Below are positions 1 to 55,232 of a stretch of 55,232 nt of DNA, piece after piece. The stretch comes from Cladosporium halotolerans (Eukaryota): positions 1 to 55,232 of the forward strand of contig NW_027191511.1 of the NCBI RefSeq assembly GCF_011745625.1, in the 5' to 3' direction. The notes beneath the pieces were generated by a model. It saw only the letters and a program-made list of their open reading frames with translations, had not been told where the DNA came from and did no database searches. The first letter of the stretch is position 1. The number at the start of each line of letters is the position of its first letter. Both the position numbers and the translations under genes were made by a program.

Positions 1-54
1 CTGAGGTACGTACCTAGATACGTACAGCAGCTCGATGTCTCCGATGATTGGCAC

Positions 55-234
55 GCGAAGGTTACCGCATTGGGTACTGGTTTCCAATGGAAACCGAAGA
101 CTTTGAACCGAACCAACCAGATACATGACCAAGGCCGAACCGTAACCTACGAAAACCTACCAACTGAACCGCAAAAACCAGATTGACCGAACCAATAAGT
201 TCACTGAGTCTACTGCGGCTTCTTGGGAACAGTG
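55..234. mobile_element. Possible DNA-transposon (hAT-like) subterminal/terminal remnant
   Basis: Dense short GAACC/AACCG repeats (~92-195) ending in CTTGGGAACAGTG; no ORF. Resembles hAT subterminal arrays, but no partner TIR is visible. Confidence 0.3.
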
Positions 235-465
235 GCGGCTAATACTTTTGGATCCAACTAGGATCGAGTGGAATCGGGAATGGGCCAGGCCAAACAAGGG
301 CTGCCTGAATGGTGGATACGTATTGTTAAGCACATTAATTCTTATACGACTGCCTCGTCCGTTCTATCTACTCATGCTTTCTCTCATCAGGCCCTTTGAC
401 GTTATCCACACTTTGTTCTTTCTTTCCATCGATCGTTGGCACAGCACTAGTGCAGCACATCCACC

Positions 466-2791
466 ATGCGTTACTACAGCATGCTTGTGTCGCTCGCTTT
501 GGCGATAATTGTTGTGATACGAGCAAAGATGCGCATTGACGATGACTGCGTTGTTATTCTTTCTGCAAAGGTAAAGACTGTCATCTATATAGATAGCGCT
601 GATCAGGCAGCAGTGCCCAAGATCAGGCGGCAGCAATCCTTCCCAAGGCAACGACAACTCTCCGCATACAGTTGAGGCATATTCACAACAATAATCATTG
701 AGGGTCAGGCTCTTGAGGGTCGGGGCCTGCTGAACAGCTTGACCGGCTCCACTAGCAAGATATCGGACAACCTCAGCAATAAACGTCTGCACAACATGCT
801 CCCTGCTGTGGGCCCAATTCTCAATCGCACCCATGTTCCTGGTCGTCCAAAGTGGAAGGGAGAGGGAAGAACTGCTGGCAGCCCTGACTACCCTTACCTG
901 TTCGCCAATCCACTCCCGATCGCAGAGACTGCCATGCCTCAATTCACCGAGGTGGTCAATGGTGTTCCTATTGACTACTACGAGATGACTATCGAGAGCT
1001 TCGACATTGCCCTCTTCCCAGGCCATGGTCTCACCTCTCTTGTTGGGTGGGTGAAATGCAAAGATGTCTTAACGACCCATGCTAATGGCTCACAGATACA
1101 ATGGAACCGCGCCTGGCCCGACTTTCAGAGTCGAGAATGGCCGTGAGACCGTTGTGAGAGTCTTGAACCACGGAAACCGCACTGCTGCAATGCATCTTCA
1201 TGGTATGAGTTCGCACGCCGTCTGGGACGGATGGGCAGCGGACGAGCTCGAGATCGGCCAATACAAGGACTATTACTACCCCAACAACGAAGGCTCACGC
1301 ACGATCTGGTATCACGACCACGCTGAACGCCACACTGCCGTTGATGCATACGAAGGCCAGTCTGGTGTGTATATCATCTATGACCCAGCTGAGGATTCCC
1401 TAGGTCTGCCCAGCGGCAAATACGATATTCCTCTCTGCCTTTCGGACAAGACCTACCAGGACAATGGCCAGCTTGTCTCAATCGAGGATATTGACCTCAA
1501 TTTCGTCGGCGAGTTCATCCAGGTCAACGAGCAACAACCTTGGCCTTACCTAGAAGTCGAGCCCCGCAAATACCGTTTCAGACTGTATGATATGTCTGTC
1601 AGCCGCCCGTATGACTTATACATCGTCGACGAGGACGCCAACTGGCTCGAGTTTCAGGTCATTGGTTCTGACTCAGGCCTTTTCGGCCACCCAGTAGCGA
1701 CCAACGACCTGACTATGGCCATGGGCGAGCGTTACGACAGCGTCGTTGATTTTTCTGGAGTCAAGGGCCGGAACCTCACCTTCGCCAACAAGCTCCAGAA
1801 TCCTGCGATTGAGGACTTCGAAAATACCGACAAGGTGATGCGCTTTGTTGTCGGCCACGAAGTCAGCGACGACAGCAACAACAGTGCCGTTCCCGACACC
1901 CTGAACGCCAATCTCGAATTGCCCAGGAAACAAAATAGCACTAAAGTTGACCAGGCTTTCAACTTTCAAATGGGCGGCGACGCCACCTGGACTATCAACG
2001 GTGTTGCTTTCAGTGACCCTAATGCCCGTGTTCTCGCAAAGCCACCTCAAGGCGCTATCGAGCTGTGGGAGCTCCGCCACACTGGCGGCCCCGGCGTTCA
2101 CCCTGTTCACATTCACTTGGTCAACATGCAGATCGTCAGCCGCTCCGGTGGTCCCCGCGGTCTTTTGCCTTACGAAACAGCTGGTCTTAAAGATACCGTT
2201 TTCCTCCAGCCAGGTGAAGTCGTTCACGTTCTCGCCTACTACGGCCCTTGGAACGGTCTTTACATGTTTCACTGCCACAACCTTGTCCACGAGGACCATG
2301 AGATGATGGCCGCTTTCAACGTCACCCGCCTCGAAGAGCTGGGCTATAACTTCGAGTCTACCCAGGGCTTCGATGATCCTGAGGGCAAAAAGTACTCCGC
2401 TGTCGACTTCAGCGCTGATGCCTACGACTACGACGCGAAGCACTCTCTCGTCCGCTCCCTTGGCGAGCTCAACGCCTACCAACCCGCATCTAGCATCAAG
2501 GCAGCCCAAGCCAGCTGGTACGCCGAGAATGGCGACAATAGGAACCCATCCACGACCTCCGTCACCCAATCTGAATCCGTCGCGCCCTCCAGCGCAGGTG
2601 AGGGCTTCAGCTCTTCCGTCACCAGCGAGGCCCTCCCCGGTTTTGAGGCATTGCCAACAGTCGACCTACTTGACGAGCTGGGCTTGGACAATCCCCTCCG
2701 CCGCGACGACACAACGACCTCGCCTAAGTGGCAGACTCTGGCCAAGCCGACTGCCTTCCCTGCAACTACCGCTACGCCTTCGCACAAGTAG
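466..2791 (+). CDS. Multicopper oxidase, bilirubin-oxidase/CotA-like (3 cupredoxin domains, Ser/Thr-rich tail); in-frame TGA at 673-675, so either a pseudogene or a protein starting at ATG 796
   Basis: Cu motifs HLHG, WYHDH, HPVHIHL, HCHNLVHEDHEMM. Intron 1047-1095 (GTGGGT..GCTAAT..CAG) joins SLVG|YNGTAPGPT. Signal-peptide-like MRYYSMLVSLALAIIVVIRA at 466 is in the same frame as ORF 739-1146, separated by one TGA. Confidence 0.9.
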
Positions 2792-3049
2792 ATTCGCTAC
2801 CGGCCGGCTGGTTCGTGTTTTCGTATTCCAGAAAGTCTCCTTGCTCTCAGCGATGCATTCGAGCATGAAAGCTTCGCCTCGCGGTAACGGCTTTTTATCG
2901 TCTCTCTCTCCTCTTGCAAATTTCAAGGGCGGCTGTTTTGCTGGTAATCGCACATACATACGTACATTATTGGACACCAGAGTCGCACAGACTGTTCTCA
3001 CTGATTTGCATTACAATCACGAGCACGGCCTTCGGCGTCCTTTTATCTT

Positions 3050-3538
3050 TGTGCCCAGCGTCTACCCAGAGGACTTCCATATCGTCCGCAGCGTTGTAAA
3101 GATATTCGCAACCATCCTTGGGCTTCTCTCATACATAGTGATGGAAAGGCTCTACATTTCGAAAGAGCGCGTATGAATCAGCCGTCGCACATGTTATCTC
3201 ATGAATATGATTCTACTTCGGCTCTGCTCTAAGACATTGCGGTATCTTACGGCGCTGGCTTCATTAATCCTCGTCACTATATTGGAGACGAGCAGGGACT
3301 CGAAATGGTCATTTCAAGCTTTTCGCGGCTCGTTCTTTCCGTCCAAGTCTTCATCGCCGGCTGGCAGCTGCCCGCTCTATATTTTCGGCTAAGACGGCGC
3401 TTATTGGTAGTACTCCTTGGCCCCGGCATGGGCATTACCTGTATCATCTCTTCTCTCTTTGTCTGGGCGTTGAGTGAGAATGTCAGATTCCTGAAGGCTC
3501 TGATTGTGGGGGCTTGCATCTCATCCACCGATCCTGTC
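3050..3538 (+). pseudogene. 5' fragment of a fungal CPA1 Na+/H+ antiporter (NHA1/Sod2-like)
   Basis: Translated pieces IFATILGLLSYIVMERLYISKE and FSRLVLSVQVFIAGWQLP..LLGPGM..LIVGACISSTDPV match the family N-terminus. Similarity stops abruptly at TDPV. Confidence 0.75.
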
Positions 3539-3744
3539 ACGGGCCGAGCCCCTAACATACTTTTAGTGTTGCTATTTGTATGATGGGAGGTGTGCTTGAA
3601 GTATCTCTCGGGTTATGAGTGCAAGGCAATGTTCATTGTGGTTTTAGGCAGCGTTTAGGGACGGCTCGTACGGTCTCCGTATATAGCCTAAATGAGAATC
3701 ATTATCATTGTTATGAACATTATCCTCATGATCGATTCCTAACA
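3535..3744 (+). mobile_element. Short retroelement remnant (TGTCACGGGCCGAGCCC...TAACA) containing a LINE-type 3' stem-loop
   Basis: Begins TGTCAC at the antiporter break point and ends TAACA (LTR-like TG..CA). Contains GGGACGGCTCGTACGGTCTCCGTATATAGCC (3658-3688), homologous to the LINE 3' ends at 30571 and 36801. No TSD found. Confidence 0.45.
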
Positions 3745-3879
3745 GTACACAACCGAGTAAACTGGCTCAATTAACGGGCAGTCGGCTCGGGCTTGGCCGC
3801 GGCAGTCCGTACGCGGGCCACGAAAGAAATCGAGTCGGATTGATCGTGTGTCAGGGTGCAAGTTAGATTTCAAGTGGGG

Positions 3880-4745
3880 CGATGGTTGCTGTCACCTTCT
3901 GTGCTCGCGTAATATTTCCTCGTGTCGCTCTTTGGAGCAGCCCTAGTGGCCCTCTTACAGCTGTTCAAATAGTTTCTCGGCCGTACGTCTCCTCGCCTTC
4001 TTCGTCGATGATTTGCCCGGAGACCAAACTGACCGCCTTGGTCCTCAGATCTAAGGTGTGATCGATTCTGGCCAAGTATGTCCTCACTTCCTGATTGCAG
4101 TCGTGCGTTATCCTCCTGCGACCGGTCCCTAGCAAGCCCGCACGCTATATTTATTTCCTCTTGATCACTTCTTACTTCCTCTTGGATTTCGGTTGCGTTG
4201 CCTTCTACTGGTTCTGGGCCAGAAGGATCATCATATGGACCTTGTATATAGGAGGCTTGGCCATTGTCTTCGGAACGAACGCGTTGATGGATAGGGCTAC
4301 TAGCATTCGGCTGCCATTGAAGAATGGCTAGATAAGTGCTCCTCGGTGATTTACTGTCCCTATCGTAGCCAAACAACGAAAGAACGTTTTCTAGTCCTTA
4401 TGCAACTCACTAGCGCGCTGAATCTTGGGTCGCTGTTCTTCTCTATAGAGAGAGTTCTGCTCGCCTACCGCTTCTACGACTTGCAATATTTGGCTGTCTA
4501 AAGGGTCATAAGAGACATCAAGCTCTGACGACTTCCGTATGCCCATAGACAACATCACAACAACGTTGCTGTGGCATCCTCTTCCTCGACTGTGGTGAGA
4601 CTGAGAATCTCATTACCTTGCTCTTGCCATGCAGCTGTAGCCTGGCTTCTCTTTGCGCCATTTGCTCTCTGTCGGAACCGGAGTGGCCGCATGCGCTCTT
4701 ATACTTGTTCACGTCGGCGATCGACTTCGGCGCTGCCGCTGTCGC
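3880..4745 (-). pseudogene. Degenerate remnant of an uncharacterised fungal (probably TE-associated) protein
   Basis: Stop/frameshift-riddled minus-strand pieces EVDRRREQV*ERMRPLRFRQR..EQGNEILSLTTVEEEDATATLL and AEKLFEQL*EGH*GCSKERHEEILREH look protein-like; family not firmly assigned. Confidence 0.35.
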
Positions 4746-5167
4746 TTAACAAAGGTCGGCCACGTTATGATGGCAAATCGCAAGAACCAATACTTATACT
4801 ACGGCAATCTATACACCTCCAGAGACCCAACTTTGGAATTCATCTGTTTTGTTAGTGTGATTTTCCTGCATGCTGCCGCACAGAGTGGTGTTCCATGACG
4901 AGGGCTGATTTGTACCGCTTGGGATTGAAAGGTGACGCTCTTGGCATTGGCGTTGGACAACAATGACTTTGAAAACCAACCTCGTGCCCAATACACGTTT
5001 TATTGATATGGATGGAATTGATGCTTAAAAAAGTGCTCAGAGGCTTCGAATTCATCGTAAGATTAACTTCATAAGACGACCTTTGACTTCTAAACCTAAG
5101 GCGGGTTTTCCTTAATTTGTATAAACTTTGTCTCTGGCCCTACCTACACCTTACCTCCATTTCGCCC

Positions 5168-5680
5168 TCACCACTGCTGTTGCGGCGGCCACGCCTGCTG
5201 TTCTTGCCGGTCTTGCTTTGGCTGGACCGAGTACTCATGGGTAGATGAATGGTGCATAACCTTTTGCTCAAGTTGAGCTGCGCTGAGCGAATGACAATCG
5301 GCGTTGTAGTTGTTCAGGGAAAGCGTGAAGGTAGGTTGGCGAAGGAGACTTCTGATGAGGTCACGGTAGCGCTCATTCTCCGAGAGTAATGCAACGTTCT
5401 CCCGGCGAAGATTGATGACATCTTGAGTCGTGAGAGCGACACCACTTTCGAGCTGGCTAATGTATTCTACTCGATATGAGGATTCAATGTATTTTTGCCC
5501 GATTCGCAGCGAGACTCACCCTTCTTTCTTGAGCGGAACGCGCGAGCGGACACCTTGTTCCTGAGTCGTTGGCGCTCCTTACTAGAGAGCCTTTTGCCCT
5601 CTTCAGAAGCCAGGAAGCGCTCATCCTCGCTCATCTCTTCCTCTCACTTCTTTGGCTCGGCGATTTGTGTAAAGAGTTGT
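5168..5680 (-). pseudogene. bZIP transcription factor (MBZ1-like basic region), N-terminally truncated or pseudogenised
   Basis: EEEMSEDERFLASEEGKRLSSKERQRLRNKVSARAFRSRKK|EYISQLE..LRRENVALLSENERYRDL. Intron 5519-5467 (GTGAGT..TAG); stop 5170-5168; in-frame TGA at 5646-5644 just upstream of the acidic patch. Confidence 0.8.
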
Positions 5681-5801
5681 CGGCGGACTAAATTGTATCA
5701 GATGGACGTATGATGCAATCATGTATTCCCAATACAATCGCGTGTGAAGGCCGCTGGCTATGATTGCGGCTACAATCGCGGCTTTACAGTTGCTCAACCT
5801 T

Positions 5802-5874
5802 CTTGGCTCTGACTACGACTTGGCTTTGACTACGACTTGGCTTTGACTACGACTTGGCTTTGACTACGTCTTGG
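5802..5874. repeat. 17-bp tandem repeat (TGACTACGACTTGGCTT), ~4.3 copies
   Basis: Units at 5810, 5827 and 5844 are exact; 5861 is partial with one mismatch. Confidence 0.95.
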
Positions 5875-6605
5875 AGGTGCTATGGTCTTGGAACAGTGGG
5901 TAAGCACGCAGCTTCAAATCCATTTGTTGCGCAAAGGTTTTGACCGATATCACCAAAAGATGACGTTGGAACTTGTGTCTTCACCAATGAACAGTGGCAT
6001 TCATCGTCGCTATTAACGGAATCCTCTTGGCGAAAGCGAACGATCACCCGGAAGCACGAATGCTGCCGCCTCCCTACACAATACGTGTAGAGCAAGTATA
6101 ACATAAAAGCGTCATTGGGTGCGAACCTGGCAGCAAAGCAGGGTTTGAAAGATTGATGGCATAACCCAAGCCGCAAAGCGGGCCGTTCGTGGTATCATGC
6201 TGCCCAGGCAGCAAAGATTGCGAAGCAGCATTTTGAACCAATCCTTGTCTATGGAAACATGAGAGACAGTGATGACATTGCGCAAAAATATACAAAGCGA
6301 TATTACAATTGCATGCAGCCCGTGCACCTATTCGTACAAGAAATCAGCTCTAAACTTACACCTCTTGATCTTTCATGATACATGAAACTCGAAGAAACCA
6401 TATGGATACGCTGAGTATCACTGCTATAAACTAACTTGTTGCGATCGGTCCATGGTAAATATCCAGCTTCGAAGAGAAATCTCAAATTGATCTAGACTGT
6501 GGAAATGAGGGGGATGCGGGGCCATCTTCGTAGCAAGGACTGACGCATCGCAACATCGGCTGAGCAGCGTCATTCGTAGGGGATCTACGCCATAACTATA
6601 CTGGA

Positions 6606-8267
6606 TTACTTTTTTTTTGCTTTCTTTTCCAACCACCTTGCGACTCTCACAAGTGGCACATCAACAATCTTCCAAAACAAATGCGCCACAAGAATTGACA
6701 GCACCAACATAGTAAGCCACCCCAACGCCAACGCTCCGAACCAACCTTTTAGCCCACCATCTAAAGTCTCAAATAACTTTGGCTGCATCGCGAAGCCTGC
6801 GGAGTGCAACAAAGGACCATGGACCAGATATAGAGCGTACGAGATCTTGCCAAGGTACTGTGGTACAGACAAGCAGAGAAAAGCATTGACGTAGTAGAGT
6901 TGTTGAATAGACCAGACGATGAAAAGCGCAGAAAGAGCATGCCAGAACATGTACGGGTGCGTGTAATTGGTCTTGTACATGGGTAGGGTAACGCGGTGAA
7001 GCCAGCTGAAACCGGGGGTGCGTTCGGGCGCATCGTCGGGAAAGGATAAAAGGTACAACGCGGCTAAGAAAAATATGATCTTCATTGTCGCCAAGGCGTA
7101 TGCAGTCCATCGTGAGAGAACTGTTGCTCGTCGTGGGAGATTTGTCTGAAGCAAGTCGGACTCCCTGGCTTCGTTTGTGGCCTTTTTCGCTTGCCAAACA
7201 TGAGAGTCCGCAACCAGAGCTCCGCCAGTGAAAGCAGCAACATCCCATCTCTCAGATAAGAAACAGTACATCGTGACCAGGACGAATGTTCCAGAACGCC
7301 ATCGTTGCGAGAGACCGGCAGAAGCAAGCAATACCACGAATAGAACCATCGATCCCCTGAACTCGACCGGAATTGTCCAGGTATGAGGATCGTACTCGCT
7401 GTAGAACAGTCTCCACTGGAACGGCGTCGACCAAGCCCACCACATACTCGCAAAGTTTCTAAGCTGTTTCACGGAACTCAAAAACCGGGGGGGATGCTGT
7501 TCCCGCCATCCGGTAAGCCAAAGAGAGGATTCCTGGAACTCATGCCCTGCGTCGAAAGCTCCGAAAAAGGCGGCAAACATTACCAGCAACATGCTGGAAG
7601 TAGCAGGAAGGTATAGTCGCATCCATCTTCGAATTGTCAAGGAAGCTAAGCGGGAGAAGCATTTCACCAGTTCTGCGTCTGTATGTGCTCTCGACGAGGA
7701 TAAGAAAGCATAGCTAAGAACATATCCAGAAATCACGAAGAAGAGTGTGACCATCGCTCGCCCTCGGATAATAAGGCAAAGGATCGGGAGCTGATGTGGA
7801 TGTCTCCAGTCCTGGTTGTCGAGTTCTACGCCGAAGCCATGCGTAATAGTTTTGGTATGAGGGTACAGAAAGTGAAAGTTGAACACAACAAGACAGGCAA
7901 TGCCGCGTAAGCCATCGTAGGAAGCTGTTCCACAAGTTGCTCGCGAAACACTGCGATCCGGGGCAGCTGACGGCGAAGAGATTGAAAACAGTCCTTGGAA
8001 AAGCTGTACTAGTCGCGCTTGGATGGGAATCTTGTGCATAGCATCGCAGAGCCTGGTGCGAAGGACTGGTCGGGCTATCCGAGGCGACTCGAATGTCTCT
8101 ACCGTGGAAAATCTTTGCATGTGTCAGCCAAAAGCCGTCATGGCAATTATTCGTTTTCAAGCTCACTCCAGTGGTTGAACATTGGCGGACGGGGAGTCAC
8201 CCTTCTCGTAGTCGTGAATATCTGATCCCTGTCTCAGCGCCGAGGACTGCATCGCCTGTACATCCAT
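6606..8267 (-). CDS. Acyltransferase family 3 (OafA/Chip3-like membrane O-acyltransferase)
   Basis: DGLRGIACLVV, RRWMRLYLP, YDPHTWTIPVEFRGS, YLGKISYALYLVH; many TM segments. Upstream exon MDVQ..QPLE joined by intron 8166-8113 (GTGAGC..GCTGAC..AAG). Confidence 0.9.
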
Positions 8268-9386
8268 CGTAACTGTGAAACAAGCAACAGTGGTTGAGGT
8301 GCGTAGTACGCACAAACTGTGAGAGTTATCGAACAGTATGCTGGCCACATAGAACACGTTTGTTATATAAGGGTTTCGCTCAACGACAGCATCTCTGTAA
8401 ATACGCGTTGCCAAGCTGTATCGTTTGGCCAAGGGACCTTTCGGGTCTGAGACGACACGAGGCACTTCTTTGCGAACTGAACGGATCTGAGGGTGTACGT
8501 GCGATCGTGACCATAAAGACGGTTATCAAATCGTGCACATCGAGACGAACCGGCGAATGGCCGACTAGACTTGGTTCCAGACTCTCTCTATTGTCTTGGT
8601 CCGCTAATAGACCGAGATAAGGTTCAGTAGGATCGTTCGTGATCAATGCCAAGGGCACCGCTGTGCTTGGATGTCTTGAGTCGATGTTCCAGAATGTCAT
8701 CAACCTTGAACAAAAAGTCGCGAAACAGACGACAATGCCAAATCGTACTGTCGACGAAAGCGAGGATGGCAAACAATACCAGCTTTATCGGTGCAGCTAT
8801 GTCTCCACAAATGGGCTTTTGCTAAACCTGTCGATCATATTAGAGGCTATGTTGTCTGACTGACTTGTGTGTTCCAACATTGCACTGATCGAAGTCATTC
8901 TGCCCGGGCAGCTTAGGTACGCTAAACGTGAGTTGCCAAGCGGCAAAAACTGGAGTCAACCCCTGATCACCTAATCGTTCAACTCTCTTTTTGGGAAATA
9001 TGTCAATCGTCCGTCCGGGGCGGCGAGGGTCCCATACACGTCCTTTGATGCACGTCAGAGATACTCGCGAAGGGGCAAAGTAATGCCTGAGTAGTGCATT
9101 GATATGGCTCGAGGAATTGCGTCACGTTTCCTGCAAGCCTCCACGATTTGATCGAGGCTACAAGTAGAAATATTGCATCCCTAGTATTTGCCTTTCGAAA
9201 TTCTGTTCGCGACGCATCACGATGCATAAACAACACGCCACATGAATGCGGCCTGTCGTCTTTGTGAGATACGTCGCGCTTCAAGTGAGCAACCTTAATA
9301 TACCCAGCGGCCTTATTGAAAGACTTCGCATTTCAAAACGACCAAGTAGGCTAGAGAATTGTTTGCATCGTGTCCATCCTTCTCAG

Positions 9387-10417
9387 TCACCCATAGTGCT
9401 CGATATTGATGAAAGTAAACTATAGGTTGGCATTAGTGGTTGTGGTATGAACACTTGTCGAGTCATTGGCTATGATCTTACCTCGATGTACTGAGGACGG
9501 CCGGAGCTCACATCGCCAATCCAATTATGTTCGTTGAAGACTGGCCGCATTCCTAAATGCTCCAGCCTCTCGAACCAGTTTACCAACTCCTGTACCGTGC
9601 TTGGAACACCGTCTTCCGATATCAGATGCAATTCGATCAGGAGTTGTCCCACAGGCAAGGTTTTGGCCCCTGTGCCCTCAATCGAATCCATTAAAGCAGC
9701 CAGCGCTTCAAATTCTGAGCCCTCGATATCCATCTTCATCACGTCGATGAAGTCATGTCCATTCTCTGCCATGATATCCCACACTGCCAGCTGGGGCGGT
9801 GATTGCTCTCTGTCGGTCGTCTTCGATATGGCCGCTTTCTTGAAATGGACCCTCGAGCTTGGCGGAACCTCCTTCGCCCAGCCGTCCACGGAGTAGTCGA
9901 ATCCCCATATCTCAACGTTCAAGCGTTGCAAAAGAGCAGCCTCGAATGAAGAGTCATGCTCGACACCGAACGAGTACACAACCATGGTGGACTCCGGGTT
10001 GGCCTCTGAAGACGGTCCTGGAGTCAAGGTTTCGTGTCGCGACATTCCACAGACCCATTTCCCACCATCTCCTAACTTACCCACACGCTCCATGTCGTAG
10101 GGGCAGTAAAAGGTCGGACGAAACAGATCCCAGACGTTGTAGGGAAAGATAAAATCCTGGATGCGCTTGTTAGGCTCTTTGAGGAAGCTGTCCGAAAGCA
10201 TGCGAGATCGGTCTCCGAGGGACTGCCGCCAAAGTCTCTCTGCGAGAACGAGGTTTGCACTGCCCCGGTGCTCTTCGTTGTACTCGTATAGAAGGTGTCT
10301 GGAGTGAGTGGCCGCTGATGATCGAGGGCCGAATTCCTTCGCCAAAGCGAATAAGAATGCAATGATGGCAAGCGCGAGAAAGAATGCGATGGCGAGATTG
10401 GGGCGTACGAGAGACAT
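9387..10417 (-). CDS. SAM-dependent methyltransferase, Methyltransf_22/METTL24-like, type II membrane topology
   Basis: N-terminal TM (LAIAFFLALAIIAFLFALA); FYCPYDMERVGKLGDGGKWVCG, VVYSFGV..SSFE, IDVMKMDIEGSEF, GQLLIELH. Intron 9481-9420; last exon FTFINIEHYG*. Confidence 0.9.
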
Positions 10418-10924
10418 CTGGAGTCGAAAGAGTACATGTGGAAACCCACCAATAATGATATGTGATTTGTGAGTTATATAAAAACAGTCAACAAGTCTTG
10501 AGTTTCGTCCACCCGTGATGCCGTACGTGGACTTGGCTGGGCACCGCGTATGACCGGGGCTGTGGCATATGTCAGTCGTGCGCCTGAAACGTTTCGGTTG
10601 CTGTATGACGACGCATAGCATGCCAAAAAAGACTATCACATCAGCTTTTCCGCGTAACCAGGAAGTCGAAGCGTCGTATCCAGCATGCCAAGCGTAACCC
10701 TGCCCAAAGTTCCCAAGACAAATAGGCGGCTCACGAAACTCGGGAAAGCTTGGAGTTATGCCGCCTACTATCGCATAGCGGGGCTGAGCCGGATCGGTGG
10801 GACCACTAACACTTACTAGCCGTTACCAACCGAGCTATGACCCATACTGCCCGGGCAGAATGGCGGAAGGGTACTTTAGGTCTCGAGTCTTTCTTTCGTA
10901 GTACCACGGAGGCCAAAGAACAAT

Positions 10925-12633
10925 ATGGCTTTCTATCATATCTCTCTGGCTGGTTCTCTTGCCATCAATGCCGGGCTGGCATATCACAAACACAAAGCGA
11001 CACCTTCCCCTTTGCTACTTCACAAAGCATCGGATGAGTCGCCTCAGCAAGCATGCGAAGGTTATGAATCGGATTCTGATTGGTCGACTACGACGGCAAA
11101 CGATTGGGCAGTAACGTCGAGGCAGTACCTTACTGTGTACGGTCTGGCTGCGGCGGCTGACTGGTTACAAGTGAGTCGTGCCAAAAGCCAGCTCCATCAG
11201 CTTTGGTCCTAATGATACAGCAGGGCTCGTTCATATATGCGCTGTACAAACATCGTTATGGGCTCTCCGAGCCGAGGGTGGCAGCGCTTTTTGCGACTGG
11301 ATTCGGTTCTGGAGCCTTGTCCGCCATCGGCATCGGATACCTGGCAGATCGGTTCGGGCGAAAGAAGGCATGCATGGCGTATTGCCTTCTCTACGCCAGC
11401 TCTTGTGCTTTGACAATGATCAACAGCTATAATCTCTTGGTTGCTGGTCGAGTACTTGGAGGAATAAGCACGACGCTGTTGTATAGTGTCTTCGAGGCAT
11501 GGGTGGTAGCAAGAGCGTCAGCGCAAGAGGACAGCACGGGGGCAATAAAGCAAACACTGACTTCTGCTGCTTCTCTCAATGCCATAGTTGCAATATGCGC
11601 TGGGTTTGTCAGCGAGGCGCTCGCTTTAGTCTTTGCAACCAAAAAGGCGCCATTCGTTGGCAGCATTATATGCTTGGCAATCGCGGCTTCAATTATCGCC
11701 ATTCATTGGGTAAGCACATTGCGTGCCACACAAACACAATATCAACCTCTTGTATTAACGAAGTAGCAGGACGAGAACTATGGGGGCGACCGAACAACCA
11801 ACGAGCGGCAACCAGAACCGCTGACATTGTCTTCCGAGACAACATCACGAGGTATAACACCCAAGAGACTTGTGACTCACGCTGCTAACAGGCATACAGG
11901 AAGAGTGGCATCAATCACAATCATAAACTGTGTTATGGAAGGCTCGATGTACGCAATGGTATTTTTTTGGGCCCCATCCATCGAGCGGGCTCGGCCTGCC
12001 TCTACCGGCGAGGCGCCATATGGCATTATATTCGCGAGTTTCATGTGTGCAATGTAAGTGCACATAGATCGAGTCAGCCAGGCAGGAATCACTTTCAGCT
12101 GCCGCTCGCCACTGTCAACCTTATGATTGGAGAAAGATGTGCTGATGCCTGAAGGGTAGGATGCTTGGCACATGGCTTTGTTGGTACTCGACAACATCAC
12201 CTAGCTCGTCGGCAAACGAGACACAGCTCGTTCGGGGTTGCTTACCGGTATCAGCCCTATGCTTGCTGTGTACCGTGCTAAGTTCCGATGAATTCGTCCG
12301 CTTCTCTGCGTTCTGGGTCTATGAGCTCTGTATCGGACTTTACTTCCCCAGTATGGCGCTTCTGAAAAGTCGAATAGTGACAGACTCGCATCGGGGCTGG
12401 ACCTATGGGCTGATGAGACTGCCACTGAACGTCTTCGTGGTTTCCATGCTATGTACGACGGGCGAAGGTATCTGCCCAATCCACAACTTGTGAGTCGCGT
12501 TTACTGACAGCTCTTAGGTGATTCCTATCGCCGAAATCGGTTCATCATCTGCAGTGCACTACTCATGTGTACCTCATTGATCATATCGCCCATCTGCCCA
12601 CAGGGGCGACCTGAGAAAAGATCTGGTGGTTGA
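10925..12633 (+). CDS. MFS transporter, MFSD5/DUF791 family
   Basis: YLTVYGLAAAADWLQ|GSFIY, LADRFGRKKAC, GRVLGGISTTLLYSVFEAW, W|DENYG, EGSMYAMVFFW, ELCIGLYFP, MRLPLNVFVV. Introns 11171-11223, 11710-11769, 11852-11898, 12054-12159 and one near 12468-12517. Confidence 0.9.
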
Positions 12634-13049
12634 GAATCGGCGACGTCGATAGCTGTCCGTTTCTGAGGAACGCACCTGGACTTATCGCCGCACCTCGATT
12701 CGCTTAGTCACAAGCAATATTACTGGTTGCATGGAAGTTCTAGTCAGCACGTGGACCGGTGTTTGGCTGTTTCCAACACATTCTGCGAAGCTGTGAAGTC
12801 CTTACTAGCGGTACATAACTACATTCGCAAAATTGCGCCGCCCATTCATAGATATGAATACTATTCAGTAATGGGAGACTAATTTTGGTTGTTTGAAAAG
12901 CTTCTTATCAGGACGACATCGATCCCTTTTCGATCGCGGTACACTTGTTAAAGAAATTGTAGGTGAAACGCACGACCTACAGCGTTGAAGGTTCTTATCC
13001 CCCGACAAATTGCGAAGCTACAGACCACGCACGGATGGCGTTTTAGCAG

Positions 13050-14497
13050 CTAACGTACATAAACAGGGCTCGCTACCAACGGCGATTGTCTTGCGGGTGA
13101 TGCATGGGCTTCTGTGAGCTCATTTGGAGGACGAATTTTGAAGATTTGTAGCGGCACTGCAAGACGGAGACGCACTGCTGTTGCTCCGTGCCTACAGCCC
13201 TCTAGTTGGAGCTGAATGGTGTGTCGACGCGAGAGGTAAGGTGTCGAGAATGTTGTGGATCCCTCAGTGAGTTCCGTAAGAGGGAGGAAGAGACGCTCGT
13301 GTCTGTGCCAATGAGACTCAAACTCAATAGGAGCCGTCGTGAGGATGAATCTACGCTTTCGCACAGATTGCGAGCCGGTAGGGCATGGAGCAGCGCCTCC
13401 ACCATCGCACGACGTCCAGTCTCGCAGGACCAATTTGATCGTCCGCAAAGGCGTACTCGTTGCGGCAGCAGCGATATAAGGGTCGGCAATGGCGTCCTGC
13501 AGAGTCGGTAGTTCGTATAAAGGCACTACAGATACAAATGTGGTGGATTCCAGCAGCCAAGATATTGTCACGTGCATTTCGTCAGGCTGTTTCGAAGCTT
13601 CATCGGCACTCGTCGAAGCTTGATGTAGATGAAAGAGAGCATCAAGGCTCATATAGTGCTCCTTCCCTTGCTGTCGAGAAGTACCCAGGTTCATGACCTT
13701 TGGTTCGCGTATCGTAACAGCTAGGCGCATTCGAGACTGAGCCGAGCAAGGTCTGCTGAACCGCCAGGTTTTGATTATCGGCGGGCTCCTGATGCTCTTT
13801 CCGTTACTGCATTTGTACTCGCCAGGAAAATCGTCGACCGATACGGGTGGTGGATTTTCGAGTGAGACGTTGGTTACACCGATGTCGACAAGGTAGCAGA
13901 GAATCTCACGCTCTCCTTGGAACAGCTGTGCCACGACTTGGTAGCGCACAGACCCATGAGCTCGTGAGCTGGTACTATTAATTCGAAGCCGTCGTGTGCC
14001 AACAGTGAGCGAAGGAGGATAGCAAGTGGCATGACCCAGAAGTCCAGTGCAGCCTTGAGACATGGGCGTTGGGACACGAAAAGTAAAGGGTATTACCAGT
14101 GACCCCTCGTCACCTGCCATATCGACCCTTTCCACGCTAGCGTGTGTATCGACGAGCTCGAGGAACTGGGTAGCAACGTTAGCCATATCAGTGGTCGCAT
14201 TTTGGGGACCTTACAAGTTGTTCTAAGCTGCGCATCAGCACCAAACCCGTCGCCGAGATGCCGTAGGTAACACTGGTTTCCAGCTTTCCTGTTTGATGTT
14301 AATCCACAGATCACATGATCATGAAGTTACTCATATCACTGACCAGTTAAAGTGAGCTTAACGGCGTGTGAGCGGCATGCTTGGTCGCGATCAATGTGAA
14401 CGGTACCGCACACCAAGCCAGGTAAATCGAAGACCGGCGCTGCGTTGCCCGTGGAGTGGCGCCCGTCGAAGCTGAAAGATATCGGTGAGCCTGCCAT
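13050..14497 (-). CDS. Arrestin-like (arrestin_N fold) protein
   Basis: Exon 1 PVFDLPGLVCGTVHI..VKLTLTG; two short introns; IPFTFRVP..YPPSL..VRYQVVA; TFSTPYLSRRHTIQL; C-terminal SPVYVR (PY-like). Confidence 0.7.
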
Positions 14498-14942
14498 GAT
14501 CCTATTCTCGATGAGAGAACAAGATGTGGTACAATTTTCAGGTGACACTCAAGACGTTCCATGGGTTTAAGTATCTCACACGTACGTAGCTCGTACATGC
14601 TGGACCGAACCGGCCCGGATAACGATTTGCGCAGTCACGAAACTGAGCTAACGATCGGTCATGTGGGCAGATGGCATGCAGACCCTATCGCTAAGTTTAT
14701 GCTTTCCACGTGAACGTCTTGAACCATATTACCATAGTCTTGCTCTGTTTCTATAGTATGTATGGTGGGCATAACCCTAAGGCTGCATAATTGACAGATG
14801 ATTGACTTTTCTACCACAACATCAGATTGCGTACTTTATGGTACGTCGCCAGCTGCAAGCCGTCATACATCGCTTGCACCATAGCTAAACATAAACACAC
14901 CTAATCAAACACAATTACGTTACATGTAGCCCAACTCTCTGA

Positions 14943-16883
14943 TTATTCATGACCCAACATTTCATTCGAAGCCACGCCACCTCCCCTCGCCACCAAAGAC
15001 CTCTTGCTCATGACTTGACCTGGGTTACGGTCACCGAATTGCTCATCGGAACGCTCCTGAGTGCTTGCTGTATTACCCGGCGTATGATCATCTCCACTTC
15101 CTGAAAAGCCACCTGCGATTGATTTGGGAGATTCTTGGCCGGCATTACAATTTTTCTGCCGCTTTTCTGCCAGGACGATTTCGGGTCTCTCTGGCTGTCC
15201 GCCAAAACTCGCAAGGATGATGTCGGCATTAGCAGTCGGTGCGTCAAGAGTAGATAATTCTTCGACAGAAAACAACCGAGTGAGTATAATCCAGCGCAAA
15301 GGAATGAGTGCAATAATGATCACTGGGAATCCAATTGCACCAATGGTTTGGGATATGGCAACGCTCGCTGCGACACCAAACCAGCGAGTCAAGTCATGCC
15401 ACAGAATGCGCCGCTTTGACAGGCGTGTTCGAGGATCGGCTTGCTGGTTGAATACGTGTTCACGGAATAGATACATCAGATTGGAGGTCATCTGATTGCC
15501 TTCAATCGAGGCCCATCCCACCATGAAAAATACCCCTGCGAAAAGAGCCCGTGGCATGGTGTGTAAGACGTCCAGGAGTGGCCCGGTCATGAGACCGCAG
15601 AAGGCAAGTGCCATCAAGAAGTGCGAGACACGTTGCTCCTTGACTTCGACGGCACGAACCACTTTGGTTGGCACAACGTTTTCTTCAGAGTCGCCAACTT
15701 TTTCTTTACGATCGATCACGACCTCCTCATATACGGTGCATGAGTCGGTGTGTACCGGCGCTTGAGGCACAAGACCGTTGGGCAACGGAACGCCGATGAT
15801 ACCAGCTGCAAAACAAGTGCATCCAAGAAGGAAGAAGTCCCAGTGAAATCCAGCGGGTTTGGTCAATGGAAACTGTTTAGCCTGGGCAGTGATAGAGGAG
15901 ACGTTGTGGTCGTAATAGAACAATAGAGTCAATAGAATGCCCATCGGAAGGGAGATGAAGATCCAAGCAATCTCAAGATTCCAAAAGTCGATGAGCCACG
16001 GACCGGGGCCTGGGCGGTCGACGGCTGGGTAGAAGGCGCGGGTCCTGGGGATGCGCATCAAGTTGGCCTCTGTGATCCGACCAGGAATGTGCGAGAACCC
16101 TGTCCACCAGACAGTGGCAATAGGGTATGCAAAATCGGCAAGCACTTTGCGTACCCACGGGGTGAACATCTTTGTTTTGCCGATGTTCTCGAGAGCGTAG
16201 ACACTGGCCCAGTAGCACAATGCAATGACGATGCTAAGGTATCCCCCGGTGATTTGACCGGCGTCTTCGTAGAACTGGGCAACAAGTTCCTCCACACCTT
16301 TGATCATGTAGATGATGCCGACGTACATGCCGAATGCCTCGCTCGAGTAGTCGGTGATGTACCGCATGTAGTCGCAGAGATTGAAGATTGCGGTGATCCA
16401 ATGCGTGACAGCAGCCCAGATCGCAACCCAGGCGATGATCTGAGGATACTGATCGACCATGCCCTGAGCCTTAGTGATGTCGTAAACGGTGTAATTGAAG
16501 AGAGAGATCAGACCTGTGATGCCAACCACGGTCAATGGCTGGGCAGATAGCAGACTAAAGACAACAGCGGCCAGAGCAGAGGAGAAGAGGGCTTCATTGA
16601 TTCCGAAGAAACCCTCAGTATTGCGGCGCATATCGAGTTGGAAGGCCAGCGCCGGAAGCAGGTTGACAAAAGTGATCCGGATGGTCGCAACCATAGTGCG
16701 GTAGTTGAGGCCGTCAACCCAGTCACTCCAGTAGTACGGAAGTCGTCGTCTGATGTCCCAGTAGATGCCTCGAAATGGGCGGAGAACGCGATAACGCCTC
16801 CAACCATCGACATTGTCCCATCGGTAAGGGTCGCTGGCATAGTCGTAGGATTTTGCCGTCTGCTGCCTCGAAAGAGTCTCCAT
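14943..16883 (-). CDS. SLC4 / HCO3- cotransporter family anion exchanger (BOR1-like borate transporter)
   Basis: DIRRRLPYYWSDW, NLLPALAF, QPLTVVGITG, LLFYYDHNVSS, GFHWDFFLLG, NGLVPQAPVHT, EQRVSH; multi-TM ORF. Confidence 0.92.
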   Translation of the reverse strand: METLSRQQTAKSYDYASDPYRWDNVDGWRRYRVLRPFRGIYWDIRRRLPYYWSDWVDGLNYRTMVATIRITFVNLLPALAFQLDMRRNTEGFFGINEALFSSALAAVVFSLLSAQPLTVVGITGLISLFNYTVYDITKAQGMVDQYPQIIAWVAIWAAVTHWITAIFNLCDYMRYITDYSSEAFGMYVGIIYMIKGVEELVAQFYEDAGQITGGYLSIVIALCYWASVYALENIGKTKMFTPWVRKVLADFAYPIATVWWTGFSHIPGRITEANLMRIPRTRAFYPAVDRPGPGPWLIDFWNLEIAWIFISLPMGILLTLLFYYDHNVSSITAQAKQFPLTKPAGFHWDFFLLGCTCFAAGIIGVPLPNGLVPQAPVHTDSCTVYEEVVIDRKEKVGDSEENVVPTKVVRAVEVKEQRVSHFLMALAFCGLMTGPLLDVLHTMPRALFAGVFFMVGWASIEGNQMTSNLMYLFREHVFNQQADPRTRLSKRRILWHDLTRWFGVAASVAISQTIGAIGFPVIIIALIPLRWIILTRLFSVEELSTLDAPTANADIILASFGGQPERPEIVLAEKRQKNCNAGQESPKSIAGGFSGSGDDHTPGNTASTQERSDEQFGDRNPGQVMSKRSLVARGGGVASNEMLGHE

Positions 16884-17496
16884 GCTGTGACAACGTAGGC
16901 GTTGTACGGGCGGATATGGGACAGTATAGGAGAGGAACAAGAGGGAAGTGAGACAGGTTCGAGGTCAAACGCACGGGGCGCCGGGCAGCTGTCGACGTCA
17001 CATTTTTTCTTTCAAGCAGAGACATGGCATCCGAGACAATAAATGTCTATCGTTGTTGCACATTGCTCGGCGCCTTCTGCCGGCCCAAGTCTAGCTTTGC
17101 CGTGCCGCGACGTCAAGCGCCGCACGGGCGGTCCCCTGTTCTGCCCGGGCAGCAGACCTTTGTTCGCAGCCGCTGGCCCCACTCGTCTCCCGTGTGCACT
17201 GCTAGTCGAAGCTTGTCCCGCTGGTTGCCAGGCTTCGTGCCAGTCAATGCGATGTACGATGCAGTCCTCACATCGCAGCCTCTGCCTTGCCAGTTCGGTT
17301 CCCGTGTCTAGCTGATCCAGCATTCCCGTTCGCATGCTGCTATATACCTGTGCGAGCCTGACTTTATCGGCCAAGGAACGTCTGCAACCCTCAGCATTCG
17401 CTCTCAGGAGCGCCCTTCCGCATCAAGGAACTCTCAAGCAGCCGTGTCGGCACCCAGGAAAGCACAGAACCATCTCCAGCCTCTCAGTCGGCTGAC

Positions 17497-18329
17497 ATGG
17501 ATCACGCTGAGAAGCCTCCCGCCCCAACGAGAGTTCCTAAGGCCTGCGACAGATGCCGCATCAAGAAAGCGAAATGCTGCGGTGGTCAGCCTTGCTACCG
17601 GTGCCGTACAAATGACACGCTCTGCGTTTTCGGGTGAGTACACCCTTTACAACTGGAACAGTCGTGTCCATTTCAATGACTGATGGCTTGAGCAGAGACA
17701 AAGTCAAAGCAAAACGAACGCCGTACCCCAGAGGATATGTTGAAATGCTTGAACGTCAGCAGACACAACTAGTCACTGGCCTCCAAATGATGTATCGGAC
17801 CTTGGTCGACATTGGTAGTTGGACTGGCGAACGATTACCTCGATACAAGGATTGTCCAGCCACACACGACATTCTGGATGCACTTGGCGTAGTTTCAGCG
17901 CAGAATGTGGAGCAGCCGGATTCAATGGTACCACGCTTCCAAGACATCCATCGAGTTACCAACTTCAAGGCTGTGGACGACTCAACAACATTCGATCTAT
18001 TGGACGACAACGACGGTGCCTGTGGTTCCTCAAATGAGGCCGGAGAAATACTGTCTGGTGACAAACCATCCAGCTTACTTGCAGACAGCATAGGCCAATG
18101 GCAACCTGAGAAGGAGAGCACGCTCGTGGTGTCGGCTTTGGCTTTGGCGGAACGGTCAGCTACCACAATGAATCATGCAGCAGCCTCGCCGGGTGATGAC
18201 CCGTCAGCGACATACAGCAATTCCATTTTCCATCAACCATTATGGACGCTCACCGACGACGTGAACAACACCACGAACCTAGCAAACCACGAGGATTATT
18301 TTGACACATGGCTGACCCATGTGAGCTGA
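17497..18329 (+). CDS. Zn(II)2Cys6 transcription factor (Fcr1-like)
   Basis: RVPKACDRCRIKKAKCCGGQPCYRCRTNDTLCVFG; intron 17634-17695; YPRGYVEMLERQQTQLVTGLQ dimerisation segment. Confidence 0.88.
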
Positions 18330-19370
18330 CGGCGAACTTATGATCCGTCGGAGGAGTGAACATCACGAGAGCGACAGTCATGGGTGTCGCGAATCATTAG
18401 CCTGGACATGTATCGAGTTCGCGAGACAGGAACAAGGCGAATGGTGTAGTCTTGACACTATGGCGCACATTTCTCGTACTTGCATCTCTATCGAACTCTG
18501 AGATGAGCCATATGGCATAGCGATTTAGACATATGTTGGCACGCAAACTTTATGGGCGCCGGGAAGATCTTGCTAAAAGCCTTACGTCAGTCAATAAGGC
18601 TCCAAAATCTCGTACCTGTCGCCAGATCTTGCGTCGAATGCCTTGTTGGCCGGCTCCTTGTCATCACTGTGCTCAATGTCCATACATCGCTACTGCGAAC
18701 TCTCTGACGGATACCTATATCCCTGTCGCCACATTGACGCCTAATTCGTCATCTAGCATTCGCTCGGCGATATGGCGACCTCCACCATCAAAGCCTAATC
18801 CAAACTAAGGCAGATGCCTCGCTAGAATTGAAAGGGCTGTCGAGTCATGGGAAAAGCTGCAATCACCTGCTACCGAACTCATTACGAAACGTCCACGCAA
18901 CATCCATGCTATGACATCGGCAGGGATACTCGGGTGGGATTTTTCAGTGCGCATGCTTCTCCTAGTCGAGGTTTTCAAGCGCCTAAGCTTCAACGTTGAC
19001 ATGGTGCTGACGGCACGTGCCGTTTCTTCCGGCCGTTTGATGTCCACTAGCAATACTACCTTATTTTGTTGGCGGTTTTGTGTGCGCTCGTCCGACCTAC
19101 CGAGCTTCGGCGATGAGTGAGCGGATGTGGCATGACGTCGTCGTTGAAGCGGCCATTGCGTAGGTACACACCACGCCGGGTCTGGGCCGGATGCGCCATA
19201 AGGTATACCGCATCATACTACGCAAACTAGTGTCCAGTGACTCGAGTTGGTCATGGACATTTCGGTTCAGTAAAATATACAAACAGCTGATCTTCTATAG
19301 CTTCATTGCTGTTTGTTCTGTGTGTAACTAGATTACCAGACTCATTGAAAGCCCTAAGCCTACTTCGATA

Positions 19371-20787
19371 ATGAAGATGACAGGTTCGAAGAGCCATCGT
19401 GCATACCAGCAAGTCGTCCTTTATATCAGATGCCTCTCCTGGTACTGCGACTGACAAATTCAGCAGTATCGGCGAATGGATGCCCATCGACCACCGCATG
19501 CAGCGCGAGTGGCTGAAAAGCGTGATCGAACATGTTGACAGAACGCCCAACGATCTCCACCCAGTGCTGGAAGACTTCAAGTACCTGATCGAGCATGACA
19601 CGAGATTGTTTATACTGGTGCAATCGATGTTCGAACAAATCCCAAACAAACACCCCTATGATGCGGACCCATCAGCGGAGCACAAACAAGTGCGGGATTA
19701 CAAGCATATGCTCGAGCTCCTAAATCACTTCCTCACAACTGCGCCGCGCTGGAGTAATTCTTGCAGCCAGGCCGGTGTGGTGGGATTGCCCATCAACGCT
19801 GCTTTGGACTGGCCTATGGGGACCCTCAGTGGCTTCGCTTTTTTCTTGGATCCGGCTGTTAATGCTTTCTTCAAACAGCTTCTGAACGCGTGGGGTGAGT
19901 TCTTAACCTCTCAACAATCAGCAAAAGAGGCACTCGGCAACGACGATGCAGGCTGGTTTGGTCGGTCTGGCAAGAAGCACCTGACCGCCACCGTCAACGC
20001 CGCATCTTTCAGCAACAAGCCCGTTGACTTCGAAATACTGTTTCACTGCGATCCCGCGAAGCAATACCATGGCTACACCTCGTGGGATGATTTTTTCACG
20101 CGAAGGTTCCGCTTCGAGAATGGCATACGCCCAGTGGCAGCCCCGGAAGACGACCGTATCGTCGCCAACGCTTGTGAAAGCAAGCCATACAACGTGACAT
20201 ACGATGCGCAACTACGCGACCGTTTCTGGATCAAAGGACAGCCTTATTCGATTGGCGATATGCTTGCACACGACCCACTCGCAGACAGATTCCACGGGGC
20301 AGCTGTGTACCAAGCATTTCTTTCCGCCTTGAGCTATCACCGCTGGCACGCGCCCGTCAGCGGGAAAGTGCGCAAAGCCTACGTAAAGAACGGGACTTAT
20401 TTCTCGGAGCCGCTTTTTCAAGGACTCGCTGAGCCATTAAATGCAGCTAATGGTATTATCGATGAGTCCAACGAGACGACATCTCAGGGGTACCTCACAG
20501 CCATCGCAACGCGTGCAATCATCTTCATACAAGCAGATAACCCCGATATCGGGTTGATGGCGTTCATCGGCGTTGGCATGGCGGAAGTCAGCACCTGCGA
20601 GATCTCTGTTAGAGAAGGACAAAGAGTGCAGAAGGGTGAAGAGATCGGCATGTTCCATTACGGCGGAAGCACACATTGTCTGCTGTTTCGTAAGGACACG
20701 GCAGTGCGGGACTTTCTGAAACCTGGCCTTGAACACAATGTCCCAGTGAGGTCGCAGATAGCCGTGGTCGATCGAAGCGACGGATAG
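19371..20787 (+). CDS. Phosphatidylserine-decarboxylase-family enzyme (PSDC domain, PsiD-like pyruvoyl decarboxylase)
   Basis: GLPINAALDWPMGT, SWDDFFTRRF, NACES, IKGQPYS, YQAFLSALSYHRWHAPV, GMAEVSTC, FHYGGSTH self-cleavage motif. First exon inferred through a GC-AG intron 19409-19463. Confidence 0.9.
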
Positions 20788-21026
20788 GAAATGCAATCGA
20801 AAATCTGTGATTGACAGGACCACTAGCGATTGGGAATACCATTTTGCGAATTTGAGTCATAACGTTAACGCAGGATGCGAGTTCACGCCACTAATGTGGG
20901 CGTTTGGTAAATGGCGATGGTAAGTAAAGAATATCCAGATCAATACATGCCCAATGCTAGGCAGAGTTGATGCTTATGCTCTTACTTAACCCAACGAACT
21001 CGGTCATTGCGGCCACATGTGCGCAT

Positions 21027-22227
21027 TCAGAGCTGCACTTGACGCTGCATCCTCACATTTCTCCAAAATTCGGCGACCTCGTCTGGCAGCAGTGTATCCA
21101 TAACCGAGATTTCCCAGCTGTCGCGTTCAGCGGTCACACGATCGTGGAAAGCGCACATCATGCGGTACCGATCCCCAACACCAGCAAAGTGTAGCATCAT
21201 ATCCCCTTTTACCACATGATACCTGTTCCAAGCCTCATCTTCGTCTCGCGGATACGAGTTGAACCATCTTGGAGGAACGTAGATGGAGCCACTGGCAAAA
21301 AGAGGGTCCTGTATCATTCGCTCCATGGCACTCTGTTCTGTGAAAGGAAGCTCCTCATCTGGTTTGTAGGTGGGGTAGGAAAGAACGTTGGTGAGCATGT
21401 TCACACTCCAAGCGTTGACGCGCATTGCAAAAACGCCGTTGTTCAATCCATTCCAGTCTTCCGTCACTAGCAGGTTAATACCGTCTAGGTCTTGGGGTGG
21501 TAGAAAGGTTTCCACGGCGATCAAAGGATTGATGACGAGAGTGTCGGCGTCAAACCACTATTCAAGATGTAAGTCAGTCACACCGCCATAGTTCCTCGTG
21601 GATAGTTTTCTGATCAGATCGGGATGTCTGAATCTGCTATGGAGGCATCAGAGCTGGAGAGTATGTTGAATGTTGGAACATACTGCGAAATCGTTAGGAT
21701 ATGTTTCATGTGACAGAGTATCTATCCTGGAACTTACCCATCAACCACTGCAACCGTGCGTCTTCCGGTTTTGTCATTTCGTGCAACAGCACGGCTAACA
21801 ACGCGGCCTCTTTACTCCATAGACCATCGAGCAGTGGGCGGTCGAGTACGAAGACGGGATAATGGTGTATCTCACTATGTCTTAAATGGGTGTCGAATGC
21901 CGGAGACCGTCCTGTACCGTATTTCCCGTGCATGACAGTGCACTTGCCAACCCGAGACGAACCGGAGGATGCGTGGTTGCTAATAGGCAAGACATCTGAT
22001 CCAAGATGGACGACTTGCGGTGCAAGAGCGGCGAAAGGTAAGTGGAGGGTCGCGAGGGAACCCAATGGTGATGGAACGGATCTTGCCGTCCAAGTCGCAT
22101 TGCAGACATCATGCGTAGTGGTGAGCGTGTACTCGGTCCATGCCTCCTTACCAATGACGAAAAGTACGCATGCGAATAATGCATAAAACGAAATTTGAAG
22201 AAAAGTCTCGCGTTGCGTTCGTAGCAT
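21027..22227 (-). CDS. Glycosyltransferase family 34 (GMA12/MNN10-like galactosyl/mannosyltransferase)
   Basis: N-terminal TM; GLWSKEAALL; LQWLM|WFDADT (DxD); FLPP; DWNGLNNGVF; EQSAM; WFNSY; HFAG. Intervening sequence 21738-21558 is a nested intron. Confidence 0.9.
21558..21738 (-). other. [D1,2] spliceosomal twin intron (stwintron)
   Basis: Minus strand: ATG|G-GTAAGT..CCTAAC..CGCAG-TATGT..ACTGAC..TAG|TGG. Removing internal intron 21737-21683 rebuilds donor GTATGT and gives an in-frame M|WFDAD. Confidence 0.8.
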
Positions 22228-22890
22228 CTTGTCAAACGACTGACAAAGTTCTGGTTGTGTGGCCCTCGAGAGGATTTGCTTCTGGGACGGGGGGGCGGGA
22301 TATCATGTGAGACGAAAGGATCATAAATGGGACTTGATTGCTTTTTGCATCAGAACACTTATCGCCTTTGGTCCATAGCTCACAACATCATGAGAAGTCG
22401 GAACCCGTATTGTGAGACGCCAAGTGCACGGTAATACGCGTCCTTGACGAGTCCCACTTGGCGACAAGAAGACCCATTGGTTTCTTGATCGTTTGCATCG
22501 CACTACGCTCTAGATAAGGCTTGAGCGAGGTATTGAAAAGCATAAAACCAGATAGAGACAGGATAGAGAAGGAGCGCAAAGTTCTCTCGCACTGTGACTT
22601 GGAACAATGGCACAGTAGAGTAGGTGACGAACATTCAACGACAATAGTATTCAGTTGATGATGGCATGAGGTAGCGCCTGGCAAAGGGCGACACTCTGTA
22701 GACTTGGTCTGAGGAAGTGGCATGATACTGAGTAGCAGCTCGGCTGCCCTACCGTAGGCACGCAAAGTTTGACTGCGCCACCGCGCACCCGCTGTCGATC
22801 GCGTTGCTGCCCGGGCAGAATTGCCTGGACACACCAAGGCTCGTGGACGGTCGACGGTGACCCGCAGTAACCCCCTTCCACTCCGGTTCG

Positions 22891-24903
22891 ATGAGCTTGC
22901 AATACGCCTACTTGCCGCCACCATCACAGTGCAATCCTCTGCGTACACTGCACATCTTTTCTCTCGTGCTAGTAAATTTCCTGCACCACTGCCCCTCAAC
23001 AGATATGACGGTAGAGTGGGAGACTGGCTGTCACACGCTCGGGCGTCAGAGGCTGGTTGCCAGCATGACCGCAAGCATCTCCGACCGGCTCCCTACGGTT
23101 CTGAGCGCCGTCCTGCAATCACATCAAATCACGCCCGGTGAACCTTTCCGTCTTCAGTGCCAGCTTTCCATTGATGCCCTGGCCAGTGCTACAGGTCACA
23201 AAACAGCATCGATACCTGTGGCATCATTTGATATCGGGCATCAACTCTCGCCGCCTCTGCAAGGATCGCAGGTGGGAAGCATCCATCAGACGAACGCTTC
23301 CAGCCCTCCATTCTCGGAGCCTCCTGTCGAGCAGTTGATTGATAAAGGGGCCTCCCGCCCGAACACCGACCATCTCCCTTTAACGAAGACTCGAAAGCGT
23401 GGCCGCTCAGCAATAGAAGCAGCCGAGGAAAGCACGCCTGCACGACAGACCAAGAAATCAAGGCAACAGACGCTCTCCACACACAACACTGCCCCACAAG
23501 AGGTGTCCTTGAAGTCAAACGACGGTGCGTTGGACAAGCTGATCACTGGCGTTTGGCAAGCTCTCTTTTCGGACACCAAACTCGATCCCAGCGAATTCTC
23601 AATATATGTTCAGACAATAGCGAACTCTGAAGAGCTTAAGCTTCTCGCCGGCTCCGAAATAGAGGAAGCTGATATCACGACGGGCGACAGCACTGTTGCT
23701 GCGCGGAGCCTCTTCAGTCGTGTCAATCTGATTGCCCGAAGAGTCAGTCAGACGAGCAGATTCTGCCGCGCGCTGGAGGTTAGCGTCCAAGCACGTTGGG
23801 TGCAATGCTTCGATGACCGCGTCCAAGTGCTATCGCGGTCCCACACGCCAGAGGTAGCCAAGAAGATGACAATGGGTGAGGCCTGTTCCGACTTTGGCTG
23901 GTCTGAGAAAGAATTGCGGAACAAAATGTGCATCTGGCGCGGTTATCAGCACATCGCAAAATGCGGAGGGTACGTCACCCTCATATTTGCAGGACCTGGG
24001 CTATATAGGTTTTGCAAGTACCGACTTTCCTTCGACGACAAAACTTTCGCGGCACTCCACGGCTTACGAGCGGCATTTGAAGTCGCGGCGGACACTTTGC
24101 AGCCTTGCTGGAGGCGTGTACTGGGATTCCTGGGCATGTCACAGGAGCGGAAGTATACAGGGCATCTGCACGATTGGGTCATTCGCGGGCCTGGCAATGA
24201 GCCTGTTCCGCTTGCGACCACGTACCATCAGTGGGACAGGAATTTTTCGTACCGCCATATCGAGGGTAGCGTCATTGACCAGGACGCATGGGGCGATCAC
24301 GATCCTCGAAGTACATGTCGGCCTGGTGCGTCAGAAGCGCTAAGCTGCGAAGTCTGTCATGCACGTCAATCTGATGACAGCACTCAGAACGGCTGTAGGT
24401 GCTTTCCTGCCTTGTATGGTCATTCGCACGCAAGATTGCCGCCGGTCCAGATTATCCAAACGTCCAGCGGCAAAAACAACGGGCTCTTCGCATGTCTACC
24501 CTTCGAAGCAGGTGAGGCAGTGGGAGAATTCGTCGGCGAGCTCACCACTGGCATCACAGGCCTGGACGTCATGTTTGGCCAGACAGAGGATGCGTCTTAC
24601 CAAATTTGGCAAGGAAGGTCAGGAAACTACACACGTTTCGTGAACCACTCGTGCAAGCCGAATGCGCAATATGAACACTTCAACTGGCGTGGTACGCAGC
24701 GCATAGTGCTTGTCTCGCAAGGGATTAAAGCGAGTGACGAAATAACAGTCGATTATTCTGACGTGTATTGGAAGGTCAGTCCGTCCAAAATACTTTATGT
24801 CTCCTGTGGTAGAGCTTGACGATCTTACTGACTTCTACGCCAGGACTTACGCAAGAAATGTCTTTGTGGCCAGACTGAGTGTAGGTATCGAGATCGCGCA
24901 TAG
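22891..24903 (+). CDS. SET-domain protein with post-SET Cys cluster (start 22891 or 23005)
   Basis: NNGLFA..GEFVGEL, GNYTRFVNHSCKPN, EITVDYS. Intron 24775-24843 followed by CLCGQTECRY*. Confidence 0.88.
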
Positions 24904-26069
24904 TAGCCACCATTCCAAATGCTTCGACTAGGCGGTAGCTTCATATGCCTGACAAACGCGTAACTCTAGTGCCCTACTCTAGTCTTGGCTTACAGCATGA
25001 TTTGGGCGCATCAACCGTCAGTGGCCACGCACATTGCCTGATTCCGCCACATATCCCATGTCCGATCAGGTGGCCTCCAACTGGGACGTGAAGCACCCTC
25101 ACTGCATCTGCCGTTGGCTACACCATCGATGCTGGGCCCCGGGATTTTTTCCTTTTTCAAATCATACTGCATTCAAGCTATATAGCTTATGGCACGTCGG
25201 CTATCTTCACGACGATTTCTATGGCTTTGGTATGTGCTCTCGCGTTGGTTTTCTCCCGTACAATCCTGCTCGCTGTCCCTCCTTCAGCAAGGCGCCACGG
25301 CATTTGGGCTCAATGCCCTCCTACTGGTTCTCGCGTGTGGCCACAACTACTGGCCCTCAATCCCTGCTCTCTCCATCATTCCGACATCCTTCTCGTGTTA
25401 CAGGCTGGACGTCTCCATTGACGGAGGCGTACGCTGTCTTGTCCATACTGTTTCCCCCTGGGGCTCACCAGTCGAGGCTGGAAATAAGCCCCAGAGTTGA
25501 ATTCCTTGCTGTGCGCCCCTCCGACTCTTCCGCTGAAGGTGAAAGGGGCTTGTTCTCACTTGTGTGCTGACGCAAAGCGTCTGCTGTGCTTGTCTTTGTC
25601 CAGCAGCCCGTCGAGCCCATTGGGTGCTCGCGCTGGGTACTTTGTCCGGTGTGACTCATCTCATCTCATGAGCCTGTGTACTGGTCTTCCTGCGAGGTCG
25701 GGTGGGCTCATCGCGCTCTTGTGTATTTCCTGCGTGTTCTTCCGACTCTTGTTCATCTGTGATGTCGAGTCGGCGTTGTCGTTATTGCTGGCGGCGGTAG
25801 TGAAGTCGTATTGCCTGGGGGTGCGGCGTGCGCGCAGGCCTTGTCGTGTCGTGCAGAGTTTTCCTGACGGCTGGACGATAAGGTGGGCGGCCTCATCGCC
25901 CATGTCGGGCCTCGTCGATGGGGGAGGAGGTAGGCATCGTCAATTGATGACTTCGTGCGAGACTGCCACATGGGCTCATCGCTCTTTGGGTCTTGTGTAG
26001 CGCACTTGGTTTCACTGCATAGCAGCTACTCACACCGGACACCACGTGAAGGTGTGCGCTCTCTGTCCG

Positions 26070-26500
26070 GCGTTGACGCCTTTAGCAAACCCTCGCCCAG
26101 CCGATTACCTCCAGCGGGTCGTCCGATTCCACTTCGGGCTCGTCCACCTCTTCGTTTTCTGCTTTGGTAATCACAGGCATACTCTGCCCCCACAAATCGC
26201 CTGCCCATGCCTACGGCGGTTTTGACGGTAGTCCATAGTGCCCAGCGCGACCCCTAGATCCTCGCCCGACCTCTGCTTCACCACCTTCGTCAGCTTCGTT
26301 GTGTCCCACGGCCTGTTCGCATCGGCCCAAATGTACTCGCTAAGCCCACAGCCGTGGCATATCGCGGCCGAAAGACGCTCCATGAGCGGCTGCATGTAAA
26401 TCAAGTAGATCGTTACCAGTTGTCCAACCCGCCGCGGCATAAATCGGGGAACCGCCTTCGGCACGTCCCACTGTGACATTATTCGGTTATAGGTTATGAT
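26070..26500 (-). pseudogene. Internal fragment of a telomere-linked/RecQ-like helicase (DUF3505-type) gene
   Basis: SQWDVPKAVPRFMPRRVGQLVTIYLIYMQP..SEYIWAD..WDTTKL..LGTMDYRQ, then a frameshift near 26222 into TAVGMGRRFVG; both ends truncated. Confidence 0.7.
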
Positions 26501-26819
26501 GTCTTGAGTGATACTGCGCGATCGTGCTGTCGGGACGCCTGCTACAACTTAGTTGCCCAAGCTCTTGTCGTTGACCATAGTGTAGAGTAACGATTTATGT
26601 TCATGCTGCTGCTCTTTTAGATGTGGAACGGATCCTACCAACCTTGGATCTCAAGATAGACCACAATGATTGATGTCATGATCACAGTTGTCTGCCGTGC
26701 ACGTTCGACCTATTATCACCGAGCGTATGTAACCCTCCGGGACCAGCAGGATACTCGACTAGTTGCATGTCCCAGCCCGCAGCTCTACAATAATAGAATC
26801 TACATGTGTTGTCCCTGTA

Positions 26820-28984
26820 TCACGATTCCGTGTTCGATACGGTGTCTCGAAAGATCGTGCTGCGCGCCTTCACCCAACTTGGATGCGATAGGGATCCTCG
26901 TTTAGCAGCGGATACTCCAAGTCTCCGCCGCTGCGCTTTGCTCCAACGAGGCTGCAGACGTCTCCTTTGCTTTTGGTTGTTGGTGTCGGTCTCTGTATTG
27001 CTACCCTGTTCTTTTGAGACAGGCCGCTGATTTTCCGACCTCAGCGACTCGGTATTTCGTAATTGAGCAGACACCGATTCTGGTCTCGCGACTTGCTTCA
27101 AGCGCACAACATCTAAATCCATCCCTCCATGATTTGCCAATCGCTCTGCCAATCTCGCAGTAGTCCCTGGGTACGGAAAGGCCTCCTCGAACGGCGTTGT
27201 TTCCAATGGCGTTGTCTCGTGACCGTCGGGGGCGAAAACTGCATAAAGTTCCACGGACAACCTTGCCACCATTGCATAGACGTACACATGAAAGGCCGCT
27301 TCGCCATCAGACACAAACGACGCCGACAATGGATGCTCGAAGTGCCCAAACTCTGTGACCTTGTCGACATGCGTGTATGCGAATTCATCATCATTCCATC
27401 CTTCTGTGATCTCATCGTCGGATACTCCAGCCGGCGTGCGAAAGAATGACAGATCGAGCAGCGGAGTGTCTCCCTTCGCAGCAAGAAGCTCCAGGCGGAT
27501 GGGATGTGCTGCTGAAGCTCGGTCTTTCACGGTTTCCGTGTTCCTCACGTCTTGCCCTTGTGTGCAAATTCGGACAACGTCGTTCCAGTCCTGACTGTCT
27601 GCCGCCTCATCTGGATCACTTCTCAACCAGAGCGTCACTGGGACTTCCTTGACCGAAAGTATACTTGGCTCATCTGCGATCCGCATCAAACCTGCGAGAA
27701 CGGCGGTGCTGTCGTGGGCGTTAAGTCGAGCACTTTAGCCTATGCGGATGGCACTTACAAGTGAGCTTCCTCATCCATGTGCACAGTCGCAACAGGGAAC
27801 TTCTCGAGGATAACGGTCTTGAAAGACCTTTCGAACGTAGGGCTCCGTGATCCACCACCAGTCAAAAGCACGTGGAATCCAGATCCTGCCAAAGCAAGTG
27901 CCTGTGCGAGTATCTCTCGTGCGAGGTCAGGTCGGCGCTGATCAAGGTTGCGGTTCGCAGCACTCGCGCTTTCCGTGACCTGCTCTCATTCCTCTTCTGA
28001 AATTCCGTAGCGCGCGGCAATTTTCGTTTCTGGGTTGGGCTTGAACAGCTCGTCGAAGCACGCTGAGACTTCCCAAACGTTTGCTTCGCAAAATTTGGTA
28101 CCGTTCGCCCTGTTGATAGTCCGCACTTTCTCTTCAACTGCCATGTTGATCTCTCCGGCACCAGCAGCATACTCCTTGTATTCATGGACTTTGTACGTTG
28201 GCCCGTCGGCGATCTCCACAAGGCCTACGTTCTAATTGATGTCAGAATTGCGTGGATGAGGGCCAACAAGCTAGCAACGTACCATCGTTGAATGACCGCA
28301 GTTCACCACCACATACACCTGTCCAGCCACCAGCTGGTCCGATCCACTGGAAATACAGCCCACAATACTGCTCAGGCACTCGTCCACGTTTTCGAATGAA
28401 ATGTCAGCCCGAAGGCTATGGAAGCTCAGCATAAGCTCTTGTACGTTGCTGTTGGACCATTGATCGCTGATGTTCACAAGTATCCTGAACGTCTCGTCCG
28501 TTCGCCCAACGACCTCGCTTATCATGTGCCGGAAGAATGCGATGGCTAGATCTTTCGACGTCGTCCCAAGGGCTACTGCTTTCTCCTTCTGCAGCTCTAA
28601 TGTTCGCAGAATCTCGGGGGTTGTCCCTTCATCCATAAAGACGAACTTTGGATACGTAAACATCTCCCAACCAGAAGGGTCCTTCTTCCGAGCCGATACC
28701 GCGGCGTGGCCATGGCGTATGTCTAGTGGTTCGCCGTCTCGCCCCTTTCGGACAGCCGTCAAAGCTGGTATCGCCTCTGCGCCTCCAACACTGCTTGGGC
28801 CAATACCTTGTGCCCATCTCACTAGCTCCCATTGACTTCCCAGCTTCTTAGTCCACGCTTTTCCACTCGACGCGCCGAGCTCGATGACCGCTGTTCATAC
28901 AGCGCTTGCGGCTGTCTCTTGCGATCTGTTCGTTGTCGCTTGCTGCGAAGGTCTTCGACTTTTGACGTACTTGGTGCGCGCCAT
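26820..28984 (-). pseudogene. Hsp70/actin-fold ATPase-like gene, copy 1 (two premature TGA stops)
   Basis: VIELGAS, VRWA, AIPAL, YPKFVF, ENVDECLSSI, VVNCGHST, AGAGEIN, VLLTGGGSRS. Introns 28282-28232 and 27758-27709 are at the same positions as in copy 2. TGA at 28897-28895 and 27988-27986 align to Trp in copy 2. Confidence 0.8.
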
Positions 28985-29132
28985 TAGACCAGCAGTAGCC
29001 TCTACGCTGTGTCAAAGGAATAGTTGGAGATGTTCGAAATGCTGGGCTCTTCGCAGCACGTGGGACGCGTTATGCAGATCACGCGACGTTCATGCAAGTT
29101 GCTATAGGAACCGTGAATGTTTGAGCGACCGA

Positions 29133-29175
29133 CGTCGCCCAGGCGTATCATGCATACTGGCTGCAGCGCGCATAC
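29133..29175. promoter_or_regulatory. Conserved ~40-nt non-coding motif, copy A
   Basis: CGTCGCCCAGGCGTATCATGCATACTGGCTGCAGCGCGCATAC, ~150 bp upstream of ATG 28984; homologs at 39433, 39658 and 47673. Confidence 0.55.
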
Positions 29176-29801
29176 TGGCCACGGTCAGCCATTCCTGACT
29201 TTGCTTGTCATGCTCAACACGGTCAGATGCTCTCCCGTATTCAAATTTGCTGTTTACCTTTTGGTTATTCTCGCAATTGGGAAACATCTATGCAGGAAAA
29301 GCTTGCGGACGTAATGGATTTCCACTTCCCTTTTTGCGAGCGGGCATCTATTTGGCTATTACGGAAAGAAGCCGCACTTCCGCAGATATGCATACATTTG
29401 CAATCTGTTGATCCTTTCCTGCCGGATATTTGCCTCGGCAACTGCAATGAACCATAGAGTATTTGGTAAGTACAAGGAGTGGGGGTATTAGGGTCTGCTG
29501 TGCGGTGACAGAGATTGAGAACGCTTGGAAAGCCACCTTTGAGTGTAATGTTGAGACAGATCAGGTTTAATGCGGGCAGCTAGACCTCGAAGAAGCTGGA
29601 CAACTCTCCTCTATTGTGTGAAACTGTAGACCAAGCAAATATTTGCGCCTTTAACAGCTCAGTTGCAATGCCGAAGAGGCTGTCATTGAGAAGAGATCAG
29701 AAGACCGTGGTAATAAGTTAAGGTAGGCGTTACGACATGGAGTTACTAGGGTTGTACCCGTGGAACTTGAATGACTGAATTGCTTGACGCGAATCAAGCC
29801 A

Positions 29802-30625
29802 CTAGACCAACGAGCTCGATGAGAAAGACATCCATGCTAACTTCAGGTGGTCTCCCGGTCATTCGGGGGTGCGAGGAAACGAAACAGCGGACAGTGCAGC
29901 TCGAGAAGCCTCTAACTTGACGGGCCCACCGACAGTACCGCGGGACAAACGGTTGGGAGAGGCTGAAGGAGTGATGGGCCTCATACGCGACGACATAGAC
30001 CAGGGACACGCTACAGCGAATACATCCAGACTGCCAGGCCAGCATACCGGGAAGATCGACCAAGCACTACCTGGCAAACACACCTTACAGCTCTACGGAG
30101 CACTATCGTCAGATCATACGGCTATATTGATTCAAGCGCGAACCGGCCACTGCCGGTTAAACAAACACCTTTATCAGAAGGGATTGAGGGACAGTGCGCT
30201 ATGCGATTGCGGGAAAGGCGAGGAAACCATCGAGCATGTTATCCTGGCTTGCCCTAACTGGACAGAAGCGCGGAGAGCTCTACGTGCTTCAGTGGGCGAT
30301 CGGTGCAGAGACGTACCTTTCCTCCTCGGAGGTTGGGGAACGAGGAAGGTCGGGCAACCAGACCAGTTCTTAGATGGTCAAAGGGAACAATAGAAGCCAG
30401 ATCTACGCGTTGTCAAAGCAACGATCGAGTTCCTAGAGAAGACTGGCCGACTGACGTATAATTGTGCGTCTGAGGAAGCTAATTAAGTTCGGGAGTTTCA
30501 TCTACCTTCAAAAACATTAGAATGAGTTAAGGCAAAAGGACTTTCATTAAGGGACAAGGGAGAATTTACAGGGACGGCTCATACGGACACCGTGAATAGC
30601 CTGCAGGAGCAAATCAAATCAAATC
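29802..30625 (+). mobile_element. 5'-truncated non-LTR retrotransposon (Tad1-like LINE): RNase H end, CCHC region, 3' UTR, (AAATC)n tail
   Basis: FRWSPGHSGVRGNETAD, QARTGHCRLN, CDCGKGEETIEHVILACP; 3' stem-loop at 30571; candidate TSD AATCAAGCCA (29792) / AATCAAACCA (30622). Confidence 0.9.
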
Positions 30626-31447
30626 AAACCATCGTGCTCTTTTTTACAGCGTTCATCGGCATTTCCAAGGTCAGACGCCACGTCTTTGTAAATCTGCATA
30701 GTATGCTATTGTCTGCGTGGCACGCACCGTGCGCTGGGCATGACCGCACGAATGAGTGAACGAGTAATCGATTCTGCTTCCACAAGCGGCCCACAAGAAC
30801 CATAGCAGCGCCTTCAGTCAGCTCATCGCGACAGCTGAGAGCGGGACTAGAGGCATCTTTTCGGACAGCGGTGTCAGACACGGCCTGCTCGACCCCTTGA
30901 CACCATGGGCTTGCGCCCAAGTATATTGTGTTTGACCAGGCAAGGATAAGGGTAGTGATGACTGGCTTGCAAGCGTGGTGTTGAAAGCAGTACGTCCACG
31001 GTTGTGACCTGCTGCCGAGTGTCGATAGGCATGACCCAAGTTGTTTCTCTACAAATAGCTAACACGAAATGGTTTCCTTATTCTTATCGCATACAGGCAG
31101 CAGGTATGACGTCCTTGACTCGAGGCATACTTATCACCACGACTTACTTAGCCGTACTAGACGACTGCAATAAGTCGCTCCCAAAAATTGCTCGAGCAGA
31201 CGAGCGGCCTAGAATTGACACTTGTGTATCGTTGGTATGTTTCGCTTCTTCAACATCCTCCATTGCAGATTTGACCCCATCCATCGTCCCTCCAGTCTGC
31301 AGGTCATCGAATGGACGATAACACCAAGTACAGAACAGTCAGGGGTTGTCAAGCTCTGCAATTCAAGTACAATTGCCATTATCGGAGTTGCCCTCGAGTT
31401 GCGCAGCATGTATCGGTCTAGTTGCCATAGAACGCCTCAGGATCTTC

Positions 31448-32690
31448 TTAGCTGTCTGTTGCCGCTATAAAGACCTCTGCCAATGCTGTCGACACTGCAC
31501 TAGAGACATAGGTCCCAGGCTGAGCTAACCATTCTGCAAAGAAGTCTGCTTCATAGATTCGTGTGACTTCGTTGATAAAAGGCTGAGCGACATCGCCGCT
31601 CATGGTAACACCCACATCTATTCGAGCCCCAACCTCCAGTGATTCAAAGACCGTGAACCAGTCCGATCTGCTTCGTAGCGTCTCAAAAGCATAGAAGGCA
31701 AAATGCTTGACTTGTTGGATATGTATTCCTTGGTGCGTCTCCGTTGGACCAGGGAAGCTCGCACAAGAGCTCAGAACAGTGACGACAAGCTCTCTGTCAG
31801 CGAGCTCAAGGGTATGCACCACTTCGATAACCTTTCCCTTGCGCCCGCGCGTGGCGGTAATGTCTTTAGCGGTGACGATGAAGACCCGAAACTCGCCGAA
31901 CTGTCGCAAGCCTTTTACGAACTCTTGATGGAACCATCGTTCCATGGTCTGGGCCACTCGTCTTTTGCTTGTTCTGCGCTGGTTCGCTTCGCACTTCAAG
32001 TGCTTTGCCACGTCAACTACTGTGGGGCGCATGATGATATGCTCGCTACCACAGCTGTGGGTCCGCTTCAATACTCCAGCTTCCTTGAGGAGACAGACGG
32101 ACGTGCCATTACACGTGACCGGTCGAAATGACCAACCCGGTGGCGCAAATCGGGCAATTTCGTCTAACGCCCGGATGTCATCGATCTTTGTGAGCACATG
32201 CTCAAGTTCTTTCTGATGAAGGAAACGCACGCAGGAAGCCTGGTTCATAGCCCTTGATAAGTGCGTATATGTCCCTGATGACCGCAGCGTACTTCGCGTC
32301 ATAACGGCGCCAAGCTAGCAACAAAAGTCCCCCTTGCTGTAAAACCGACGAATTCCGCAAAAGCTGCGACTGCATCCACTTGGCAAGCCGAAAATAAACC
32401 TCGCATCTCGACGTATCTGCTAGGATTGCTACAACAGCCCCTAGATCATTTCGGTGTAGACGGTGAAGCTTCACCGAGCTTCGATATGATGGTGTGCTTG
32501 GAAGGGTTAAACACATCGTATCGAGTGAGGTCTCTGTCAGCGCGGCTCACCACGGTTTTATCAACAATCGATCGACTCGTTGCAACAGGCGATACTGTAC
32601 GTACGATCGATCGTTGCAATTGGGGGTGATTCTGCCCCGCAACAGCTCTGCTGTACGCACTGCACTAGGTGACAGACATAATCGTCGAAT
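31448..32690 (-). pseudogene. ATP-grasp-like gene, copy 1 (5'-truncated, frameshifted paralog of 39825-41705)
   Basis: AWRRYD..YEPGFLRAFPS, frameshift near 32210, then GVLKRTHSCGSEH, WFHQEFV, GEFRVFI, LEVGARIDVG, FINEVTRIYEADFFAEWLAQPGT. Confidence 0.8.
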
Positions 32691-32864
32691 GATGCGAGCG
32701 CTCCGGCAGGGTAATACGTCACGGGTTCTGACGTTCGCTACTGCCTAGATTTATAGCAATGTAAAGCTCTCAGATATCTAAATCCTCACAGTAAACTTTG
32801 AACTTTCCTACGTCGAGTCAGAGCTATCACACGATAACAAGGCACTTCTTCCACGAAACCATAT

Positions 32865-35800
32865 CAGTATCTCCGTCATGACCTCGCTTCTCGGCTTCGT
32901 CGAATTCGATGCGTTAGCGGTCGTCGAACCATATATCTACCGGCATCCCTACACAGGTCTACCCACGATAGCACAAGACCGCCGCTGGGAGGTGTTTAGG
33001 CCGATGACTACAAGACCCGATGGACACGCAAGGCATGCTTTTAGAGCAGCGATCTGGGTGAATAGCCGGTGCAGGGCCACATAGATTCAAGCTGATAGCT
33101 ACGATGTAGCAGCAGTACTCGTACAGCTGAAGAGGAGGAGGCTACTGCTAGTCGTCGTGTTACGAAGCTCGAGCAGCAGACACAGAAGCAGAAAGGGAGC
33201 GGGACCTCGCAGCCACGCTTTTGACTTTGAAAACAGTGATACAGAAGTCACAACAAGAAGTAGGGAGGGAGCAGCTTGAGATCATGATCTGTGCAGACCT
33301 CAACAGATACCACGTTTTGTGGGGAGGCTATCACCAAGTGAGGGCAAGGGAAAGGAGAGGCGAGGGGGACGCCATCGTCGACTTTATACAAGAAACGGGC
33401 CTACACTCCCTCCTCCCTGCTGGGATTGTCACATGGGAACACCAATCCATGAACATCACATCTACAGTGGATCTCATCTTAGGCTCTAAGGCCATACAGA
33501 AAGAGCTGGTATACTGCAGGATACACAGCCCAGACCATGGCTCCGATCATAAGCCGATAGAGATCGAGGTCAATGTCAACTCGTCTATGGAAGCATCAGC
33601 CCAGGGCAAACGACTTTATAAGGAAGCGGACTGGAAGGGTATTAGGGAAAAGATCCACAACAAGATTGGAGACGGAAGAGTGCTGTTCCGGACTACCAAT
33701 ACTCACCTTCTAGACTTTGCAGCTTCGTTCTTCACAAGCCAGATCAATGCAGTTCTTGAGGAGGAAGTGCCTCGGGCAAAACCGTCTCCCTACGCCAAGC
33801 GGTGATGGACTCGAGAGCTGTCGACGTTACGGGATGATTTCACTATGAAGCGCAATCGAGTCACAACCTTGAGGCGCCGAGGCGATGACACTACGGGGGT
33901 GAGGCTAGCAGCCCACATGGCGCGAAGATTGTACCATGACGCGATTGACCGACAGAAGAAAGAGCACTGGAAAGAGTTCCTTGACGACCCAGAGAACTTC
34001 TGGAAAGCTGCTAGGTATACGAAAGCAGCGAATGTAGCAGTGGCCGTCCCCGATCTCGTGGTCGGAAACCGAAAGTACTGTACAGACGAGGAGAAGGCGG
34101 ATCTGTTGATGTCTACGTTCTTCCCGGAACCACCCGACCTATCTGAGTCTGAGGAAAGTCAACGACAGAATAGGTGCCGGCGAAATAAGTCGAGCTGGCC
34201 ACTACTGACAAAGCACGAAGTGGAACGAGCCATCTTTCGAAGTAGTCCAGATAAAAGCCCAGGGACCGACGGAATCACTTTCTGAGTCTGGAGGGAACTA
34301 TTGCCAGTGGTGGGAGACCATATCCTATGGCTATACTCCCTTTCTCTCGATCTAGGGCATGTGCCGAAGGAATGGAAGATTGCGAGGATTGTCGCGATTA
34401 GGAAGCCTGGGAAAGCAGACTATACGGTGCCGAAGGCCTTTAGACCGATCTCACTACTGCAGACTCTTGGCAAGGGCCTAGAGGCGGTCGTAGCAGCACG
34501 AATGTCCTACCTGACGGAGAAGCTTCATCTATTGCCAGAGAACCACTTCGGCGGGAGGCCGAGAAGGTCAGCAGAACACGCACTGAACGTCCTAGTTGAG
34601 CGGATATACCAAGCGTGGAGGAAATACAAAATCCTGACCTTGATCTCGTTCGACGTCAAGGGAGCCTTTAATGGAGTCCACTCGGAGGTGCTTATTCAAA
34701 GGCTGAATGACCGCCGTGCGCCAGAGCAAGCCGTTCGGTGGATAGCAGATTTCTGCAAGGGCAGAATAGCAAGAGTTGTAGTAGGGAGATATGAGTCAGA
34801 AGAGAAGAAGATTGACTTCCCAGGCATACCTAAGGGGTCGCCGTTATCACCGCTGTTGTATATCTGGTACAATGCGGATCTTGTCGATCGGAAGATCGAT
34901 ACCAAAGGGGGCGCCTTAGGGTTCATTGATGACTTCAACGCGTGGGTCACAGGGGTGGACGAAGAAGAAACGACGAGGCGCGTCCAGGAAGAGATTATCC
35001 CACACGCGAAACAGTGGGCGAAAGAAAGCGGAGCCATCTTTGAGGCGGACAAGACGTGTCTGTTCCACTTCACAAGGAAGCAACAGCAAGACGACTCCAG
35101 GCCAGTGTCGTTCGACGGGGTCCGAGTCCTTCCGCAGAAGTCGGTCAAAGTCCTTGGATTGACTCTCGATAAGAAGCTGGGGATGGACGAGCATATTGCC
35201 CGAGTCGTCCGAAAAGGGACGCAAGCGTGCTTATCACTGCAAGCTATTAAGGGCATGAGGCCGACACAGCTTCGTCAGCTGTATCGTGCGTGTGTAGTCC
35301 CGATCACGGACTACGCCGCATCGTCGTGGTACGGGCCAGGCAAACCTGGAGTTGTCAGACTCACAAATGCACTTGACAAAGTACAAAAATTGGGTGCTAG
35401 AGTGATACTCAGGGCGTGGAAAAAGGTAGCGCTGCCGGTCTTGGAAGCAGAGGCTTGTCTGGAACCCACCGTGGTACGCCTACTCCGAAAGACGTCGAAA
35501 CATGCAACAAAGGTCCTGTCGCTACCGACGGACAATCCAATAAGGCAAGCTATACCATGCACATTGAACGTAGCCAGACAGAGGTCGCCATTAGACGCCA
35601 CGATCGCCGCTTGCAAGAAATATCTCAAACCGGAGCGGTCGGTAGCTCCGCTAGGAAATCCGGCATGGTTGCATCCACCCTGGATCAGCCACGGATGGAG
35701 AGTAGTTGTCCAGAGTAGGGAAGAAGCGACGAGGGAGACAGGACTGGCTGTGGCAGCTCGAGCCATGTGTCTCTACACAGACGCATCAATTGGAAAACGG

Positions 35801-36860
35801 CTGGCAGCAGTTGCAGTCGTCCAGAGGATAGGCATGCAAACAAAGGTCGTCCGACAAGAGGTCATAGGGTGGGCGAAGACGTGCTCAGTCCTGGCGGCAG
35901 AACTAGCCGCGATTGCGATGGCACTGGAGTACGCTAGGGACCATATCCGCCAGACCCTGATCGTTCTGTTCTCGGACAGTCAGCAGGCCTTGAAGGTTAT
36001 ACAAAGCGGGAGCATACACGGATCCAAGAGAATGCTCCTATACAGGATCTTCGAAGCCGTGGCTGAATTGGTCAAAAGACAAACCGATGTTAGGTTCAGA
36101 TGGGATCCTGCGCACGAAGGAATTGTAGGAAATGAGATAGCTGACGAGGCAGCTCGGGAAGCATCAAGTCAAGGCGGCAGGCCAACGGCGCCAGCACTAG
36201 AGAGGGTGCGGGAGGCCGAAGGCATTATCCGCTTGATGAGTCGGGCCAGGAGTGATAATCCGACCCCGTTCGACTCCACAGGGCTTGCCGGTCAGTATAC
36301 GTGGAAGATGGATCAGGCCTTGCCGGGGAGGCACCCTCCGGCTGTACGGGTCGCTGACCTCAGATCAAACGGCAATTCTCATACAGGCACGGACAGGGCA
36401 CTGTCGACTAAACCAGTACCTTGCGAGGGGCGGTCTGGTTGGAAGTGCTCAATGCCAGTGCATGCAAGGTGAGGAGACTATTCGCCACGTGATCCTAACG
36501 TGCCCGCTGTGGGCGGATGCAAGAAAGGAACTGTGGGCAGTTGCTAGAGAAAGGGGAGGGGATGTTCCCTTCCTCCTAGGCGGATGGAGACCAAGAAAGA
36601 CAGCAAAGGTCGATTGCTAGATGGTCCAAAAGAGAAGTGGATGCCGGACTTGAAGGTGGTTAAAGCAACGATATGGTTTCTTGAACAGACTGGAAGGCTC
36701 ACCTACCGCCCACGGGCAGTAGAAGTCTAGTAAGATTGGACAACTCTCTTTCTGAGCAAAGGCGTTTGAATTAGTATTGGACTAGCAAGGTCACTCTCTA
36801 GGGACGGCTCATACGGTTACCGTGAATAGCCTGACAGAATCAATCAAATCAAATCAAATC
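32865..36860 (+). mobile_element. Tad1-like LINE, ORF2 only (APE endonuclease, RT, RNase H, CCHC), inactivated
   Basis: ADLNRYHVLWG, STVDL, GSDH (APE); KSPGTDG, FRPISLL, FDVKGAF, PKGSPLSP, FIDD, LGL (RT); YTDAS, AELAAI, FSDSQQAL, GNEIAD (RNase H). Stops at 33082, 33803 and 34283 plus frameshifts; (AAATC)n tail; candidate TSD AAACCATAT (32856) / AAATCATAT (36856). Confidence 0.95.
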
Positions 36861-36995
36861 ATATACTGTTTAGGTTAGGCGCGGGCACTAACCCTAATCG
36901 GGAAAGGCAGGTCTGCGTTGATACATGCAGGATACTTCGTTCGGTGTGATGGAGTATCTGGGCTACAATCGCCAAATGTTGATTCCCTCGTACAT

Positions 36996-39276
36996 CTACA
37001 TCTCCATCTCCGACCCGGTCTCGTCATCTTCTACCCTACGCTCACGCGATCGACTTGTCTGCAAAGTTTTCCTTCGTTTAAGAGCGGCTAAACTTGACAT
37101 CTTCCGTCGCGTTTTTGGACCTTTCTCGGAGAGCGATGCTGTCCGTAGCTGAATATTTTCATCATCCGGAACGTCGACCTCTTGCGTTTCGCTAGCGTGT
37201 GGCGGAGCAATGTCACTGTTCGTAGCCCCGTCTTGCTGGCTTATACGAATTGAAGGATTCAGTGAATCGGTATCTTCTGGTTGCTGGCTCCCCGTTGCCA
37301 AGGTTTCCTGTGCCGCATCGGCTTCGGGCTGACGGCTTTTCGAAGGTTGGGTTCCTAGCGCATCCATGGACAGTGATTCTGGTCTTGCCGCTTGCTTTAG
37401 CCGCACCATATCCAAGCTGACATTTTGGTACTTCTTCCATTTGGTAGAGAGCTTTCCCTTCTTGAGTACTTCATCGAAGGATGTCTTCTGGAGTGGTTTG
37501 ACAACTCGCCCATCACGTGCAAATACTGCATAAAGCTCCACCGACAGTCTAGATACCTCCACGTATAGATATACGTGGCAAACCCGCTTACCGGGCTTGA
37601 CGGTTGATCGCGGTAACTGCTGCGCAAACCTTCCAAACTCAGTGACTTGATCGACCTTTGTGTAAGCGAAATTCTCTGTGTTCCAGCCTTCGATGATATC
37701 GTCATCAGAAACTTCGGTTGGCGTCCCGAAAACTGACAGGTCAAGCGAGGGCGGCTCATCATCGGTAGCCTGCAGTTCGAAATGGATGGGATGCGACGCC
37801 GACACTCTGTCTCGCAGAGTGGCAGCGTCATTCTTGTCTTGACCCTGAGTGCATATTCTGACCACAGTATCATGATCTTCTCCATTTGTGCTTTCGTCTG
37901 GGTCGCTTCTCAACCACAGTGAGACTGGTACCTCTTTCACCAAAAGGATTTCGGGTTTATCTGCAATGCACGCCAGGCCTGCAAGCACAGATGTGCTATG
38001 ATATGTGTTAGTAATTGCTAAAGTCCGTTTCCACGCAGTACATACATGTTTGTTTGCTTGTCTTCGTGCACTGTCGCAGTCGGGACTTCCTGACTAACGA
38101 GGTCTCTGAAGGCTTTCAGCGAAGGAGGGCTACGTGAACCACGCCCAGTCAATAGCACATGAAGCCCAACGTGATCTCCCAAGCGATTTGTCAAATCACG
38201 AGCGTCCTCGAGTGTTGGTCGCGCAAAATCAGGCCGCCGCCGATCTAGGCTACGAAGTGCCAGTTTGGCGTGTCCGATGACTCTGTCCCATTCTTCCTCT
38301 GAGAGCCCACAGCGCGGGGATATTGCAACTCCTGGCTCTGGTTTGAAGTACTCGTCGATGCACTCAGAGACTTCCCAAACGTTAGCTTCAGCAGATTTCG
38401 CGCCGTTAGTCCTGTTGATACTCCGCACTGCATCTTCTACAGCCATATTGATCTCGCCAGCACCAGCAGGGTAATCCTTCCATCGGTGAACCTTGTATTT
38501 CGGTCCGGCCGTGACCTCGGCGAAGCCAACATTCTGTCTAAAGCGTCAGATTGGACACGATAATTCTCGGACTTGAAGCATACCATGCCAGAATGACCGC
38601 AGTCAATCACCACATATACCCCTTCAACCGACTCACTGCCAGTGATACTGGAGATGCGGCCTATGATGCTGCTCAAACACTCGTCCACGTTCTCGAATTC
38701 AGCATCGAACCCAAGGTTCCGCAGACTGAGCATCAGCTCCTGTACATTGCGGTTGGGCCAGCGATCGCTAATGTTTATTTTTATCTCAAAAGTCTCGTCT
38801 CGCCCTCCAATGACTTCGCTGACCATATGCTTGAAATATGCGATCGCTATCTCTTTGGACGTCATTCCAAGGGCTGTCGCTTTCTCTGTTTGAACATCCA
38901 GTGTTCGCTGAACGTCAGGGGTAGTCCCTTCGTCCGTGAAGACCAATTTCGGATAGGCAAAAATCTCCCAGTCTGCAGGGTTGCGCTTTCGGGCGCGCAC
39001 CGCGGCGTGGCCATGAAGTACTTCTCTGGGCTGTCCGCTTTTGCGTACCGCCGTCATAGCCGGTATCGCTTCTGCTCCTCCTACACTGCTCGCGCTAACA
39101 CCTTGTGGCCATCTCACGAGTTCCCATTCACCTCCCGGCTTCTTCACCACCGCCTGGCCGTTGGACGCGCCGAGTTCTATCGCAGCACTCCATGGTTCTT
39201 TGACTGTCGTTGGCGGACTTTTCGGTCTTGCCTGTGGGGAAGGTCTCGATGGTGGAAAGACTTTGATGCGTGCCAT
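36996..39276 (-). CDS. Hsp70/actin-fold ATPase-like protein, copy 2 (apparently intact)
   Basis: AIELGAS (phosphate-1-like), VDECLSSI (connect-1-like), YVVIDCGHSG (phosphate-2-like), VLLTGRGSRS (adenosine-like), SVLAGLA; introns 38583-38534 and 38045-37996. Confidence 0.8.
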
Positions 39277-39432
39277 GGAATCGTGGGTTTGTACAAGAAG
39301 TCGAAGGGCGGGGTGCAGTGTTGGACGGTTGCGACGCAGCGTGCATGGACTGCGCGAGCAAGTCGCGATGCACACGAAGCGTGGAGACTTTGCAGGTTGC
39401 CGCGGAAACTGTGTGTAAGGGCCCCTGCGCTT

Positions 39433-39697
39433 CGTCGCATGCGTATATTGCAGACTGGACGCAGCGTGCATACTAGTGATGACAAAACACTCCAACACAT
39501 CTGATCCTTCTGGTGCATACAAGCAAGGTAGTTGACATAATCCAGATCTCATACTTCACAGGTGGCCTGAGTCTACATTGAAAATTTGCGAAAACAAAGT
39601 GGCAACCCTACCGGAAGTGAATTCTCGAATGCGCTCCGGCCAAGCGTGAGCGGACAGGCGTACATCGCATACTGGCTGTGTTGTGCATACTGGCTGC
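39433..39697. promoter_or_regulatory. Two copies (B 39433-39473, D 39658-39697) of the conserved motif in the divergent intergenic region
   Basis: CGTCGCATGCGTATATTGCAGACTGGACGCAGCGTGCATAC and GCGTACATCGCATACTGGCTGTGTTGTGCATACTGGCTGC. Confidence 0.55.
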
Positions 39698-39824
39698 TTT
39701 GTCAGTGCCTATGTTTCTTTGCTTATTGCCATTTGCTTGGTGGATTGTTCGACAATCCTGCATATCGCTGGAAGCTTCATCTCCCAACTGGCTCACTTGC
39801 TATACTGGGCCACTTGCGCCAATC

Positions 39825-41705
39825 ATGGTGACCAGCGCTAGCCATTGGCCCTCGACGCTATTCTTGCAATCGGTCGACTCTGACCTGAAACGAAGCTTTC
39901 ACGGGCGCTTTACGAAGACGAGAGAATCATACGACATGCTAAAAGAACACGAAGTCACAACGGTCGTTGCAGAAAGCTCCGGTTGGAAGCGCCTAGGCAA
40001 GCCGTCCTTTCGACGAGATGTCCATACCGGCATAGTGTTTCGCAGAGCGCCACCCAGCCGTCTGCATCCGGCGGGCCGCATCACGATTTGCGTTCCTCAC
40101 GAGCTGAATTTTGACGTTGCTGTAAGTCATGACCTATTACACTGCATCGGCATAGATATCTCGGGGCTAAATCAATTGCAGACTCTAGAGCACCTTCGAG
40201 CACATACGCTTCTCTCAAGAGGCGAAAGGCCGGACAGTGTTGACTCGGCTATTGCTGCAAAGTACACGGGAGTCCACCGGGACCACTTAAGATACGTCAG
40301 AAAGCATTGTTTCCACTGCAATCCTAGTGCTGAGAGTATGTTCAGCATCGCAGTGGAATGTACGCAGCTGTTACGCGATCTCACGACAATACCTGATACT
40401 CTACACCTAAAGTCACCTTCACCAGAAATGCTCGCGGGCACAGATTCTAGTCAAGAGCAAAACCTTGCGGCCCAACGCAAGACCAACAACGCCGTCTTCA
40501 GCTCTTCAGCTCGATACTCCACCGTTCTCTGGATTGGTTTGGAAGACAAAATGTCTGAATGTCTTTCCACCCAGATCATTCAACACAGATATGTCACAGC
40601 CGCGAACAGTGCACATGTTCCTAGCTGCTTTCTGCCTTATCGGGCAGCAGAGCTACTCCGAGTGTCAGGGCCAGCTTTCATGGATGTGGACCGCGAACAT
40701 GTTACAGCCCACCAATCCATAGTCACTGCTTCTATCTTGGAAGATGATACAAGATGTCAGGTCAACTATCAAACTGCTAGCTCCTTGCAGCGGCAGCTCG
40801 CGCATGACCCATCAACTTTGGACCCCAACACGATGATAATGCCAGCTTGGCGACGTTACGACTCAAATCATCGTGTTATACAGAAAATCTACTCACTGGT
40901 AGAAGCTTACGAAGCGGGCGTCTTACGCGTTTTCCCCAGTGCGAGTGAGTACGAACATGCACACGGGAAAACAGGCGACATCTGGGCCTTAGACTTGATC
41001 GCTCAGGGCGCACCGTCAGACTGGTCTTTTCGTCCAACCACGTGCGACTGCACATCTGCATGTCGCCTTGGCAAAGCCGGTGTGCTAAAACGTACGCACA
41101 GCTGCGGCAGTGAGCACGTGATCGTGCGCCCGACGAGTTCCGATATTTCGAGACATCTGGGGTGCTTTGTGAACCAGCGCAGGGCGAGCAAGCGTCGGGC
41201 AGCGCAGAGTACTGGGCAATGGTTTCACCAAGAATTCGTTCAAGGGCTACAGCAAATCGGGGAGTTCCGAGTTTTCATTGCCACAGTGAGTGATGCGAAG
41301 GTGACACGCGGGCGAAGGGGAGAAGTGATTGAAGTGGTACACACTTTCGAGCTCGAAGATAGAGAGCTCGTTGTGACTGTCCTGACTTCCAGCTCGATTT
41401 GGTCAGGTAGACCCGACACTTACGGCAAGGTAGATCTCGAAGAGCTGAAAGGATTTGCCCTGTATGTGTTCGGCGCTCTGCGGAACAGACCTGACTGGTC
41501 AACAAACTTTGAGTCTCTGGAAATCGGAGCTCGAATAGATGTCGGCATCACCTTAGTGAACGAGTCGTGTCGGTTTTTCGTCAACGAGGTCACACGAATC
41601 TACGAAGCAGACTTTTTCGCAGAGTGGTTGGCTCAGCCTGGAACGCATATCTGCAGGGAGGTGTCTAAGGCTCTTGAAGAAGTTTTTTTATGTCCGGCGC
41701 ATTGA
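39825..41705 (+). CDS. Uncharacterised protein with C-terminal ATP-grasp-like domain (start uncertain; ORF open from 39678)
   Basis: VLKRTHS..EHV, FHQEFV, GEFRVF, ARIDVG, FFVNEVT reproduce the K / QE / E.RV / R.D / NE pattern of ATP-grasp ligases. Confidence 0.7.
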   Translation: MVTSASHWPSTLFLQSVDSDLKRSFHGRFTKTRESYDMLKEHEVTTVVAESSGWKRLGKPSFRRDVHTGIVFRRAPPSRLHPAGRITICVPHELNFDVAVSHDLLHCIGIDISGLNQLQTLEHLRAHTLLSRGERPDSVDSAIAAKYTGVHRDHLRYVRKHCFHCNPSAESMFSIAVECTQLLRDLTTIPDTLHLKSPSPEMLAGTDSSQEQNLAAQRKTNNAVFSSSARYSTVLWIGLEDKMSECLSTQIIQHRYVTAANSAHVPSCFLPYRAAELLRVSGPAFMDVDREHVTAHQSIVTASILEDDTRCQVNYQTASSLQRQLAHDPSTLDPNTMIMPAWRRYDSNHRVIQKIYSLVEAYEAGVLRVFPSASEYEHAHGKTGDIWALDLIAQGAPSDWSFRPTTCDCTSACRLGKAGVLKRTHSCGSEHVIVRPTSSDISRHLGCFVNQRRASKRRAAQSTGQWFHQEFVQGLQQIGEFRVFIATVSDAKVTRGRRGEVIEVVHTFELEDRELVVTVLTSSSIWSGRPDTYGKVDLEELKGFALYVFGALRNRPDWSTNFESLEIGARIDVGITLVNESCRFFVNEVTRIYEADFFAEWLAQPGTHICREVSKALEEVFLCPAH

Positions 41706-42431
41706 GAGAATGTTGATGTGAACACCGAATATCGTGTCCTAAGGTTGATTCACAATGAGACTTGGGTCCTCACTCTGACTGTCCCAAGTAACGAACACTT
41801 TGTTACATGGCATACTAAACCTATGTAGCAGCACGACACTTACGCAAAGAAGCGCAAGTGATGTGGTCACATGTACCTCACTCTGGTATACAGCTGCTCG
41901 TCTGACCTTCTTTTGTGCGAAGCTGGTTATGGCGGAAAATCGTGAAGCATAGTCAATGTCAAACCCAGATTAGATACGCTGCACTGGTGCGAAAAATGTT
42001 TAGATCTGGTGGTCAATTGCGATACTAAGGCACCGCTCGTGGGTCGGCTTCGGCGTTTGCTGCATCACAACTTCGGGTGCCACGATCAATCTGTTCTGAA
42101 TGACACGCGATAACGCAGAGGCACGGCGGAGTAGCAAGACTCAAAGATTGTTGAAGCATTGGAAGAAGAAGCAGTGCAAGCGATCATCATGTACCTTTCG
42201 CGGACAAGAAGCTAACGCCATAGCTTCCAGTGAAGACCAGCCAACCGGTGGTTGCTACGCGTTGTGTCCGAGAGCCACTGGGGTATACATCCATAAAAAC
42301 CCTATAGTACTGCATTACGATATCTGGCATGTGCTATCAGGCGTTGCGCAATCAGCTGTGTGTCTTCACCGGTCGACGCAAGCAGTGCTGCAGCTCGGAT
42401 CCGTGCGGATGACGGGAGTCGCGCGGCAGCC

Positions 42432-42479
42432 GATTTGATTTGCTCCTGCAGGCTATGCACGGTGTCCGTATGAGCTGTG
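42432..42479 (-). mobile_element. ~45-bp LINE 3'-end-only insertion with 10-bp TSD
   Basis: Minus strand ACAGCTCATACGGACACCGTGCATAGCCTGCAGGAGCAAATCAAATC nearly matches 30574-30620; flanked by GGCAGCCGAT (42425) and GGCAGTCGAT (42480). Confidence 0.85.
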
Positions 42480-42733
42480 GGCAGTCGATCAAGGATGGCA
42501 CGCACACGAAGGCTACTGCAACCCTAAGCTAACGCTAACCCAAATTAAGATCACAGCAGATCTTCCAGGATGCAATACCGGAATAAGTGCACTCGCGATC
42601 CGTTCGGGGTTGCCATTTGTGCGTGTCTGGCAAACTCGGCGGAAATCCGACGCATTCCAGCTTGCATGATAGAATTGGTGGCGAGGGACTAGCAGGACGC
42701 AATACCTCCTTCTACTCATGTTGAGCGGATCAG

Positions 42734-44740
42734 TTGATATCACAGCCCCGCATACAAGCTTTATCCAATGAGAGAGCACAGCTGGGATGGGCCGGTGAAG
42801 CATTGCAAAATATAACAGCCCAAACCGGAGACATCTGCAGCCATTTGATCCGCAACGAAACCGAAAAGGCCTGGAAAAAGGACGCAATACTTTTGATGAT
42901 GAACATCAAGGTCCAAAATCAGTGCTGTCAAAGTCAAGAGCTAGATCAGTCAACGCTGGTCACCAAGCTATTCGAAATCGAAAGATTCCAGACCCCAAAT
43001 CATAAGTCCTTGGAATGGATGGAAAACCTTTCATGTTTGTGGAGGAACTCAGCCCAACCACGAACGTTACAACTGGGGTCTAATCCATGCAAAAGCGTTG
43101 AAGGAGACTATGTCGCTGTGTCGTATTCATGGGCAATCACTCCTGGGCTCGAGTCTGCATCTAGCGGCGGATTCACCATCACCGATCCAAAAGGGAACCA
43201 TCTTCGCCAAAGTATCATCCGCAATGAAGTGCTCGAGAGGGTGGTTCGTTATGCGGACTTGAAGAGAATTTCAAGAATCTGGATCGACCAAGAATGTAGC
43301 CCACAAGATGATCACAGGAAGAAACAAATCGCTATGAATTCGATGGATCTCGTCTACCATCATAGCAATCATTCAGTCGGACTCCTGGCGGTAATTTTAC
43401 GAACTCAGGGCGAAGTCAATAGGCTGCAACAACTTATGTTGGGTCGTTCGATCACACAAGACGGTGATGGCATGTTTCCGACTCTGGCCTCTCCTGCGGA
43501 TTCCCACGCCTCCATCGGGGTATTTGATGTCCTTCATCGTCTCTATTCAGACCGTTGGTGGACCAGAGCTTGGATTTTCCAGGAAGAGTATCTCTCATCA
43601 ACAGCCATGCATCTTCTTGTTCGCCGCGCGACTTGTACCGCCTTACGCCATGAATTTGGATCTTTGCAGGACGAAATATGCCTCGAAGCAATCACTTTCC
43701 GCAAGCAGGCGACCCTCTTTCTGCTCGCTTTTAAGCGTGAGGGCCATCAGAGATACACCAGAAAATGCGTCAGGATGCTCAAGCGTTTCGGCAGATACGA
43801 AGTACAATATCACTTCCAGCACGACTCCATGAGGAAAGCGATGTCTCCAAGGATTTTCGCCGATATCCAGCGAAGAAAGATCACAGATCCTCTCGATCGT
43901 TTGCCGATTGTAGCGAACAGCTGCAACTATGCAATACGTATCGCCGCACGACAATCACTCAGTGGTATATACAGTGTGGGCTTGTGCTCGCTTGCAATGT
44001 TTCTTCTCAATGGGGAACTTCTGCGAAATTCACGAGATATCAAGAAGCTTCCAACAGAGATGGACTGTGCCAATTATCTTCAATACATTTCGTTCAACAA
44101 ATTTGAACCTCCTGTTGCGAAGAAACAACTGTCCTATCTGAAGGGGTGTCGATTCCACAAAGTGTTTCTAAATCGTCAAGGACGAATGACTAGTGGCCAT
44201 CTGTGGACCATCACAGGCACATTGCTGCCCTCTGCATGGCCATCCCCGCCGCGAAAGAGTCAAAAGTTCCATCGGCTTGGTCTGAACGACTTCCAGCGCG
44301 ACAGTCTTCATCAGCTAGCTGATATACTTCGAGCTGTAGGCTGTGTACGACCAGCTTCAGCGGTAGAGAAGTACCTCGACATTGACTCCATCTGTGCCAG
44401 ACCTACTGCAGCAAAGCGCCACATGGATCTCATGGCAGAGTCAGTAGTGGAAGCGATGCGCGTTGGGCTGCCTTTACAAGTGGCTTGCACACAAAATCCG
44501 AGTAGTGCTTGTGGGATATTCGTCGATTGTCGAAGTTCCCTAGAGATATTTACCTCCTGGCATGCTGGCATTGGACCTGATGTTCGATGGCGAGAGACTC
44601 ACGTATCACTTGGGGTGGAAATACAGGGCGCCGGGAGTGCGCCAATTCTCGACACAGTCCGATGGATAAATGGCCTTACATTTTTGGCAAAGCGCGATGA
44701 GACGCCAGTCATCTTTAAGTGGCCAAGGGCATGGGTGTGA
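42734..44740 (+). CDS. HET-domain (heterokaryon incompatibility) protein; first ATG at 42896
   Basis: YVAVSYSW, IWIDQEC, AMNSMDLVY, WWTRAWIFQE, DRLPIVAN. Confidence 0.88.
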   Translation: MISQPRIQALSNERAQLGWAGEALQNITAQTGDICSHLIRNETEKAWKKDAILLMMNIKVQNQCCQSQELDQSTLVTKLFEIERFQTPNHKSLEWMENLSCLWRNSAQPRTLQLGSNPCKSVEGDYVAVSYSWAITPGLESASSGGFTITDPKGNHLRQSIIRNEVLERVVRYADLKRISRIWIDQECSPQDDHRKKQIAMNSMDLVYHHSNHSVGLLAVILRTQGEVNRLQQLMLGRSITQDGDGMFPTLASPADSHASIGVFDVLHRLYSDRWWTRAWIFQEEYLSSTAMHLLVRRATCTALRHEFGSLQDEICLEAITFRKQATLFLLAFKREGHQRYTRKCVRMLKRFGRYEVQYHFQHDSMRKAMSPRIFADIQRRKITDPLDRLPIVANSCNYAIRIAARQSLSGIYSVGLCSLAMFLLNGELLRNSRDIKKLPTEMDCANYLQYISFNKFEPPVAKKQLSYLKGCRFHKVFLNRQGRMTSGHLWTITGTLLPSAWPSPPRKSQKFHRLGLNDFQRDSLHQLADILRAVGCVRPASAVEKYLDIDSICARPTAAKRHMDLMAESVVEAMRVGLPLQVACTQNPSSACGIFVDCRSSLEIFTSWHAGIGPDVRWRETHVSLGVEIQGAGSAPILDTVRWINGLTFLAKRDETPVIFKWPRAWV

Positions 44741-45139
44741 ATCTGAGATTTTCGAGAAGAGCTTAAACTTGTCACATTATGTCCATAGTATCAGCTGAGG
44801 GCGAATGATGATGGATTTGCCTTGCAAAATAATAAGTCTTCCCCACTACTTGAAGACCGTTCAGACCTTACAAAAACAGCGTAAAGATACACAGCTTTTG
44901 GTGGCAAAACACAAAACTCCCTCTCGGACGGTCTAAGTTCAAAACTGGAGTAGCTTTGTCAACGACATCACCTCTTTGAGACAGTGGAATGTTGTTTTTG
45001 GCTGGAAAGAGAGCTAGTCATCAGACGCTAAAACGACTGCCGTAACTTAGATAGTTAACTCATGTTGTTTGGCCACCCTGCCCCAACCCTAACCCTACAT
45101 GGGCTGAGACTTGTAATGAGGAACTTCATGAAGCTTGCG

Positions 45140-45232
45140 ACTCGTACTCCTCGCTCTAAATCGCAGGAATCGCAAAAGATACTCTCGACGGCCGAACAGG
45201 AGGCTCTCATAAAGCGGATAAAGCAAATGGGG
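45140..45232 (+). mobile_element. Possible Fot1/pogo transposase N-terminal remnant
   Basis: RSKSQESQKILSTAEQEALIKRIKQMG resembles the HTH linker of Fot1-like transposases; very short. Confidence 0.3.
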
Positions 45233-46619
45233 CCGGCAAATGTTTACCGTATCGCTTTGGTCAGCTTGCAGGTGTCAGACTCAGGTAAGGAAGACTGGTC
45301 TGCATGCACCCATGTTCGATTGGTGATCCCTTTCGACGTATCCTCAACCGTGTGACGTGTAATCGACGTAGACTAATGAACCCTCATATTGCAGATTGTA
45401 AGGATCAATGACCACAGCACTTAGGCGCATGCTTCACCGGTTCATACTCCGCTTTGGTGGCGGAGAGTTCGTTCGGCAAAAGACCATGACTATGTGTAGT
45501 ACAGCGCATGCATGGGTTTGCGCGTGACCTCTCAAATCCGCTAATACATACCAGCACTATGCAGGAAGGTTATTGTGGGAGCAGATACCTGCGTTCCACT
45601 TGTCGGATCTCAAATCAGGCCATACTTTTGTGACAGTGCACGCCTAAATGGCACATGTCCAAGCACTTCGTGGCACTCATCTTGCAAGCTAGTCCCAACA
45701 TAGCACCACTCTTACACGATCTTCTTGTCGGTGGGTCTGTTGAAGAAGCCGTCATGCGCATACCCGATGCTGAAGTGACTCTAGGCTGACTTTAAAACCA
45801 GTGGAAAGGCTTCGTGACATAACGTTACATGAGATTTGGAGGCCGGAAGACAAATACAGCATCCGTCAAACCACGGCCGAAGCTGGGAACATCAGTATTC
45901 ATTCGTTGGCCTTAATCGAGAACAGACTCGTTCATCTATTTCTGGGCATGAAGGATAACGGAAATTTCGTGATAAGAGACGAATCACTACAACGTCCCGG
46001 TTGGTTCCTCCATGAACGAGGATGACGCCGCCTTCTTTTCCTTCTTCTTGCTCTTCTTAGATGTAATTACACCCCAGGTGTCCTCATCTAGAGGAGTCGC
46101 AGAAGGCTCATCTAGAGGTGCTTCTGGTGCGACAGCTTCTAAGATGTCGAAAGAGGATGCTTATGAATGTCAGGTATTTGAAGTGCGGAATGGATTCAAG
46201 GCCTCATGTGGGCGATCTGGTGCTAAAATGAAGTGTGGCATTTTAGCGCAGAAAGCCCAGAACGCCCTTTGTCGGACGAAATGGCAGATGTTCGAAGGGG
46301 TGCACTGTAAATGGATGACAGTAGTGAATCTCTTATACGAAGAGAGAACATGGCGCTGTGTTGCGCCGCGATATCAAGTTCCGGCAATATTCCGCCAATG
46401 TACAGGGATTATTTTGTCAGGTCGGGCCTAAAGATGCACGCATGTGATGGATGCTCTAACGAGAAGATGCACGCCTTGCCACATTTCCATCCTATGGCTA
46501 GGTACGGTGTACAAGATTTGACAAGTATAAGTACGGGTGCTCTGGCCTATCTCCAGACTCCTGATCATAGACTTCCTCCACACAGCCTCTACCAAAGATC
46601 AAACTAAAACCCAGACATC

Positions 46620-46879
46620 ATGTCGAGTGACAACAAGCAAACTCCAGCATACATGTCGGGAGACGCAGCCTCTCGAATCCAGTCTGCAAATGTAGGTCAT
46701 TACTTTACCCACCCAAGCCGGCTTACTGACTCTCGTAGTCCGGATCGGGCGGAAACTCTGGCTTTTCTTCGCGCGCTCAATCGGCCGCAGCAAACAATGC
46801 CAATGCTGGTCGCGTGAGCCAGAACGGAAGTGCCAACGGGTCCAAAGCCAATGCCAACGGCAACACCGGGAAGAAGTGA
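46620..46879 (+). CDS. Small Gly/Asn/Ala-rich SMP/LEA-like hydrophilic protein (70 aa)
   Basis: MSGDAASRIQSAN|SGSGGNSGFSSRAQSAAANN; intron 46692-46738 (GTAGGT..ACTGAC..TAG). Confidence 0.75.
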
Positions 46880-47672
46880 GACGGTCAGGGAGAGTGGGTC
46901 GCAGAGGCATGATGGATTCATCAGCAGCCGTGCGTCGGAGACGATCGGAAGGGGATGCTTTGAGCATTAGGTGCAATCTTACCTGTTGCTTGTCCACTCT
47001 TTTAGTAGCGTGTCGAGGCTTTGAAATCACGACTAAACCCTTGACCACACCCTGATTTTGTCTTGTCCGCCTTCCCTGATTCCCCGCCACTCTTTCACAT
47101 GATGATGTGGAACAGCTTTTCGCAGTCTCAAATACACTATATCGCCGAATTGACTCCAGTACAGTAATCACGACAATTGCATCCACAGGAAGAGCACGGC
47201 GGAGCTATGAATTTCGCGTACAGACGGACGATGGCTGTCTTTCCCATGTCTGAGCTACCAAGAGGACAAGCAAAGAAGCGCCCCATCGACAGGTTGCCTT
47301 GATTGTAAAACAAAAAGCCTGGTAGACAGAGATCCAGTCAAGTGGTTGATATACGCTCGCCCAAGTGCTCACTCTTTGAGGCCATGCGTTCTTCTGAAGA
47401 GCTAACGCACCGCTTTCAAACCGAGAACGAGCAGAAAATTCTCTGCCTAGCCAGCTGAAAGATGGCTGAAGTCGATACATCCAGATGAAATACACTTTTG
47501 TGGAAATGCAACTTTCAAAGCCGGCATACCGGGATGGTCCAGTCTGGAAGAGCTATAGCAGTATTAGAATAAACACCTCCAGTGATCTAAGACGAGAGCA
47601 TAATTCGTCGTTGGGATATACTGTCGCGTCGCGACCACTCGCTTCCAAGCCGAGATATCCGAGCATCCAAAG

Positions 47673-47718
47673 CGTCGCCTGCGTACTTTGCAGACTGGCT
47701 GCAGCGTGCATACCGACG
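47673..47718. promoter_or_regulatory. Conserved motif, copy C (closed by CGTCG/CGACG inverted arms)
   Basis: CGTCGCCTGCGTACTTTGCAGACTGGCTGCAGCGTGCATACCGACG. Confidence 0.5.
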
Positions 47719-47913
47719 ACAAGTACAATTGTCTCGTCACATGCAGACCAGCTCAATCATATCAAGATTTGCATCCACCCAGCATCTGCCCGGTACTCAG
47801 ATATAACGAAAAACAGATAAAGTGGCTTTGCTATTGAGAACATCAAAGGCAACATGTCCTCCCGATCTATAGGAACGCTAAAGACCCACTGCTACTGCGA
47901 TGTATCTACGCCT

Positions 47914-50900
47914 TCAATCCCTCATCGTCAGGTTCCCGAAGTCCCGCTCTATGTCACCGGCGTGCTGGACGCCAGCTGCAGGCTGATGACTTGATCCTCC
48001 GATTGGAGCGTTGCACTGAGGGCAGCATGCCGTCTGCATGGGCATGCCACATTCGCCTATCGTGAATGGATGCCCGTTTTCGCACCTGTACCAATGCCCA
48101 GTACCACTGAACTCCCCTTGCATGGCAGCGACTACCATCCTCATCTGACTCTGGTACCCAGCTTCGTGTAGAAGACGACGGACATCCTCGCTCTCAGTCA
48201 GAACGCTGCTCGTTTGGCCGGGATAAGTCTTGCACAACACCTTGGCGCTGTCTAGGTGCTCCTCGGCGGTGCGCTTGATCCCCTCAAAAGGTCTGCCGGT
48301 ACCACTACCATCCCGGCTTTCCATAACTTCACACTCGAGCCCTGCAAAGTGGGCCCAAAATATATGTCCCTCCGTTTGTTGAAGGATGTTGGAGGTACTC
48401 TTAGCGAAGCTCACCAAAGCCTCGCAAGAGTGTCGATCTCTAGAGAAGTCAACTTCCAGTGATCGGTCCTGCCGATGTCGCTGCTCATGAAGCACGCCAA
48501 TGAAATCTGACACTGCCACGAGCTCGCATCTTATCGCCAAAGCGGTAGCCAAAAGTGATCCGCGTGTTTGGACGAGAACATGGTCAAAATCGAAGGCATC
48601 GATGGTCTCTCCAGTGTTGAAGCGACGCCGACGGAGCGCTTCAACAATGTCATGCACACGCCGAAAGGGTTGCTCTTCAGCTGCAGTCTTCTGAAGGAAG
48701 ACCTCGATCTTCTTACGTAAGTATGACAATGGGCGATAGCGCTGACCGACTCCAGACAACCTGCCAAGTACCTCGACGTGAGATCCGTGAGCCATTACGA
48801 TGTTGCCTGCAGGGAGAACAACTTTCAGTCGTGACTCGATCAATCGTCCTTGCAGAGCTTGCATCGATTCCGCGTGCTGTAGATGTTCTCGATTGGACCA
48901 AGCGATGAACTTCTTTGTAGACTCATCCAGAAGCGCACGTCGGACAATGCGACCGTAGCGAGACACAAGTCGAAGGGAGCTTCTGCAATCTGGACACGTC
49001 TTGATCTCTTCGTATGAGAAAGCTTTTGACTGGCCGATGAGAGCGGTCGGCATACCAGTCGCAGCATCCAATTTGTAGTAGTCCGACATGGCCATGAGGC
49101 CGTCTAGACTTTCGACGTTGAAGACGTGGCCGCAAGGCAAGAAAATGCAAGGGCTTTCTGACAAATCGATTTCAGCATATGAGCTGAGCATGATAACATC
49201 GGCTCGAAGACTCTTGATCTCATCAGGAGCACAGGTCTGGCAATATCTCTTGCTTGGACATTCAGCGCCGCAAACTGAGGGGCACTGATGGCCGCAATCC
49301 AGTAGGTTGGTACATCGTTGTGAGCACGGGACCCAGTCGCATGGAGCGGCACACGGCATGTTGCACTTGACATGCGGGCAGCAAGACGCACACTCTTCTT
49401 CGGCACACGGAGCACACGGTTCGCTGCATTTCTTCATACATCTCGCGTGGCTACACTGAACGTCGCAGACTTGATCGCAAAGCGGGCATGCTTCATCACT
49501 GTGGCAGGGAGCAGTGCAAGAGTGCTTGCAATTGGTAAAATTGCGCCCGCATTGCTGCCTGCACTCGCCGTGTTCCTCTTTGATGATGTTTTGACCCTCG
49601 CGCAAACGGCACTTGCAACACTTGTCCTTGCAAGTGTGACCGCAAGGCTGCAAGGCGCCACAAGTGGCGGTACAGACGTAAACCGGAGTGTTGAAGTCGA
49701 GAAAACACGGCAGTGAAACTGTGTGATCACAGCCAGGAATTGTACGCTCGACCTTCACGCTGCATTTCGCTTGTTCCGGGTGTTGATATTGCCAACATGG
49801 CAAACTGTCAACATGGTGTCCGCATGGCAACTCCACGTCGATGTTGCGGATAGTGACGGTGCATTGTTTGTCGCAGGGACGGCCGCACTCATACTGACAG
49901 TTGTGATTGCAGCCTTTCTTCACCCTGCTGCACGGTTTCGTACAGTAGACCGCTGTATGAAGACCATCTGAATGGCACTTGTTGATACACGAATGACCGC
50001 ATGGAAGTCGCCGTCCGCAAAGAATATCGCACCCGGCCTCTGGTGAAACTCTGGAAAAGTCATCAGGGGTGGTGACTTGAAGTAGCGTGTCCGGATGGCG
50101 GGGACAGCAAAGCTGGAGGTCCCTGCCAACATTGCCCTTTTTCCTGAGCATATCTAATACGCTGCCCCACATGGGCACGTGAGAGGATGTCTCGGTGTTG
50201 CCGATAATGTACATCCCGTGCTGCGCTCGGGATAACAGGACGTTGATACGGTTTGAAGTCCTCAAGAAGCCACACTTGCGTTGCTGATTGCAGCGTACCA
50301 GTGAGACAATAACCACCTTAGCCTCTTCGCCTCTGCCACAAATAGTCAGTTTTATACATGTGATAGCGTGTAAAGTTTGACGAACTGGAAATTGTCACAT
50401 GTGGCTAGCCGGAGCGATTGAAGCAAAGTACTCTTTCGCACTCCTAAGCGTGGCGGGAGGCGAGCCCTGGTGGCGACCTCTGAGGTCATCTCATCTCCGT
50501 TCTCTTTGTAATCGTGATCGTCGAGAACCAGTTCATCACTGTCTCTGTCGTTGATGACAATTTCGGCGAAGCCGCTCAAAGAGCATCGCAACTTTCTCAA
50601 CTGTCCGAGGTAAGGCGTCAGGACCGCGATATCAGAGGCTTCGTACACGCCTTGTCTGACCAAGTGCCTGACAAGCGCAAAAACAATGTCGACTTCGTAC
50701 TTGTTGGTGTGCGATGTGGTGTCGGAAGCTGCACTCTCTCCGTCTTCGAGGTGGCTGTGGTCGAGCCAGAAAAGCCTCTGCCGCATTCCAGAGACCCCTG
50801 GGTAGTCGGAAACCTGGGGAGAGTCCTGCAGATTCGGATACAACGTCGAACGGATGAGTGCCGAGATCGAGGGGTGCATGCGCCGCTGAACTTCGAGCGT

Positions 50901-53849
50901 GACATACGGGACGGCCGAATCTTCACCACCCTCCGGGCTCACAAGACGCTCGAAGAGTGAAACATCCAACTTGATCTGCGATCGCGGATTCTCGCATGAT
51001 AATTCGTAGTTTTGCGCCTTAGGCCTCAGCTGTTGATGGTCACCGATCAGTATCGCATGCTCGATGGAAGGAAGCAGCGCTGTCAGCATGTGTGCTTCCA
51101 AGACCTCGCCTGCCTCTTCTACGAGCAGTACTTTACTGTTGAGCCTGCGTAGGAGGTTGAGGTTGCGTGCCAGTCCCGAAGTCGTGACACCGATGACATT
51201 CGCATTGGTGAGTACGCGAAGGTCAACTTCAGCACGGATTTGATCGAATCTGGCCTTCGCATCTCCATACGCCTTGAGGTTTGCAAGCAGAGACCTCTGG
51301 ATCGGTTCGGCAATAGCCTCTTTCCATGTCATGTGCAATCGTTGTCGCTGTACTTTCGTGAGTGAAAAAATGTCGATGCTGCCACCATTTTGAGGCGTTG
51401 ACGGCGACTGCAGACTACCATGAAGCCACGCCGATAGGCCCTTGGCCGCTTGTTTCGACCTCACTACTCGAAATCCACTTTCGTCAATCTCAGGCTCGGA
51501 GAGCTGAGAATGGTACGCTGGATATTCCTTCTCGAGGAATGACAGCATCGATGACTCTGAATGCGCATTACGTAGCTGAGTGAGATTGTTGTTCATAGAC
51601 CTTCCGTACCGCTCAAGCTCGTTCTTGCATTGCCATCGTTCTCTCTTCTCCAGCTTCGTGAGACATTCGTTTCGCGCAACAGTTCGGAGATTCAGGGGGA
51701 TCAAACGCTCACTCTTAGAGCGTGAGCCGATACGGACAATCTGTTTGACGCTAGCATCGACCAGATGCTCGAGGATTTGATCAAGCGCATGGTTCGTGAA
51801 GGTGACGCAGAGAACCGGACCTAGACTTGCAGTGGCTTTGTTCGCCATGAGAACTTTCATCAATGCTACACCAGTGTAGCTTTTCCCTGTACCAGGAGGC
51901 CCCTGGATCAGTGCCATCGACTGAGATAAGGTTGATATCAAGGCTTGGGCCTGCGCGTTGTCGAGTTCTGTCTGGTTGCTGAGCGTACTTGCATCCATGG
52001 GGCAGTCGATGTCCAGCTCTAATTTCTGCCCTTCGGAAGACAGAGTCGATAGGTTGTAGCGAAAGTTTCGCTTTTTCGTGTAAGCCGGTTTGCCGAATCT
52101 CTTACCTTGCTGGGCATCTTCAGTTGGAGCGAGTAGCTCGGGAAATGGCAAGTCTTTCGACTGGGTCATCTGCTGCAAGGCAACAAGGGTGTGTTGAAAT
52201 GCTGGCAACAACACTCCTGGGAACTCTAATAGTAAGAATGAAAGCTCAGCACCCGACTGCCCGTGACCGAGGCCGAACCGAAAGAGCACGGTTTCAATGT
52301 CTGCTTCAGTATGGTTCGCCAGCTGCACAACGGCATAAGCGACATTGCCATCTCCAGAACGTGGATAACGCTTCTCAATGGGACTCTCCGTCTTCGTGAT
52401 ATTCGATTCCGATCCAGTAGGAAGTGCGGCAGTAGCTACAGTCAAGAAGACGGCTACTTGATCGGATCCGAGCAACATGATCAAGGCTTCCGAACCAAGT
52501 CTCTTGGATTCATCCCACCACTCCTGTCGCTGTGCTGCGGTCTTGCCGTCAAGTTCGTGAGGTTGGGAAAACTGGAGGACACAGAGCATCCCTTTACGCT
52601 CATCGAACTCAGCATCAACAAGCCGGACATGGTGATAACTGTGAGTCCGAGCCCCAGATTGCTTGGTGACCATGCTCTTCACTCGGTGATTGTGGATACG
52701 ATCGAGTTCAACTTTCGCTGCGTCACGTAGCTGTCCGACGGTATCCTCACGGATCAGGCGGAATTGTCTGTCCAAGAGACCGATTACGCCTGGTAAATGC
52801 CATGTCGAAGGATCGCTTCCCGGTAAATATTCTGCGCGGTCGCCCAAAATTTCCCCTATCGTGGGCAGAATCTGGATGTCTTCGATATTTTCGAAGTCAT
52901 TGTCATGACGAGCACCGTGCTCAGACAGATGACCTGGCTGATCTACCGATAGCTCGAACGTGGGTCTTGGTTGATGTGCCTCATCTTGCTTCTTGTTTTC
53001 CACAACCTTGATGCTTCCACCTAAACCCAAGCGTAGGCACATCTTTCTGTGGTATTTCAGAGAGTTGCCACTCAGCGCGTGATCGACCGTGAGCGCAATC
53101 ATAGTCTCTACGACAGCGCGCAGATCGTCATTGACCTGTGCAGTAGTATTGGCCTCCAGCATTGCAGATAGTGCAATCAGACATCGCTCAAAGTCGGCTC
53201 CGGCCTGTTCATCATCGTACGTCAAACCGCGAATAACCGCTCCAAAGACCGATACTGAGCGACGACCGTTCACTCCGTAAAGGTAGTTGAGTAATGTGGC
53301 GTGCCGTGTTTCCAGGACCGAAGACGATAGTACGGTCTCGTGTGCGACGATGCGCATGAAGGGAAGAAGTTGCTCTTTGAAGACCACTTGTAGCGCATCA
53401 TCGATCAAGTCGCTCCAGTTTCGGTTCAGCATTTCGCCCAGACGAGCGAGCCCTCCTTCGCTTGACAGAGTTGTGATAACTTCCTGCACAGTATCGATGT
53501 TGTTGACAAGTGTCAGTGCTTGTTGTATGAAGCACGGAAATGCTCTTCCAAATGGCTGCGCCCTTTGGATGTCCCGTTTCTCTTTCTTGACGTCTAATCG
53601 CCATCGTACAAACTGATCATACGCCGAAGAAGCCGGACCGCTTTGGGCTCTATGATCTTGTATGGCGCTGCTTGTCTGCAAGATAGGGTTGTCGTGTGAG
53701 AATTTGCATTCGGGACCACGGCGACACTCTCCCTTTGCGAATTCGTGACAGAGTTTCTTTGGTGCTTCTTCATGACTGTATTTGCATGCTTTGCCAAACC
53801 GACAAGTGCCGCTTTGGAAGTACCGACATCGTTGGTTCTGTATCGCCAT
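47914..53849 (-). CDS. ZNFX1: ZNFX1-like SF1 (UPF1-type) helicase: 2 CCCH fingers, helicase core, NF-X1 zinc fingers, RING-like segment, C-terminal RZ finger
   Basis: CRYFQSGTCRFGKACKYSH; LDRQFRLIREDT; QGPPGTGKS; EEAGE; IGDHQQLRP; LTPYLGQ; DNFQ|GEEAK (intron 50385-50333); NVLLSRA; Cys/His repeats; GHWYRCENGHPFTIGECGMPMQTACCPQCNAPIGG. Confidence 0.92.
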
Positions 53850-54710
53850 ACTAGCATGAGATTGGTCCTATGTTCTTCAAGTTGGTTCAGAAGAAAAAGC
53901 GTGTGAAGAAAAGCAGTTGTGTCGGTGGGAGATTAGGGAGTAAGTAGATATGCTGTCGCCACTAATGACAAGCTAGTTACATAGTACAGCAGCATGGGCG
54001 GCCACTAGCGTTCAATTGTAGATGACTTCGGAGTTGCGTTCACTTGGCGGCGCAGCAATCCGGCGTCCCCACAGTATGCATGTGGTTGGCTTCTCGACTG
54101 AAGCTCGTGACACCAAGCTGTTATGGTGTTCATGCAAGAACACGCGAGAGTACCAGCGAAACTACCCCACGTCGCCACTGGTCACTCTCTTGATCTCGTG
54201 TGATTGTCGAGCCAGGTTTGCGTGTACTTAGGGTACGCAAATATTTGCCGAAGTTCACTGATTCAACTGTTGCTGGCAGTCACGCCGGATTGGAGTCTAG
54301 ATCAACGCGCACCACGTTTCAGCTATGTAGTTTCCGGCAAACGTGAAGAGCGCCACTAGAACCGGCCTGTCTTCTTGCGTCCGTTGTCGTGTGTCGAGCG
54401 AGATCACTTTTTGGACAGGTGCAGGTCCTCCCCGCAGCAAGCCTCCTGCGCTGACAGCGAGCTTCATGCATATGACAGCGTTTTATCACTCAGCTTGTTT
54501 GGACGTACATATGTTCCATGCATGGTGCATGTTAAAAGGATGCGTATATGAATCAATCATCAAGTAACGGAACAGAGACTAGTTCTAAAGTTTGTTGGAG
54601 TCACCGAGCTTTAACTCTGAGGCAGCTGAAGAAAGACTATCTCATCCTCTTGACGCATTTTGTTCAGATCATTCGGGAATAGGAACTCGCTACTGGCAAT
54701 TTATGACCAC

Positions 54711-55232
54711 TCAAGTCGAGGAAATTGTCACACAACCTGACCACCAGATGCGCTGATCGTCTTGGCGTTGACCCTCCCACTCGAGACTATCCAACAATTT
54801 GCCATCCAGCAGACTTCCCATTTGCGTTTTTTCAATTCTTTCGCCATTACGTCTGATTTTCGACAGGAAGACTTTGAGGAAACTCACTGGACTGCTCCTC
54901 ATATTAGACTCTCCACCCGGCTGACCTTGCGCATCACGAAGTATGAAGCCGTCTGCGTCCACTTGCCAACCATCATGCTCCATCTCGCTTGTAAGTCTAC
55001 ACGAAGAAATACCAAGAAATCGGCAGGTATCGAGATAGTCGGCGTAAGAGCTCATGTAGAGCTGACCAGCGAATAAACTTAGCTGTGTTGTCAGTGCTCG
55101 TGGAATGGCCGGTGGCGATCTGCTGGCTGAAACGGTATAGAGCGCTAGATCATCAAGTGCGGTATAACCTTGGTTCGTACGCGGTTTGTATGCGTGCAAT
55201 GCGTTCTCCGAATCTTTCATGCACACATGCAG
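54711..55232 (-). CDS. C-terminus of a very large DUF3638/DUF3645-type protein (partial, runs off window)
   Basis: QLSLFAGQLYMSSYADYLDTCRFLG, DADGFI, SPVSFLKVFLSKIRR..IEKTQMG are typical of this family's end; frame open to window edge. Confidence 0.75.
   Translation of the reverse strand: MHVCMKDSENALHAYKPRTNQGYTALDDLALYTVSASRSPPAIPRALTTQLSLFAGQLYMSSYADYLDTCRFLGISSCRLTSEMEHDGWQVDADGFILRDAQGQPGGESNMRSSPVSFLKVFLSKIRRNGERIEKTQMGSLLDGKLLDSLEWEGQRQDDQRIWWSGCVTISST

Follow-up and report, generated by a model that had tools for sequence, protein, structure and literature searches.

In a 55,232-nucleotide stretch of Cladosporium halotolerans DNA (contig NW_027191511.1, hereafter the window), we found a gene for an apparently membrane-anchored methyltransferase next to a gene for an MFSD5-type transporter, a pair which gene order in the genomes compared shows to be kept adjacent as a unit across Dothideomycetes. 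From this adjacency and the evidence presented below, we consider it probable that the pair operates as a Golgi glycan O-methylation module (an enzyme and its SAM importer) placed inside an anion-stress regulon, possibly for borate.

Layout of the cluster

The sequence-only reading had delimited a trio of acyltransferase-3 (AT3), methyltransferase and MFSD5 genes at positions 6606 to 12633. A Pfam scan of the window's open reading frames confirmed all three as real genes with intact frames, and the 507 bp between the start codons of the methyltransferase and MFSD5 genes (10418-10924) match the intergenic distance given then. However, these boundaries were too tight: the regulatory unit extends to about 24900, and the wider cluster, its palindrome and its tie to Bor1-like transporters had been overlooked. 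The introns predicted for the trio are spliced out in transcript-type contigs: joints for the single methyltransferase intron and for each of the five MFSD5 introns occur in runs X14 and/or X16, and runs X1 and X2 contain none of them. The library type of X14 and X16 is not on record, X14 has the same sample code as the best-matching DNA dataset, no dataset is listed as RNA, and the intron check left out the X16 stretches without contig cover.

Beyond MFSD5 lies an arrestin-like gene (13050..14497, minus strand; 447 aa, three exons with intron joints; ESM Atlas 0.93), which comes after the SLC4 gene in each of the three copies of the cluster, its paralogues being located on contigs C60 and C677. 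A search with this protein yielded 11 representatives at 1e-30; the named members among the ten looked up belong to Friedmanniomyces, Trichodelitschia and Paecilomyces, and the wider cluster was not revealed in any named genome of these ten. The SLC4 gene itself (14943..16883, minus strand; single exon, 646 aa; PF00955) encodes a protein whose best match among solved structures is yeast Bor1p (5sv9, E 8e-105), ahead of plant BOR1 (2e-53) and animal AE2 (1e-41), which suggests a Bor1-like transporter and putative borate exporter. It is followed by a gene for a Zn2Cys6 transcription factor (17497..18329, plus strand; about 256 aa, one intron found as a joint; PF00172), and by a PsiD-like decarboxylase gene with a PSDC domain (19371..20787, plus strand; PF12588 and PF02666, GC-AG intron), the best solved relatives of which are the PsiD-like 9jer (E 3e-86) and PsiD 8x4q. 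The GT34 glycosyltransferase (21027..22227, minus strand; 339 aa, 181-nt joint; PF05637) is a predicted type II membrane protein with an N-terminal hydrophobic segment; it has a 57% identical paralogue on C60, so that a Golgi-type GT34 is present in two of the three cluster copies. The last gene, for a SET-domain protein (23005..24903, plus strand; PF00856), has an inferred start, a stop read after an intron near 24773-24841 and, on C677, a paralogue of 51% identity. A glycan model leaves the PsiD-like and SET genes unexplained.

The methyltransferase and its MFSD5 neighbour

The methyltransferase (9387..10417, minus strand; 322 aa, two exons, intron 9420-9481) matches both PF13383 (Methyltransf_22, the METTL24 family; E 1e-15, 58.4 bits versus a cut-off of 22.4) and PF05050 (FkbM; E 9e-8, 32.8 versus 22.7). 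Its structure model (pLDDT 89) has the class I methyltransferase fold common to these families. In fold comparison the FkbM structure 2py6 was joint best (Z 10.4, 193 aligned, rmsd 4.9), level with METTL13, and the top Foldseek rows were fibrillarins and small-molecule enzymes. These fold searches thus confirmed the class, naming no substrate and making no glycan methyltransferase stand out, which speaks against no function, and a PDB sequence search returned nothing significant (best E 0.23). Look-alike clusters of the enzyme occur in green algae, arthropods, diatoms and nematodes, and the residues K228, D230, E232 and E235 are invariant across 55 sequences. For the METTL24/FkbM family, no substrate was found in literature listings and abstracts. 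The plant counterparts of this Methyltransf_22/FkbM-like enzyme we take to be of the DUF579 (GXM) or CGR/QUA type. The Pfam scan gave PF13383 and PF05050 only and no DUF579 domain; judging from its domains, the enzyme is not a member of the plant GXM/DUF579 family, and it may work like GXM. A 641-aa fusion of the methyltransferase with a short-chain dehydrogenase in Fusarium lateritium was treated as a probable gene-model merge, and the copy on C60 is frameshifted in this assembly.

MFSD5 (10925..12633, plus strand; 463 aa, six exons) matches PF05631 (MFS_5; E 1e-35, with 123.7 and 38.1 bits on two exons for a cut-off of 25) and has 12 hydrophobic segments by hydropathy, as expected of about 12 membrane helices; a PDB search with its exon 2 gave weak OCT/NorA matches only. 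It belongs to the same Pfam family as Arabidopsis GoSAMT1/2 and C. elegans SAMT-1; our named matches include no plant or nematode sequence, and our tree names fungi only. Xylan methylation is lost in the GoSAMT mutants (Temple et al., bioRxiv 10.1101/2021.07.06.451061), and the consulted parts of that preprint and of PMC7614267 describe the plant and worm proteins themselves as putative SAM transporters. Unlike GoSAMT and SAMT-1, the fungal MFSD5 has its gene next to that of its presumed client, an anchored enzyme that would need lumenal SAM, with a common promoter between the two.

The earlier proposal of an enzyme paired with its importer is supported by the following lines of evidence. First, the methyltransferase adjoins MFSD5, as judged from adjacent accessions or locus tags, in five of the seven other species in which both were placed in one assembly, pairs being picked partly for signs of a shared contig and covering one of the 13 named Sordariomycete MFSD5 matches. 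The adjacent pair was found in Neophaeotheca (twice), Elsinoe australis, Polyplosphaeria, Lentithecium and Bimuria, the two genes being apart in Colletotrichum truncatum and Elsinoe batatas, and enzymes adjacent to MFSD5 occur in both main clades of the methyltransferase tree. Since the genome harbours a single MFS_5 gene and two Methyltransf_22 genes, and the pair is adjacent in other fungal orders, this pairing goes beyond chance. In a metagenome scan, about ten of 79 loci, mostly shorter than 5 kb, were fungal-like, and MFSD5, SLC4, GT34 and the palindrome's 10-bp core were absent from them; the 18.9-kb metagenomic contig L046 likewise carries no MFSD5. Second, the methyltransferase has one hydrophobic segment (residues 8-26), a call made from hydropathy only that fits a membrane anchor or a cleaved signal alike. 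Such an N-terminal anchor occurs in 83 of the 91 homologues in which 100 or more residues precede the GGK motif (84 of all 118 with this motif). It distinguishes the fungal members from the METTL24 and FkbM families, together with a conserved cysteine pair (C105 and C123 in the window's enzyme), which may form a lumenal disulfide. Third, distant prokaryotic and viral relatives lie beside, or are fused to, glycan genes at nine of the 12 loci checked, the viral scan having returned distant FkbM-like genes only. Fourth, both genes share the palindrome described below.

The conserved linkage between an MFS_5 gene and one for an anchored Methyltransf_22 enzyme names one candidate for a fungal sugar-methylating enzyme. 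In this respect, it is worth noting that the walls and glycoproteins of Coccidioides and Uncinocarpus reesii contain an O-methylated sugar, 3-O-methylmannose, for which the consulted part of a review names no enzyme (PMC9409882). The window's methyltransferase and a Coccidioides protein share 40% identity, and the Onygenales clade is sister to the window's clade (support 98/97); no report of a methylated sugar in Cladosporium was found in the open-licence literature. Similarly, the glycan O-methylating enzymes of Caenorhabditis are stated to be unidentified in the part of PMC7614267 that we consulted.

A palindrome shared with Bor1-like transporter genes

A perfect 12-bp palindrome, CTGCCCGGGCAG, occurs upstream of the AT3, methyltransferase, MFSD5, SLC4, Zn2Cys6, GT34 and SET genes. 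The four exact sites of the window lie at 8900..8911 (633 bp upstream of the AT3 start), 10847..10858 in the divergent methyltransferase/MFSD5 promoter (430 bp and 67 bp from the respective starts), 17141..17152 in the divergent SLC4/transcription-factor promoter, and 22807..22818 in the divergent GT34/SET promoter; the arrestin-like and decarboxylase genes have no site of their own. With at most one mismatch, the window contains five matches versus 0.11 expected. Twelve copies occur in this genome, the only one to which the palindrome evidence pertains: nine are in the three paralogous clusters, within 91 kb (P 9e-21), one precedes a resident Bor1-like gene, and the other exact sites, on C23 (within a long reading frame) and C164 (before a GH31 gene), match the roughly two expected by chance. 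The palindrome is the best local alignment in six of six paralogous promoter pairs, the SLC4 genes of which have no more than 32-35% identity at fourfold sites, and it is absent (at least three mismatches) upstream of five of five non-cluster paralogues. It precedes four of the five SLC4 genes, the fifth being the one less like yeast Bor1p. Its 10-bp core, TGCCCGGGCA, has 29 genomic occurrences versus 10 for the reversed control; because no cluster genes lie near any of the further core sites inspected, we did not widen the regulon beyond the exact sites.

Bor1-like SLC4 transporters are also under transcriptional control in other fungi. In the consulted parts of the respective papers, the A. 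nidulans orthologues SbtA and SbtB are borate-induced and controlled by SltA, a borate-specific activator being postulated but not found (PMC5541321), and the M. oryzae homologue MoAE4 is bicarbonate-induced (PMC8624833). The site considered there is the SltA site AGGCA, whereas in the present genome four SLC4 genes are connected with genes for glycan modification by a 12-bp palindrome. PMC5541321 nowhere uses the words 'cluster', 'adjacent' or 'cell wall'. AGGCA occurs zero to two times per 620 bp in eight promoters, versus four each reported for sbtA and sbtB, for which the consulted part of the paper gives no promoter length (PMC5541321); the palindrome's half-site, GGGCA, is one base off. 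The cluster's Zn2Cys6 factor, a paralogue of which occupies the equivalent position in the C677 cluster, is by its position the likely binder of the palindrome. Three other paralogues (C10, C13 and C142) have neither cluster genes nor a site with fewer than two mismatches nearby. For the control of Bor1-like transporters, the palindrome thus offers a defined site along with a candidate factor. An assignment of the factor as SclB-like was dropped, its last spacer being CX6C versus CX8C in SclB, as given in the consulted part of PMC6078315. The Starship captain domain DUF3435 was detected solely on C246 and not on the cluster contigs, which are 10-55 kb long, so that a captain could lie past their ends.

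Proposed pathway and alternatives

In the pathway that we propose, the N-terminal anchor would hold the methyltransferase in a membrane of the secretory pathway, its SAM-dependent domain facing the lumen. MFSD5 would bring SAM into that lumen, by analogy with GoSAMT and SAMT-1, and both together would add methyl groups to the hydroxyls of sugars, probably mannose or galactose residues, in wall glycans or secreted glycans. The palindrome wires the pair to AT3, GT34, SET, the Zn2Cys6 factor and the putative Bor1-like anion exporters; as one site is common to these genes, the glycan is most likely extended, methylated and acylated within a stress programme, whose resident target would be the Bor1-like transporter. 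The leading candidate for the inducer, though tentatively named, is borate, followed by bicarbonate or alkaline pH. Going further, the palindrome could be where the borate-specific activator still missing in fungi binds, and the cluster could be a boron-tolerance island combining pumps with glycan rewriting, an extension that we regard as rather unlikely. Bor1-like pumps with their own arrestin adaptor would then export boron, while the Golgi module would alter the cis-diols of wall glycans, thereby blocking borate cross-links, or a secreted glycan would trap borate. If true, this would provide a founding fungal glycan O-methyltransferase, a function for the METTL24 family, and candidates for the Onygenales 3-O-methylmannose and for nematode glycan methylation.

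The acyltransferase might be an independent passenger, leaving the methyltransferase-MFSD5 pair as the sole functional unit, and we view this, too, as somewhat unlikely. The AT3-only gene (6606..8267, minus strand; exons 8267-8167 and 8112-6606) starts at 8267 (8252 is possible), since a spliced X14 contig reveals a 5' intron at 8113-8166, and its 535-aa product matches PF01757 (E 4e-25, 88.9 bits, profile positions 3-323 of 326) in an intact frame. It contains the presumed conserved membrane motifs DGLRG, NFHF, RRWMRL, WTIPVE and GKISYALYLVH; a PDB search found no solved relative. Within the trio, linkage is conserved for the methyltransferase and MFSD5, but AT3 is linked in two outside lineages only, so that its link looks looser. 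In three assemblies of Neoarthrinium moseri, an AT3 (47% identical and likewise of 535 aa) lies two loci away from the methyltransferase, and on L046 an AT3 that is only 29% identical stands in tandem with it. In favour of a passenger, the closest named AT3 relatives come from Mycosphaerellaceae species missing among the 120 methyltransferase matches listed, none of the 120 AT3 matches listed of 665 comes from Neophaeotheca, Elsinoe or Pleosporales, and no AT3 was found on C60 or C677. Nevertheless, AT3 has its own exact site, which the paralogous AT3 on C161 lacks, and its closeness to the methyltransferase in Neoarthrinium also argues against a passenger.

The cluster could also make a secreted small molecule or glycolipid. 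Its decarboxylase, acyltransferase, glycosyltransferase and two methyltransferases (SET and FkbM-like) would carry out the synthesis, and MFSD5 would either provide SAM or carry the product out. Clusters of this kind usually have their own Zn2Cys6 factor, specific to the pathway, and a shared site; the substrate of FkbM itself is a polyketide, and psilocybin-type clusters combine the PsiD decarboxylase with a methyltransferase and MFS transporters. Here too, a decarboxylase nearest to PsiD-type amino-acid decarboxylases, and not to true phosphatidylserine decarboxylases, stands together with methyltransferases and an MFS protein. However, unlike psilocybin-type clusters, this cluster has no kinase or P450 among its genes, its methyltransferases are from other families, and two enzymes, the methyltransferase and GT34, bear N-terminal anchors. 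Furthermore, no backbone enzyme was found among the 38 reading frames scanned, the decarboxylase lacks its own palindrome whereas the resident Bor1-like gene has one, and the methyltransferase adjoins MFSD5 in many fungi while no decarboxylase was seen beside it on L046. Altogether, we judge this explanation improbable.

A further alternative is an oxyanion island, in which MFSD5 would be a MOT2-type molybdate carrier alongside the Bor1-like exporter, linked to the methyltransferase by shared regulation and not by SAM supply. Chlamydomonas and human MFS_5 members are assigned to MOT2, although plasma-membrane molybdate transport lacks biochemical or localisation evidence, according to the part of Temple et al. 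that we consulted (bioRxiv 10.1101/2021.07.06.451061). The MFSD5 matches carry the database name 'Molybdate-anion transporter', the palindrome precedes most SLC4 genes, and pieces of transporter genes of the Na+/H+ and Trk types are found close to the clusters. Yet this reading, which we find quite improbable, does not explain the anchored methyltransferase that is MFSD5's conserved neighbour elsewhere, and the pairing offers independent genomic support for a SAM importer over a molybdate carrier.

Finally, the masking from host lectins that was first suggested, here taken as the work of a constitutive trio which adds methyl and acetyl groups to surface glycans, has in its favour the trio's common promoter site and homologues in plant and animal pathogens, but it is very improbable, because the lectin tectonin 2 requires methylated glycans to act (as stated in the consulted part of Temple et al.), so that methylation would create its target, homologues also occur in saprobes and salt-tolerant black fungi, and the genes have their site in common with Bor1-like transporters and not with host-related genes, nothing found bearing on a host. 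As the sequence-only reading had surmised, neither the pair nor the cluster or its site was found described in the open-licence literature (supplements excluded; annotation tables may list the genes). With MFSD5 being single-copy in this genome, one knockout suffices to test the SAM-importer proposal.

Gene models of the trio and its neighbours

The three genes that the sequence-only reading had placed here were all found at their positions by profile matches. The acyltransferase-3 (AT3) gene (minus strand, ending at 6606; PF01757, E 4e-25) contains a 54-base intron at 8113-8166, detected in a spliced contig, which moves its start to 8267 and yields a protein of 535 residues. The methyltransferase gene (10417..9387, minus strand) has two exons and encodes 322 residues with a single hydrophobic segment (residues 8-26), scoring above the Pfam cut-offs of both Methyltransf_22 and FkbM, and the MFSD5 transporter gene (10925..12633, plus strand, six exons) lies above the MFS_5 cut-off. 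The divergent intergenic region of about 507 bp described for the latter two genes was also confirmed, 507 bp separating their start codons. The predicted introns are skipped by contigs of sequencing runs X14 and X16, and read through by those of X1 and X2. The library type of X14 and X16 is unrecorded and the X14 sample code is that of the best DNA-holding run, so that the splicing evidence comes from one study and says nothing on expression levels. A single X14 contig (depth 6) carries one extra base in a run of G within AT3 (position 7486), probably an assembly error.

Downstream of the trio, the cluster continues with genes overlooked by the sequence-only reading. They encode an arrestin-like protein, a transporter of the SLC4 family, a Zn2Cys6 transcription factor, a decarboxylase of the PsiD-like type, a GT34 glycosyltransferase and a SET-domain protein. 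The decarboxylase gene has a GC-AG intron (19409-19466), and a 181-nt GT34 intron (21558-21738) with apparently non-canonical ends is removed in X14 and X16. Towards the left end lie a gene for a multicopper oxidase whose tail is rich in Ser and Thr (about 500-2791, plus strand), part of a Na+/H+ exchanger gene (PF00999; 3233-3583, plus strand) that is apparently a remnant, and a short tandem repeat (5810-5870; about four units of 17 bp), with one copy-number variant in X1. The remainder (25000-55232) is an accessory-type region, with a high-copy repeat at about 25.1-25.4 kb, a LINE-like element (33.1-36.5 kb), a HET gene and NFX1-type helicase genes.

The promoter palindrome and the paralogous clusters

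A 12-bp palindrome, CTGCCCGGGCAG, occurs in four exact copies in the window (five matches at one mismatch or fewer, versus 0.11 expected). These sites stand 67-633 bp from starts, upstream of AT3 and in the divergent promoters of methyltransferase/MFSD5, SLC4/transcription factor and GT34/SET; the arrestin-like and decarboxylase genes of the window have none of their own. The whole genome holds 12 exact copies versus about two expected, those outside the window being distributed over contigs C60 (three), C677 (two) and C24 (one), plus two chance-like occurrences; nine of the 12 fall within 91 kb (P 9e-21).

The sites on C60 and C677 mark paralogous clusters (identities in brackets). C60 (1-7700) carries a second methyltransferase gene, whose 5' end is cut off by the contig edge and which contains one frameshift, together with an arrestin-like, an SLC4 (78%) and a GT34 (57%) gene; a DDE transposase lies at its far end. 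C677 (10857-21168) carries arrestin-like, SLC4 (82%), Zn2Cys6 factor, decarboxylase (70%) and SET (51%) genes, flanked by DEAD-helicase genes, OrsD/DUF3505 genes and a Trk fragment. The clusters sit on short contigs amid transposon, helicase and OrsD genes, and no Starship captain was found on these contigs. The genome searched has one MFS_5 gene, two Methyltransf_22 genes and at least two AT3 genes, the second AT3 (contig C161) lying head to head with a GT32-type glycosyltransferase gene (PF04488) without the palindrome. The C24 site (235196-235207, on a 625-kb contig) lies about 530 bp upstream of an intron-bearing resident SLC4 gene, with no cluster genes found in the 20 kb examined.

The following lines of evidence bear on the significance of the palindrome. 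First, the SLC4 paralogues share 78-82% of their protein sequence but only 32-35% of their fourfold sites, so that the cluster copies are old. Second, the palindrome is the best local alignment in six of six paralogous promoter pairs, and all five non-cluster paralogues lack it (at least three mismatches in about 1.5 kb). Third, it precedes four of the five SLC4 genes: the window SLC4 has its closest match in yeast Bor1p (E 8e-105), and the site-less fifth gene, on contig C489, is more distant from Bor1p (8e-70) and 30% identical to the window SLC4. Within this single genome the palindrome amounts to a strong footprint of regulation, and the regulatory tie that it adds to Bor1-like transporters is unexpected and well supported. 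A one-mismatch copy (6200-6211) also precedes, at a distance of about 570 bp, a short bZIP-like gene (about 5168-5635, minus strand; Pfam match below cut-off), which may belong to the regulon; the multicopper oxidase gene has no palindrome upstream.

Conservation of the linkage and relatives of the methyltransferase

Linkage was judged by locus tags and accession numbers, the numbering of which gives neighbourhood, not orientation. The methyltransferase and MFSD5 genes are consecutive twice in Neophaeotheca triangularis (g7072/g7071 and g8548/g8547), in two assemblies of Elsinoe australis, and in Polyplosphaeria fusca, Lentithecium fluviatile and Bimuria novae-zelandiae; Colletotrichum truncatum, by accession numbers, and Elsinoe batatas, with tags 46 apart, lack this arrangement. 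Adjacency thus holds in five of the seven species for which a single assembly contains both proteins, or for six of the seven named Dothideomycete MFSD5 proteins, for a search that returned 31 MFSD5 proteins only, with 12 of its 13 named Sordariomycete matches outside this count, and with several tested pairs pre-selected for equal-sized contigs. A Purpureocillium pair was discarded, its two proteins coming from different species. Both main clades of the methyltransferase tree include enzymes whose gene adjoins MFSD5, and the MFSD5 tree groups the same partners, which is also expected from species kinship, so that the transporter tree does not demonstrate co-evolution.

As for AT3, three assemblies of Neoarthrinium moseri have a relative (47% identical) at a distance of two loci from the methyltransferase. 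On the metagenomic contig L046, which has no MFSD5 within its 18.9 kb, another (29%) stands in tandem behind the methyltransferase, separated from it by about 2 kb. Among the 120 AT3 matches listed of 665, the closest named relatives are Mycosphaerellaceae, a family absent from the listed methyltransferase matches, and none is from Neophaeotheca, Elsinoe or Pleosporales. The methyltransferase-MFSD5 pair is the stable unit and AT3 a recurring, looser partner. The longest contigs of two Logan proteins, P0003 (methyltransferase, 66% identical) and P0305 (arrestin-like, 35%), are 24,578 bases each, a coincidence that hints at the wider cluster in another organism.

The AlphaFold model of the methyltransferase, built from 55 homologues (pLDDT 89), combines a class I methyltransferase domain with a helix at the N-terminus and a long stem helix. 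In the broadest structural search, METTL13 (Z 10.5, 167 aligned) and 2py6, an FkbM protein (Z 10.4, 193 aligned, rmsd 4.9), came out level, and the top Foldseek rows were fibrillarins and small-molecule enzymes with TM-scores near 0.3, so that the fold settles the class of the enzyme, not its substrate. Among the 120 homologues listed of 487 found, 118 have a GGK motif. A hydrophobic segment precedes it in 84 of these 118, and in 83 of the 91 in which the motif has 100 or more residues ahead of it. Hydropathy does not separate a membrane anchor from a cleaved signal; either would place the methyltransferase domain in the lumen. At nine of 12 loci on metagenomic and viral contigs (nine long loci chosen of 79, plus three of 26, with most same-strand frames within 3.5 kb scanned), distant relatives (24-32% identity) either neighbour glycosyltransferase or polysaccharide genes or form fusions with them. 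Look-alike clusters of the enzyme are present in green algae, arthropods, diatoms and nematodes.

Proposed pathway and inducing signal

In several fungal orders, the gene of an anchored SAM-dependent enzyme thus adjoins that of an MFS_5 transporter, with a promoter in common, and the regulatory site of this pair is common to AT3, a Golgi-type glycosyltransferase and Bor1-like transporters. By analogy with the plant Golgi arrangement of a methyltransferase with GoSAMT, to which the transporter is likened by its MFS_5 family, we propose that MFSD5 would supply SAM to the lumen, where the methyltransferase would O-methylate a wall or secreted glycan, GT34 would extend it and AT3 would acylate it. 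We regard this module as a whole as rather probable, and the action of AT3 on that same glycan as less so. Plant enzymes of this kind include DUF579 proteins; the window methyltransferase, by Pfam scan, is not one. The decarboxylase and SET genes are not accounted for by the glycan model, which keeps alive a small-molecule biosynthetic pathway, unlikely as we consider it. Temple et al. (bioRxiv 10.1101/2021.07.06.451061) reports that Arabidopsis MFS_5 mutants lose xylan methylation, proposes the worm orthologue as a Golgi SAM importer, and states that evidence for plasma-membrane molybdate transport is lacking. Molybdate transport by MFSD5, quite improbable to us, gives no account of the anchored methyltransferase as its conserved neighbour. 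Of the sequence-only reading, the pairing of enzyme and importer is retained, and extended by the wider cluster and the palindrome; the masking of glycans from host lectins is very improbable and runs counter to the cited lectin, tectonin 2, which needs methylated glycans according to Temple et al.

Because the resident Bor1-like gene is the sole non-cluster target of the site, the inducing signal of the glycan module is probably that of this gene. According to PMC5541321, the Bor1-like transporters of A. nidulans are induced by borate, not bicarbonate, and a borate-specific activator is postulated, not found; according to PMC8624833, a Magnaporthe homologue rescues yeast boron sensitivity, yet is induced by bicarbonate. 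We tentatively take borate as a possible inducer, at somewhat less than even chances. Cis-diols are esterified by borate; O-methylation or O-acylation of mannose or galactose might, speculatively, take such diols away. That the palindrome would be the site of the borate-specific activator, and the cluster a boron-tolerance island, appears doubtful.

The open-licence literature yielded no account of the pair, the cluster or the site; supplements and subscription papers may list the genes. PMC7614267 calls the worm glycan methyltransferases unidentified; the methyltransferase described here is a candidate for this missing class of enzymes. Coccidioides, in which 3-O-methylmannose is present according to PMC9409882, has a homologue 40% identical to the window methyltransferase, in the sister clade.

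Follow-up and report, generated by a model that had tools for sequence, protein, structure and literature searches.

The gene on the minus strand at positions 21,027 to 22,227 of the window (the whole stretch of DNA that was analysed, 55,232 nt in length) poses a splicing problem. Its two coding exons are separated by a block of 181 nt with GG..AG ends, and the GT-AG intron that starts one base further in shifts the reading frame. The question is therefore which introns this block consists of, in which order they are removed, and how the block came to lie in this gene.

A GT34 gene and its intervening block

The gene, the block and the elements proposed within it are listed below in the direction of transcription (strand, coordinates and description; a slash in sequences marks a splice boundary).

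Minus strand, 21739..22227: exon 1 of the GT34 gene, 163 codons, MLRTQRE.. to ..LQWLM, last codon ATG 21741-21739
Minus strand, 21738-21558: whole intervening block, 181 nt, GG..AG ends
Minus strand, 21738: G1 of the predicted external intron's split donor; kept in the unspliced X2 contig and in the tails of P0080, P0087 and P0088, absent from the spliced contigs
Minus strand, 21683..21737: predicted internal U2 intron, 55 nt, GTAAGT..CCTAAC..CAG
Minus strand, 21737-21732: internal donor GTAAGT
Minus strand, 21698-21693: internal branch element CCTAAC, branch A at 21694
Minus strand, 21685-21683: internal acceptor CAG
Minus strand, 21558..21682: remainder of the predicted external intron, 125 nt (126 with G 21738); its 3' boundary is set by the contig joint at 21557
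Minus strand, 21682-21678: TATGT, completing the external donor GTATGT
Minus strand, 21578-21573: external branch element ACTGAC, branch A at 21574
Minus strand, 21560-21558: external acceptor TAG
Minus strand, 21027..21557: exon 2 of the GT34 gene, 176 codons plus stop, opening with WFDADT; stop codon at 21027-21029
Minus strand, 21551-21543: DxD motif (DAD) of exon 2, within WFDAD (TGG TTT GAC GCC GAC)

Exon 1 encodes a hydrophobic stretch at the N-terminus and is covered over its full length by homologues in the alignment; by itself it has no match in Pfam. Exon 2 matches Pfam PF05637 (GMA12/MNN10, CAZy family GT34) with E = 7.5e-14 and 52.5 bits (cut-off 23), and the same domain is carried by all 79 of the longer homologues found with exon 2. 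The closest named homologues are Cladosporium proteins, that of C. halotolerans having 66% identity to exon 2 and 57% identity over the full length. An alignment of 25 sequences shows no variation in residues W1, D3 and A4 at the start of exon 2 and at least 90% conservation of D5. The profile of these sequences weakly matches xyloglucan xylosyltransferases 5 and 1 (E ~6e-4 and ~8e-4, respectively), with WFDAD aligned onto WMDSD of xyloglucan xylosyltransferase 5 (XXT5; E ~6e-4). We take WFDAD to be the metal-binding DxD motif. The PF05637 match and the WFDAD/WMDSD alignment bear out an earlier sequence-only reading of this DNA, in which the gene had been assigned to GT34 with an intron directly before the DxD motif. 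The block lies in phase 0, between the codons of M163 and W164, and is the sole intervening sequence of the gene.

Translation of the possible RNA forms shows what has to be removed. Unspliced RNA reaches a stop after ..WLMGKFQDRYSVT, removal of the 55-nt intron alone gives ..WLMVCSNIQHTLQL and then a stop, and removal of a single GT-AG intron at 21737-21558 (180 nt) gives ..WLMVV with a stop at codon 166. When all 181 nt are removed, an open frame of 339 codons results, reading ..LQWLM/WFDADT.. across the junction. The sequence and coordinates proposed earlier for the nested introns were all exactly reproduced on the minus strand, and the translations agree with the statements made then that the single GT-AG intron shifts the frame by +1 and that removing only the first intron leads into a stop. 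A strain variant at 21735 changes the internal donor from GTAAGT to GTGAGT, which is still a consensus donor.

Canonical removal of the block presupposes that a segment starting at 21737 is cut first, so that a T (or C) comes to adjoin G 21738. AG followed by T or C occurs at four places in the block, at positions 5 (inside the donor), 55, 84 and 101. One nested arrangement is possible, because position 55 (AG/TATGT) is the sole site that yields a donor; positions 84 and 101 give GCTCTG and GCAGAT, which are not donors. Two alternatives to this arrangement were rejected. A shorter external intron, ending at TAG 21639-21637 with branch TCTGAT, fits the motif model, but would reach a stop, and its acceptor also differs from the junction observed in the contigs described below. 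The alternative [A2,3] route, described in PMC5639578 for some [D1,2] stwintrons (spliceosomal twin introns), needs a downstream exon that begins with G and is excluded because exon 2 begins with T.

Mature junction and proposed splicing route

Four public runs (X2, X6, X7 and X9) were aligned to positions 20900-22400. All of them consist of assembled contigs, which drop rare forms. A contig of depth 18.6 in run X6 (organism D, study P5) joins 21557 to 21739 and skips the 181 nt, and the same joint is present in a contig of depth 34.4 in run X7 (organism A, study P1). Two runs of separate studies thus both yield contigs with the mature junction predicted from sequence. The skipped segment has CT..CC ends on the plus strand, corresponding to GG..AG on the gene strand; the joint has a one-base ambiguity, and the alternative placement gives no more canonical ends. 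The exons in these spliced contigs differ from the window by at most one letter in X6 and by none in X7. Run X2 (organism B) contributes one 4856-nt contig of depth 32 in which the whole stretch is unspliced, and run X9 (share 0.48) contributes four short contigs, none over the junction. The X6 contig is as follows.

Minus strand, 20938..22260: X6 spliced transcript-like contig, 1167 nt including adaptor, with adaptor letters beyond both ends

The kinds of these runs are guessed ('RNA?' for X6, '?' for X7). Both contigs look like transcripts, since the X6 contig ends approximately where the gene ends and the neighbouring contig in X7 (22319 onwards) is separate and has another depth (15.2 versus 34.4). 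At the protein level, homologues are free of gaps across ..WLM/WFDAD.. in 31 of 31 cases. The transcript junction together with this gap-free alignment is the decisive evidence that the arrangement read from the sequence is real. As a side observation, the X7 contig includes 773 letters foreign to the window, and its 30-letter start is absent from the window at up to three mismatches; this contig may be chimeric.

Taken together, the 181-nt block at 21738-21558 is most probably a [D1,2] stwintron in a GT34 gene of a Cladosporium-like Dothideomycete. In the proposed route, the spliceosome would remove the 55-nt internal intron (21737-21683) first. G 21738 would thereby meet TATGT (21682-21678) and form the donor GTATGT of the 126-nt external intron (..ACTGAC..TAG), which a second canonical reaction would excise, joining 21739 to 21557. 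Three canonical reactions would compete in the primary transcript. Use of the distal sites at 21737 and 21558 would leave one G in the mRNA, a non-productive +1 frameshift, and direct use of the donor formed by G 21683 and TATGT would leave behind 55 nt ending in CA that could no longer be removed; the nested order alone would yield the enzyme. That the internal intron goes first is the order to which the arrangement of signals points. Proteins with the tail expected of the intermediate were absent among 7 matches to exon 1 and among 3 cluster members. For the fungal stwintrons studied in PMC12403724 and PMC5639578, two-step splicing with a detectable intermediate is described; intermediates were found by RT-PCR or in reads, and occasional distal-site mis-splicing is mentioned (PMC12403724; PMC9024468).

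The best-surviving alternative, which we regard as quite unlikely, is that the block leaves the RNA in a single reaction, as a non-canonical intron with GG-AG ends cut one base upstream of GTAAGT, with the internal CAG/TATGT present by coincidence. The mature junction alone cannot tell one step from two, and the intermediate is not among the assembled contigs, from which rare forms are dropped. Cleavage one base 5' of a perfect GTAAGT has no known mechanism, which counts against this alternative. Introns with GG-AG ends are on record: among curated introns of Ganoderma lingzhi they number 20 of about 92,100, or 0.022% (PMC11590231). Some of these may, by our conjecture, be stwintrons themselves, and the comparable GG.. 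blocks described in fungi are spliced in two steps with an intermediate (PMC12403724; PMC5639578). Coincidence was assessed with 20000 shuffles of the interior of the block that kept its first 7 and last 3 nt. An AG/TRHGT site arose in 657 of them, together with an inner branch in 114 and with both branches in 10, which makes a coincidental hybrid site unlikely. Among the 38 GGTRHGT sites of the window, a hybrid site follows within 181 nt at three, and a branch site is also present at this one only.

A two-step reading is further favored over a one-step GG-AG intron by the block's complete set of signals, correctly spaced, for two ordinary fungal introns. The reference for this comparison was the published [D1,2] motif-search model A, as set out in section 2.1 of PMC9024468. 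The first hybrid motif is formed by G 21738 and GTAAGT, a donor listed in that paper. Within the internal intron, a separate branch element and an HAG acceptor lie at normal spacing (33 and 7 nt), and its length is 55 nt against a minimum of 42. The third motif, again a hybrid, is CAG/TATGT, which turns G plus TATGT into GTATGT, likewise a listed donor; for the external intron, a separate branch element, ACTGAC, lies 12 nt before the TAG acceptor. The five motifs and four spacings (33, 7, 99 and 12 nt) thus fit model A, save for one branch letter. The inner branch hexamer CCTAAC starts with C, where the model wants A, G or T; its core, CTAAC, is the consensus. The strict model A expression has no match in the window, and the published strict search would have missed the block because of this first letter. 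With the letter left free, the expression matches the full 181 nt, at this site only in the window. The authors of the model state in PMC9024468 that less canonical elements were deliberately excluded. The mismatch is therefore a limit of the search heuristic, with no defining feature having failed. The relaxed model finds 0.3 matches per shuffled window, so the motif alone is not decisive. By itself it is weak evidence, and the case is carried by the motif in combination with a transcript junction whose skipped segment has GG..AG ends. Two other [D1,2]-like pattern matches occur in the window, at 13218 on the plus strand and at 41014 on the minus strand, both without a branch element.

A second alternative is that the joined X6 and X7 contigs represent DNA from strains without the block, through an intron-less allele or reverse-transcriptase-mediated loss. 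It draws on the guessed nature of the runs, X2 being labelled 'RNA?' just like X6, and on the intron-less state of the site in all related loci (see below), which makes such an allele conceivable. The X6 contig, however, stops at both gene ends (20938 and 22260) with adaptor beyond, whereas that of X2 continues over 4856 nt; the separate X7 neighbour, with its differing depth, is as expected of transcripts. Moreover, X1, another run of the sample that gave X7, contains 1.00 of the stretch's sampled words, intron included, and the exons of the joined contigs are identical to the window or one letter off. Block-less DNA is thus a very unlikely source of the two contigs.

The extra G at 21738 is real. 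The site is a run of three Gs, and an assembly error had been named in the sequence-only reading as a possible flaw. The X2 contig differs from the window by a T to C SNP at 21735 and a 2-nt insertion at 22288 and is therefore a separate assembly; it has no indel at 21738. The protein collection holds the unspliced ORF of this gene as three distinct sequences on five contigs (P0080 on three, P0087 and P0088 on one each), and their tails, WLMGKFQDRYSVT and WLMGEFQDRYSVT (WLMG[K/E]FQDRYSVT), are in frame only with three Gs. P0088 shares the SNP of X2 (GTAAGT to GTGAGT). If the true locus had two Gs, an ordinary GT-AG intron of 180 nt would lead to an identical mRNA and would fit the spliced contigs equally well, but such a locus is scarcely credible, given that the G is retained in the independently assembled X2 contig (depth 32) and required by all three proteins, the SNP variant included.

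Relatives and origin of the block

A scan of metagenome contigs identified 11 loci encoding relatives of the protein. A comparison of intron structure among orthologues had been suggested together with the sequence-only reading; at all 11 loci the site is intron-less, and the DNA reads straight from the preceding codon into TGGTT... The stop-to-stop frame spans 335-379 codons in ten of them, and the remaining locus (L011) is cut by its contig end. Nine loci are at the level of orthologues, with 66-72% full-length identity, and two are paralogues (L009, 43%; L010, 40%). Neighbouring genes are shared with some of the loci: a divergent SET-domain gene is a neighbour common to the window, L002 and L007, and a convergent phosphatidylserine decarboxylase gene is common to the window and L006. 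The contigs of L002, L007 and L006 are 91.5, 37.4 and 30.0 kb long, respectively, and genomic.

Closer relatives are available as proteins. In a tree, the window protein forms a six-row clade with good support together with P0001, P0002, P0089, P0093 and P0094 (79-84% identity). The closest, P0093 (84%) and P0089 (80%), were each called as a whole ORF, the former on a 16.4-kb and the latter on a 32.5-kb contig. The same protein collection calls the gene of the window as an unspliced 173-aa ORF, which shows that its gene calls do not splice. The P0093 and P0089 loci are therefore probably intron-less too, as whole ORFs could be called there without splicing. Among six non-self shorter matches to exon 1, four cross the junction and two end before it, and none of the six has an intron-derived tail.

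Since all 11 related loci lack an intron at this site, the block would have been acquired recently, and specifically in the lineage of a Cladosporium-like fungus. One gain event in the window's lineage is the simplest history, and the block probably arrived as one unit. Two separate gains, nested with nucleotide precision in the brief period since the split from relatives at 80-84% protein identity, seem less likely than acquisition of a ready-made unit. A more specific version, in which the unit entered the intron-less gene as a copy of a [D1,2] stwintron family still propagating in a Cladosporium-like Dothideomycete, is conceivable and on balance improbable. A blastn search for sister copies in the 55-kb window and the 11 loci gave a best non-self E of 2.3. 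The predicted RNA fold of the block is not unusual (MFE -37.9 kcal/mol, z = -0.57, 58 of 200 shuffles folding as well), and the search for terminal inverted repeats gave nothing beyond 6 nt, GTAAGT/ACTTAC, over which a site close to the 3' end is complementary to the internal donor. Inspection of the borders by eye established no repeat indicative of a target-site duplication or of duplicated exon sequence. A resemblance in AGTGGTT between the exon edges on either side of the block was set aside, as it reflects two Trp codons.

Comparison with known stwintrons and related introns

The [D1,2] type is the commonest class of spliceosomal twin introns. The remark in the sequence-only reading that few nested introns of this kind are catalogued is outdated: PMC9024468 gives 117 [D1,2] stwintrons for the strain Hypoxylon sp. 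CO27-5 and over 1500 for Hypoxylaceae as a whole, and PMC12403724 gives 288 sequence-similar stwintrons in 14 Xylariales. A Dothideomycete case, in the alternative oxidase gene of Helminthosporium solani, is described in PMC5639578. A full-text search of the literature brought stwintrons and Cladosporium together in one general review, which names each once; supplementary tables could list further taxa.

The block closely resembles the unique [D1,2] stwintrons of Hypoxylon sp. CO27-5 and other Pezizomycotina studied by Fekete, Flipphi, Karaffa and co-workers (PMC9024468, PMC5639578). These likewise start with a G and a complete donor, have an internal acceptor followed by T and four letters that restore a donor, and contain a branch element and an acceptor of its own for each nested intron, with normal spacing. 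Use of the distal sites likewise causes a +1 frameshift, and the block is precisely removed in the mature transcript. In contrast to the unique Hypoxylon stwintrons, the host here is a Cladosporium-like Dothideomycete and the gene a GT34 glycosyltransferase. Moreover, most of the former are at family-conserved positions according to PMC9024468, whereas the block is absent from every examined relative. It resembles the sister [D1,2] stwintrons of Hypoxylaceae and Xylariaceae (PMC12403724, PMC8469720), which are similar in sequence and propagate, in lying at a new position, apparently specific to one species lineage, in an otherwise intron-less gene, a pattern that PMC12403724 describes for them. 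No similar copy of the block turned up in the 55-kb window or the 11 loci, although other parts of the genome may contain some, and unlike the symmetric Hypoxylaceae stwintrons it has no terminal inverted repeats longer than 6 nt and no unusually stable fold.

The block can also be set against two other systems. In recursive splicing, known from ratchet points in long introns of Drosophila and vertebrates, splicing brings the upstream exon up to a regenerated donor. One intervening sequence is likewise removed by consecutive canonical reactions; however, the first reaction there uses the exon's own donor, whereas exon 1 of the GT34 gene would be donor-less until the internal intron is gone. 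Introner-like elements of Dothideomycetes, reportedly described by van der Burgt et al. in 2012, are single introns that form multi-copy families and have stable predicted structures. The present block differs in consisting of two nested introns, in having no copies in the window or the 11 loci, and in its ordinary fold (z of -0.57). The likeness, to these elements and to the introners of PMC9860276 alike, lies in what would be a recent, lineage-specific intron gain in a Dothideomycete gene.

New at this locus are the class of the host, the gene concerned and a probably recent origin; the mechanism is already known, and the block leaves existing knowledge of splicing unchanged. Stwintrons offer a natural setting in which to test how introns are defined and where new ones come from. 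The present one is a useful case in that its junction is backed by transcript contigs, it is the gene's sole intervening sequence, and it is missing at 11 of 11 loci and probably in the relatives with 80-84% protein identity as well. These properties together make it a dated, clean case of intron gain outside Xylariales, in which nearly all such cases have been described. Should the block stem from a propagating family after all, stwintron propagation, so far a matter of Xylariales, would extend to a second fungal class and would be linked to the introner-like elements of Dothideomycetes.

The block also has a practical consequence for annotation. Standard gene callers would meet either a frameshift or a GG-AG intron here, and automatic annotation would truncate the enzyme just before the DxD motif. 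In the protein collection, the gene of the window's species is present only as an unspliced ORF of 173-206 aa.

Complementarity within the block and similar patterns elsewhere

The 181-nt block of the GT34 glycosyltransferase gene, read as a [D1,2] stwintron, contains a hexamer, ACTTAC (21569-21574), that is the perfect complement of the internal donor GTAAGT (21732-21737). ACTTAC stops 11 nt short of the 3' end of the block, and its first two letters are also the last two of the external branch element ACTGAC (21578-21573). The two hexamers are paired in the predicted fold of the block; by our estimate, chance would produce a comparable 6-nt match in a few per cent of blocks like this one.

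The pattern of a G plus donor followed by an AG plus TRHGT occurs at two more sites in the window, 13218-13272 (+) and 41014-40891 (-). Neither contains a branch element at a usable distance, and both are probably chance matches.

Strain variation and the unmatched end of a contig

The contig from public run X2, which is unspliced over the GT34 gene, differs from the assembly by two strain polymorphisms. The first, T>C at 21735 (plus strand), changes the internal donor from GTAAGT to GTGAGT, and the second, a 2-nt GG insertion behind 22288, is located upstream of the GT34 start codon. Two of the protein variants called from the unspliced reading, P0088 (with a GEF tail) and P0087 (from an upstream-extended ORF), each carry one of these polymorphisms.

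The spliced contig from run X7 (1867 nt) continues beyond 20924 with 773 extra letters that do not fit the stretch; a search of the whole window with the first 30 of these found no match. The contig may be a chimera of the assembly, or it may have been joined to a transcript from a distant locus.

Neighbouring genes and a retroelement

Features around the GT34 gene
19381-20787, plus strand: phosphatidylserine decarboxylase (PSDC and PS_Dcarbxylase), convergent to the GT34 gene
22861-24819, plus strand: SET-domain protein, divergent from the GT34 gene
34286-36472, plus strand: retroelement, an open frame of 728 codons that encodes a reverse transcriptase domain (RVT_1, 3e-24) and an RNase H domain (5.9e-12)
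42725-44740, plus strand: HET-domain frame
47914-53867, minus strand: large helicase-like gene, divided between two open frames and carrying zinc fingers of the CCCH and RZ types

The HET-domain frame and the helicase-like gene are ordinary fungal genes, and the retroelement lies about 12 kb from the GT34 gene. Both the convergent decarboxylase and the divergent SET-domain arrangements are kept in some of the related metagenome loci.
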